Below are positions 1-64,000 of a stretch of 64,000 bases of DNA, piece after piece. How positions within the stretch are numbered: position 1 is the first letter of the stretch; every line of letters begins with the position of its first letter. Location of the stretch: NCBI RefSeq assembly GCF_963921235.1, contig NC_086120.1, positions 186,001 through 250,000 of the forward strand, read 5' to 3'. The notes under the pieces were generated by a model. That model was not told the origin of the DNA and did not search any database. It worked only from the letters and a program-made list of their open reading frames with translations. This stretch comes from Mobula hypostoma (taxonomy: Eukaryota). Position numbers and translations under genes: made by a program.

Positions 1-470
1 AATGGCATGAAGCGAAGAAGCAATTACCATTAATTTATATGGGAAAAATTTTTGAGTGTTCCCAGACCCAAATAATAACCTAACAAATCATACTAAATAA
101 CACATAAAACCAAAAAACAAATAACAATAACATATAGTAAAAGCAGGGATGATTTGATAAGTACACAGCCTATATAAAGTAGAAATAATGTATGCACAGT
201 ATAGTCCGGAAGAAGAAGGCAAAACCGATATGTGGGAAAAAAAATCGGCACGTACGCACATGCGCACGGCTTCATGGTCATGGTAGTCTTTCCTGGGGTA
301 AAGTGTCTCGGGATTTCGGAGTGCGAAAATTGGCAACCCTAACTATAATAGACATGTTGAGGTAAGTTTAACCCTACTTGAACATCCCCCCCCGCCACTG
401 GTCGGCTGGTCCGCAAGAATATTGTCAATATTAAACCGGTCCGCAGTGCAAAAAAGGTTGGGGACCCCTG
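1..470. mobile_element. One end of a hAT (Charlie-like) DNA transposon derivative
   Basis: Ends in GGTTGGGGACCCCTG (reverse complement of the CAGGGGTCCCCAACC TIR type), followed by the hAT-like 8-mer CTTTAGAT; other end outside the window. Confidence 0.6.
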
Positions 471-855
471 CTTTAGATCACCGACTGTGACCACAACAAA
501 GGGGGCCGTTCTTCTGTGGTGGAATTATCAACCCAGGTGAGGGTCGGACACACGAATAACTCCCCACCGGTCACACCCTTTTCACACTGCGAGAGCCACT
601 GATCGATCCACATGATCGATCCTCCAAAACCCACCTTTTCTGTGGGCACAACAAAGCTCATTCAGTGTCCAAAACCATGTGCCTGTAGGTCGAACAGCTG
701 ACCTATTTATCTCACCGTGCTGAACACCAGCTGTCCATCAAGTAGCTCCTCCCTTCTCTCTGTGTAAGAACTTAGAAGCTGCCAGTGTCCATGCAGAAGT
801 GTAAACATGCTGCAGAGAAACCATAACGTTATCTCAAAGCAGTCTTCACCTCTCT

Positions 856-2490
856 CTCTCTTAATATATTCTGCCATCTATTTGACCTACCAAAATGAAC
901 CATCTCACACTTATCTGGGTTGAACTCCATCTGCCACTTCTTTGCCCAGTTTTGCAACCTATCGATGTCCCACTGTAACCTCTGACAGCCCTCCACACTA
1001 TCCACAACACCCCTAACCTTTGCGTCATCAGCAAATTCACTAACCCATCCTTCCACTTCCTCATCCAGGTCATTTATAAAAATCACAAAGAGAAGAGGTC
1101 CCAGAACAGATCCCTGAGACACACCACTGGTCATCAACCTCCAAGCAGAATATGACCTGTCTATAACCACTCCCTGCCTTCTGGGGGCAAGCCAATTCAG
1201 AATCCACAAAGCAAGGTCCCCTTGGATCCCATGCCTCCTTACTCTCTCAATATGCCTTGCATGGGGTACCTTATCTGAAATCCATATACACTACATCTAC
1301 TGCTCTACCTTCATCAATGTGTTAAGTCACATCCACAAAAAATTCAATCAGGCACAACCTGCTTTTGACAAATCCATGCTGGCTATTCCTAATCATATTA
1401 TGCCTCTCCAAATTTTCATAAATCCTGCCTCTCAGGATCTTCTCCATCAATTTATCAACCACTGAAGTTAGACTCACTGGTCTATAATTTCCTAGGCTAT
1501 CTCTACTCTCTTTCTTGAATAAGGGAACAACATCTGCAACCCTCCTATCCTCCAAAACCTCTCCTGACCCACTGATGATGCAAAGATCATTGCCAGATCT
1601 CCTCCCTCGACTCCCACAGTAGACTGGGGTACATCTCATCCAGTCCCAGTGACTTATCCAGCTAGGTGCTTTCCAAAAGCTCTAGCACATCCTCTTTCTT
1701 AATGTCTAAATGCTCAAGCTTTTCAGTCCACTGTAAGTCATCCCTACAATCACCAAGGTCCTTTCCCGTAGTGAATACTGAAGCAAAGTATTCATTTAGT
1801 ACCTCCACTATATACTCCAGTTTCCACTGTCACACTTGATTTTTCTCACGTCTTACCCTTTCGCTTTTTCACATACTTGTACAATGCCTTGACGTTTTCT
1901 TTAATCCTGCTCGCCAAGGCCTTCTCATGGCCCCTTCTGGCTCTCCTAATTTCATTCTTAAGCTCCTTCCTGCTAGCCTTATAATTTTCTAGATCTCTAT
2001 CATTACGTAGTTTTTTGAACCTTTGGTAAGCGTTTCCTTTCTTTTTGACTAGATTTTCAACAGCCTTTGTACGACATGATTCCTGTATCCTACCATCCTT
2101 TCCCTGTCTCTTTGGAATGTCCCTATGCAGAAATCCACGCAAATATCCCCTGAACATTTGCCACATTTCTGCCGTACATTTCCCTGAGAACATTTGTTCC
2201 CAATTTATGCTTCCAAGTTCCTGCTTGATAGCTTCATATTTCCCCTTACTTCATTTAAAAACTTTCCTAACTTGTCTCTTCCTATCCCTCTCCAATGCTA
2301 TGGTAAAGGAGATAGAATTGTGATCACTATCTCCAAAATGCTCCCCCAGCAGGTTCATTTCCCAAAACCAGATCAAGTACAGCCTCTCCTCATGTAGGGT
2401 TTTCTACATATTGTGTCAGGAAACCTTCCTGAACACACTTAACAAACCCTACCCCATCTAAACCTCTTGCTCTAGGGAGATGCCAATCGA
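856..2490 (-). mobile_element. CR1-type LINE, decayed ORF2 (RT) fragment
   Basis: ORF pieces NYRPVSLTSVVDKLMEKI, SGVSQGSVLGPLLFVIFINDLD, FADDAK, WQMEFNPDKC; frameshifted. Confidence 0.88.
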
Positions 2491-2492
2491 CT

Positions 2493-3810
2493 ACAAGGCA
2501 TAGGCACAGAGTTAGGTCATTTGGCCCATCGAGTCTGCTCCACTATTCCATCATGGCTGATTTATTATTCCTCTCAACCACATTCTCCTGTCTTCTCCCC
2601 ATAAACTTGAACACCCTTACTAATCAAAAACCTATCAAGCTCCGCTTTAAAAAAAATTCAATAATTTGGTCTCCACAGCAATCCATGGCAATGAATTCCA
2701 CAGATTCACTACCAGCCAATTAAAGAAATTCCTCATCTCTGTTCTAAATGGATGTTTTTCTATTCTAAGGGCGTGCCCTCTGGTGCTCAACTCCCCAAAT
2801 GCAAGAAAAATCCTCTCCACATCCACTTTATCTAGGCCTTCCAATATTCAATAGGTTTCAGAGAGCCTCTCATTCTTCTAAACTCCAGTGAATATAGGCC
2901 TGGAGTCATCAAACACTCCTCGTATGTTAACCCTTCCATGCTGAATCATTCTCATGTACCTCCTCTGGACACCATCCAAAGCCAGCAAATCTTTTCCTGC
3001 TAAGGAACCCAAAACTACTAACAACACTCCTAACGCAGTATGACAAATGCCTAATAAAGCCTCAACATGACACCATCGCGAAATGAATGCTAATACTGCA
3101 TTTGCCTTCCAATTCAAAAAGAATCTTGCAGGATTCCCAAATTTCTTTGCACCTCTAATTTTTGAATTTTTCGCCTCTAATTTTCTGCACCTCTGATTTT
3201 AGAAAATAGCCCACATGGTTAATCTTTCCACTAAACTGCATAAACGCATATATATATATATTCCATCTGCCACTTGAATTCTCCCAATCTGTCAAAGTCC
3301 TTTTGCAGCCCCCCTGCTTCATCAACACTACTGCCCCTCCTTCGTACTTCATACTTTGACAGTTCTTCACAAATATGGACACAAAGCCATCAATTAAGTC
3401 ATCCAAATCATTTGTATGTAATATGAAAAGAAACAGTACCAACACCAACCCCTGTAGAACATCACTGGCAGCCAACCAGAAAAGGCCCCCTTTATTCACA
3501 CTCTTGCCAGTCAATCTTCTATCCAAGCAATATACAAAATGCTAGAGGAACTCCAGCATTTTGCGTGTGATGCTTGGATTTCCAGTATCTGTAGATTTTC
3601 TCTTGTTTGTGAATGAATCTTCTGTCCATTCTATTATCTTTCCTGTAATACCACATGCTTTTAACCTTGTTCAACAGCTTCACGTGCAGCGCCTTATCAA
3701 AAGCCTCAGTAAATCCAAGTAAACAACATCCACTGACTCTCCTTTGTCCACTCTGCCTATTATTTCCTCAAAGAATTCTAACAGATTTATCAAGCAAGAT
3801 TTTCCCTCAA
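2493..3810 (-). mobile_element. CR1-type LINE 3' portion, decayed
   Basis: GLDKVDVERIF...TRGHALRI...VVNLWNSLP; CR1 3' UTR near 2493-2650. Confidence 0.8.
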
Positions 3811-4902
3811 GACCACCAGGATTTTCCCACCAGATGGCATGCATTTGAGGTAAGAGGGGATAAGTTCAAAGAAGATGTGAGGGGCAAGTTGGGCAAGTGT
3901 TTTTTTTTAATTTTTTTTTACACACACAGTGAGTGGTGGGTACCTGGAATGCACTACCTAGGGTGGTGAGACTTTTACCAGACATTTAGATAGGCACATG
4001 AATGTGAAGAATATGGGCATTATGGAGGCAGAAGGCCAATTTAGTTGGCTATTTAATAACTAATTTAATTGGTTTGGCACAACATTGTAGGTCGAAAGGC
4101 TTGTTCCTGAGCTGTACTGTTCTATGTTCTACATTGCTACTGCTTTTCTCTTGTACTACCTCAAAGTATTTATGTTTTGAAATCATCTGTATGAATAGCA
4201 TGCAAACCTATGCTTTTCACAGTACCTCAGTACATGTGACAATAATAAATCAATACTAATATCAACTGGATCATGCCAACTATGGTACCCACTACTGTGT
4301 TTAGCCTATTCCCTCTAAACTTCTATCCATGTAATCACCCAAAAGTATTTTAAACACTATTGTCACTGCCTCAACTGGGAGGTGCGCAAATGCATAGCAA
4401 TATAAGGAAACCTTACTCTTTAGGAAGTTGCAATGGAGAACTATTGCACCAATACCCTCTTATAATCAAAATCTGCCAATGCACCAACTATTTTATCCTC
4501 CCTAGGACAGGATGAAGAATACATGATTGGTATACCAGTGTTGCAGAAAGATAAAGTGCTTCTTCTGAATTCCTATAGGTCACAGGTACAGGTCTTCTGA
4601 CAATGCATGCCCTTATTTAAATCAAGTTACCCTGAAACACATTGCTGTGTACCTGCCAACCTTCTATATGTACAACTCATGCACTTTTTAATATGGCTTC
4701 CAATCAGCACTTCAGTATTAAATCTTCAACAATTGCAAACATTTTCAAATTATGGAAAATACCATGTGATAAGAAATGCATTTTAAATTAAAAGGGGAAA
4801 AAGAGCTCACAGCAAACAGGGGGAGGAACAGTTCTTGCTGACCTTTCATGTCTTGTGGTAATTTCTACGAACAGCCCATTCTAATTGATGACAATACTGT
4901 AC

Positions 4903-5246
4903 CTAGAGGTTCCTGATGGTTGGTCTGGTCAATGTCACAGGTAATGACCTCATCAATTTCTGAATTGCTGCTGGAGCCTCCATCACTAGAGCTGCCAATC
5001 CACTGTGGAGTGCATTTGCTGTGGATCATAACCTCCCTCGACCTGCGCATTCGCTGCATCTGTTCTTTCTGTTGCTGGGTCCTCTGACACTTCTTCAAGC
5101 GAAGGAGCTTTCGAGAGGATGAGCTAACTGCCTTAATATTGAACTTGCCGGTTTTGACATTTTGGGTCCCAGAAGATGAGGCAATCCCAGCCACGTTTTC
5201 CTGATGTTCTTCTCTAATCCTCGCCGATGGGCTACCATCTGGGAGC
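4903..5246 (-). CDS. Arkadia-family protein, second coding exon; gene probably continues left of the window
   Basis: Acceptor tgatctttttcag|G is phase-2 compatible with the previous exon (AG+G = Arg). QRTQQQKEQMQRMRRSREV resembles RNF111 QRTQKQKERILMQRKKREV, followed by a Ser/acidic tract and NHQ. Donor CTAG|GTACAG (phase 1, inside a Gly codon). Confidence 0.78.
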
Positions 5247-5886
5247 CTGAAAAAGATCAAATAATTTCATATAATTATCCAAATTAGACAAAATTGCATA
5301 AAAAGAGCCAAAGACAAAATCACCCATAAAACCATGATGGCTTTTGGGTTCAATATTTCCAGGGAATAGGGTTTTTTTAGAATGGTACTTACATAATGAA
5401 AAAGGCTTAATTAATAATCTGGCAGTTTAGGAGCAATTATCAAACAGTGACATGATGATGTTGTGCACTTGGATGACTCAGGGGCAGGAATAGCTGCTCA
5501 GTGTACCAGGCTTTAGATGTTTCAAAAAGGACAGGGAGGGAGGCAAAAAAGGTGGGGGCGTGGCAATGTTAATCAGGGATGGTGTCATGACTGTAGAAAG
5601 GGAGAAAGTCATGGAGGGATTATCTACTGAGTAGTGTGGGTGGAAGTCAAAACAGGAAGGAGGCAATAACTCCGCTGGGTGTTTTTTATAGAACCCCCCC
5701 CCCCCCCCAAATAGTAACAGAGACATCAAGCAGCAGATAGGGAGGTAGATTCTGGAATGACGCAACAATAATAGGTTTGTTGTGATGGGTGATTTTAACT
5801 TTTCTAACATTGACTGACATCTTCTTAGAGCAAGGGATGGAGTTTGTTGGATGTGGAAGATTTCCTTATGCAATATGTAGATAAGG

Positions 5887-6088
5887 AACACTCACAACAC
5901 GCTGGAGGAACTCAGCAGGTCGGGCATCATCTGTGGAAAAGATCGGTCGACGTTTCGGGCCGGAACCCTTTGTCAGTTCCGGCCCAAAACGTCAACCGAT
6001 CTTTTCCACGGACGCTGCCCGACTTGCTGAGATCCTCCAGCGTGTTGTGAGTGTTGCTTTGACCCCAGCATCTGCAGATTATTTTGTG
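5887..6088. mobile_element. 202-bp fold-back Penelope-like terminal insertion with degenerate hammerhead motif
   Basis: Inverted repeat 5887-6055 plus a 33-nt tail; perfect TSD ATGTAGATAAGG at 5875-5886 and 6089-6100. Confidence 0.82.
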
Positions 6089-7399
6089 ATGTAGATAAGG
6101 AGAGGCTGTACATGATCTGGTATTGGGAAATGAACCTGGACAGGTGTCAGATCTCTCAGTGGGAGAGCATTTTAGAGCTAGTGATCACAACTCTATCTCC
6201 TTTAGTGCTGGAGAGGGATATCAGCAAACATTTCATTGGAGTAGGGGGAAATAACATGATATTACGCAGGAACTTGGTTGCATAAATTGGGAACAGATAT
6301 TTTCAGGAAAATGCACAGTAGAAATGTGGCAAATCTTCAGGGAACTTTTGCATGGCATTCTGAAGCGGGGAAAGGACGGTAGGGTAAAGGAACCATGGTG
6401 TACAAAAGATGTAGAAAATCAAGTTAAAAAGAAAAGCTCACAAAAGGTTCAAGAAGCTAGGTACTGATAGAGTTCCAGAAAATTACAGGGTTGCCAGGAA
6501 GGAGCTTAAGAATGAAATTAGGAGAGCTGGAGGGGGCCATGAGGAGGCTTTGGCAAGCAGGATTAAGGAAAACCCCAAAGAATTCTACAAATATGTGAAG
6601 AGCAAAATGACGAGCCATGTGAGAATAGGAGCAATCAGGTGCAACAGTGGAAACGTGTGCATGGAATCTGAGGAGGAGCTGAGGTACTTAATGAATACTT
6701 TGCTTCAATATTCACTAGGGCAATTGTGGGGATGACTTAGTAGACTGAAGCACTTGAGCATATAGACATTAAGAAAAAGGATGTGCTAGAGCTTTTGAAA
6801 AGCATTGTCCAGACAAGATATACCCAGGCTACTGTAGGAAGTGAGGGAGGAGATTGCTGAGCCTCTGGCGATGATCTTTGCATCATCAATAGAAACAGGA
6901 GAAGTACCAGAGGATTGGAGGGTTCCAAATGCTGTTCCTTTGTTTAAGAAAGGGAGTAGAGATAACTCAGGAAATTATAGACCAGTGAGTCTTACTTCAG
7001 TAGTGGGCAAGTTGTTGGAGAAGATCCCGAGAAGCAGGATTTATGAGCATTTGAAGAAACATAACCTGATTAGGGATAGCCAGCATGGCTTCGTCAAGGG
7101 CAAGTCATGCCTAATGAACCTAATTGAATTCTCTGAGGATGTAACAAAACACATTGATGAAGGAGAGCAGTGGATGTAGTGCATATGGATTTCAGTAAGG
7201 CATTTGATAAGGCTCTGGGCCTATACTCGCTGAAAATTAGAAGGTTGGCGATGGAGGGGGGGGCGGGTGGGGAAGAATCTCATTGAAATCTATTGAATAC
7301 TGAATAGGCCATGAAGAGGATGTTTCCTATAGTGGAGGATTCTTGGACCACAAGGCACAGCCTCAGAATAAAAGAACATTCCTTTAGAATGGAGATGAG

Positions 7400-9085
7400 C
7401 TGTATCAACACAAGTTTAGCACATATAGAGGATGAATTAACCAATTGAAGAATTTTTTCCCATTTTTCAATCGGTATAATAATCTTAAATTCTCTTTCCC
7501 AATCAGCCTTAATTTTATTGGAAACATCAGGACATAAATTCATAATTATATTATATATAATTGCTACAACACTTTTCTGAGAGAGATTTAGATCTAAAAT
7601 TTTTTCCAAAGTATCCATTGGATCTGAGTGTGGAAAATTAGGAGAAACAGTAATTAAAAAGTTTCTAATCTGTAGATATCTAAAAAAGTGAGATCTGGGT
7701 AAGTTATATTTATTAGAAAGTCGATCAAAAGACATGAAACAATTATCCAAACATAAATCATGAAAACGTACTATACCTTTGGTTTTCCAATCAAAGTAAG
7801 CTTGATCCATAGTGGAAGGTTGAAAAAGGAAATTAGATATAATAGGACTTGCTAAAATAAATTGATTAAACCCAAAAAATCTTCGAAATTGAAACCATAT
7901 ACGTAAAGTATGCTTAACTATTGGATTATTCATTTGTTTATACAATTTAGAAGAAGTAAAAGGGAGCGAAGTTCCTAAAACCGAACCCAAAGAAAACCCT
8001 CGTAATGAATCATATTCAAGATTTACCCAATGTGGACTTAAAGATACATCCAAATCTCGTAACCAAAATTTTAAATATCGAATATTAATTACCCAATAAT
8101 AGAATCTAAAATTCGGGAGGGCGAGCCCCCCACTCCTTTTTAGATTTCTGTAAATAACTTTTACCTAACCTAGGATTTTTGTTCTGCCATATATATGAGG
8201 AAATTTTTGAATCAACATTATCAAAAAAAGTAGTGCACCGGGCTCATATGTCCAAAGATAAACTATCTTGTCATTATTCTTATATTAATCCAATATGTGA
8301 TAGATGTCACTCCGAGATAGCTTCTTTAACTCACATGTTTTGGTCATGTCCTTCGTTGGAAAAATATTGGAAAGATATTTTTGATATTATTTCAACAGTT
8401 TTGAATACAGACTTACAACCTCATCCAATTACTGCTATCTTTGGATTACCAATGATAGACTCAAATTATCTAACCTCTCCAGCACGCCGGATGATTGCAT
8501 TTCTTACTTTAATGGCTAGAAGATCCATTTTGCTGAATTGGAAAGAGATTAACCCTCCTACTGTATTTCATTGGTTTTCACAAACTATGTTGTGTTTGAA
8601 TTTGGAAAAAATTAGAAGTGTGGTTTATGACCCTTCCATTAAATTTGAAAAAACTTGGAGGCCATTCATACAGCATTTTCAAATGATGTAATTTGACCAT
8701 TTCCAAACTTATTTTATTTCTCTGTACTGTTGGTTGAGAGGAATGGAGTCGTCAACCCTAAGGTTTTCTTCTCTTCCATTTTTAAGTTGTTAGAATTGCC
8801 CAAGTCTTTTAGTTTAGTTGACGAATTCTATTTAATTTAGTTTTTTTTTGGGGTGGGGTTTGTTTTTTTTTCTAATTTTTTTTTCTTTTTCATGATTTTT
8901 CTCCAGTTTTTTTTTGTCCCGTATTATTCATTGTTATCCTACACGATTGGGAGTTTTATCAATTTATAATATTTGGTCTTACAATTACTCATTTTAATTA
9001 CAACAATGTATCTCCTACTATCTGTATTATTGCTATGTTATGTTTATATTTTATGAAACTAATAAAAAGATTGAAAAAGAAAGAA
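7400..9085 (+). mobile_element. 5'-truncated, 5'-inverted L1-clade LINE
   Basis: TSD AGAATGGAGATGAG at 7386-7399 and 9086-9099. Inverted ORF2 part 7400-~8226 (-). Sense part ~8227-9085 has the CCHC knuckle (CDRC..HMFWSC), AATAAA and a (GAAA)n tail. Confidence 0.9.
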
Positions 9086-9614
9086 AGAATGGAGATGAGA
9101 AGGCATCTCTTTAGCTAGAGGATGGTGAATCTGTAGAAATCACTGCCACAGCTATGAAGCCAAGTCATTGGGTATATTTAAAGCAGAGGTTTATAGGTTC
9201 TTGATAAATAAGGGTGTCGAAGGTTACAGGACAACGCAAGAGAGTGGGATTGAGAGGAATAATAAATCACATATGATGAAATGGCGGGGAAGACTTAATG
9301 GGCCAAATGGCCTTATTTTGCTCCTCTGTCTTATGGTCATTTTCAAGTTGGAATTCTGTAGTCAGTGTAATATTGTACAGACAGATACTAGACCCCAGCT
9401 ATTCCTATATTACAAATTTCATTGAGGGAACCCACCCAAATGAAAATGCAAATGAATGAAAATACACCCAAAATAAAATGCAGGTGATCCACATATTGAG
9501 ACCTCTTAGAAAACAGGCTGTATCACAACTTTATATTATGCAAAGGCACATCATCTGTGCATGGATGAAGTAACAAGAGTTGAAAAAATGACCTACTCCT
9601 TCCCACCCCACACA

Positions 9615-12400
9615 CTTTGAGACCACTGACCATTGTTCTATTAGTTTTAAATTAGTTATGGAAAGGGACAGATCTGGTCCAAATCAAAGTACTAAATAAG
9701 GGCAAGTCAAAGTACTAAATACTTCAAATAATACAAAGTACTATTAGACAGGAGCTTGCAGAAGGTGACAGAAGTAGGTTGTTTGCAGGCAAAGAGACAT
9801 CTGGCAAGTGGGAGGTTTTTAAAAAGTAAGGTAGAAAGTTCAATATCTGCATGTTCCTGTTAGAATGACAGACAAGGTTGGCAGTAGGGAACCCTGGATG
9901 AAGGGGAATATTAAGGTTCTGCTCAGGAGAAAGAAGGCATGGATCAGGTACAAGCAGCCAAGCTCAAGTGAATCCCTGGAGTACAGCAGATGTAGGAATA
10001 CACTCAAGAAGGAAATTAGGAGGTCTAAAACTACTCTCGATCCTCCAAATGAGGTCTCACCAGTGCTTTATAAAGCCCCAGCATTACACCTTTGTTTTTA
10101 TATTCTAGTTCTTTTGAAATCAATGCTAACTTTACCAAGACATTTGACAAGGCCCTGCATAGGAGGTTGGTCAAAAAGGTTCAGTTGCTTGGGATTCAAG
10201 GTGAGGTAGAAAATTGGATCAGACATTGGCTTTGAGAGAGAAGCTAGAGAGTGGGGGTAGATGGTTGTCTCTCTGACTGGATTTGGTGTTGTGTAATGAA
10301 CCAGATTTGATTAGGGAGGTAAGGTAAAAGAACCCCATTATAATAGAATTCTTCCTCAAGTTTGACAAGGAGAAGCTAAAGTCAGATATATCAGTATTAA
10401 GTGGAGTAAAGGGAATTACAGTGCATCACAGAAGAGCTGGCCAAAATTGACTGGAAGGGGACACTAGCGGGGATTTTGGCAGAGCAGCAATGGCTGAAGT
10501 TTCTGGAAGCAATTCAGAAGGCACAGGATAGATATAAGAACTTGAAAGACACGATGACACAACCATTGCTGATAAGGGAAGTCACAGCCAACACAATGTG
10601 ACTAAACACCTTGATGAAGGTAGAGCAGTAGATGTAGTGTATATGGATTTCAACAAGACATAGAAACATAGAAAATAGGTGCAGGAGTAGGCCATTCAGC
10701 CCTTCAAGCCTGCACCACCATTCAGTGTACAAGGTACCCCAGGCAAGGCTTATTGAGAAAGTAAGGTGACATGGGGTCCAAGGGGACATTGCTTTCTGGA
10801 TCCAGAACCGGCTTGCCTGCAGAAGGCAAAGCGTGGCTGTAGATGGGTCATATTCTGCATGGAGTTCAGTGACCAGTGGTGTGCCTCAGGAATCTGTTTT
10901 GGGACCCCTACTTTCCATGATTTATACAAATGACCTGGATGAGGAAGTGGAGGGATGGGCGAGTAAATTTACTGATGACACAAGGGTTGGGGGTGTTGTG
11001 GATAGTGTGGAGGGCTGTCAGAGTTTACAGCAGGACATTGAAAGGGTGCGATACTGGGCTGAGAAGTGGAAGATGCAGTTCAACCCAGATAAGTGTGAGG
11101 TGGTTCATTTTGGTAGGTCAAATATGATGGCAGAATATAGTATTAATGGTAAGACTCTTGGCAGTGTGGAGGATCAGAGGGATCTGAAAAAGTTTAAGGG
11201 AATGGGGGATTCTCAGATCCCTGTAAACAATGAATTAAGTACTGACTGTGTCTGTGACTGCAGTGCGTTTGAATAATGTCTCACAGCTGCTTTCTTTCGA
11301 GCAAGATAAGAGTTAAAGTTCGCCCAGATCCACATGTCTCTGGGCTTTTCACACCTTTTGATTTTGACAAAAAGCAGTACCTGATGTAAATTAGACAGAA
11401 CATTCCTTTCTTAATTAAAGCATAAATTTGACAGATGTTCTTATCTTTCTAATTAAGTTGTGGCTCCAGCAAACCAGGTAGGACATTCCTTTATTTAATT
11501 AAGGTGGCTGGAGTGTCTAACAAATTGATTGTACTTTTGTATCGGTGGCCTTATAACTTCTGACAATTCTGACATCAGGCAGTGAACTTGTAGAACCGCT
11601 GGGGAGATGAGAATGATTCTCTCCCTGATGTCAGGTCCAAGTTCACTCGCCAGCTGAGCCAAAGAAATAAACGGGCGAAGAGATATGTAACAATCTTTTT
11701 GTGCTGTCGTTATTTGATCCAGCAAAGTTACGTTTACAGATTTTGGGGTCCGAGTCCATAGGACACTCAAAGCTGCTGCGCAGGCTGACTCCATGGTTAA
11801 GAAGGCATATGGTGCATTGGCCTTCAATCACGGGATTGAGTTTAAGAGCTGAGAGGTAACGTTGCAACTATATAGGACCCTGGTCAGACCTCACTTGGAG
11901 TACTGTGCTCAGTTCAGGTCACTTCACTACAGGAAGGATGTGGAAACCTTAGAAAGGGTGCAGAGGAGATTTACAAGGATGTTGCCTGGATTGGGGAGCA
12001 TGCCTTATGAGAACAGGTTGAGTGAACTCGGCCTTTTCTCCTTGGAGTGACAGAGGATGAGAGGTGACCTGATAGAGGTGTATAAGATGATGAGAGGCAC
12101 TGATCATATGGATAATCAGAGGCTTTTTCCCAGGGCTGAGAGGGCACAGTTTTAAGGTGCTTGGAAGTAGGTACAGAGGAGGTGTCAGAGATAAGTTTTT
12201 TTACACAGAGAGTGGTCAGTGCGTGGAATGGGCTGCTGGCGACAGTGGAGGCGGATACAATAGGGTCTTTTAAGAGACTCCATGGAGCTTAGAAAAATAG
12301 AAGGCTATGGTAAACCCAGGTAATTTCTAAGGTAAGGACTTGTTCGGCACAGCTCTTTGGGCCAAAGGGCCTGTATTGTGCTGCAAGTTTTCTATGTTTC
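9615..12400 (+). mobile_element. Cluster of decayed CR1 LINE fragments
   Basis: SGVPQESVLGPLL..NDLD..FTDDT; [30 protein letters not shown]; tail TTTCTATGTTTCTA near 12390. Confidence 0.85.
11185..11738 (+). mobile_element. Solo LTR (554 bp) inserted in CR1
   Basis: TG...CA termini; 4-bp TSD GATC/GATT; CR1 sequence resumes on both sides; AATAAA at 11666-11671. Confidence 0.7.
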
Positions 12401-12939
12401 TATAAAAGCAAAAGATAGAATATATAATAGAGAAAAAAATTAATGGGAAGTTAGAGTATTGGGAACCTTTTAAACACTTACAAAAGACAACTAAAAAAGC
12501 AACAAGAAGCAAAAAAGATTAAATATGAAGGCAAGCAAGCCAATAATATAAATGAGGATACCAAAGAATGGCCTAATTCTGCTCCAATGTGTTATGCTCT
12601 AATCTACAAAATGAGTGGAAAATTATGAAAACTTCATTGCCTTCCGTCTGTAACCAACCACTGCAATTTCGCTCACCAAGTTACAACAGACAATGTGTGT
12701 TCCAGTAGAAAGAACTCTCAAACGCTGTCATAAATGTGCTTGGAAGTAGCCTACAAGTGTCACAATGGTTATGGTGCCAATCTAGCATGGCCACAACTTA
12801 TTAACCCTACTGTAGTCTATGCATCTTTGGAATATCAGAGGAAACTCGTGGTCACAACAGAACATTCAAATTCCTTACTGACAATGATGGGAATTAACCC
12901 TGATTGTTCATCAGCAAACTTATTCCTCTTATTTACAGA

Positions 12940-13180
12940 TATTAGGTCATTTCAGCCCTATGAGCCACAGCATCCAACAACCCCCAATTTAACTCTGGCC
13001 GAATCAAAACCTAACTAACAATCACGAATTAGCCTAATAACCTGTACATCTTTGGACTGAGGAAGGAAAGCAGAGCACCTGGAGAAAACCCATACATTCC
13101 ACTTTGAGAACATACAAAACTCCTTACAGAGGATGCTGGGATTGAACTCCTGCTGTAATAGTGTCATGCCGTGGTGTCCT
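12940..13180 (-). mobile_element. V-SINE/HE1-like tRNA-derived SINE remnant
   Basis: Reverse-complement V-domain-like tract (TTTGGACTGAGGAAGGAAAGCAGAGCACCTGGAGAAAACCCA on +). Confidence 0.55.
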
Positions 13181-14276
13181 TAGAAATATTACATTTAGTT
13201 ACCAAGAACAAGATGTAATCTCCAGATGTAGCTGAATCAGTGCTTTAAAGGTTTACCATGCCTTTCTTGAGTTGTTCCAATAACAATTACACCAAAGATC
13301 TATTTGCTGTTTCTTGGTAACTTTATAAACTTTCTCAACCAGTCCAGTCATTTCCAACAAAACATGTATCTACAGATCCATATACCACTGTTTCTGTTCC
13401 CAGACCTCTTTCAGAACTGCCCCTTATATTGTATTTTATTATTCTCCCCAGCAAAATGTAATGCTTCATATTTTTTTGTATTATTTTGCACTTTTCCAAG
13501 GCACAGAAACAACTAAGCGAAACTTGAAGTTCCACCTTCTCTGGATTGACTACTATTACCATCCTCACACACCCAGGCCTGTTCCCTTTTCTGCAGATTT
13601 TCTTGCAGTTATTTAGATGTTTTCTGTTCAGAGGACAGATGAAAAATAATTGTTCAAAGTATCCACATTTAATCCTGTCTTTGTCACATCTCAAATATTT
13701 TTAAATATATGACTTCAACCTCCTTCTTCCTTTACTTACCTTTAGAAGTTTTATTACCTGCCTCAACATGTCAGGATAGCTTAATCTCAATATATTTTCT
13801 CCCTTATTTTTACTTAACTTTCTTCTGGCTTCGAATGCATCTGCCTTCCAGTCTGTTACCAACCTCTACAACATTGCAATTTTCTTCAACTTGATACTGT
13901 ACTGACGACTCAGTCCATGTCCACTACCTTGGGCCATAAGGCACACATTTATACTGCATCAGTTTGATCAAATTCTATTCTGGTGGACAATACTGTGTAC
14001 AAATACTTTACTGGAATTTTCATAATGTGACTTTACAAAAATATAGTACAAGCATCAATATCGAATCCCTCAATTTAGAACCTACAGCACATATGGGGAG
14101 ACACATTCACTAACCCTATTATGTGCCTGAGTAACTATTAGAATGGCGCACACGGGTTATGTACACACTACTCAAGCTAAAAAGGTTAATGACTGCAGTA
14201 TTATTTAAGAATTGCTTTTTTACGACTTCAAACCCGAATGTTCAGATTTTGAGTTTGTTATGCTTGTTATTCCTAC

Positions 14277-14677
14277 CTGTTAGCTCCCATCCACATCATC
14301 ATTCTCCCTTCATTCTTCTCTGATACAAGTTCGTCAGATTCAGCGAGGTTGGTACTGGAAGATGGAGGTGTCTCGACGGCATTAGAAGAGTTATTGCTTG
14401 CGTAAATATAGCTCCGCACATAGTGGCGATCAGTTTGCAAAGCAAGTTTGAGTTCCTTTGAAAAGCTGGAATGCTCAGGGTTCAGACACTCCATCCACTG
14501 AACAGGCTCCTGCTCTTTCAGCTCTGAACTCAAAGGCACCTGGTTAATATCTTGAATAATGCCATTGAAAGGTGAAGGACAAGAACCATCAAAGCCTACA
14601 GATGGTGGTGTTCCCTTGAGTTCTTGCTCTGTGCTGGAAACAAGGGGATTCTCTGGCAATTTTGAGGTTGATTCCAT
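14277..14677 (-). CDS. Arkadia-family (RNF111/ARK2N N-terminal-like) protein, first coding exon (exon spans 14707..14277, ATG at 14677)
   Basis: Acceptor ctttacaccacag|G at 14707; strong Kozak ATAATGG; open for 401 nt; donor CAG|GTAGGA (phase 2). YASNNSSNAVETPPSSSTNLAESDELVS resembles ARK2N [27 protein letters not shown] and RNF111 LSSPSSSLHFGDSDTVTS (from memory). Confidence 0.78.
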
Positions 14678-14977
14678 TATCAAACAAGAAACCAATGTTA
14701 CGGAAACCTGTGGTGTAAAGTTTGTAAAGAAGAACTCCATAATACAAAAGCACTATAATGCAGACTTATTTAACCAGATCCTTCCCCATGCTACCTCCCA
14801 AAATTTTACATTAGCATCCAATTTTTTAACTTAAACCATCTTACTGCAGTGAAAAAGTAAAAGTGGCCTAATAATGTCTACACTGTTGACTTTTATACAA
14901 AACAACTAACAAATGTCATCAGGAAATTATTAAGAAAAATAATGTTAGACTATTAAACAAGGCCATTCTTATCTCAA

Positions 14978-17288
14978 ACAAAAGAAAATCTTCAGATGCT
15001 GGATATCCAAGCAACACACACAAAATGTTGGATGAACTCAGCAGGCCAGGCAGCAAATTCAGAAAAAAGTACGGTCGACATTTTGGGTCAAGACCCTTCG
15101 GCAGGACTGGAGAAAAAAAAGATGAGTAAATATAAAAGGTGGAGGAGGGGAGAGAGAAACACAAGGTGATAGAAGAAACCGGGAGAGGGACGGATGAAGT
15201 AAAGAGTTGGGAAGTTGATCAGTAAAAGGCGGGAGAAGGAAAAGGAGAGAACAGGCCATGGAAAAAGAAAAAAGGGGGAGGAGCACCAGGAGTCGATGGG
15301 CAAGCAAGGAGATAAGGTGAGAGAGGTAAAAGGATAAGAGGAATGGTGAAGGGGGTGGGGCATTACCGGAAGTTTGAGAAATGCGCACTAATCCTAACCT
15401 CACCATCAAACCCGCAGATGGGGGGGGAAGGCTGTAGTAATCAGCTTGTTCCTGCCCAACTGAACTCATATCTCTCATACCTGCATACCTCAACTCTGTC
15501 TTATCCACCCCCCACCCCCCAAGTTCAGTCCCTTACTACCTACACCCATGACACTTCACACGCTCTGGATCTTTTCAATGATTTCAAGTTCACTGGCCCT
15601 CATCATCTTATTTTCACTATGATATCCAGTCCCCATATACCTCCATCCCCCACCAGGAAGGACTCAAAGCACTCCGTTTCTTTCCAACACCAGACCCAAC
15701 CAGTTCCCCTCCACCGCCAATATCCTCCATCCAGCAGAACTTGTCCTCACACTTAATAATTTCTCCTTTCGTTCCTTCCACTTCCTTCAAACAAAAGGTG
15801 TAGCCACAGGCACTCGCATGGGTCCCAGTTATGCCTGCCTTTTTGCCAGCTATGTGGAACAGCCTACACAGGTGTCCGTCCCCCATTTTCCTATGCTACA
15901 TTGATGACTGCATTGGTGCTGTTTCCTGCACCCATGCCGAGCTGGTCGACTTCATCAACTTTGCCTCCAACTTCCACCCTGCCCTCAAATTTAAAGGGCC
16001 CACAACCAACACCTCCCCCCCACCGCTCAATTTCGTTGTCTATCTCTGGAGGCAACTTATCTACTAATGTCTATTATAAACCCACGGACTCTCACAGCTA
16101 CCTGGAATATACCTCTTCTCACCCTGTTACTGAAAAAAACACCACCCCCTTCTCTCAATTCTTCCATCTCTGCCAAATCTGCTCTCAGAATGAGGCTTTT
16201 CATTCTAGAATGAAGGAGATGTCCTTTTTCAAAGAAAGGGGCTTCCCCTCTTCCACCATCTACACAGCCCCTCAATCGCATCTCTTCCATTTTTCGCATA
16301 TCTGCTCTTACCCCATCCTCCTGCCACACTACCAGGGATAGGGTTCCTCGTTCTCGTCTACCCCCACCAGCCTCCATGTCCAGCACATAATTATCCAGAA
16401 CTTCCGCCATCTCCAACAGGATCCCACCACCGAGCACATCTTTCCCTCCCCCCACACTTTCTGCTTTCCACAGGGATCGCTCCCTACGCAACTCCTTTGT
16501 TCCTCCCCACTGATCTCCCTCCTGGCACTTATCCTTGCAAACGGATCCTACCCTATACCTCCTCCCTCACTACCATTCAGGGCCCAAAGTCATTCCAGGT
16601 GAGGCGACACTCCACCTGTGAGTCTCTTGGGGACATATACTGTGTCCGATGCTCCCGGTGTGACCTCCTGCATATCGGTGAGACCTGACGTAAATTGGGA
16701 GACTGTTTCACTGAGTGCCTACGCATTGTCTGCCAGAAGAAGCGGGGATCTCCCAATGCCCACCCATTTCAATTCCACTTTCCATTCCCATTCCGATATG
16801 TCAATTCATGGCCTCCTCTACTGTAGCGATGAGACCACACTCAGGTTGGAACAACACCTTTATTCCACCTGGGTAGCCTCCAACCTGATGGCATGAACAT
16901 CAATTTCTCAAACCTCCAGCAATACCCCCCACCCCTCCCTTCACCATTCCCTTTCCCCTCTCTCACCTCATCTCCTTGCCTGCCAATCACCTCCCTCTGG
17001 TGCTCCTCCCCTTTACTTTTTTGCAATCCTTCTGTTTTCTCCTATTGGGCGACTCCTTCTCCAGCCCTGTATCTCTTTCACAATCAACTTCCCAGCTCTT
17101 TATTTCACCCCTCCCCCTCCCAGCTTCACCTATCACCTTGTGTTGTTCCCCCCCCCCGCACCTTTTATATCTACTCCTCAGCTTTTTTCTCCACTCCTGC
17201 CAAAGGGTCTCAGCCCGAAACTTGGACTGTACTTTTTTCCATAGATGCTGCCTGGCCTGCTGAGTTCCTGCAGCATTTTGTGTGTGTT
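14978..17288 (+). mobile_element. Penelope-like retroelement (RT + GIY-YIG) with inverted terminal pLTRs
   Basis: RT motif YIDDCIG, NFHPALKF, thumb YYKPTDSHSYLEYTSSHP, endonuclease IYCVRCSRCDLLHIGET. 14978-15385 is an inverted copy of the right end. TSD GCCATTCTTATYTCAA at 14962-14977 and 17289-17304. Confidence 0.88.
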
Positions 17289-17695
17289 GCCATTCTTATT
17301 TCAATATAATATAGGAATTGATATACACCTGGGCTATAAGGAAAAAACAGTTACAGCTTTAAAAAATTTACAGCTCATTTTTAAATCCGGATACCAGGTG
17401 TCATTGCAACTGTGGTACTTAAGTCAGTGATTCAGAGGGATGATCAACAGGAAAAATACCCATGATAAACTGTATCTGAGGCACAGCAGGATCAAGACTT
17501 TGGCCTATCGTATCTGTGGCAGCCATGACACTAATCTAAATGACCACCCACCCCCCATCTTCCTGTGCAACGCCCATATCCTTTCATTCTCCAAAAGTGG
17601 GATTAACTTATCCTGTTACAGGTCTCGATTCAAAATGTTGTTCATCCATTCCTGTCCATAGATGCTGCCTGACCTGCTGAGTTCCTCTAGCTTTC

Positions 17696-18676
17696 AAGCA
17701 ACACACACAAAATGCTGGTGGAACACAGCAGGCCAGGCAGCATCTATTGGAAGAAGTACAGTTGATGTTTCGGGTCCAGACCCTTCGTCAGGACTAACTG
17801 AAAAAAGAGATAGTAAGAGATTTGAAAGTGGGATGGGGAGGGGGAGACCCGGAATGATAGGAGAAGACAGGAGGGGGAGGGATGAAGCCAAGAGCTGAGA
17901 AGTTGATTGGCAAAAGTGATACAAGGCTAGAGAAGGGCATCATGGGACGCAAGGCCTTGGAAGAAAGAAACATAGAAAATAGGTGCAGGAGTAGGCCATT
18001 CAGCCCTTCGAGCCTGCACCACCATTCAGTATGATCATAGCTGATTATCCAACTCAGAACCCTGTACCAGCCTTCCCTCCATACCCCTGATCCCTTTAGC
18101 CACAAGGGCCATATCTAACTCCCTCTTAAATATAGCCAATGAACTGGCCTCAACTGTTTCCTGTGACAGAGAATTCCACAGATTCACCACTCTCTGTGTG
18201 AAGTTTTTCCTAATCTCTGTCCTAAAGGGCTTCCCCTTTATCATCAAATTGTGACCCCTCGTTCTGGACTTCCCCAACATCGGGAACAATCTTCCTGCAT
18301 CTAGCCTGTCCAATCCCTTTAGGATATTATACAATTCAATAAGATCCCCCCTCAATCTTCTAAATTCCAACGAGTATAAGCCTAGTTGATCCAGTCTTTC
18401 ATCATATGAAAGTCCTGCCATCCCAGGAATCAATCTGGTGAACCTTCTTTGTACTCCCTCTATGGCAGGGGGAGAAAGGGAGCACCAGAGGAAGATGGAG
18501 AACAGGCAAGGAGTAATTGTGAGAGGGAAAGAGAGAAAAAAAGACAATAAAGTTAAAATAAATAAATAAATAATAGATTAGGGATGGGGTAAGGAGGTGC
18601 CTGGCCTGCTGCGTTCCACCAGCATTTTGTGTGTGATGCTTGAATTTCCAGCATCTGCAGATTTTCTCGTGTTTGC
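17696..18676. mobile_element. Fold-back Penelope-like pLTR insertion into an older pLTR copy, itself interrupted by a young CR1 3' end (~17968-18466, -)
   Basis: TSD TTCCTCYAGCTTTC at 17682-17695 and 18677-18690; CR1 ORF AIEGVQRRFTRLIPG...VVNLWNSL. Confidence 0.8.
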
Positions 18677-19184
18677 TTCCTCCAGCTTTCTGTGTGTTGC
18701 TCCAGCTTTCAGCATCTGTAGTCTCATTACATTTTTTTTGTATGTTCGTGTGTCCACCTAAAATCTCTTAAATGCTCCTAACACTTCTACCACCTCCCTT
18801 TGGAGCACACTCCAGACCCCTACAAACCACTTCAAAGTGAAAAGAAAAGTATGCCTTGTGTTGTATAGTTGTAACATGATTTCCCAATTTATATAGTCAA
18901 TGACGTGATGAAGGAACGCATGCCAAACAACTTTTTCACAAAATTGTCTACCTGTATCACCGCTAACTGGAAACGATGCACCTTGTACACTTCCCAGGGC
19001 CCTGCTATTTACTGTGCAAGTTCTGCCCTGGTTTAAGTAACCAAACTTCAACATTTTTCCACTGTCAAGTCAAGTCTATTGGCATTTCGACCATAAGCTG
19101 CTGGGTACAGTACACAGTAAAAATGAAACAATGTTCCTCCAGCACCCTGGTAGAAGCCTTTTCCCACTTTCTCAGTAGATCTAC

Positions 19185-20012
19185 TGTAGATTTGGCTGTA
19201 AGCTTAGACATCCACCATCTACAATAGGATCCTACCACTGACCATATCTTTCCCACAAACCCTCCACCCCCCCGCCCCCCGCTTTCTACAGGGATCACTC
19301 TCCCTTGTCCAGTGATCATCCTCCAGGCAATTATCCATGCTAGCATGACAAATGCTACACTTGCCCTTACACCTCTTCTATCAGCATCACTCAAGGCTCC
19401 AAACAGTCCTAGGTGAGACAAAATTTCACCTGCACATCTGTGAGGGTCAGCTAATGCATCTGGTGCAGGCTCTTTTACATCAATGAAACCCAACACATTG
19501 GTGGAGCACTTTGTCAAGCACTCTTGCTCTGTCCACCTCAAAAGATGGAATTTCTCGATAGCCATCCATTTCAATTCAACTTCCTATTCCCTTCTGACAT
19601 GTCAGTCCATGGCTTCCTCTAATGGCACATAGAGCAGCAATACCTCACATTCTGTCTGAGTAGTTGCCAACCTGATCACATGACAGTGATTTCTCTAACT
19701 TCAGGTAATTCCTTCCCCTCCTCTTTTTCACTTCCCCATTCTGGTTCCTCTCTCACCCCTCCTCCTTCCCTTTCTCCTATCAGATTCCTCCTTGTTCAGT
19801 CCTTTACCTCTTCCAGCCCTTTTCCACCACCCACCTTCACCCTCACCTTTTTTCACCGAACTCCTGCCAGCTTCCCCTCACCCACCATCTTATTCTGCTT
19901 TCTGCCCTTCCTTTTCCAGTTCGAATTAAGGGTCTCCGACCCAAACGTCAACTATTTATTCCCCACCATAGATGTTGTCTGATTGGCTGAGTTCCTCCAG
20001 TATTTTGTGTAT
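19185..20012 (+). mobile_element. Older Penelope-like 3' fragment
   Basis: Degenerate match to 16390-17288 (GIY-YIG region, pyrimidine tract, pLTR end). Confidence 0.7.
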
Positions 20013-20624
20013 TGATCATAGACAAACAGCTCCACCATCCACCACACTAGCAATTTTGCTATCATCCACAAACTTACCAAGCACGTCGACTACATTCTCA
20101 TGGAAATCAATACACCTGATAAACAATAGTGGACCCTGTGGCATATTACCCACTGGTCACAGACATCCAATCTGAAATACAATCCTCCACCACCAATTTT
20201 ATATCGGCTTGTCTAGATCGACAACCCCAAAGAACAAAGTGGAATCTTCCCCCACATTTTGGTTAAGTTGTGGCGGAGAGCATCACTGGGGGAGGGATTC
20301 AGGATCGCTGGGCAGGAGGAGGTATCACGCCGTCTGCGTTTGTTGGGAGGGTGTTAAAATGGGATACACAATCACACCCTCCGCCGATCACCACCCACCC
20401 ACGCCGCAGTCACCGAGTCGGGGGGTGTGTTGAAGCTTAAGTCCCCACCGCCGACACTCACTCACTCACTTCCCGCAACAGCACTTCGTCCCGATGGGTC
20501 TCGTAGAGAGCCCCACCCACACTCCCACAACACTCCTGTCCCATGTCATCGAGAGGAAGAAAGGGGAAAAGGACTGGCACATCCGCGGCCCGAAACTACC
20601 CCAAACCCGCCAGCCGACACTCAC

Positions 20625-20680
20625 CGACCCACTGCCACAGCCCGGCCTCCTGTCGCTGTGAGATCACTTCCGGGGTCTTG
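20625..20680 (-). other. Putative non-coding exon 1 of the Arkadia-family gene
   Basis: Consensus minus-strand donor TCG|GTGAGT (plus ACTCAC 20619-20624) inside the CpG island, just downstream of the ETS-CRE motif on the minus strand. 5' end is a guess. Confidence 0.5.
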
Positions 20681-20685
20681 GCAGT

Positions 20686-20701
20686 GTGACGTCACTTCCG
20701 G
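20686..20701 (-). promoter_or_regulatory. Overlapping ETS-CRE composite motif CCGGAAGTGACGTCAC
   Basis: Plus strand GTGACGTCACTTCCGG; its reverse complement is the GABP/CREB composite element known from proximal housekeeping promoters. Confidence 0.7.
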
Positions 20702-21069
20702 GATCGCGGCGCCACAGAAATTCTCACATACACATACACACAAAGCAAGAGGCGTGTGTGCGCTTTCCTGGGGGAAAAGTCCTCCGGCTCGTCATCACTC
20801 GCCAGCGCACATCTGTCCCCGTGTCGTGCCGTGACTAGAAGTGGCAGGGCTCCACAATAAACCAGACGAACCTAAGCTCCGTTCTCCCGCCGGAAACTGT
20901 TGTCAATCCTGAATAGGAAAAGGACAGACCTGTCCGTCAAATGATTGTCGCTCCAACCTGCCAGTCGGTTGATGGTAGAGCGAATCACACTGTCCAATCA
21001 GCGTTGTAATTTTCCCTTTGCCGGCCAATGGGAATCTTGGAGGCAGGACTTCCGGCGGAGCTGGGCGCC

Positions 21070-21193
21070 ATGGCGAAGACCTACGATTACCTGTTTAAGC
21101 TACTGCTGATCGGAGATAGTGGCGTCGGCAAAACCTGCGTCCTTTTCCGCTTCTCCGAGGACGCCTTTAACACCACCTTCATCTCGACAATCG
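21070..21193 (+). CDS. RAB8A: RAB8A coding exon 1 (P-loop GDSGVGKT)
   Basis: Strong Kozak GCGCCATGG; 124 nt; donor G|GTATGG at 21194. Confidence 0.96.
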
Positions 21194-24100
21194 GTATGGC
21201 CGGTCGCGCGCAGGTTCTCCTTTCTGGGTATTGGGGTGCAGGGAGCGAAGGTCAAGGGCCGAACCCGGCCCCATTCTTTCCCCTCCCGCTGGTCGAGACC
21301 CCGGGCCCAGCCACCAGATAACTGCTACGCGGATCTCCCTTCCCCTCTCGCTCTGAAACCTCGCAGTGGGCAGGAAGCTGACGTCTGTCCCAGGCGGAGA
21401 TGGTTCCAGTCCGTGGCTGCCTCAACACCCGGCCCTGTTACTCCAACAATGTCCCCATCAACTTTCCCGCCCTCCAGGTCTGCCGCTTACTGACACACTC
21501 GGGGCAATTTACAGCGATCGATTAACCTTCCGACTTGTATTGACTTTGAGACGTGACGAAACCGGAGCCCCAAAAGGTCGCATGTGGTAATGGGTAGAAT
21601 GTGAAAATCCTGCACAGACGCCACCGGATACAGATCAGCGGCTGTAGCAGCTGCTCCAGTCTCTGGATTGACCAGCTTAGTCGTGATGTCTAACTGAGTT
21701 CTCGTTTTCCCATGACAGTCTAAGACTTGTATTCCTTTCTATGATCTCAGTACAGTTTAGGTTACTTTGAATTTAAGGTTCGTTTCTTCTAACTGTGATT
21801 AACTCGGCTTAACATTCCTACTTTATCTGCTTGGCAAGGCGGGACCTCATTAAGGTTTTTTCCCCCTTTCTGGTTTGTAATACTTTAAGCTTGGGGTCGG
21901 CAAAATCTCAGATTTTCCTGCACAATCTGTCTTGTCTCATTTTCATTAAGCCATTTGGGTATATAGATGAATTTGAATGGTTTTTGTGGTCCCATGTACA
22001 TTGTGTTTGCTGACAGAGCTGAACTGAATTTGGAAAATCAACTTTCAGAGAGATTCAAATGACTTCCATGTTAGAGACTACATTCACGTTATAATAAGTG
22101 AAAAATGGCTACCAGTGACCAATGGTATTCAGCAGCCGTCAGTGTTGGGTGCATTACTTTTCATGTTATATGTTAATTATCTGGGTGATAAAGTTGATGG
22201 CCAAGTTTACAGGTGATAAGATGTACTGTAATAGCAGGGATGTAATGCAATGGTCAGGCCACAATCAGGAGAATTATGAACAGTTTTGGGCCTCATCTAA
22301 GACAAGATAGAGTCATTAGAGAGGTTCCAGAGGAGGTTTATGAGAATTATCCCACAAATGAAAAGATTAATATCTGAGGAGTGTTTGATGGCTCTCGGCC
22401 TGTGCTTTCTGAACTTTAAATGAACGAGAGGGGATCTCATTGAAACCTGCCAAATATCGAAATAGAATGGACATAGTGAAGATGTTTCCAATAGCATGAG
22501 AGTCTGAGACCAAAGGGCACAGCTTCAGAATAGGAGAATGTCCCTTTAGAACAGAAATGAGAAGAAATTTCTGAAGCTAGAAGGTGGTGAATCAGTGGAA
22601 ATCTTTGCCACATATGGCTGTGGAGGCCAAGTCATTGGGTATATTTAAAATAAGATTAATCGTTATTAATTAATAAGGGCATCAAAGGATGACAAGAGAA
22701 TGAGGTTAACAGGAAATAAAGGGAGATTAGTATATTTTGTCATATGTAGATTGAAGTATTTACCCATAATTGAATGACACAATGAGCCGAATGGCATAAT
22801 CTGCTCTTTAAGTCTAATTGCAGCTAAGGCTGAGGGCCTTGTCCTTCATGCTAAGTTTTTTAATTTACAATGACTGAACTTGATTTCTTTCTTTTCAGGT
22901 ATTGACTTTAAAATCAGAACAATTGAGTTGGATGGAAAGAAAATCAAACTGCAGATATGGTGAGGATATGTAGGGCCACTTGACCAGGGTCTGCAAACCG
23001 CATTTACCCTGAAATCAGAGTAGTAGCTGATTGCTTGTAACATCACATCATACGCATAATTGAAAAACCATTGTGTTCACCAGCTGTCCGATCAAGCTGA
23101 TTGTGGTTTTAACAAAGGAATTGTCTTTGGAGTAGCGTTTCCCAACCTGAGGTCCTGTCGATTAATGGTAGAGGTCCATGTCCCTTTTATGGAGCATTTT
23201 CCATGGTCTTGATGGTATTAACTCAGTGCAGCAAAACAGAAAATTAAATTTACAGTACAATGTGATTTGCTATTCTCCCACTGTGACTCTTTACATTTGA
23301 ATTTGTGCATTCTATATTATAAAATGTCCTCATGTACTTTGGTGGTTCAGTGAAAGACTTGGAAGGACTGTATTTTCATCTAAGGTATTGAGTTAAAGCA
23401 AAAGTTTAACAGCTTAAGTTGGAAATAGTGCCAGTGTGTTCAAAGTTCGAAAGGTCAAAATAAAATTTATTATTAGAGTACATGGATGTCACCACATACA
23501 ACCCTGAGATTCTTTTACTGCAGGCACACTTAGCAAATCTATAGGATAGTAACTATGAACAATTATCAATGGACAACAAACAAAATGCAGATATAAATAA
23601 ATAACAGGAATGAAATAAAAAGATAGTCTTTAAAGGAAGACCATTGGTTGTGGAAACACCAGAAGTAGAATCAGTGTAGTTATTCCTTTCTGTTCAAGAG
23701 GCTGATGTTTGAGGGGTAGTAACTATTCTTGAACCTGGTGGGGTGAGTCCTCCAGCCCTTGATGGAAGCGGTAAGAAAAGAGCATGGCCTGGGTGGTGAG
23801 GATCTTTGATAGATGCTGCTTTTCTACAGCAACATTGCTCAATGGTTGGGAGGGATTTACCTGTGATATACTGGGCTGAATCCACTACCTTCTGTAGAAT
23901 TTTCTGCTACAATAACAGGCCGTAATGCAGCCAGTGAGGACACTTTCCACCACACATCTACAGAAGTTTGCCAAGGTTTTTGGTGACAAGGGCCTTTAAA
24001 ATGAATTGTTTTATCAAACTTGTAATCAGCTCTGAGCAGTCAAGCAGGAAATACAGGACTGTATGTACATTGCAGTTTATAGAAGCAGAGACAATGGTGG

Positions 24101-27100
24101 CAGCACTATTGAAACGAAAAAGGAAAGAAATCAGTAAGAAATTTCTTTGCTGCATTTGACGCATAAGCTATCGATCGGAACATTCCGTTAACCACCGTTT
24201 CTTGGTTCTTTGCCATTGTAGCTACACCTCTCCCATAGCTGTCCTGTTGGTGGGACAAGATGCACTCAGGGATTATTGTGGTGGAATCTGTAATTGATTC
24301 CACCATGGTATGCTTGGAATGATTATGTCGGAAACTGTGGGACAGCTTGCATGATTTAAATGCTAATCTCCATAGAAAAGCTTCATCGTTGAAAAGACGT
24401 AGCTGACATTGAACTACTTTTAAAAGGACATCGTTACTGTCTCTTTAAAAAACAAAAGGATTCTCTATCTATGTCAAATCTGTTCAGTCCCATTGATCAG
24501 TGCCTTGCTCATTATTCATTACCCCCTAAATTTTGAGTTTATCACCATTCTATATTGCATCCACCCTGCCTGCAACCCCAATATTTGCCTGATAACGACA
24601 TCATCCTCATCACATCATACACTGCCCCACTTGTTTATTCATTCTTAAAGAAGTGTGTATAGTTTATAAGTATCCGGTAGTATTGCAACTGGCCAAACAG
24701 AAGTAGGTGCATGTTCTTTATCCTTTCACTGACTACATCAACAGACCATTGTAGGGTTTTACACATACAAACCTGGTGGCAGGTCCAGTTTCCCCCGGAA
24801 AAAACAGCATGGTTTGCAAAAAGGTGTGGTGGGGCAAGAAGTTAGAAATATGTAACAGAGACATACGATGAGAGGTTTACTTCACAGCATAATGTTTATT
24901 CGCTGTCCTTGCGTGCTCAGTTTTCTTGACTTAGTGCGAAACTGTATTTCTTAACTTACTGCCTTGATAATGCCATGACAATGTTGCATTGGCATGTTGT
25001 CAATGCAATGTCAGAACTAGTTAATGCTTCACAGTTGACTGTGTTATCAACAATCTGATTGCTTAGCTGTTTGGCTCTATAATAGAATTAGGTAGAGTTG
25101 GTCAGCTGTGTGGGTTCTGAACTGGTCAGGTAGACCTAACTGGAGAGGGCTACACCAACAGATTTCAGACTCTGTGTTGGCTGTAGAGTTCCTGCTGCAC
25201 ATACTGAGTCCAAATTTGTTCCCAACCTCGAGTGTTGTCTGTATGCAAATTGCGCATTCTCTGTGACCGCGTGACATTTATCACACTTGCTGGTCACTGG
25301 GTTGATTGGCCACTATGGTAGTTAAAAGGCAGAATCTAGTCATGTTGATGGGAGAGTAAACATACAGTTGATAGCAAGGGCCTGTTTTCAAGCTGTAAGA
25401 GTTTATGATCATGCAATGGGAAATTGTTTTGCTCCCTCTTTGTGTTTACCTATTCAAACCACTGCCATAAGTTTCAGCCATTATCCTGAAGTGATAGTGC
25501 TGAGGATGATCTAGTTGGTTTACAAACAGCAGCAGTGAGTTTGCTAGCAAAGAGAGGCTGATAATAGGGCAAAATTGCAGTTAATAGGATGAGTTGCAAC
25601 GCAAAAGGATGAATGTGGGTTTGAAAATGTCATATTTGATTGTGCACACAATATGGAATAAGCTATGAATTGGCCTGTCTGATGATGTGGGCATCACTGA
25701 GTTGTGGCTGAATGAAGATTATAGCTGCGAACTTAACATGCAAGGATACAAATTGCTTTGAAAAGACCAACAAGAAGGCAGAGGGGATGGTATGGCTCTG
25801 TTGATAAAAACAATCATAGGTGATGTAGAGTCGGAAGGTGTTGAATCATAGTGGATAGAGCTAAGGAGCTACAAGGGTGAAAAAATGGGAGTATATACAG
25901 ACTCCCAAATAGTGGTAAAGATGTAGTCTCCAAATTACAATGGGAGATAGAAAATGCATGCCAAAAGGGCATGTTACAACAGTTTTAGGGGGTTTCGTTA
26001 TGCAGGTAGATTAGCAAAATGAGGTTGGTGCTGCATTCCAGAGGGAGAATTTGTGGAATGCCTACAAAATTGCTTTTTAGAGCAGTTTGTGGTTGAGGTC
26101 GCTAGGGGTCAGCTATTCTTTTGTGCAATGAATATGCAGGTAGATTAGCAAAATGAGGTTGGTGCTGCATTCCAGAGGGAGAATTTGTGGAATGCCTACA
26201 AAATTGCTTTTTAGAGCAGTTTGTGGTTGAGGTCGCTAGGGGTCAGCTATTCTTTTGTGCAATGAATATGCAGGTAGATTAGCAAAATGAGGTTGGTGCT
26301 GCATTCCAGAGGGAGAATTTGTGGAATGCCTACAAAATTGCTTTTTAGAGCAGTTTGTGGTTGAGGTCGCTAGGGGTCGGCTATTCTTTTGTGCAATGAA
26401 CCAGAATTGATTAGAGAGCTTAAAGTAAAGGAACTCAGGGCGACAAATGATCATACTATGATGGTATTTACCCTGCAACTTGAGAAGGACAAGCTAAAGT
26501 CAGATGAATTAGTGTTACAGTGGAGTAATTACAGAGGCACGAGAGGAGCTGGCCATAGTTGATTGGAAAAGAACATTAAGGAGGATGACAGCGGAGCAGC
26601 AATAGCTGGAATTTCTGATAGCCATTCAGAAGATGCAGAATGATTACATCTCAAAGAGGAAGTATTCTAAAGGCACAACTGCGGCTGACGAGAAGTCAAT
26701 GCCAAACTAAAGGCATGTAGTAGAGCAAAATTTCATGGGAAGCTAAAGGTTTGGGAAGCAACTATAAATATAACGAAGGAAACAAATATGAAGATAAGCT
26801 AGCCAATAATGTAGGGCATATCAAAGTTTTCTTCGATAAATAAAGTGTAAAAGAAAGGCAAAAGCAGATATCAGACTGCTAGAAAATGATGCTGGAGAGG
26901 TAGTGATAGGGAACAAGGAAATGGTGGATGAACTGAATAAGTATTTTGCATCAGTCTTCACTGTGGAAGACACTAGCGGTATGCTGGAATTTCAAGAATG
27001 TCAGGAGGCAGAACTGAGTGCAGTTGCCATTACTAGGGGGAAGGTGCTTGAGAAGATGGAAGTCATCTGGACTAGACGGTATACACCCCTGGGTTCTGAA

Positions 27101-30100
27101 AGAGGTGGCTGAAGAGATGTGGAGGTATTGGTAATGACATCTATGTGAATGACTGACATAGCTCTGGAGGAATGGAAGCTTGCAAATGTCACTGCACTCT
27201 CCAAGGAGGGAGAGAAGCAGAAGAATGGAAATTATAGGCCAATTAGTCTGACCTCAGTGGTTTGGAAGATGTTGGAATCAATTGTTAAAGATTTGGTTTC
27301 AGAATAGTTGGAGGCATATGACAAATTAGGCCCTTCAGCATGATTTCTTTAAGGGAAAATCTTGCCTGACAAATATGTGGAATTCTTTGAAGAAATGACA
27401 AGCAAGATAGACCAAGGAGATGTTGTTGGATTTTCAGAAGGCCTTTGACTAGGTGCCACACATGAGGCACCTAGCTATAAGCTATAAGCCCACGGTATTA
27501 CAGGAAAGATACTATCATGGATGATGCATTGGGTGACTAGTAGGAGGCAAAATGTGGGGGGGGGGGGAGGGAGCCTTTTCTGACTGGCTGCCAGTGACTA
27601 TAATGTTCCACAGAGGTCTGTGTTGGGACCACTTATTTTTACATTGTATGTCAATGATGGAATTGATGTCTTTGAGGCTGTTTGTGGACGATACAATACA
27701 CAAGGGTGGGGCATGTAATTTTAAGGAAGTAGAGAGGCTACAGAAGGATTTGGATTAGGAGAATGCAAAGAAGTGTTGGGAAGTGCATGGTCATGCACTT
27801 TAGTGGAAGAAATTGAAGGGTTGACTATTTTCTAAATGGAGAGAAAATGCAAATATCTGAGCTGCAAAGGGACTTGGGAGTTCTTGTGTAGGCTTCTCTA
27901 AAGGTTAATTTGCAGGTTGAGTCAATGGTGAGGAAGGCAAATGCAATGTTAGCATTCATTTCATGAGAAGTAGAATATAAAAGCAAAGATGTAATGCTGA
28001 GGCTTTACTTGGGAGTATTGTGAGCAATCTTTAGGTCACTTATCCGAGAAAGAATGTGCTGACATTGAAGAAGGTTCATAGGGAGTTTACAAAAATGATT
28101 CTGGGATTGAAAGGCTTGTCGTTTGATGGCCCTGGGCCTCTACTCCCTGGAAATCAGAAGAATGAGGGGTGACTTCATTGAAATCTATCGAATGGTGAAA
28201 GGGCTCGATGGAGTGGATGTGGAGAGGGTGCTTCCTATGGTGGGGCAATCTAAGCCCAGAGGACATGGCCTCAGAATAGAGGGGTGTCCTTTTAGAATGG
28301 AGATGAGGAAGAATTTCTTCAGCCAGAGAGTGGCGAATCTGGAAGGAATTCATTGCCACAGGTGATTGTGTAGGCTAAGTCATTGGGTATATTTAAGGCA
28401 GAGTTTAATGGATTCTTGAGTGGTCAGGGGCATGAAAGGATACGGGGAGAAAGGAGGAGATTGGGGTTGAGAGGGAAAATGGATCAGCCATGATGAAAAA
28501 GCAGAGCAAACTCAATGGGTCAAATGGCCTAATTCTGCTCCTATAACTATTGGTCGTCTTCTGTCGAGAAGAGCATCATTTCACCTGCTGCTTCATCTTA
28601 AGTCAGTTGGTATAAAAAACTAGGTCACAACTTAACTAGAATTGGTGAGGAAATCTGCAGGTGCTGGAAATCCAAACAATGCCAAGAAAATGCTGGAGGA
28701 ATTCAGCAGGCCAGGCAGCATCTACGGAAAAGAGTTGATATTTCAGGCCGACCCTTTATCAGCCACCTTCTTCCTCTGACTTCCCTTTTTTTTCCCAATC
28801 CTGATGAAGGGTCTCAGTATGAAATACTGATTTTTTACTCTTTCTCTCTAGCCTGTTTAACTATAGTTATCTTGTGTTTGTGATGTCCTGTATAGCGGGA
28901 CTTCTTTGGTGGCACTTGGCAAATCTCTTTATCATCAGTTTGCTTGTTTAGCATAACCTTAATAGAAATTGTACTCACCATTTTTCTCACATGTTGCAGT
29001 AGGCTCCTTGGAACAACCATGAAGCAACCTTTCTGAGAAGTCTTGGTGAAATCCATTTCTTGCCTGTGGGAGCAGTGCTATCCCGTAATGCACCTTACAT
29101 GGTTGTGTTGTGATAATCTCGGCAACAGAGCAATGGTTTTTGGGTTCACAGAAAAGAAGGTTGTGACATAAATAGGATAAAGTCTAAAAGAAAGTGAAGT
29201 GGATCAGATTCTAATTCATTTTTCATGTCCTAGGGACACAGCTGGTCAGGAACGGTTTCGGACAATCACTACTGCATACTACCGAGGGGCGATGGTAAGA
29301 TGTCAATATTACACCAGCTTCATTCATTAACTTTCCTGAGTAAGAGCTGCAGTAAAAGATACGCATTCCATGCAATGATCTGCTAATAGACACTTGTCCA
29401 GCCGAATGAAGAAAGGGGCTCCCTTCTTGGTGCAGAAATGACAAATGGTATGATCAGATCTCATCTGTTAATTACTTGAGCTGTATCTAGACTCGGGGTT
29501 TTGTCAGCCCGTCAGAGTCGTGCATGTTCAGTAAGATCGCCTCCCATTTTTCTATGCAACGAGTATATGTCAACCAGAGAGAGAGAGATCTATTTAAGCC
29601 CAGTCTTGTTTGCTTTGTCATATTGATACTAGTCTGATGCCCAGCATAGTATGAGCTTTAAATTACCTTTAAGGCAGTGCCTTAACAAATGCTTTCCAGA
29701 AATCTTAAGTTTACTATCTACTGGTAACCACAGCATGTGTTATTTGTGAGCCACATTATTTGTTAATGTGGGTCATGATGTATGGCAAATTTTATGGTAC
29801 TTGTAGTGATGGATTTTTCACATTGTTTCCATGCAGGGTATTATGTTAGTGTATGACATCACCAATGAAAAGTCCTTTGATAATATCAAGAATTGGATCA
29901 GGAATATTGAGGAGGTACGTTTTCAGCTTCCACTTGACATGTTGTCTTGGCTGAACATTTACACATTTGCATCTGAGAAGTCAGGGTTTTAATTATATAT
30001 ATTTTGAAAAATATTATCCAGGAGTTAAGTACTTCCTTTCTGGTCCAGTTATAAAACTGTAACTGCCTGCCTGCTCAGTCAATATAAGATGATACCCACA

Positions 30101-33100
30101 TATAGTGCAAAAACAAATTAGTATGAATCACAAAATAAATAGAGCTTCAAGAATAAAGAACAACAAAATAATGTTCATGGATCGTCCAGTAGTCTGGTGG
30201 CCGTGGGGAAATTGTTCCAAAATCGTTGAGTGTGAATCTTTAGGTTACTGAAACTCTTCCCCATAGTAGTAATGTCCCCAGTGAAGACCGTCTTTAATGA
30301 TGGATGCAGTCTTCTTGACGCACTGCCTCTTGAAGATATCTTGGATAGCTGGAAGGTTTGTGCCCATGATGGAGCTGGCTAAGTCTACAACCCTCTGCAG
30401 CCCCTTGCCATCATGTGCATTGGAGGCTCCAAACCAGTCAGAATGTTCTTCTTGTCCATTCATAGAAACTTGCAAGAGTCTTTGGTGCTATACCAAATGT
30501 CCTCAAACCCCTAATAAAGTAAAACAGGTGGCATGCCATCTTTGTGATTGTATGGGGTCCAGAAACTTGAACCTTTTCCACTATTGACCGTTCAGTGAGG
30601 ACTGGTTCTCCCTACTTGGCCTTACTGAAGTCCACAATTAGTTACTTTGTCTTTGTGGCATTGAATGCAAGGTAGTTGCAACCCTACTTAACCAGCCAAT
30701 CTATCTCACACCTGTATGCCACCTCATCACCATCTGAGATTTTAACATCAGCAGTTTAATCTGGAAATTTATAGATAGTATTTGAACCGTGTTTAGCCAT
30801 TCATTGGGCTAAGCATGCATCTTTGAAGTGTGCATAGGTTGATTGTCAACAAGGAAGAGATGTCTTTTACAATCCATATTGACTGTGGATCTCCCAATAA
30901 GGAAATTGAGGATCTGGTTACAAAGGGAGGTACAGAGTCCCCCATTTAGAAAGTTAGTGCTTGGTATGGGTGAGGGGGTGATGGTTTTGAATGTTGAGCT
31001 GTAATCAGTAAACAGCAGCATGACATGTGTTTTGCTGCTGTCTAGGTGCTCCAAACCCAAGTGCAGAGCTATTTAGGCTGCCTCTGCTGTAGAACTGTTT
31101 TGGCAGTAGGTGAATTGCAGCATCTCCAGGTCCTTTCTCAAGCAGGAGTTAATCCTAGCTATAACCAACTTGTCAAAGCACTTCATCATTATAGATGCGA
31201 GTGCCTCTGATCAAGAGCAAGGAAGCTTATCTTGCTCTTTTTTTTTGAGCAGTGGTATGATTGCTGCCCTTTTGAACCTCAGGCTGCAAACACTCCAGCC
31301 AGTTGGTCAGTACAGGTTTTTAATACCCAGCTAGGTTCACATTTGGGGCCCAGCGGGAAAGTTTGCCGTTTTGAATGATGTTCTGACATCAGCCTCTGAG
31401 GCAGAGATCAGTGGGTCACCAGGTGCTGTGGAGATTCACACGGTAGTGTTATTCTCTATTTCAAAGCATGTATAAAAGGCATTGATCTCATTGCAGAGTG
31501 AAGTATCGTTGCTATTTATGCTGTTAGGTTTTACCTTGTAGAAGGCAATGGCGTGCAAACTCTTAACGCTATTATATTGCATCTGATTATGTCTATTTTC
31601 ACACAAAATTGCCTTTTCACTTGCACCATGGCCTGGGCAACTAGGATTTTGGATCACCAGTTTCGACTATCAGAGATCCAGCAGACCATGAATCTCCTGG
31701 TTCATCCCATGGATTTTGGCTTGGGTAAACTGGTATGCTTTCAAGGGAATGCGCTGATTATTCGGGTCTTCTTAAACAACAAAGTATTCATATAGAACCT
31801 TGCCCACATTCTTTGCCTCGAAGCAAATGTTCCCTCCTTTATCCTCGTGGTCCTAACCCCTCCGTAGTTATCCTCTCCCTCTTGGTGTAGGTATAAAATG
31901 TCTGGGGATTCTCTTTAATCTTACTTGCCAAGGACTTTTCATGGCCCTCCAGGCTCTCCTAGTTCACTTCTTGAGTTGTCTTCCAAGTTCATTATCAACT
32001 TCAAGGGTCATGTTTGATTTTGGCTTTCTAAACTTCACGTTTTTTTTTTCCTTCCTGACTGAATTCACCATTTCTCTCAACATCCAAGATTACCTTACCT
32101 TGCCACCTTTGCCCTTCTTATTGGATAATATCTATGATGTAGTCCTGTGTAGTTAGTTTTTAAGCACTCTCCACATGGCAGATGTGGACTTCTATCAATG
32201 ATCAATGTCTTTTCTCCCCATTCGGTGAACGGCCATCTTAAGGGTGCCTAAGGGGATGTTGGTGTGCATCATGGCGGACAAAATCGAACGAAACAGAATT
32301 GAAGTCAACAGGAACCCGGTAGTACTGTATGCCATAATGAAAGATAGGAATTCGTGCAAAGGAATTGAATTTACTGAGGAGGGTGGAACACAGTTGATAG
32401 GCCAACCAGATGGTTGTGTCAGGGATGAAATCACCTGGCGCTCGTAACAGCTGTCCGTATACCAATTCAACCACGGACGACTGTAAGTCCTCTTTTGGAG
32501 CTGTTCTGAGGCCCAGCAGGACCCATGGGAAATGATGATGCCAGCACTCATCAGTCAGCGATGCCCTCAAAGCAACCTTTTAAGGAGTGGTAAATCCTCT
32601 TGCGTAGGCCATTGGACTGCAGGTCGTACGTCATAGTGTGATGTAGCCCAACACTGAGCTTCTGGGCCATCGTGGCCAAGAAGTCTGTTATGATTGGGGA
32701 CTGCAGTCAGAGAAAATATCAGATGGGGTGCCAAACGGAGCAACCATGTGCTGTTGAATGCCTGAGCCACATCTGCGGCTGACGTTGATGCTATGGGGAT
32801 GAGCTCTGGCTACCTGGTGGTACGGTCCACTATGGTAAGGAGCTGTGTGAAACTGCGGAAGGGGAACCAGAGGGCCAACAAGGTCCACATTGACATGGTC
32901 GAACTGTCACTCGGGGACCTCAAAAAGTGCCAATAGCTCCTGAATGTGACAGTTAATTTTTGCTGGCTGGCACCCCACACAGGCTGCAGTACAACCACAC
33001 AGTCCTTTCAAAGGCCGTACCACCACGTTTTAATGCAAACCGTTTCTGTGAGGTCTTCCGGCCCAAATGCGAGAGGCCAAGTGTGGGGTAAAAAATGGTC

Positions 33101-36100
33101 TGCCTCCAGTTTGTGGGTATGATGGGGCGAGGGCAACCGGTTGAGACATCACATAGGAGAGAAACCTCACCTTCCCCAAACTTAATGCCAGCTAACTGCA
33201 GACTCACAGTAAGCCTGGACCTCTGGGTCAGTAGCTTGATTGCCTGTCATGCCAGCATAGTCAACCCCTATATGTGTGGCCTCAACAGCTAGCCACAAGA
33301 GGCAATCAGTCACAGCATTATTTTCTCCTTAGTATTGTTGTATATCAGTAGGAAACTGATATTGTAGGCCAAGTGGCATTACTGCCATGCAGACCAAGGG
33401 TCTGATATTTCGGCCATCATGTGTACGAGGGGTTGTGATCAACAAGCGCTGTCAAATGGCGACCCTCTAGACAAAAACAAAAATGGTGGACAGCCAGGTA
33501 GAGATTGAGAAGCCCACAGTCAAACATGATACATTTCCTTTTGAGGAGACAGAGCTACTGGCTGAAATGGCTATGGGTGTGTTGGGAAGTGTGTACACCA
33601 GTAGGGTCACGTTGGAAAGCTCGTTGGGCATTATCAAATGCCCTGGTCATGTCTACTGACCAGTGAAGCATTTGATTAGGGGTATTGCCTTTAAGCGCTC
33701 AATACAGGGGGAGCATAAGTTCAGCATCTTGCCGGTTGAAGCGGGGATAGAAAATTAACTATGCCTAAAAACTCCTGCAGTTTGTTAGTAGTGCATTGTG
33801 GTGGGAAATCCATAACCGCGGCTACTCTGATGGAGGGGTTTCGTACCTTCTGCAGAGATGCAATGGCTGAGAAAGTCAATAGTTCACAACCCAAACTGGC
33901 ATTTAGCAGAGTTAATAATCAACCCCTGTTGGCTTAAGTGCTTAAAGTGTTCGGAGATGGGATACGCGTTTGGATCTGGATGCACTGGTGACAAGTATGT
34001 CATCCAGGTCATCACAAAGAAAATTTCAGTCTTTTAATAAAGAGTCCATCAGCCATTTAGAAAGCCTTCTGCTTTTTTCAGACAAACGGCATGCGCTGAA
34101 TCTCAGGCTACGTCCATACTAGACTGGATAATTTTGAAAATGCCAGTTTTGAGTAAAAACGACAGGCGTCCACAGCAAGCGTTTTTCTTTCTTTCTTTCT
34201 TTTTAATTCTTTTTATTGAATAAGTATACAAAAAGGTAAGCCATATAGGCACTAATACACTGTTAGAATATAATAAAATTACAGGAGATATTAATACAAA
34301 AAAATGATACAAACAATGTAATTTAAACATAACATACTAAGGTAACATAATAGTATACTAATTTTTATATATATATATATATCAATAGAGAAAAAGAAAA
34401 AAAAACCACCGTGCAACTAACTAAAAGCAAAGCAAAGCAATGGGCTAACTTGGAACCAAGCAGAGTTAAAAATCTTAAAATCACGTCCTCAATCCCGACC
34501 TCCATTAAAAACCAGTAAAAAAAACAAGAAGGGTATATAAATATGGAGCAAAAAAAGAGGAGAAAAAAAATTACATTAAATGAAAATATTGAATAAAAGA
34601 TCTCCAGGTCTGTTCAAATTTAAGTGAGGAATCATAAAGATTGCTTCTAATTTTCTCCAAATTCAAGCATAATATCGTCTGAGAAAACCAAAAAAAGGTA
34701 GTTGGAGCATTAAGCTCTTTCCAATGTTGTAAGATACATCTTTTCGCCATTAAAGTAAGAAATGCAATCATTCTACGGGCTGGAGGAGAAAGATTACTAG
34801 AAATTTTAGGTAGTCCAAAGATAGCAGTAATATAGGGGGAGGAGAGATATCTATATTCAATACCTTGGAGATGATATTAAAAATGTCTCTCCAAAAAGTT
34901 TCCAGAGTAGGACAAGACCAAAACATATGAGTTAAAGAGGCTATCTGCCCCGGACATCTATCACAAAAAGGATTAATATGAGAATAAAAGCGAGCTAATT
35001 TATCTTTGGACATATGTGCTCTATGAACAACTTTAAATTGAATTAGGGAATGTTTAGCACAGATAGAGGAAGTATTGACTAATTGTAAAATCTGCCCCTA
35101 GTCATCCACGGAAATGATAGACCCCAATTCCTGTTCCCAATCTACCCTAATCTTATCAAATGGAGCTTTCCTAAGTTTCATAATAATATTATAAATCATA
35201 GCCGATGCACCTTTCTGACATGGATTAAGGTTAATTATAGTATCTAAAATGTATGTAGGAGGAAGCATTGGAAAAGAAGAAAGTATAGTACTTAGGAAAT
35301 TTCTAACTTGTAGATATCTAAAAAAAATGTATTCTTGATAAATTATATTTATTAGATAATTGTTCAAAAGACATAAGGGAACCATCTAAAAATAAATCCA
35401 AAAACCATGAAATACCCTTAGTCTTCCAAATTTGAAAAGCACGATCCGTAAAAGAGGGTGGAAAAAATATGTTACCTAAAATAGGAATCGCTAGCCCAAA
35501 TTGGTTAAGATCAAAAAATTTTCTGAATTGAAACCAAATACGTAAGGTATATTTAACTATCGGGTTAGATACCTGTTTGAGGCACGTTTTTCAAAATATC
35601 TCTGTCCACATTAGAACAGATATTTGGGCGAATCTCCTCCTACTGGGCATGCGCAGGACACAGAAAACAAGCGAAGAGGAAACAGTATACTTAGTGCGCG
35701 TTTGTCCACTTACAGACTAGAAAAACTTTAAAGGAATTGCAGTTGGCTCTCGCGCAGGAGGACTTAAAACTAAAAAAAACAACAAATACTGGAGCGTATG
35801 GAGGCAACCGACAGGAGTTCACTGACAGTATGACCCAGCTGACAACGAACATTGAAAAACGGACTAACTCTGTTACGTTAATAAAGCACCTTGTTAAATG
35901 TATAAAACATGTCTGCATCAGTGTTATCTTGTATTTCCAGACAACGTTACATTAGGCTGTTACACATCTGTTGTCAGAGAAGTACTTACATAAATAGGTA
36001 AACCACCTTCATACAAGCAAGGACAGAAAACAGGGCAAAGTGGGTATACTTATTTATTCAGTAAGCTATGGGTCAAAGTATTTGGTGAGTACATTTCTAA

Positions 36101-39100
36101 CTCTCCTGGCTTCAGTCTTGTTGCCGTCTGTTCTGAAATTGTTGGGTTGTGTCGGGGGGTTGCGTTCGAGAAAACAATGAAATGCTGCGCTGCGGCCATC
36201 TGTTCTGACACGTCATGACAGCGTTTTTAAGTAGTCAAAAAAGCTCACTTTACCATTTAACTCTCACACCGTTCACACCGACTGCGCGTTATAACAGCCA
36301 TCCGGCAGTGCTTGCGCAGTACCAAGCAGAAGCAGAAAAAAGTGTTGTTGTGGTGTTGTCATGACAGCATTTTAAAATATCTCCGTTTACCCCATCTTCA
36401 CTACAACGCGCAACAATCGTTTTCAGATTTACACACTCTGGAGAGAGTTTTAGAAAAGCTCCATTTTCGGGGGATGAAAACGCCGTTTCAATGTGGACAG
36501 AGGGTCAAAGTGAAGAGAAAAGGCTTTGTTTTCAAAATTTTCCGGCGTAGTGTGGATATAGCCTCAGAGGCCAAAGGGGGTTCTCAGAAGTGCTTTGGGA
36601 ATGTCCTCTGAGCACAAAGGCACCTAATGGTAGCTGCTAATTAAATCCGCTTTGGAGCCCATTAACCTTCCGGCTAAACATGCAGAAAAGTCTTAGGTGT
36701 GTGGGCCAGGTAATGATCAGGACTGGTGGCCTCATTAAGACATTAGTAATCTGGGGATTCCTGGAGTATCAAGGTAACAACACAAAGTCTTTGACATCCA
36801 CAAGCCGGCAGTTCTTGAGATTCACCTTGGGTACACAGGAAGTCTGTGCCAAGCAGAGGTCCAGTCACTTTACCAGAATGGAAGTCCCATGTGCTAAAGT
36901 CGCCCTCTGAAGCATGGGCTTCCGTGTTCTTTAAGTCTGGATTTTGCTGCCGTTGGCAGCCTCCAGCAAGGTTTCATCACTCTTTGCCTTCTCATCAATA
37001 GGCGATGCTGGCAGCACACTCACTTGAGTGTCTCACAGGAAGAGTTGTCCTGAAAGAGTGTCTGTAATGAACAGTAGGTGACTGTGGCAGTTGGAGCCTA
37101 CAGTGTTCACAGCTTCTGATGTTCTGAAGCTGTGGCGGTGTGCAAGCTGCAAGGCGGTCAGCACTTCCTAGCAAAGTGAGCATGGTAAAAACACAGAGCC
37201 AGCATGGTCTGTGTCATGTGCTGACCGGGCTTATTGAAGCAGGGAAATGAAGGATTATGCATCTCTTCCTGGCTGACTGTAGACTCTCAGCTATTTTAGC
37301 AAGCACCTATGGTCCTTCACCGGTGCCTCACCAAGAATGAAGAGTTCTTTTTAAAATTAAAATGAGGATGGTGATTTCCCAGGAGAGACTACATGTGGCT
37401 TAGCATCATCAAGAGTGAACAAGTAGAGCAACTGTTTTGGTGAGCTCTGACTCAGATAGTCCAAAAGTCTGTAAAAGGTGAGTTTTCAGCTCTCTGTATT
37501 TATCATGTTCAGGCAGTTGTTCCAGTAAACTCACCACTCGCACAGACATGGAATTACTGAGCAACACTACAAAAAAAATTTGGTGTCATCAGTGGTGATT
37601 TCCCGCAGTGCAAATTGAGCCTCTAACCCTGGTTCGTTCACACTTGGAATTTTGTGTTCATTTCTGGTCAACGCATGATAGGAAGGATGTGGAACCTTTA
37701 AAGTGGGAGCAGAGGAGATTTACCAGAATGCTGCCTAATTAAAGAGCTTGTCTTAAGGGAAAAGATTGAATGGACTCTTTGGTGAAAAGGAGAATGAGAG
37801 GTGACTTGATAGAGGTGTACAAGATGATGAGAGGCATAATTTGATTGGATAGCGAGATACTTTTTGCCAGGACAGAAATGGCTAATACAAAGGGTTATAA
37901 TTTTTAGGTGATTGGAGGAAAGAATAGAGGGCATGTGAGAGTTACGTAGTTTACAGACTCCGATAGGGGTTGCTGGTAGAGTCAGATATATTAGGGGCAT
38001 AAGAAACTGAGACAGGCACGTTGATGATAGAAAATGGAGGACTATGTAGGAGGGAAAGGTTAAATTGATATTAGTGTGGGTTAAAACATCAGCACAATAT
38101 CTTGGACCAAAGGGTCTGTACTGTGCTGTAACGTTCTGTGTTCCTTCCTTGTGGGAAAGTTGAAAGCCTAATGACAGCTGGAATGATATTGTAGAGCACA
38201 CACATAAAAGTTGCTGGTGAACGCAGCAGGCCAGGCAGCATCTCTAGGAAGAGGTACAGTCGACGTTTCGGGCCGAGACCCTTCGTCAGGATTAACTGAA
38301 AGAAGAGCTAGTAAGAGATTTGAGAGGGGGAGGGATGGAGCCAAGAACTGGACAGTTGATTGGCAAAAGGGATATGAGAGGATCATGGGACAGGAGGCCC
38401 AGCGAGAAAGAAAAGGGGGAGAGGGGGAAAAAACCCAGAGGATGGGCAAGGGGTATAGTGGGAGAATGGATTGTGTGCTGGATTGCATAGAAGGTTAGAA
38501 AAGCAAATTTAGCTGTGATCTTTTCATGATAGGTTCTTTGCTTTATTTCTTAGCATGCCTCAGGCGATGTAGAGAAAATGATCCTTGGGAACAAGTGCGA
38601 TGTAAATGAGAAAAGACAAGTCAGCAAAGAACGTGGAGAGAAGGTAGGAGCCTTGGAGCTGCCACTGCTGCCTTGTTATGGGAAGCCTGGGCTTTGTTTT
38701 AAAATATTCTCTTGGTGACAATGTTTGGCACAAGTTCGAATAGTTTCTTTAATGTTTTGCCTCTGCTGTAAACTATTAGATGATCTGATTATCCATGGTT
38801 GGTCCAAATGCATTCACTTGAAACGAATCTTGTAGCTTTCCCCTAATATCTCCACAGCTTTGTCTGTATCCTTCGGAGATGGGACTGAGGTAAGTCCACA
38901 AATTATTAACTTGTTTTAGTCATCGCAGATCTGGAGTAGCTATTATGGTTATATTTGTTTTATTTTAACCAGTAACATTTGTCATCTCTACTTGACATAA
39001 ATAATGAGCATGCTGTGGTTTATCAGTGGGCTGCAGTGCTATCCTCCTGCCCTTGCCTGACTTTTCAACCTTTGCATCCGATTGCTCATCTTGATTTGTC

Positions 39101-42100
39101 TTTAAATTCCACTTGTATATAAAACTAACCACCAACTTACTTCTCATGTTGTCTTACAATATAGGAGGGGACTGTTTCTTGGAGTAATCTCATCAGCCCC
39201 TTTTCCAACTTCCCAACTATTGATTGATGAAACAGCAAACCGTAGAACAGTACAGCACAGGAACTGGCCCTTTGGCCCATGATCTATGCCAAAATACTTT
39301 AAATAAACTCATCCCTTATGCGCACATAACATCCATGTCCCTCCATTCTCTGCACATTAAATTGCCTAGCTAAGAACCTAAGAATCGCCCCTAGAGTATC
39401 TATCTACACCATTGCCCTGGCAGCAGATTTTAGGCTCCACCACTGCTTATACTTTTTTAATTGTCAAATCTCCTGTGAACTTCCCCACCCCAGCCACCAC
39501 TTTAAATGGATGCCCTCTGGTTTTAGACATTTCAAACCTGGCAAAAAAAGGTACCTACATACTTCTCATTATAAACTTCTATCAGGTGTCCCTTCAGCCT
39601 CTGCCAGTTCAGAGATTTAATAAAAACAAGTTTGAGCAACTTCTGCTTGTAGCTCATGGCCTTCAGACAGCATCCTGCTAAAGCTCTTCTGCACCCTTTC
39701 AAAGGCACCACATCCTTCCAAAAATAGGGTGACCAAAACTTAATGCAATACTATGCAGCCTAACCAGAGTTTTATAAAGCTGCAACATAACTTCCCAAAT
39801 CTTTATCTTAGTACCTTGACTAATAAAAGCAAATGTGCAGTGCATCTTCAGGTGGGACAGTTCTGTGGACAGTTGAGATGAAAGTTAAACTTTTGGCAGA
39901 AATGCACACCATTACATTTGGAGATAAAAGGGCACTGCACACCAATACCAAAACCTCATCCCAAGCATGGTGGAAGGGGCATCAGAATTTAGGACTGCTT
40001 TGCTGCCTCTGGGACTGGAGAGCTTACAATTGTTGAGGATACAATGAATTCAAAATTGTATGAAGACATTTTACCTTTTACTACCCTATCAAGACATTTT
40101 ACACTTTACTACCCTATCAACCTGCACAGCTGCTTTCAGGGAGGTAGGGACTTGGACCTGAAGTTCCCTCTATACATCAATATTGTTAAAGTGTTCTGTC
40201 ATTGCAGTTTACAGCCCCTCTACATCTCATCTTCAATCAGCCACACCTCACACTTGGACAGATTAAATTCTGTCTGCCATTTCTGGGCAACTGATCTACT
40301 GTATCCTTTGGTAACCTTCTCTACGTGATCCATAGCACCACCAGTCTTTGTATCATTCTGAATTCACTAGCATCCATCAATATTTTTGTCCAAGTTTTGC
40401 ACTTTTTCAAATCATCAGTGATAACTCTTGGTGGTTCTTAACAGTATATGGAATTCCCTCACTTCCAAAAACTGGTGTACGTTATGCAAGTAATTGAAGG
40501 GCAACTTCATGCCTTTCAACCGGAGCTTTATTGCAACGGACTACTGACTCAGCAAAAATGCAATCTAGGTTCCTCCCACACTTCTTTTTTCTCCTCACTG
40601 ATGAAGGACAGCATGTGTGTCCTATTTCCATTTGTCCACATACCCTGTACACTGAAGAAATGTCTGCACCCACAATTTTCTTATGATTCAAAATGCACTG
40701 CTACAATGGCTAATCAATCAAAATTATCTTTGAAGGAAAGCTTCAAAGTTCCTTTGCAACTGACAGTATATTCCAGACTATTTAATAAGCACTTAGATTT
40801 TTAAGTTTTTAGACAGTTCAGTGGCAGTTCTATGTTGGGTAGCTGGGTTACAAACGTTGGTCCAGTGCTATAGGACTTCACTCTGAGAACATCGAGAGAC
40901 TTTCTAGCTGTATTTAACTGAACCTAATACACAGTAAAGAACAGGGAGAGGAGGCAGAGTCGTAGAATTATCAGGTTTTTCAAGCAGAATGTAATTTACT
41001 CTGTCTCTATGCTACCAGATTTGGAGATAATTAGGTTCCCTTTTGTGTCTCAGCTCTTGCAGGTTACAATTTATCCAGGTATAAATGGGCTGTGAATTTC
41101 AGGCAGTGAGGCAGTTCCCATTAGTCTTGGACTGAAATTTATTTTCAAATGGCTCTGCCTCTTTTTTTTTTGTTTGTTTCCGTCTGACTACCAAAGGAAA
41201 TAGATCCAACCTGTGCACAGAACTGGGGATTTTTATACTCCCATTAAATCTGTATTTAGACACAGGGAGAAAAAATGTAGTTTTAATGATCTCCTCAAAA
41301 CTTTAATTTTCCATCCTTGGGAGCTTCCTTATGAATAATCAGCACCCTCTCTAGTGCTATCACATCCTTCCAAGTGTGCTGACTGGAACTGGACATGGGA
41401 CTGCAGCTCTTGCCTATCTTATACAGTGAAGTCCTGATGTAGATAGTGCTTTACAAATTCCACCAAGCCTTCACACTAAAGTGTTCCCACTCAAATGGGA
41501 GTTAAAATCTGCCACAATGATAACCCACTTGCACTTGTCATTTGTCTGTTTATCTATAAAGTTCACAGTAGGCTGGGTTGCATATATAGGAAGAGAAACT
41601 GAGTCAAGCTTTCAGTTCGATGACCCTTCATCATAACAGGGAACGAGACCAAAAGAAGTGCATTAAGCTACAGGGAAGGTGAGGAAGGAGGGATGTAAAT
41701 GGTTGTCTGGTCAGTGAGTGAATGGGAGCAGTTAGAGTGTGAGAACTGAGGCAAAATATTGTAGAAGCTGTGAAATGCTGAGTACATATGGCACTGTCAT
41801 TATTTTTGGATTTCCAGCGTTTGCAATTTTTTTTGTGGAGGGGGATTGTTCACGTATCTGCTCCTCTGTCTCCCCTGACTGCCTGGCTGGGAGAGGGGGT
41901 GTTGCAAAATGATAAAGGCATGGTAGCATAGTGGTTAGCACACCACTTTACAATACCAGCAACCCAGGTTCAATTCCCGCCATTGCCTTGTTAAGAATTT
42001 GTACATTCTCCCCGTGACCACATGGGTTACCTCTCACAGTCCAAAGACGTACCAGTTAATTGGTCACGGTAAATTGTCCAATGGTTAGATTGGGATTAAA

Positions 42101-45100
42101 TCTGGAGATTGCTGGGTGGCACAACTCAAAAGGCCGGAAGGGGCTATTCCATGCTGTTTCACAAGTAATAAGTAAGTAAGTGATTACTCTTTGTTACTTA
42201 CAAATTTTATCCATATGGCCTCATTGGAAGAAACTTTTGAAGGCATCCTCTCTGAGTATTGCTATGATCTTCCTAATGAATATTATAACACTCCCTGCTT
42301 ATCACGCCTGAAACTTTATACTCTGAAATTTTGAGCTGTTGGTGCCACTCTCCTTTCAACCCTGCTTCTGTGATTGCAAATATGTCATATTTCCATGTGC
42401 TGATGAATACCCTAATTTCATCAATCTTAGTAGTACACTTTTAATGCAGTGCACTTTTCTTAACCATACTGATGCTGACACTGAAATCTTAGAGCAGATG
42501 CTCTGGACTTTCAGGCTGGGATGGAATGTGTGGATATTCTAAACAAAAATGCACACAATAGTGGAAGGACTTAGCAGGTCAGGCAGTGTATGTGGAAGTG
42601 AATAAACAGTTGACTTGTTAGGCTGAGACTCTTCTTCAAGAGTCCCAAAAGCCAACTGTTTATTCACTTCCATGGATGCCATCTAATCTGAGTTACTCCA
42701 GCGTTTTGTGTGTGTTCCTCTGGATTTCCAACATCTGCATAAACTCTTGCGTTTAGAATCTTAGAGTTTTTCGAGGAAGTTACCAGGAAAGTTGATGAAG
42801 GCAAGGCAGTCGATATTGTCTACATGGATTTTAGCAAGGCATTTGACAAGATTTACAAGTTTGGTCAAGAACATTCAGTCACTTAGCATTCAAAATGAGG
42901 TAGTAAATTACATTCCACATTGGCTTTGTGGAAGAGGCCAGAGACTGGTTGTGGATGGTTGTCTTCCTGACTGGAGGCTAGTGACTAGTGGTGCTGAGTC
43001 TGTTGTTTGTCATCTATAAGTCAGCAATCTGGATCAAGAAATTTGCAGATGATTCCAAGATTGAGGGTGTTGTGGGTAGCAAGGAAGACTATTAAAGCTT
43101 ACAGCGGGATCTGAACCAACTGGAAAAATGGCAGATGGAACTTAAAGCAGACAAGTGTTAGGTGTTGTACTTTGGAAGAACCAACCAACGTAGGTCTTAC
43201 AGAGTGAGCAGTAGAGCACTGAGGAGTGCAGTCAGACAGAAGGATCTGGGAATACAGATCTGTAATTCCTTGAAAGTGGTGTCACAGGTCGATAGTGCTG
43301 TAAAGAAAGTTTTTGGTACATTAGCCTTCATAAATCAGTGTATTGAGTGCAGGAGTTAGGATGTTATGTACAAGATGTTGGTGAGGCCTAATCAGGAGTA
43401 TTGTGTCTAGTTTTGGTCACCTACCAATAGGAAACATGTAAATAAGATCGAAAGGGTGCAGAGAAAAGTTACAAGGATACTTGAGTTATTGGGAAATGTT
43501 GAATGTCAAAACTTAGAAGATTGAGGTAAGATTTGATAGATTTATACAAAATTATGAGGAATAGAGATACAGTAAATGCAAGCAGTCTTTTTTTTCCACT
43601 GAGGGGTGAATCTACAACTAGAGATCATGGGTTAAGGGTGAAAAGTGAAATATTTAAGGGGAAGTCGTAGGGTGGTGAGACTGTGGAACAAGCTGCCAAT
43701 GCAAGTGGTGGATTCAGGGTCAATCTCAAAATTTAAGAGAAATTTAGATAGGTATATGTCTGGTATGGAGGGCCATATTCCAAGTGATAGGACTGGGCAC
43801 ATTAATGGTTCAGCACAGACTTCATGAGCTGAGAGACCTGATTCTGTGTTGTAGTGTTCTATGACACTATTCTGAATAGTTTGAGAAAGAAGTTGATTTG
43901 TTTCTTTGGAAGTAGGAAAATAAAGTGGAATATTCGAGTTGTAATTACATTGAAGAGTGATATTATAAAAATCACCGTTGGCTGCTTGTGGAGAGAAAGC
44001 CGATAACTATTTTAAATCAACACTATCGATTTCTGCTTTTTGGGTCAACAGAAGGATCCTCTCTCATGAGTAATTGTTTAAAAATGAAAGTACTTGAAAA
44101 TTAACCTGAAAGTGCTTCAAGCAATTTGGGATTGCTTGAGACTTCAGGCATGCTTGAGGCATATCTCCCTCACTCCGTTCCTCACTTCTGTACGTTATTA
44201 TTTTTTTTAATCTTTCTTTTCCAGTTAGCCAGTGACTATGGAATTAAGTTCATGGAAACCAGCGCAAAAGCAAATATAAATGTGGAGAATGTAAGTATTG
44301 CTTATTGTCTGGTCATTTCCTGTTTTTTGCATTATATTTTTAATGTAAACACTTTCTATCATTAGAAAGATGAACTCTGGTCCAGTAATTATTAAATTTC
44401 CAGAGCTTGGTAACTTAACACCTGGTTTGTGCAGCCACAAACAGAAATGCACACATGTAGAGACCACAAAAGAATACTGTGTGCAGCTCTGGTCACCATA
44501 TTATAGGACAGTTGTGATTAAGCCAAAGAGTTCAGTGATGATTCACAAGAAGGGGTCTTGAGTTACATACAAAGAGTAGCTAGGCTTTGACTGTATTCCC
44601 CGGAGTGAATGAGGGTGATATAAAATCGTGAGGGGCTTAGATGAAGTGAACTTTCACAGCCTTTTCCCCAGGTAATGAAGTCAAAGTGAGAGGGCATAGA
44701 ACATAGAAAACCTACAGCCCAATACAGGCCCTTCGGTCCACAATGTTGTGCCGAACATGTACTTAGTTTAGAAATTACCTAGAATTACCCATAGCCCTCT
44801 ATTTTTCTAAACAGGTTTAAGGGGAAGTTTTTGAAGTAGATCGGAGTCATTTTTCATACAGAGGGTGATGGGTGTGTGAAACAAACTACCAGAGAAAGCG
44901 GTAATGTGGGTACAATTACAAAGTTTGAAACTAAACACAGGCAGACAGGACTAGCTCTGGATAGCATCATGGTCGGGGTGAAGGACCTGTTTATGTTTCA
45001 TACAGCTACGTAGTTAGTTTGGATATGGCTTGCATGTTCCTCTCCTGTTTCTTTTGCCTTCTGCACTCTTATAATTTTGGAGTGAAGAGGCAATTTGTAC

Positions 45101-48100
45101 CTGATGATTTATTATAATTGAATACATAAAGGTGGTTGGGGAAAAGCTGTTGAATCTTGAGGTATGGATCTACAAGCTCCCGCGTAGTTAGAGGGACTTC
45201 AGGGCAGTAAGTGAATGGATGAAGCATGACTGGTGGAATATAGTATAAGAAAATGAGCTTATTTACTTTGGTAGAAAAGAATAATGGCAGGGTATTGTTT
45301 AAATAGTGAGGTTTGAAAAGTCATCTGAATCAGAATCAGGTTTATTATGCAAACAAGAGGAATTCTGCAGATGCTGGAAATTCAAGCAACACACATCAAA
45401 GTAGCTGGTGAACGCACCAGCTGGCCTGCTGCGTTCACCAGCTACTTTGATGTGTGTTGCAGGTTTATTATGACCAGCATTTGACTGAGATTTCATGTAG
45501 AAACTTCACCAACAATTCCAGCAGTGTTGATGGCCCTTATTGTGTGTGTGTGTGGGGGGGGGGGTTATTACAAGAAGTATTTTGTTCCAATAATAAATTG
45601 GTTTAATATTGTCATGTGTACAATTTTTGAATGCATGAACACCATCTATTATTGTTGCTATAAAACAACAAATCTCACATCAAAAAGACAATGATAATAA
45701 ACCTGATTCTGGATCGGTTTGTCTCGGTCATCCTTCAGAACTGTCAGTTGCTGTAATTATCTCTGCAGCTACCTCTTTTTGGCTTAAAACTTTGCAACTG
45801 TAAAATGGGTGCTGTCAGTTTTTCCTCAGATTTGGTTTCGTAGTGAATAGCAGTGTGCCAGGCAGTGCTGGAAAGCAGAGGGATTTTGGGGAATAAGTAC
45901 ATGGTTCACTGAAAGTGGTATCACAAGTAATCAAAGTGGCGAAGGTGATGTTTGAAACACTTGGCCTCATCAGTCAGTGCATTGAGTACAGGAGCTCAAC
46001 TTAAAAGCAAATGAGAGGGCATATAATAGAGCAAAAGTTTGTAGGAAGTTACAGGATGGGGAAGCTTTTAGAAACCAATGGAAGGCAACTAAAAAAGCCA
46101 TAGGAGGGAAAAGATGAAATATGAAGGTAAGCACAGAAGTTACCAGAAGACTGGATGCTTAAGGGAAAATCTTGCTTGACAAATCTGTTGGAATTTTTTG
46201 AGGAAGTAACAAACAGAATGAAAAAGGGGAATTAGCGGATGTGTACAGATTTTCAGAAAGACTTTGAAAAAGTTGCAATACGCAAGGCTGATTAACAACA
46301 CAAGAGCTCGTGGTATTACAGGAAAAATACAGGTATGGATGGAGCATTGGCTGATTGGCAGGGGGTAAAGAGTGAGAATAAAGGGAGCCTTTCCTTGTTG
46401 GCTGCCGGTGACAGTGGTGTTCCATAGGGTTTAGTGTTGGGACTACTTTTTGTTATATGTCAGCGATTTGGATGATGGAATTGATGGCTTTGTGGCCAGT
46501 TTTGCAGACAATACGAAGGTAGGCAGAGGGCAGGTGGTATTGAGGAAACAGAGGCTGTAGAAGGTCTTGGGCAGATTAGAAGAATAGGCAAAGAAGTGGC
46601 AGTGTTGGGAAGTGTATGGTCATGCACTTTGGTAGGAGGAATGAAAGTGTGGACTATTTTCTAAATGGGGAAAAAACTAAAAAATCCAAGGTGCAAAGGG
46701 TCTTGGGAGTCTGGAGGAAAGACATGTGGTTCACTGGGAGAACGTACAAGCTACTTGCAAGCTCTGAAGTCTGGAGTGCCCTGAGCTGCAATATCGTCAA
46801 GCTGCGCTGTGCTAAAGGGATATAGGCCGAGCGCTGGAAAATGGGACTAGCTTAGATGGACATCTTGGTTGGCATGGACCAATTGGGTTAAAAGGCACTT
46901 CTACGCTGTAGAACTCTATGGGTATTGGGGACAGGGGTTTTTGAGTTGGCTGAAACAAAGGAAAGAACAAGAACTGAGGAATTGTGAGAGATTTGCAATG
47001 ACCGGGGCCAATGCTATAGCCATTAGCTTGTTAGAGTAGAAGCAAACTGGTTCTGTGCAGTATTATTGTCAGCTTTTGAGTGACAGGGTCAAAGGAAACT
47101 TGGAAGGAGGCATCCTGAATGGGGACAAAAAGGAATGGTCTGATGAACGATTGTGAAGTAACATGGAGAGTCATGGGCAGAACCATGTATGCACCTGGGT
47201 AGGTGACTTGCCATGACCTCAGAGGGACAGCTTGTGCAACTTCTGCAGTACCAGTGCCTGCTGGTGTGCTGCTGAGTTGTAGTTTTCTTCATTTGTTCTT
47301 TCTCAATAGAGCATTGACCATTCTGATGTTTACTGTTTCAGGCATTCTTTACTCTTGCCAGAGACATAAAAACAAAAATGGACAAAAAGCTGGTAAGTGT
47401 CTTTTACCTCCTTTTCCTCCCTTTCTGTGCTCATTACCCAGGACAAGTTCAGCATGTAGTCAACTTACGGGGCTCCTTTTGGTGGGTTAGTAACTGGACA
47501 TGAAAGTTAGTCCCGCTGAGTGGGATTAGATGCATGAAATTCTACCCATCTTTCTTGTCAGCACAGCAGTAGTGGCACATCACATGGCACAATGCTAACT
47601 CTTGCCCTGCTGCTGGCCCCTAAAATGAATGAAAAAATCCCATTGACCCTCACTTAGAATTGAATGTTAAGCCAAGTGACCAAAAGTTTAGTGAATTGAG
47701 CTTATGTAGCCTTAAAAATGAAAGGGAAGCAGTGGGTCGGAAAGGTTGGTGAATTCTGAAACGGAGAGGTAAACTGAGGTCTGTGGATCTTTGTGCTGGG
47801 GAGGCCATCTATAGTCCTTGACAGGGACTTTTCCTGGCTCTGCCAGTGGGATTGTTTATGGGGAGTTTTATCCTCTTCACTCACACCAAATGGTCAGCTG
47901 ATGTCACTTTGAACAAACAGTGCATAGCAGGCCTGCTAGAATATTTTAACAGCCCTTAAGAAGAGGGTAACTGACTGCTTTGGTGTTAATGTACAGACAG
48001 GGACGGCTGGTGGCTTTCCTTAATTTCTATGATTGCTGATGGCTGTGTGGTCAGTTGCTCATCCCCCATCACTGTCCTTCACTTACACCACTTTCATGTA

Positions 48101-48710
48101 ACTGGCATCCCCTCTGTCACGGCGATTTTAATTTTTCTTCCACGCTGCACTGACTCCTGCACCCCTTGCCCCTCTATCGCTGCAATCCGTCTTCAATACT
48201 GATTCACTGATCTCCTGCAGTGACAAGAAGACCTGCTCTACCACACAAGTGAAATGTCAAGCTGCCTCTTTCTACTCAGTGCCCAAGTGACCCGGACTGG
48301 CCCCAGGCCTAATTGTGCCACCCCTGGTCAAGACCACACAGGTCCAGGTCCAAGGCAGAGAAAGCTAGAAGGGGAGAAGTTCAGCAATGACTGCTAAGGT
48401 GTGTAGAGTACAGGAGGGTGCAGACACCAGATGAGAGTTGCCCATCATGTTTGATGCACAATGAGGTTATTGCTGATAAGGGAGAGGTGCTGGTTTGAGT
48501 TGGGCTGTGACTCACCTGAATTAAGTTTTTTAAATAATTACCTTAAATGCTGAATGTATTAATTTGATGGGATGTGATGTGATTGCTTTGGCTAAACTCT
48601 TCTTTCTTCTTTTTATGTAGGAAGGTAACAGTCCACAAGATAGCAACCAGGGTGTGCGAATCACCTCAGAACAGAAAAAGAGCAGTTTCTTCCGTTGTCT
48701 CCTTCTGTGA
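21070..48710 (+). CDS. RAB8A: Ras-related protein Rab-8A, complete spliced CDS join(21070..21193,22899..22959,29234..29294,29837..29914,38554..38643,44225..44290,47342..47392,48621..48710), 621 nt, 206 aa
   Basis: All introns are GT-AG with consistent phases. Protein: [206 protein letters not shown]. The C-terminus (KMDKKLEGNSPQ..NQGV, CaaX CLLL) is RAB8A-type rather than RAB8B-type; CIB3 neighbour agrees. Confidence 0.96.
22100..22815 (+). mobile_element. CR1 LINE 3' fragment (RAB8A intron 1)
   Basis: Decayed QRRFMRIIP / FRTEMRRNF coding and CR1 3' UTR. Confidence 0.75.
22899..22959 (+). CDS. RAB8A: RAB8A exon 2 ([21 protein letters not shown])
   Basis: Acceptor ttcttttcag; donor TG|GTGAGG; 61 nt. 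Confidence 0.96.
23445..23990 (-). mobile_element. Rex1/Babar-type LINE 3' fragment
   Basis: [35 protein letters not shown]. Confidence 0.72.
25520..28555 (+). mobile_element. Long decayed CR1 LINE (RAB8A intron 2)
   Basis: Endonuclease, RT ([16 protein letters not shown]) and 3' end ([16 protein letters not shown]...RGHGLRI) are collinear. Confidence 0.85.
25999..26400 (+). repeat. Tandem triplication, 3 x 134 bp
   Basis: Units start at 25999, 26133 and 26267; only one substitution seen (GGTCAGCT vs GGTCGGCT in copy 3). Confidence 0.95.
29234..29294 (+). CDS. RAB8A: RAB8A exon 3 ([20 protein letters not shown])
   Basis: Acceptor gtcctag; donor ATG|GTAAGA; 61 nt. Confidence 0.96.
29837..29914 (+). 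CDS. RAB8A: RAB8A exon 4 ([26 protein letters not shown])
   Basis: Acceptor ccatgcag; donor GAG|GTACGT; 78 nt. Confidence 0.96.
30165..31730 (-). mobile_element. Rex1/Babar-type LINE, decayed RT
   Basis: [55 protein letters not shown]. Confidence 0.8.
34106..36563. mobile_element. Non-autonomous PIF/Harbinger-like DNA transposon (about 1.05 kb without the nested L1)
   Basis: TIRs GGCTACGTCCATACTA / TAGTGTGGATATAGCC; 3-bp TSD TCA (34103-34105, 36564-36566); Gypsy RT is collinear across it. Confidence 0.75.
34188..35584 (-). mobile_element. 5'-truncated L1-clade LINE nested in the MITE
   Basis: [32 protein letters not shown]; (GAAA)n tail at the left; TSD CGTTTTTC at 34180-34187 and 35585-35592. 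Confidence 0.88.
38196..38465 (-). mobile_element. Penelope-like pLTR fragment near RAB8A exon 5
   Basis: Highly similar to 17696-17960. Confidence 0.78.
38257..38294 (-). ncRNA. Minimal type I hammerhead ribozyme motif (Penelope-type), intact core
   Basis: Minus strand TAATC-CTGACGA-A-GGGTCTCGGCCC-GAA-ACGT-C/GACTG: CUGANGA and GAAA cores, stem II GGG/CCC, palindromic ACGU stem III (dimer type), GUC cleavage triplet, stem I with one mismatch. Confidence 0.68.
38554..38643 (+). CDS. RAB8A: RAB8A exon 5 ([16 protein letters not shown]...GEK)
   Basis: Acceptor atttcttag; donor AAG|GTAGGA; 90 nt; NKxD motif. Confidence 0.96.
39835..40072 (+). mobile_element. Tc1/mariner transposase fragment
   Basis: Frameshifted [39 protein letters not shown]. 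Confidence 0.75.
41917..42181 (+). mobile_element. tRNA-derived V-SINE (HE1-like)
   Basis: A box TAGCATAGTGG, B box GGTTCAATTCC, V-domain TTCTCCCCGTGAC...CACAGTCCAAAGAC, (TAAG)n tail. Confidence 0.75.
42760..43865 (+). mobile_element. CR1 LINE RT/3' fragment
   Basis: [14 protein letters not shown] codons, FADD codons, [17 protein letters not shown] tail. Confidence 0.82.
44225..44290 (+). CDS. RAB8A: RAB8A exon 6 ([22 protein letters not shown])
   Basis: Acceptor cttttccag; donor AAT|GTAAGT; 66 nt; ETSAK motif. Confidence 0.96.
45350..45459. mobile_element. 110-bp fold-back Penelope-like terminal insertion
   Basis: Hairpin GCAACACACATCAAAGTAGCTGGTGAACGCA / TGCGTTCACCAGCTACTTTGATGTGTGTTGC; perfect TSD CAGGTTTATTATG at 45337-45349 and 45460-45472. 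Confidence 0.8.
45850..46920 (+). mobile_element. CR1 LINE fragments
   Basis: [17 protein letters not shown] codons, [14 protein letters not shown]. Confidence 0.75.
47342..47392 (+). CDS. RAB8A: RAB8A exon 7 ([17 protein letters not shown])
   Basis: Acceptor ctgtttcag; donor CTG|GTAAGT; 51 nt. Confidence 0.95.
48621..48710 (+). CDS. RAB8A: RAB8A exon 8 coding part ([29 protein letters not shown])
   Basis: Acceptor ttttatgtag; CaaX prenylation motif; TGA followed by a second TGA. Confidence 0.95.
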   Translation, partial: EGNSPQDSNQGVRITSEQKKSSFFRCLLL

Positions 48711-51700
48711 TGAACTCTGCCTTTGGAAAAGTCCGAGCACTTTCAGACTTGAATTGAAATGTGCACACACTGTGCTTTTCTTGTACAGATGGACACTTCC
48801 TTTGGACAAGCCTTGTTGTGTGGACAAAGACTTACAGTGACCAAGCAGTTGAGGTTTTTGGCTTTTAGGACCTGTCCAATGATGATTACCTCAGTGATGG
48901 AAATGCGCACATCAGAATACTCTGTTGGGACCCCCCCCCCCCCATATTACTGATTTCCAATCGGTTGAGGTGCAGTTGTGTGAAATTCTAGCAGACCTGC
49001 TTCCTCTAATTTCCTCTGCTTTTCCTGCTTTGTTTCTCCCTACTGATCGTGTTGTGAACATGGTATCAGCATTGAGCCTTTTCCTGTTCCAGCAGCCCAG
49101 TATTTTAATGTGCTATTGCTGTTGTTGCTTCACATGTGACTCTCCTTATACATTGCTATGTCTGAAAGGGCTTTGTTTGCTTTCTGCCAGTGTATCATGT
49201 CTGTATATTGGTTGACGTGATGATTATGAGAAGGTTAGAGTAGCCCAAATGTCAGTTTTCAGACCGAGAGTCAAGTATATCTGTTCCCTGGATGGTTATG
49301 GTGCTGAAAACTGCTCAGTTGATCACTTCCTGTCCCACATCTATTGAATTCTTGGTCTCATGGCTTTCCCTGTATTTAGGTTTTCATCATCATGCAGTGT
49401 GCTGAAGCTGCTGGCGATGTAGTGCAGCAGTGTCACTGTCACTGTTATATCCGTGGCAGGTTTAGCTAAGTGTTGCTAGTGGGCACTTTGTCCTGAACCA
49501 CCAGACAAAAATTGGATCTCGGGTAGACTTTTCCTTTGTTCCTGATGTTTACTATGGCAGCGCATCAATACCACTCCTGCTTTTCCAGGGCTTCAGAGGC
49601 AAGTGGCCAGAATCAACCAAAGGCAATATTTCCAAATGATGACTGCCTGTATTGTGATGTTATCCCTGCAAGTGGCACCAATTAGTGCAGGTTCAGTGTA
49701 TTGAGGACCAGAGAACAGGGGTGGTGGGTGTTGATGAGGAGTAGAGAATGTAGCAAAGGGGTTGAGACCAAAGAGTTGGGAGGGCAGCCTAGATAGAAAC
49801 AAACCCCCTCCCCCACCATCCCAGCCCCTGATTAGAGCTGAGCTGCATTAGCCATTCATTTATTTGTAGCCTTATTCGTTAGCCATTACTTTGTTTCAGC
49901 ACTGCTCAGTTGACAGACCCTTGCTGAACCATGTTCTGAAAACTCCCTGAATACGGATGCGTAAGGCCACAGTTCAGTGCGGGTGCTGTCCGTGGTTGCA
50001 AGAAGTGGACCAGAACTGATTCATTTGTAGCTCACAGGCTGCAAGAATCAGCAGTTTAGCAGAATAGAGAGTTAATGCACTATGGGAAGGTTCTGTTAAT
50101 AAGCTTCATGTATATTTCTGGAACCTGAGTATTGACATAGTAAAATTCTCTCAGGGAGATAAATTGCACTTTCAGTTGAAGAGCTGTCAATGTTGTAATA
50201 TTTGAATGTGGAGTATGAGACTTATACACACTTTATCACCAGGTGGTTTGTCTCTTATTTTTTGTTATAAATTTCCATGCCAGGCTGTAACTATCACCAT
50301 ATAAATTGGTTAGTAAGTAGGATTTACTGATAAGGCTATTGTTACAGACTTGCTTTAGGTATGGTAATGTTTTGATTCCTTTAAAACCAATGAGTAGTTA
50401 TGAAGTTAATTTTAGTTTCTTGAATATTAAGTAGAAAGGCAGTGAGAACAGTGGCTTCTATTCTGACCAACATTCAGCATTACCTCCTCCCAGACCATTT
50501 TCACCCTTTTGCCCACTAACAGTGATCAAGGAGATGAGTGTATCTCTGTCAGATCTCCTCACAGAAATGGAAACCCACAAAGCCAAGAGTACATGGTTTG
50601 TCAGAGCCCTTGAACATAATGCTTATTCTTAAACATTTAAGGTTAAAGACCTGCACTATGGGTGTTTAAAGTTATCATGCAGACAGCAGTAATGGAGGAT
50701 GCTCCTGTATTGATGATACACAGTTGGTTGTGTACAGTGATAACTGCTTTTCCACATATATGTAGCAAGTTGGTTTAGCAGGTACTGCACTTGGTGAAAC
50801 CAGAATATCCTTTTGTATTTCACTGTGCACTTTGTGTAGTTTGGATGAAGGAGTGAAGACATGCATCCTTTAATCCTACACATAGAAACTATGTTGTTAT
50901 CAAAAAGCTGGCCTTGTACAAATCATGTCACCTGTTTGGATATCTAAGCTGATTACTTCATCAGAGTTCACCAGTCTGAGCTGTCCCTTTCCAAGCAGTC
51001 AGGAATAGACTGACATTTGAAGACCCGTTTTTCAGTTTCCTACTCATTCTAAATATAATGGTCTTGTGATTAAGGTGAATAAGTTTATTCCCAAGGGCAT
51101 TTTGCAAGATGTAGAATGCCATGCCCCTCCAAAGTTTCCAGCTGTTGCCCCAATGATTTGTAAACGAGCCTTTTTTCTCATGATTACATTCTTTGTATAT
51201 GCCCCAATCATTAAAAATATTTCTTCTTCTTGTTTTATATCCACTGATTCCACTACTTTGGATCTCACTTGAAAGGAAATTGTTTATTCACTTCCTGGAA
51301 TGTGACCTGCAGTTTTCAAGCTAGTATTGGCCATATTCCCCGAATCCCATCCATTTTGTCATCTTACAGTATTCCCTTCTGTTAAATGTTTGTTTTGAGA
51401 TGTTTAAAAAGTTTAATTTTGTGTAATGTCTTTTTCTTCCCCATCCCCCTGCCTCCACCACCACCCATAATCCCATAGTCCTTAAATCTTGCCATTACTT
51501 CATGATGTAAGTTCCTTCTAACTTTTGTTGTTTAGATCATCCAGGATGACTGTGGCATTCTAATAGTTGTTAGATTAACAGTTTGTTCAATTCCCACTAT
51601 AATACAGATATATGTTATTGTTGGTGTCACCTTACAGCTGGACCTGGAATTTAATGTACCATCCGGACTCAGTTATTCAAGTGGGCTTTAACTATGTTGA

Positions 51701-52730
51701 AAAGCAGAGTTCTCATAATGTTTCACACCATTTAGAGCTAACAATATTTTTGATGTTTTAAAAGAGGCAGATAACAGTATCTAATATGTGAAAACAGTTC
51801 CAAGTTTCCAAACGAATTTAACTTTGTTCCTTATTACTAATTAATGGTGACTATTAAATAACAACTGTGTTGACAGGCCCTTGCTGATGGATGATACTGA
51901 TGCCGTTGTCCAAGAGGTAGGGTGGTTTGTCCCTGGTTAGCACCACAAGCCTTGCTTAGTTAATTTTTTTTGTTGCATCTTGAAAGCCACCAAGCTAGAG
52001 AAGGTTGCTCACTGGGAAGGAATTGTCCCCAGTGAAATAGATCCCTGTCAATAAAGCAGAGTTAAATGGCCATTCCATTCAATTCAATTCAACAGCCTTT
52101 CTGTCGTACCAGTGGAGACTGTGTTTCTGTAGGGTCCAATTTCCACATGACTTTCTCTCTAGTGTTCCAAAAACTGGATAACTTATAGCAAAGGAGTTGT
52201 TTGAAACATGACCCAGTATGTGGCAAGTGATGTGTGGTTACTTCAGCTGTAACCTCTTGACAGGTGTGGAGCAGTCGACTTCAGTGTTCTTCCTACTCTC
52301 CTGCTTTTACAGGACATTGTGGTCTGATGGTGACACTGTGAGAGTGGTGCATAAGTCCCCTCTGTATGGAGACTGAACCATATCCAACACAGTTCAACCT
52401 AACAGCACAGTACATAGACTGTAGACTTCAGTGTCCCCTTCTGTCAGTTTGAACAATTCCTGTTATAACGGTATTGTACAAAGAATGTGGGAGGAAAATA
52501 TTCTGTCTATTTCACTCATTATCCAATGTAAATCCTACAAACCACGAAATACCAAGTCCAGAATTCAGTTGGTTCAAAGGGATGGGGGAGCTGAATTGTT
52601 TCAGGTGACTGTAGATAACTTTACATAAAAAAGGACCTACTTTATAATTGTTCTGTACTTGCTGATGTTACTGGATTTATAGACAGAAGTGGAGTTTTAA
52701 AGAGATTAAAATGTGAGTCCTATAAAAAGC
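48711..52730 (+). other. RAB8A: Putative long RAB8A 3' UTR (about 3.3-4 kb)
   Basis: No recognisable repeats from the stop codon to about 52920. Candidate polyA signals: ATTAAA 51853-51858, AATAAA 52050-52055, ATTAAA 52705-52710. True end not determinable. Confidence 0.55.
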
Positions 52731-52924
52731 AAATTCTCTGATCTAATTATTGTTTGAGCATTTTTGATAACTTATTCCAAGTCTTTCGACCTGCTGAGAT
52801 TAAAACCATGGGAGGAGTGGTCATAATTTGTAGAATTCTTAGCTCCTTGTGAAGGATTGCCTGAGGCAAGTTAATTACGCTTGTATTTCTGTCGCCAAAC
52901 TGTATCAATTTCAGTCAGATTAAA

Positions 52925-53640
52925 CAAGACATAGGAGCAGAATTAGCCCATTCAGCCCATCGAATCTGCTGCACTATTCGATCATAGCTGATGTATTTTC
53001 CCTCTTAACTCCATTCTCCTACCTTCTCCCTGTAACTTTTGACACCCTTACTAATCAAGAACCTATCAACCTCTGCTTTAAATACGTATATCCAATAACT
53101 TGGCCTCCACAGTCCTCTGGCAATGAATTCCACAGATACACCAACTTCTGGTTAAATAAACTTCTCTTAAAGGCACATCCTATTCTGAGGCTGTGCCCTC
53201 AGATCCTAGACTCTCCCACTATTGGAAACATCCTTTCTGTCTAGGCCTTTCAATATTCAATACGTTTCAATGAGATTCCCCCTCATTCTTCTAAGCCCCA
53301 GTGAATGTAGGTCCAAAATTATCAAATGCTCCTCTTACATTCATTTCTGGCATCATTCTAGTAAACCTCTTCTGGACTCCAGTGGCAGTACATTCTTTCT
53401 TAGATATGGAACCCAAAACTGCTCACAATACTCCCAAGTGTGGTCTGACCACCGGCTTATATAGCCTCAGAACTACATCCTTTTATATTCTAGTGCTCTC
53501 GAGATGAATGCATTTGCTTTCCTTACTACCGATTCAACCTGCAAGTTGACCTGTATGGAATCTGCACTAGGGCTCCCAGGTTCTTTTGCACCTCAGATTT
53601 CTGAATTTGCTCTCCCTTTATTCCTTCTACCAAAGTGTGG
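52925..53640 (-). mobile_element. CR1 LINE 3' fragment
   Basis: Same 3' UTR family as 2493-2650. Confidence 0.78.
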
Positions 53641-54329
53641 GACATCCCAGTTGCCAAGACTATTAGTATCCCATAAATCTGCCCGTGAATTCTAGCTCTG
53701 AACATAGAGGATTGCCCAGGAATGGACCCTTTGGCCTACACTGATGTGTTGAACTAATTAAATTAGTAATCAAATGCACAACTAAGCTAATCCCTTCTTC
53801 CTACACAATGGGCCCATATCAGAATGTGGTTTATTATCACCGGCATGTGATGTGAAATTTGTTAACTTAGCAGCTGCAGCAGTTCAATAGAATACATAAT
53901 CTAGCAGAGAGAGAAAAAAATAATTAAAATAAAGCAAGAATAAAGGGAGGTAGTGTCCAAAGCTTCAATGTCCATTTAGGAATCGGATGGCAGAGAGGAA
54001 GAAGCTGTTCCTGAATTGCGGAATGTGTGCCTTCAGGCTTCTGTATCTCCTGCCTGATGGTAACAGAGAGAAGGCATGCCCTTCCATTTCCTACATATTT
54101 GTATGCCTATCTAGAATGACTTCAAAGGCTACTATCATGTTTGCATCCGCCACTATCCCTTGCAACATATTTCTGTGTGAATAAAGAAAATGCCCTGCTT
54201 ATTTCCTTTGAACTGTAGGATTCTGTTTAAATCTATGGTTCTTTTAGAACTCAAGGAGGCACAAAACTTCATGATCCTTTTGTTAACATTTGATAGAATA
54301 AAAGGAAGTTGAAACAAACAGTGATAGAT

Positions 54330-54700
54330 AATAGAAACACAGAAAATAGGTGCAGGAGTAGGCCATTCGGCCCTTCGAGCCTGCACCGCCATTTATTATG
54401 ATCATGGCTGATCATCCAACTCAGAACCCCGCCCCAGCCTTCCCTCCATACCCCCTGACCCCCGTAGCCACAAGGGCCATATCTAACTCCCTCTTAAATA
54501 TAGCCAATGAACTGGCCTCAACTGCTTCCTGTGGCAGAGAATTCCACAGATTCACCACTCCCTGTGTGAAGAAGTTTTGCCTAATCTCGGTCCTAAAAGG
54601 CTTCCCCTCTATCCTCAAACTGTGGCCCCTCGTTCTGGACTTCCCCAACATCGGGAACAATCTTCCTGCATCTAGCCTGTCCAATCCCTTTACGATTTTA
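54330..54700 (-). mobile_element. Young 5'-truncated CR1 3' end
   Basis: KGLDRLDAGRLFPMLGKSRTRGHSLRIEGKPFRTEIR; close match to 17968-18330. Confidence 0.85.
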
Positions 54701-54769
54701 TAATGCATCTTTGTGGCTACTTTTTACCCATAAAGATAAGGAACCTCCAAGAGGAATACAAACTTGTCA

Positions 54770-55688
54770 CAGTTTGCGGGCTTGCGTGACTCAATGACCC
54801 AGAGAAGTATGTTGGCTTAAGTCGGGGCTTTATGCTTTGTCTCTTGGTAGGGTCACCCATGCCAAACAGGTCAATGGGTAGTCGTCGTAATTAGGTCGCA
54901 TCTGGAATGTCCAGCTGGCGGATGATTTCCCTCCACGCTGCTCTGACATATTGGGAAATTATGTACTTGGCAGGTTACAGCAGTGGTTTGCCTTTGCCTT
55001 CTGCCGGGTGAGTTTAAAGAGACCACCACCTCTTGCAGTGGATGACCAGGACGTACAAGTCCCCTGTCATGCTCTTAGCACTCTACAACGCCTGCTGGCC
55101 TCCTCCTTGACCGTTGGACTGTCTCCTCTGCTCAATCTGCCAGAGCCAGACTTCACACGCTGGGATAGGCAGATCCCCTACCTCACTGAGGGTCGAAGAC
55201 CCGTTGGCTACCCTCACCTGATTTGGCCCGTCTGCGGAGACGGTTTACCGGGGTGTGGCCGCTGTATATGTTACAGCTACTTGGAGCCACAGGTGAGAGC
55301 TGAGCGCCAGGTGGGGACCAAAGGTGGACGAGCTGCCCCGAAAAAGGGCACGGCAGGCACCCCCCCTCCCTACCAGAGGTGCTACCCCTCCCTAGACACC
55401 CCATACATCCCCAATGGGTAGAAGACAGACTGGAAGTGGTCCTCCAGGTTTGTGGGTTCAGTTCAGGGCTAACAATTCTGACTGGTAAAACAAAATTGTT
55501 ACAGAAACAGCAATGAAGAACCCTACATCTGAGTTTAACAGTATTCCTTTGCTTCTCTTCCATGACTGACAATAGTGAAAACCGAGAGGAAGCTACTGAC
55601 ATGATGAAGGAAGCCCTGAATATTGTCAGAGATGGAGGACCTTCATTGCTGCCCTAAATACCTGTGGTGTAATGGGCAGTATGTAAGA
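54770..55688 (+). mobile_element. Non-autonomous RTE-derived element (LINE 5' end fused to 3' end), carrying a 530-bp antisense insertion at 54882-55411
   Basis: RTE-like 3' end AGATGGAGGACCTTCATTGCTGCCCTAAAT..GGGCAGTA; the insert is bounded by TSD CAATGGGTAG (54872-54881, 55412-55421). Confidence 0.55.
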
Positions 55689-56464
55689 AATAAAGAAATT
55701 CCATGCAAATCTATAGATAAGAAACAACCAATTAGTAAGTACTCATTCAATACTGCAGTACCAAGTTAGCAATGAGAAAGCAGTTATTCAAGCAATGCAG
55801 AACAAAGAAACTTAAAGAGCATTCCAGAATTGTACTTTGTATAGTCACTAGAGGCATATTAAACTGTTATGAGCATATTAACAACTTATTAAATTCAAGT
55901 AGATAACTATCTGTTAAACTGCAAAAAAAAATTAAACAGTTGGGTGCAACAATCCTCCCTTTGATTCTAAATCACATGTTTAGAATCATTACATCTGAAG
56001 TTTCAGAGGCAGAAAACTTATGGTATCTGTTTCACCTCAGATGGCTGAAGAAGGTTGGTATGGACCCCAAATCCTAAGAACTTTCTACAGGGGCATAATT
56101 GAGAGCATCCTGACTGGCTGCATCACTGCCTGGTATGGGAACTGTACTTCCCTCAATTACAGGAATCTGCAGAGAGTGGTTCTTAATTAGGATCCATTTG
56201 CCAGGAACCAGGATGTGTCCTCCTGTTAGGTCTTCCCAAAAGTCAGCTGTGGAGGTCAAGTCTTTATGTATATTTAAGGCAGAGGTTGATAGATTCTTGA
56301 TTGGTCAGGGCATGAAGGGATAGAGGGAGAAGGCAGGAGATTGGTCTGAGTGGAAAATTGGATGAAACATGATGAAATGGATGGGCCAAATGGCACAATA
56401 CTGCCCCAATATTTTATGGTCTAAACCTGTTAAGAAGCAGACAGTGGTTTGAGTTAATTTCAAA

Positions 56465-58437
56465 ATCAGAATCAGGTTTATTATCACCAGCATGTGACGT
56501 GAAATTTAGGGCAGCAGCAGTTCAATGCAATACGTCATATAGAAGAGGAAAAAAATACATAAAATAAAAATAAGTCAATTACAGTATATGTATATTGAAA
56601 AGATTTAAAATGTGCAAAAAAACAAATATGGTGTGTTAATAAAGTAAGTCCAAGGGTTCAATGTCCATTTAGGAATCGGATGACAGAGGGGAAGAAGCTG
56701 TTCCTGAATCGCTGAGTGTGTGCCTTCAGGCTTCTGTACCTCCTACCTGATGGTAACAGTGAGAAAAGGGCATGCCCTGGGTGCTGGAGGTCCTTAATAA
56801 TGGGCGCTCCCTTTCTGAGACACCGCTCCCTGAAGATGTCCTGGGTACTTTCTAAGCTAGTATCCAAGATGGAGCTGACTAGATTTCCAACCTTCTGCGG
56901 CTTCTTTTGGTCCTGTGCAGTAGCCTTCTTCTCTCCCCACCCCCCACCCCTTACCAGACAGTGATGCAGCTTGTCAAAAGGCTCTCCGCGGTACAGATAT
57001 AGAAGTTTTTGAGCGTATTTGTTGACATGCCAAATCTCTTCACACTCCTAATAAATTATAGCCGCTATCTTGCCTTCTTTATAACTGAGGTTGGAATTAG
57101 GTTAGATCCTCAGATCTTGACACCCAGGAACTTGAAACTGCTCACTCTCTGCACTGGCATTTCTGATCTTTCTATGAGGATTGGTATGTGCTCCTTTGTC
57201 TTGCCCTTCCTGAAGTCCACAATCAGCTCTTTTGTCTTACTGGCGTTGAGTGCTAGGTTGTTGCTGCGGCACCACTCCACTAGTTGGCATATCTCACTCC
57301 CGTACACCCTCTCATCACCACCTGAGATTCTACCAATGTTACATGCTCAAGGAGATCTGTTTTTGCTTGTGAGAATGACGTAATGGTCTTTTGGAGGTCA
57401 CCTGATGTGATTTTCCCGCCGATGTGAGGTCACGTGATGACGTGCCCCGTGACTATATAAGGGTCGACTCAGGGGACGCAGTAGGTTTTTTTGAGTTTGT
57501 AGATTTCCAGGTAGGACGTGTTGTGCCTCCGTTTCTGTTGTGTTTGTTTTTTGTGACGCAGTTTCATTTTTAAAATGGAAGGTGCGTTCTCTTACAAGAT
57601 TTGTATTATTGAACTGGAAATTTGTGGCTGGACGTGCCAATTTACTCAATTCTGACAGTTTTGAAGGGAGAGTGAAGAATTCATCGAAGTGAAGGATCGA
57701 GAGAAGTCGGCATCGTTTGGCAGTTTAATAAAGGATCGACCTTATTGAATCTTCGTTGAAGGGAACCTGCATTGAGATAACTCTTGCAATAGCACAATGA
57801 GTTCACGCAAAAAGGCTCTCTCTCTCTAAAGGAATTTAAGGTCAGTTGATTTAAACTCTTTATTTTCGGCATCGGGAATCCTGTGGACGGAACTAGCAGT
57901 AAAGGTGCATCGGTGAAGAAATCTTTCTCCAGAGAAGTCTCCCAATTGAATATGTAAAACTGTTGGACTTTCGAAGTTATCGCTTTAAGAACTGTTTTCG
58001 CATTTAACGTTTTAAGAACCAAGAGTCTAGTGGAGCTGATGAACGGCTGCGTACCTGTTTAACCTTCGGTTAAAGTTTTCCTTTGTTTCTTTTTTCCCTT
58101 ATCGTTTATATGTGTTTAATAAATGTTTGGTTGCTTTCATAAAACCTGTCTCGATTAATATTCATTGTTGCCAGTTACGTAACACCAACAATGGTTGTAT
58201 CGTCAGCAAATTTATAGATGGTATTTGAGCTATGCCTAGGCACACGGTCATGTGTATATAGAGAGTAGAGCAGTGGGCTAAGCACACACCCCTGAGGTGC
58301 GCCAGTGTTGATTGTCAGCGAGGAGGATATGTTATTACCAATCCGCACAGATTGTGGTCTTCCGGTTAGGAAGCCGAGGATCCAATTGCAGAGGGAGGTA
58401 CAGAGGCCCAGGTTGTGCAACTTCTCAATCAGGATTG
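56465..58437 (-). mobile_element. Rex1/Babar-type LINE 3' portion, split by a solo LTR
   Basis: [49 protein letters not shown]; WCRSNNLALNASKTKELIVDFRK; HPGHALFSLLPSGRRYRSL. Confidence 0.9.
57337..58184 (+). mobile_element. Solo LTR (848 bp), Gypsy-like
   Basis: TGTTAC...GTAACA inverted termini; 4-bp TSD CCAA (57333-57336, 58185-58188); TATATAA 57454-57460; AATAAA 58118-58123. Confidence 0.85.
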
Positions 58438-60684
58438 CGTATCTTAAGGAAAGGGTAAGTGAGCTAGGGCTTTTCTCTTTGGCATGAAGGAGGATGTAAG
58501 GTGACTTAAAAAAGGAATATAACATGGTAAAAGACATTGAGAAAGTGGACAGCCAGCACATTTTTCCTAGGGTGGAAATGGGTAATATTAGACGGCATAA
58601 TTGGAAGGAGGTTTCAAGTTCGTGTTTAATTATCATTCAACTGTGCATGAATATAGTCAAACAGAGCAGCTTTCCTCTGGGGCCAAGGTGCACAGCACAA
58701 ATAGCAGGTAGTTATGAGTTTAGAAAAACACCTAAAATATCTGGTCCACTGAGTGAACGCTGGAGCTATCACCATTGGGAGGGGCCATCCTCCAACCCAG
58801 AATGGATTCCAGAGTGCCTATAAAGACCTCTCCCACACTGATTCAGTGTCTCCTCCCCTGGAAGACCATAACAGGTGACCTTACAGCTTAGGCCTAGTCC
58901 TCGCCACAACCAAAGCAACACAACTCCCCCACCATTAGTCTCTTTAATGAACCAGTGAGCTTGAATTGCACTGTTCTACGTTACCAATTTTCAACAGGCT
59001 CTTGCAATCACAATAGAAAATGTCCAAGACCATCACTCTCACCTTTTTGGACTGCACACCGTCCAATGATAGACAACAAGTCCAAGCAACAACACAACGG
59101 TACATAATAAGTTCAGCTCCATTGCTACTCAGTGACTTGTTGATAGGATAGTCCTGCCAAATTTGATGTTCTTAGTATCCAGCAGTGACTTGCCATCATA
59201 ATAAAAAAGATGAACAATTACACCTTTGATTGGACCTGGAGTGGCCAATATGTCTAAGTGTCTTGCCATCTTAGCAAAGTTTTTTTACAAGGAGTGGTGG
59301 GTGTGTGCAACATTCTGCCAGGGGTGGTGGTAAAGGCAGATATGTTAGAGACATCTAAGAGACACTTAAGCACATGGATGAAAGAAAAATGGTGTGCTAT
59401 ACAGGATGGAAGGGTTAGATTGATCTTGGAGTAGGTTAAACAGTCAGCACAACATCATGGCCAAAAGGTCCTCTGCTGTGCTGCACTGTTCAATGTACTA
59501 TTCAGGGATGGCTACCGATACCTGGAGTAACCAAACTACAATGATTAGTGATGTGAGGGGATTGTGAAGCATGGCTTGGTGATGACTGTCAGAAGTAGGA
59601 GTTATTATGAACCTGACAAGTGACATGAGCTTTCCAGTAGTTGGTGGCCCGAAGAGTCAGGAAGCTGAGTGTGAGCAGGGATTAGTTAGTGACTGAGGGC
59701 TCCTTGGTGAACAAAGGATGTGTCAGAAAACAGTCTTCAGCCACAGGGTGAGATGTGGATCAGCTGCACAGAGGCTCTGGGCTGATAAATGTGAGTGAAA
59801 TATTTTGGGAGACCTGTGAGTCATAAGGCAGGTTGGAGGGAGGGGGGACTGAGGAACATGCTGACCTCAGTCCCAGAAGTGTGGAGGTAAACATGGGACC
59901 AATGTAGGATAAATATAAATAGATGGTCGGTGGTTGACATGGAGTCAGTTGGACAAAGGACTTGCTTCTATGCTTGATCTCTCCATGGCTCCACAATCCC
60001 TGGAGGAAGCAGCAAAGGTGTAAAGGACAGTGAAGAAGGCAGACAAGATGCTTTCATCAGCCACATTATAAAATCTTAGAGCAGGGAGGTGAAGGTTGGC
60101 AGACACTGGTTTGAACACATGTGCCACTTACACATTGGGTGTGTCTGCAGAGTAGGCTTCAATACTGATGTAAAGTTCTGCTCATCACCCTTGAGGAAGG
60201 AAGTGACAGAGCTACAGAATAGAATCAACAGGATGTTGCCTGGGATGGGAGTACAGTATTCCAGCTCTTCAGAGAGGTCAGGTTTATTTTTCTAAAGCGG
60301 AGGTCGACAGAGCATCTGACAAAAACTGAAAGGCAGAGATAAGGCAAATAGTGAACACTTCTCCCCATGGTGAGTTATCCAACAACAGATAAGAGGACCC
60401 AAGTGTAACTCTCTCACAGTAGGCTCTCAGTGAGTTAGCTTTCACTGTGAATTCAGCCTAATAGCAACATAACTCTACAATGCATAGGGGAAAATGATGA
60501 GAAGGCTATTTCCAATAAATAAACACATCCAGGGCAAATATGATTCAGGTAAACACAAACATAAATGTGTGAATGTCTAATCTAAGGGAAAACGAAGGCA
60601 ATTACTTGTATGAACACTGACACACCCATGCAAATTTACCATTCGCCCGGAAACAATAATTTAACTCATTTCAGTATAAACATA

Positions 60685-61596
60685 AGCAACCCACACAAAA
60701 TGCTGGGGTAACTCAGAAGGCCAGGCAGCATCTGTGGAAAAGAGTACAGTTGATGTTTTGGGCTGAGACTTCAGCAGGACTGGAGAAAAAAAGCTGAGGA
60801 GTAGATTTAAGAGGTGGGGGAGGGGAGAGAGAAACACAAGGTCATAGATGAAACTGGGAGGGGGAGGGATGAGGTAAAGATCTGGGAAGTTGATTGGTGA
60901 TGGAGATACAGGGCTGGAGAACGGGGAGTCTGATACAAGAGGACAGAAGGCCATGGAAGAAAGAAAAGAGGGGTGGAGCACCAGAGGGAGATGATGGGCA
61001 GGCAAGGAAATGAAGTGAGAGAAGGAAAAGGGGATGGAAAATGAAGGTGGAGGGGAGAGGCATTACCAGATGTTTGAGAAATCGATATTCATTCTGTCAT
61101 GTTGAAGGCTACCCAGACAGAATATAAGATGTTGTTCCTCCAACCTACGTGTGCCCTCATCACGACAGTGGAAGAGACCATGGATAGACATAATGGAATG
61201 GGAATGGGAAGTGGAATTAAAATGGGTGGCCACTGGGAAATCCTGCTTTTTCTGTTGGACGGAGCATAGGAGCTCAGTGAAGTGTGTCCCAATCTACGTC
61301 AGGTCTCTCCAATATACAGGAGGCTGCAACGGACACCAACAGACTTCTGGTAAATGGAGCATAGATTTGTTTGGCACTTATCCTTGCAAGCAGAACAAGT
61401 GCTACACCTCCTCCTTCACTACCATTCAGGGGCCCAAACGGTCCTTCCAGGTGAGGAAACATTTCACCTGTGAGTCTGTTGGGATCATATACTGTGTCCA
61501 ATATTCCTGGTGTGGTGCTGCCTGGCCTGCTGAATTCCCCCAGCATTTTGTGTGTGTTTTGCTTGGATTTCCAGCATCTGTCGGAGTTTCTTTTGC
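60685..61596. mobile_element. Penelope-like element with inverted ends
   Basis: Left arm is the reverse complement of the pLTR/GIY-YIG end; right part reads FTCESVGIIYCVQYSWC then the pLTR tail; degenerate TSD CAGTATARACWTA (60672-60684, 61597-61609). Confidence 0.78.
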
Positions 61597-62163
61597 CAGT
61601 ATAGACTTAGATGAGAATTGTAATGACAAAATATTGTGAACTATAACAAACAAAATAAAGGATCAGAACCCATTACAAATGTATCAGTCTGTATCATGCA
61701 CATAATCATTGGAGCTCATTGTTGCATAATCAATCCAGTTTGCTTCATTTTGTTTACTCACAGACTTGAACCAGTTTTGCTTTGAAGAACCCATCCTAGG
61801 GAAAAGTATTTACTCAATGTCCAGGGGAAAAAAATGTAGAACTTTCTCCAAGGACACATGGTAACTAACTAACCGGAAGTTATCTGCACATTCTCCCTGA
61901 GACCATTATCTGTGCGAGGAATCTCCAACATCAGTATTCATCCTTCCAAATGGGTTCTGTGCTTGTTCTTCTACTATGATTGTCATCTGTTTATATCTTC
62001 CTTCTTTCCCCTTCTTCGATCCCGTGCACTCTAGAAAATGACTCCCCATTCTTCTTCCTGCACTCCCTCTGGAGTGTTCCCCATACAAATCCCATTGGCT
62101 AATTCAACTAGCCTAACAACAATCGACTGAATTTTTATTTTAAACAGCAAAATTGAACTACTC

Positions 62164-62371
62164 ACAACACGCTGGAGGAACTCAGCAGGTCGGGCAGCAT
62201 CCGTGGAAACGATCAGTCAACGTTTTGGGCCGGAACCCTTCATCAGGACTGAAGGGTTCCGGCCCGAAACGTTGACTGATCGTTTCCACAGATGCTGCCC
62301 GACCTGCTGAGTTCCTCTAGCGTGTTGTGAGTGTTGCTTTGACCCCAGCATCTGCAGAGTATTTTTTGTTT
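62164..62371. mobile_element. About 210-bp fold-back Penelope-like terminal insertion (same subfamily as 5887-6088)
   Basis: Near-perfect inverted repeat centred near 62246 with hammerhead-like motifs on both arms; TSD 13/15 match (62149-62163, 62372-62386). Confidence 0.8.
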
Positions 62372-62851
62372 AAGATGGAACTACTCGATTGTATAATGTA
62401 ATTAAAGGATACATATTGCATTTTGAGAAAATCTGCAGAAAATAAAATACCCCACAGCATAATCATGTTAATAAAATAAAGCATGGTCATAAAGCAGGGC
62501 GTTTCATGAGGGAAACGTTATCATCCAGCTGCTACATTTTGGAGGCACTGATCATGAATGAGGAGGAGATTGGCAGCTCACAACACATAGGAATGCTGGA
62601 AAGAAACAGTTCAATAGAATCTGCAGAATTCCTGTTGTTTGCGTTTTTAAATTCAATAGAATCTTGTCTGATTAATTAGGCATAGTGTAGGCATGGAGTC
62701 GATGGTGCATATGGTATGTTGGGCCAAAGGACCTGTTTCAATGCTGTGAGACTAGAACACAAGCGAGAACGTAACTTGGAGATTAATAACACATGAGGAA
62801 GCAGAGCCGATACAAATGATACTACAGAGAAACAGGTTTGGAGAATCGAAC

Positions 62852-62857
62852 TTTATT
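62852..62857 (-). terminator. CIB3: Polyadenylation signal AATAAA of CIB3
   Basis: Plus-strand TTTATT about 118 nt past the CIB3 stop codon. Confidence 0.65.
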
Positions 62858-62974
62858 GACTCTACATGACAGGGAAAATGCTGGGACACAGGAAGCAGGT
62901 CAGGTCTCTGCTCAGGAATATTTCACTCTCTTGACAATTTGAGGTTCTGTGTCAAATGTAGTGGCAGGCAGTAA

Positions 62975-62996
62975 TCAGATTCGGATGTGGAAGGTG
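62975..62996 (-). CDS. CIB3: CIB3 last coding exon: (S)TFHIRI*
   Basis: Acceptor ttttttttgcag|CACCTTCCACATCCGAATCTGA completes the CIB2/CIB3 terminus PDFLSTFHIRI. RAB8A synteny and the Arg in 'VRSP' favour CIB3 over CIB2. Confidence 0.85.
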
Positions 62997-63039
62997 CTGC
63001 AAAAAAAATCTTCCAATCAATGTGACAGTGCAGGTACAG

Positions 63040-63580
63040 AATCATTAACACTCAGATCTGTAAACAGCGACGGCAGTATAACGACACTGACCAACAGCTG
63101 GAGCCATATAAACAAACAGCAGTGTACTGCCCTAATCAATAGTAGGAATATCTACAGGGATGGCAGTATAACAGTACTGATTAACACTCAGAATGTTGTA
63201 CAGGGATTGTAGTACCTGATCAACACTCAGAGGCACAAATAGGGTTAGTAGTGTAACTATACCAATGAACAGTTGGAGCCATGTAAAGGGATGGATGCAT
63301 AACTACACTGATCAAAAATTGGAGCTATGTACAGGTTCGGCTTTGTAACTTCACTGTTGAACATTCAGCGTGTGCAGGGCCAATAGTGTAACTATCCTGA
63401 TCAACAAATGGAACTGTGCACTGGGGCAGTGGTGTAACTATACTGATCAGAGCTATGCAGAGTGACAGCAGTTTACCTGCACTTACAGGGACAGCTGTCT
63501 ACCTGCCCTGATTAACAGTCAGAGTTGTGGACAGCAGCAGTGTAACTATATTGATCAACAGTCAGAGTTGTGCTTAGGGA
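63040..63580. repeat. Degenerate minisatellite (unit about 40-46 bp) in the last CIB3 intron
   Basis: Recurring CAGTGTAACTAYACTGATCAACASTCAGAG-like units. Confidence 0.7.
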
Positions 63581-63970
63581 TAACACTGCAAATGTTCACT
63601 AAGATAACCAGCAAGCTGACCAGAACCTTCATGAAACTTTGAGGCAGGTGTTCTCTGAAGGACTTCACCATACCACCACACCACCATTACAAAGTCAATC
63701 CTAATATAGCTGACCAGTCTCCCCAACTGCATTCTGAAGTCCCAGTTCCTGGTGTCAGCAGAATGGCCTAATCCCCTCCTACTCTCAGGATATTCCCTGC
63801 TCTCTGCTGGTCCCTCACATGAGTAGGTGTGAAGACTAGTGAGCATGGATGGCACCTGAGGAAGATAGAAGCATCATGGTGAACAAATGTTGTCTATCCC
63901 AACCCCAGAAAAGCCAGGGGAAGCACAATTTATGGCGCCAAGCAGCTGTGAATGGAGCTAGGAACCTTAC

Positions 63971-64000
63971 CTGAGGAAATCGGGCGAGCGGACAAGCATA
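63971..64000 (-). CDS. CIB3: Calcium- and integrin-binding family member 3, penultimate exon (3' part; runs off the window): MLVRSPDFL(S)
   Basis: Matches CIB3 C-terminal MILRAPDFLS; donor CAG|GTAAGG, phase 2. Confidence 0.8.

What the first reader, a model, noticed from the sequence alone, without database searches (positions are those of the whole stretch)
4903..20680. Divergent Arkadia-family gene head-to-head with RAB8A: candidate retained third ohnologue
Seen: two minus-strand exons (14677-14277, 5246-4903) splice in phase into a ~248-aa Ser-rich N-terminus, with a strong Kozak and a likely non-coding exon 1 in the RAB8A CpG island. Knowledge (recalled human sequences): PPSSSTNLAESDELVS, QRTQQQKEQMQRMRRSREV, the Ser/acidic tract and NHQ..G align with the N-terminal region shared by RNF111/Arkadia (SPSSSLHFGDSDTVTS; QRTQKQKERILMQRKKREV; ENHQNNPAVPSG) and ARK2N/C18orf25. 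The phase-1 intron in that Gly appears to match the end of the first coding exon of RNF111. RAB8A plus CIB3 mark the segment orthologous to human 19p13, where I know of no Arkadia-family gene; RNF111, RAB8B and CIB2 are on 15q and ARK2N/ARK2C on 18q. Inference: a whole-genome-duplication paralogue kept in this lineage and lost in mammals, possibly an extra SUMO-targeted or TGF-beta/BMP-pathway ligase or CK2 adaptor.
Basis: partly seen in the sequence, partly recalled or inferred. Interest (0 to 1): 0.8.

Follow-up and report, generated by a model that had tools for sequence, protein, structure and literature searches.

The report
Third Arkadia-type ubiquitin ligase gene in rays
The two exons are the real, expressed start of a full-length Arkadia-type ubiquitin ligase gene that sits back-to-back with RAB8A in rays, sharks and chimaeras. 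It is separate from the two Arkadia loci known in mammals, and is probably an ancient duplicate that bony vertebrates lost.

Summary
Exons 14677-14277 and 5246-4903 (minus strand) splice in frame into 248 residues. These are 100% identical to residues 1-248 of the RefSeq model "arkadia-C-like" of Mobula hypostoma. Four RNA runs each hold one 3.0-3.4 kb contig that enters and leaves the window exactly at 14707 and 14277.

The full protein (838-1016 aa in orthologues) is colinear with RNF111. It has the Ser-rich tract, the QRTQKQKE basic motif, SIM1, the SOB motif, SIM2, a TIER motif (NRG changed to NHG) and an Arkadia-type RING-H2. Eleven of its 12 introns match RNF111 in order and phase.

It is not RNF111 and not ARK2N/ARK2C. 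Both exist separately in shark and ray genomes, and trees give three clades.

Orthologues turned up only in Chondrichthyes. The gene is head-to-head with a RAB8-type gene in Callorhinchus, Hemiscyllium and Hemitrygon, and with RAB8A in this window.

The phylogeny favours an origin before the cartilaginous/bony fish split. A stem-chondrichthyan copy of RNF111 is only marginally rejected (AU p 0.03-0.09). Synteny tips the balance towards a 2R ohnologue.

The gene is already machine-annotated, but no paper in the library searched describes it. CIB3 was not found. Function as a SUMO-targeted ligase is inferred, not shown.

The parts
20625..20887 (-). Putative non-coding exon 1. The donor side at 20625 is well defined. 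The 5' end is uncertain and is set here by the longest RNA-contig extension of 263 nt.
   Evidence: GTGAGT donor immediately after 20625 on the minus strand. In-frame stop 15 codons before the junction. RNA contigs carry 78-263 nt 5' of 14707, and no listed piece of those contigs maps in 14709-20149. Runs X3 and X4 hold all words of 20625-20790. Weak similarity to the upstream exon of Hemitrygon isoform X1 at 20647-20805. Overlap with the RAB8A 5' UTR is not excluded.
20655..20700 (.). Core of the shared divergent promoter region: CTTCCGG, TGACGTCA, CTTCCGG (ETS- and CRE-like sites) in the G+C-rich block.
   Evidence: Read directly. GC is 0.52 in 20001-22000. Promoter function is inferred.
14708..20624 (-). 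Intron 1, full of SINE/LINE copies.
   Evidence: Repeat families. Repeat-type RNA depth and no gene-specific contig pieces listed.
14277..14707 (-). First coding exon: 30 nt of 5' UTR plus codons 1-133 and two bases. ATG at 14677.
   Evidence: RNA contigs end exactly at both borders. 100% identical to P0029 residues 1-134.
5247..14276 (-). Intron 2. It is specific to this paralogue (phase 2, after codon 133) and absent from RNF111.
   Evidence: Intron maps of Pristis L001 and Callorhinchus L003 against Girardinichthys RNF111 L002.
4903..5246 (-). Second coding exon (codons 134-248 plus one base). It holds the QRTQQQKEQMQRMRRSREV basic motif and the Ser/acidic tract, and ends in phase 1.
   Evidence: Weak Pfam RNF111_N hit. 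hhalign E 5e-11. dN/dS 0.20 against Pristis.
1..4902 (-). Start of intron 3, with LINE reverse-transcriptase fragments. The remaining 11 coding exons (SIMs, TIER, RING) lie beyond the left edge of the window.
   Evidence: ORF list with RT-like ORFs. No further tblastn hit of P0029 or P0027 in the window. The gene spans 82-189 kb in relatives.
21070..21193 (+). RAB8A exon 1 ([23 protein letters not shown]...), divergent from the Arkadia-like gene.
   Evidence: 100% identical to the Rab exon 1 that lies 1245 bp from the orthologue's ATG in Callorhinchus.
48621..48710 (+). RAB8A last coding exon, the hypervariable tail [29 protein letters not shown] plus stop.
   Evidence: 24 of 29 residues identical to the tail of human RAB8A, chain 5szi_A.

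Best explanation
The finding is the 5' end (a putative non-coding exon plus the first two coding exons) of an intact, transcribed, multi-exon gene for a third Arkadia-family RING-H2 ubiquitin ligase. The window comes from Mobula hypostoma or a near twin. The gene occurs across cartilaginous fishes (rays, sawfish, electric ray, sharks, chimaera). It is distinct from RNF111 and from the ARK2N/ARK2C locus.

It shares a divergent promoter region with RAB8A. It most likely descends from the early vertebrate genome duplications: RNF111 lies on the RAB8B/TPM1 paralogon, ARK2N/ARK2C on the 18q-type paralogon, and this gene on the RAB8A/19p13-type paralogon. It was then lost in the bony-vertebrate lineage.

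By inference from conserved modules, the protein is a nuclear SUMO-targeted ubiquitin ligase. SIM1, the SUMO1-binding SOB motif and SIM2 would bind SUMO chains. The TIER segment and the Arkadia-type RING-H2 would recruit an E2~ubiquitin and ubiquitylate bound substrates, possibly SKI/SnoN/SMAD7-type repressors of TGF-beta/BMP signalling. The divergent N-terminus and a clade-specific QQQQQCSVYQ repeat suggest partners of its own.

Shown here: gene structure, expression, family membership, distinctness, conserved synteny and purifying selection. Inferred: WGD origin, loss in bony vertebrates and biochemical function.
For: - Splice-exact RNA contigs in four runs, and identity to the RefSeq model P0029.
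- Orthologues with 44-94% identity in the N-terminal 248 aa from Callorhinchus to Hemitrygon.
- The full-length search gives chondrichthyan hits at 980-2213 bits, then a gap to all RNF111 at 217 bits or less, including shark RNF111.
- Colinear alignment with invariant SIM1, SOB and SIM2 columns and a near-identical RING. The roles of these motifs in human Arkadia are described in PMC6695498.
- The C-terminus matches solved ARK2C and Arkadia RING structures at E 6e-40 and 2e-31.
- Eleven of 12 introns are shared with RNF111 in order and phase, six at the identical alignment column. The gene is therefore a DNA-level duplicate, not a retrocopy.
- Trees give three clades: C-terminal NEW 100/100, ARK2C 99/97, RNF111 90/98; N-terminal NEW 100/99, RNF111 92/90; concatenated RNF111 99/98, NEW 100/100, ARK2 97/99.
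- Forcing NEW with chondrichthyan ARK2C is rejected (AU p 0.0105). Forcing NEW with chondrichthyan RNF111 costs 22.5 lnL units (p 0.058; bootstrap proportion (bp-RELL) of the unconstrained tree 0.94).
- NEW shares WLATSKKC with ARK2C, whereas every RNF111, including shark RNF111, has WL(I/T)TNKKC.
- Separate RNF111 and ARK2C genes on other chromosomes of the same or sister genomes.
- Head-to-head with a 207/220-aa Rab gene in Hemiscyllium (1.46 kb between CDS starts), Hemitrygon (232 bp) and Callorhinchus (1245 bp, exon 1 100% identical).
- The neighbour is RAB8A by its tail.
- dN/dS is 0.23 for the window exons against Pristis. The C-terminal 120 aa are 90% identical between ray and chimaera.
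Against: - Pfam RNF111_N never reaches its gathering score in this clade.
- AU tests do not cleanly reject a duplication of RNF111 on the chondrichthyan stem followed by fast divergence (p 0.094 C-terminal, 0.034 N-terminal, 0.058 concatenated). The clade sits on a very long stem (about 1 to 2.5 changes per site), so long-branch effects are possible.
- No cyclostome or invertebrate outgroup was available, so the trees are unrooted.
- Absence from bony vertebrates rests on protein collections only, not on tBLASTn of genomes.
- Linkage of RNF111 to RAB8B/TPM1 and the 15q/18q/19p paralogy are my own knowledge of the human map, not tested here.
- RNF111 proper was shown in sharks but not in Mobula itself.
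- NRG is changed to NHG.
- No biochemical data exist.
Confidence: 0.72

Rival explanations
1. The gene is a lineage-specific DNA duplicate of RNF111. It arose on the chondrichthyan stem, after the split from bony vertebrates and before the chimaera/elasmobranch split. It landed next to RAB8A, diverged very fast and was then frozen by selection.
For: Orthologues were found only in Chondrichthyes. The constraint NEW + chondrichthyan RNF111 is not rejected at 0.05 in the C-terminal and concatenated data (p 0.094 and 0.058). The clade has a very long stem branch but tiny internal branches. Its intron pattern is almost the same as RNF111's.
Against: All three ML trees keep RNF111, including shark RNF111, monophyletic without it (90/98, 92/90, 99/98). 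The N-terminal AU test gives p 0.034. The RING character ATSKK is shared with ARK2C, not RNF111. A chance insertion of a copy tens of kb long exactly at the promoter of RAB8A, the ohnologue of a gene linked to RNF111, would be a striking coincidence. The arrangement is already fixed in chimaera.
Confidence: 0.2
2. The gene is simply the RNF111 orthologue or the unsplit ARK2N-ARK2C orthologue of cartilaginous fishes, so there is no extra paralogue.
For: Automatic names vary: arkadia-A/B/C-like, Arkadia-like, ARK2N-like, RNF165-like. Its domain order equals that of RNF111.
Against: RNF111 proper (Pfam RNF111_N 338.8 bits) and this gene lie on different contigs of the same assemblies in Hemiscyllium ocellatum and Chiloscyllium plagiosum. 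ARK2C is present separately in Hemitrygon, Mobula birostris, Rhincodon, Mustelus, Scyliorhinus, Leucoraja and others. Forcing it with chondrichthyan ARK2C is rejected at p 0.0105.
Confidence: 0.03
3. The locus is a transcribed but decaying pseudogene or a mis-assembled gene model, so the open exons are a remnant.
For: Only two coding exons are visible in the window. The N-terminus is poorly conserved against RNF111.
Against: Full-length open models with an intact RING exist in at least 12 species. dN/dS is 0.23. The C-terminus is 90% identical across chimaera and rays. RNA contigs of 3.0-3.4 kb are spliced exactly at the exon borders.
Confidence: 0.02

Closest known systems
RNF111 / Arkadia (human 15q22; SUMO-targeted RING-H2 ligase that enhances TGF-beta/Nodal signalling)
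   Same: Same module order along the whole length: Ser-rich tract, QRTQKQKE basic motif, Ser/acidic tract, SIM1, SOB, SIM2, CC..C patch, TIER and RING-H2. The last 120 aa are 64-66% identical. Eleven of 12 introns match in order and phase.
   Different: - The N-terminal 250 aa are barely alignable (Pfam RNF111_N 15-26 bits against 339 bits).
- There is an extra phase-2 intron after codon 133.
- RNF111's His/Pro-rich segment and its intron are replaced by a QQQQQCSVYQ repeat.
- NRG is NHG, and the RING has ATSKK rather than (I/T)TNKK.
- It lies in a different chromosome region, next to RAB8A.
- It forms a separate clade.
ARK2C (RNF165) plus ARK2N (C18orf25), the tandem 'Arkadia2' locus on human 18q21 (PMC3627648)
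   Same: The C-terminus matches solved ARK2C RING structures best (5d0i, E 6e-40) and shares WLATSKKCPICRVDI. The N-terminal half shares the Ser-rich, basic and SIM/SOB modules with ARK2N.
   Different: It is one continuous gene and protein of about 840-1020 aa, not two genes. Only 60% of the last 120 aa are identical. ARK2C orthologues exist separately in the same species. Grouping it with chondrichthyan ARK2C is rejected.
RefSeq automatic models 'E3 ubiquitin-protein ligase arkadia-A/B/C-like' and 'Arkadia-like' of sharks, rays and Callorhinchus (for example XP_060702293, XP_042198761)
   Same: These are the same gene. The Mobula hypostoma model P0029 uses exactly the two exons seen here.
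   Different: The models carry best-hit names taken from Xenopus rnf111 copies. They make no statement of paralogy, and no paper on them was found in the library searched.

Membership tests
Arkadia family (RNF111 / ARK2N-ARK2C) | C-terminal Arkadia-type RING-H2 with all eight zinc ligands and the conserved Trp (..VDQWL..) | tested here: met
   Pfam zf-RING_2 scores 55.8 bits in P0029. The alignment is near-identical to RNF111 and ARK2C. PDB ARK2C E 6e-40, Arkadia 2kiz E 2e-31. This part is encoded outside the window. It is linked through the 100% identity of P0029 residues 1-248 with the window.
Arkadia family (RNF111 / ARK2N-ARK2C) | NRG-TIER segment just upstream of the RING | tested here: inconclusive
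   TIER is conserved (..NTIERCTFLHKYEKR..). NRG reads NHG in all members of the clade. The effect on substrate binding is unknown.
Arkadia family (RNF111 / ARK2N-ARK2C) | Clustered SUMO-binding motifs SIM1, SOB and SIM2 | tested here: met
   Invariant columns E253 D255 V256 V258 E260, D279-I284 V287 and E324-T329 across the new clade and RNF111. Motif definitions come from PMC6695498. SUMO binding itself was not tested.
Arkadia family (RNF111 / ARK2N-ARK2C) | Pfam RNF111_N (PF15303) at or above its gathering score of 27 bits | tested here: not met
   15 bits on window exon 2, and no hit on exon 1. 25.9 and 23.4 bits in two sharks, and none at E <= 0.01 in rays or chimaera. Homology is still supported by a profile-profile comparison, E 5e-11, probability 97%.
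Arkadia family (RNF111 / ARK2N-ARK2C) | Shared exon-intron structure | tested here: met
   Both genes give the phase series 1,2,1,1,0,1,2,0,0,0,2. Six introns lie at the identical alignment column and five within 15 columns in low-complexity regions. Each gene has one private intron.
RNF111 orthologue | Groups within gnathostome RNF111 and is the only RNF111-like gene of its genome | tested here: not met
   It falls outside the RNF111 clade in three trees. RNF111 proper is present on another contig in H. ocellatum and C. plagiosum.
ARK2C/ARK2N orthologue | Groups with chondrichthyan ARK2C/ARK2N | tested here: not met
   AU p 0.0105 against this grouping. Separate ARK2C genes exist in Hemitrygon and Mobula birostris.
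2R ohnologue of RNF111 and ARK2 | Lies in the paralogous chromosome block (RAB8A/19p13-type against RAB8B/15q22-type) | tested here: met
   It is divergent from RAB8A in the window (tail 24/29 identical to human RAB8A). It is divergent from a 207/220-aa Rab gene in shark, ray and chimaera. That RNF111 is linked to RAB8B/TPM1 and that 15q/18q/19p are paralogous is my own knowledge, not tested here.
2R ohnologue of RNF111 and ARK2 | Duplication node older than the chondrichthyan/osteichthyan split | tested here: inconclusive
   This is the ML topology in all data sets (bootstrap proportion, bp-RELL, 0.94). The alternative is only marginally rejected: p 0.094, 0.034 and 0.058.
2R ohnologue of RNF111 and ARK2 | Single pro-orthologue in invertebrate chordates; timing relative to cyclostomes | not tested
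SUMO-targeted ubiquitin ligase (STUbL) | Binds SUMO chains and ubiquitylates SUMOylated substrates | not testable with these tools
   Only the sequence motifs are conserved.

The most novel reading that the evidence does not exclude
Cartilaginous fishes keep a third full-length Arkadia ohnologue, lost in the ancestor of bony vertebrates. They have held it for over 400 million years in a bidirectional unit with RAB8A. Its RING/TIER and SUMO-binding modules are nearly frozen, while its N-terminus is re-invented and it has a lineage-specific, copy-number-variable QQQQQCSVYQ repeat. This would mean a SUMO-targeted ligase with substrates or regulation not represented in any model organism. It would also give an unsplit third reference point for working out how the ARK2N/ARK2C locus became two genes.
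Probability: 0.65. Interest if true: 0.55.

Novelty: new member of a known kind. Interest (0 to 1): 0.45.

Why it matters
The Arkadia family is studied as two loci: RNF111 for TGF-beta/Nodal signalling and ARK2C/ARK2N for BMP signalling and CK2/PKA-linked roles. A third, intact, slowly evolving member in sharks, rays and chimaeras changes that picture in three ways.

- The ancestral jawed vertebrate had at least three Arkadia genes.
- The new gene is a natural comparison for which modules are indispensable. SIM1, SOB, SIM2, TIER and the RING stay almost unchanged, while the RNF111_N region does not.
- It adds a clean example to the list of ohnologues kept only in cartilaginous fishes.

The tight divergent pairing with RAB8A over more than 400 million years also suggests shared regulation that could be tested. 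The gene is already present as an automatic RefSeq model, so the gain is in interpretation rather than gene discovery.

Tried and rejected
- Pfam on the separate exon peptides gave only a sub-threshold RNF111_N hit. The spliced peptide was not sent to Pfam, to avoid pasting letters. hhalign in a script was used instead.
- phmmer of exon 2 against 1.84 billion representatives found only two orthologue clusters and no RNF111 or ARK2N. The window part alone is therefore too divergent for single-sequence detection.
- Read laying could not span either long intron within 6000 bases.
- The treekit AU test on the 46-row concatenated matrix did not finish. A first direct IQ-TREE run with non-overlapping ARK2N and ARK2C rows timed out. 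The problem was solved with two chimeric ARK2 rows and fewer ARK2C rows under LG+F+G4. Constrained searches used -fast.
- The search for ARK2N returned only two usable sequences, P0315 and P0317.
- RAB8A exon 1 and tropomyosin motifs were not found in the 10 kb flanks of the Pristis locus L001.
- CIB3 was not found by an EF-hand pattern or an ORF scan of 49-64 kb.
- Earlier-findings look-ups returned nothing.
- Exact look-ups failed for isoforms P0029, P0016 and P0037.
- The retrogene idea is rejected because of the 13 coding exons. The pseudogene idea is rejected because of intact orthologues and dN/dS 0.23.

Full report
**Observation.**
On the minus strand, 14707-14277 and 5246-4903 are open and bounded by canonical sites. 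The first exon has an AG acceptor before 14707, its ATG at 14677 in the context gataATGg, and a GT donor after 14277. The second has an AG acceptor before 5246 and a GT donor after 4903. Joining them (phase 2 to phase 1) gives 248 residues, and the second exon ends in phase 1. The peptide is identical over all 248 residues to the start of P0029, the RefSeq model "E3 ubiquitin-protein ligase arkadia-C-like isoform X2" of Mobula hypostoma (838 aa). The window is therefore from that ray or a near twin, and the automatic annotation uses the same exons. No other coding exon of the gene lies in the window.

**Expression.**
Four RNA runs of organism A each hold a single contig of 2963-3400 nt. Each contig matches 14276/7-14707/8 without a mismatch and continues 78-263 nt on the 5' side and 2368-2704 nt on the 3' side. 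Word depth falls to zero at 14750-14949. Both exon borders are thus used as splice borders. None of the listed pieces of these contigs maps in 14709-20149.

- A GTGAGT donor ends it at 20625.
- Its frame has a stop 15 codons before the junction, which leaves 14677 as the start codon.
- Runs X3 and X4, whose contigs extend 258-263 nt upstream, hold every sampled word of 20625-20790.

The joints themselves were not seen, and overlap with the RAB8A 5' UTR cannot be excluded.

**What the gene is.**
Exon 2 alone finds only two clusters among 1.84 billion representatives. One is a 973-aa protein of Hemiscyllium ocellatum, annotated "arkadia-A-like". A full-length search gives a tight set of chondrichthyan proteins at 980-2213 bits. 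The set covers Scyliorhinus, Heterodontus, Carcharodon, Mustelus, Chiloscyllium, Stegostoma, Pristis, Narcine, Hemitrygon, Mobula and Callorhinchus. A sharp drop follows to every RNF111 at 217 bits or less, shark RNF111 included.

The proteins are colinear with RNF111 from end to end. Human residue numbers below are from PMC6695498:
- SSPSSSTNLAESDEL aligns with SSPSSSLHFGDSDT.
- KKCQRTQKQKEQMQR aligns with SQRTQKQKERILLQR.
- DEDDVLVVEP corresponds to SIM1 (residues 293-304 in human Arkadia).
- DSEVEIINV corresponds to the SUMO1-binding SOB motif (322-333).
- AEVVDLT corresponds to SIM2 (382-391).
- A TIER segment follows, with NRG changed to NHG, and then a RING-H2 almost identical to Arkadia's.

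The C-terminus matches the solved ARK2C and Arkadia RING structures at E 6e-40 and 2e-31.

The part encoded in the window is the most divergent. Pfam RNF111_N reaches only 15 bits on exon 2 and 23-26 bits in sharks, against a cut-off of 27 and 339 bits for shark RNF111. A profile-profile comparison still aligns residues 97-240 with 121-279 of RNF111's first coding exon at E 5e-11.

**Gene structure.**
I mapped the introns of the Pristis orthologue (L001, 13 coding exons over 82 kb) and of a teleost RNF111 (L002). Both give the phase series 1,2,1,1,0,1,2,0,0,0,2. Six introns lie at identical alignment columns and five within 15 columns in low-complexity stretches. The new gene has one private intron, phase 2 after codon 133, which is the 14277/5246 intron seen in the window. 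It is present in Callorhinchus too. RNF111 has one private intron, in a segment that the new gene replaces with a QQQQQCSVYQ repeat.

The split codon is Glu or Asp here and Gly in RNF111. The gene is a DNA-level duplicate, not a retrocopy.

**Not RNF111 and not ARK2.**
RNF111 proper and this gene sit on different contigs of the same assemblies. In H. ocellatum they are on 43.1 Mb and 57.1 Mb contigs. In C. plagiosum they are on 38.7 Mb and 45.4 Mb contigs. ARK2C exists separately in Hemitrygon, Mobula birostris, Rhincodon, Mustelus, Scyliorhinus and skates.

| Data set | New clade | RNF111 | ARK2 |
|---|---|---|---|
| C-terminal 200 columns | 100/100 | 90/98 | ARK2C 99/97 |
| N-terminal 381 columns, with two ARK2N | 100/99 | 92/90 | ARK2N 100/100 |
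| Concatenated | 100/100 | 99/98 | 97/99 |

Forcing the clade to join chondrichthyan ARK2C is rejected (AU p 0.0105). Forcing it to join chondrichthyan RNF111 costs 9-22 lnL units, with p 0.094, 0.034 and 0.058. The duplication is therefore most likely older than the split between cartilaginous and bony fishes. A stem-chondrichthyan duplicate that diverged quickly is not formally excluded, and no outgroup was available. One qualitative character points the same way: the RING reads WLATSKKC in the new clade and in ARK2C, but WL(I/T)TNKKC in all RNF111, including shark RNF111.

**Synteny.**
The neighbour on the plus strand starts at 21070 and ends near 48710. Its hypervariable tail matches that of human RAB8A at 24 of 29 residues.

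| Species | Size of the divergent Rab-family gene | Gap between the two coding starts |
|---|---|---|
| Hemiscyllium | 207 aa | 1.46 kb |
| Hemitrygon | 220 aa | 232 bp |
| Callorhinchus | 207 aa | 1245 bp |

In Callorhinchus the Rab exon 1 is 100% identical to the window's. The pairing therefore predates the chimaera/elasmobranch split.

From my own knowledge of the human map, not tested here:
- RNF111 lies on 15q22 with TPM1 and RAB8B.
- ARK2N/ARK2C lie on 18q21.
- RAB8A and TPM4 lie on 19p13.
- 15q/18q/19p form a classical paralogon, with TCF12/TCF4/TCF3 and PIAS1/PIAS2/PIAS4 as markers.

A third Arkadia gene beside RAB8A fits that pattern. A chance insertion at exactly this spot would be a coincidence.

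**Selection and function.**
dN/dS for the two window exons against Pristis is 0.23. The last 120 residues are 90% identical between ray and chimaera. I infer that the protein is a nuclear SUMO-targeted RING-H2 ligase of the Arkadia type. Whether it acts on SKI/SnoN/SMAD7-type substrates (PMC3627648) is open. NHG in place of NRG, the re-made N-terminus and the variable Q-rich repeat argue for some specialisation.

**Novelty.**
The gene is present in RefSeq and UniProt only as automatic models with inconsistent best-hit names. Three full-text searches found no paper describing a third Arkadia paralogue or linking Arkadia to cartilaginous fishes. Kelly et al. 2013 mention only two extra Arkadia-like pseudogenes (presumably in mouse). 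I rate it a new member of a known kind, of moderate interest.

**Not confirmed.**
- CIB3 in the window.
- The exact 5' end of exon 1.
- RNF111 proper in Mobula itself.
- Absence of the gene from bony-vertebrate and cyclostome genomes at the DNA level.

Noticed in passing
Outside the window: P0029 residues about 640-670; P0002, P0016 and P0028 about 700-800: A tandem decapeptide QQQQQCSVYQ lies just upstream of the TIER/RING module. It is specific to this paralogue. Rays have 2-3 copies; sharks and chimaera have 8-9. RNF111 has a His/Pro-rich segment with its own intron at this place.
   Followed up: partly
window 14950-18750: Intron 1 is packed with SINE/LINE copies in both orientations. They share a TGCCTGGCCTGCTG(A/C)GTTCC...CAGCATTTTGTGTG core. 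They attract RNA-contig word depths up to about 9e4, so this is a very abundant transcribed repeat family of this genome.
   Followed up: no
window 20655-20700: CTTCCGG, TGACGTCA and CTTCCGG (ETS-like and CRE-like sites) lie between the two divergent genes. This is typical of a bidirectional CpG-island promoter.
   Followed up: no
window 20647-20805 (minus strand) and Hemitrygon P0027 residues 1-30: Hemitrygon isoform X1 starts in an upstream exon only 232 bp from the Rab coding start. It reads through the VSVTLVSCLIM leader of the first coding exon. The window has the same leader, but an in-frame stop in the upstream exon.
   Followed up: partly
window 829-3526 (minus strand): ORFs with reverse-transcriptase-like motifs (..FINDLDEEVEGWVSEFADDAKV....HTNDLDD..) lie in intron 3. 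They are LINE fragments.
   Followed up: no
The region looks repeat-rich.
   Followed up: partly
Hemitrygon locus, 81909-83729: A 607-aa single-exon ORF without any Pfam hit is called inside an intron of the orthologous gene. It may be a transposon gene.
   Followed up: no
Callorhinchus L003 8630-8755 and 10001: In the chimaera, Rab exon 1 is 100% identical in protein to the window's RAB8A exon 1. It lies 1245 bp from the ATG of the Arkadia-like gene, on the opposite strand.
   Followed up: yes
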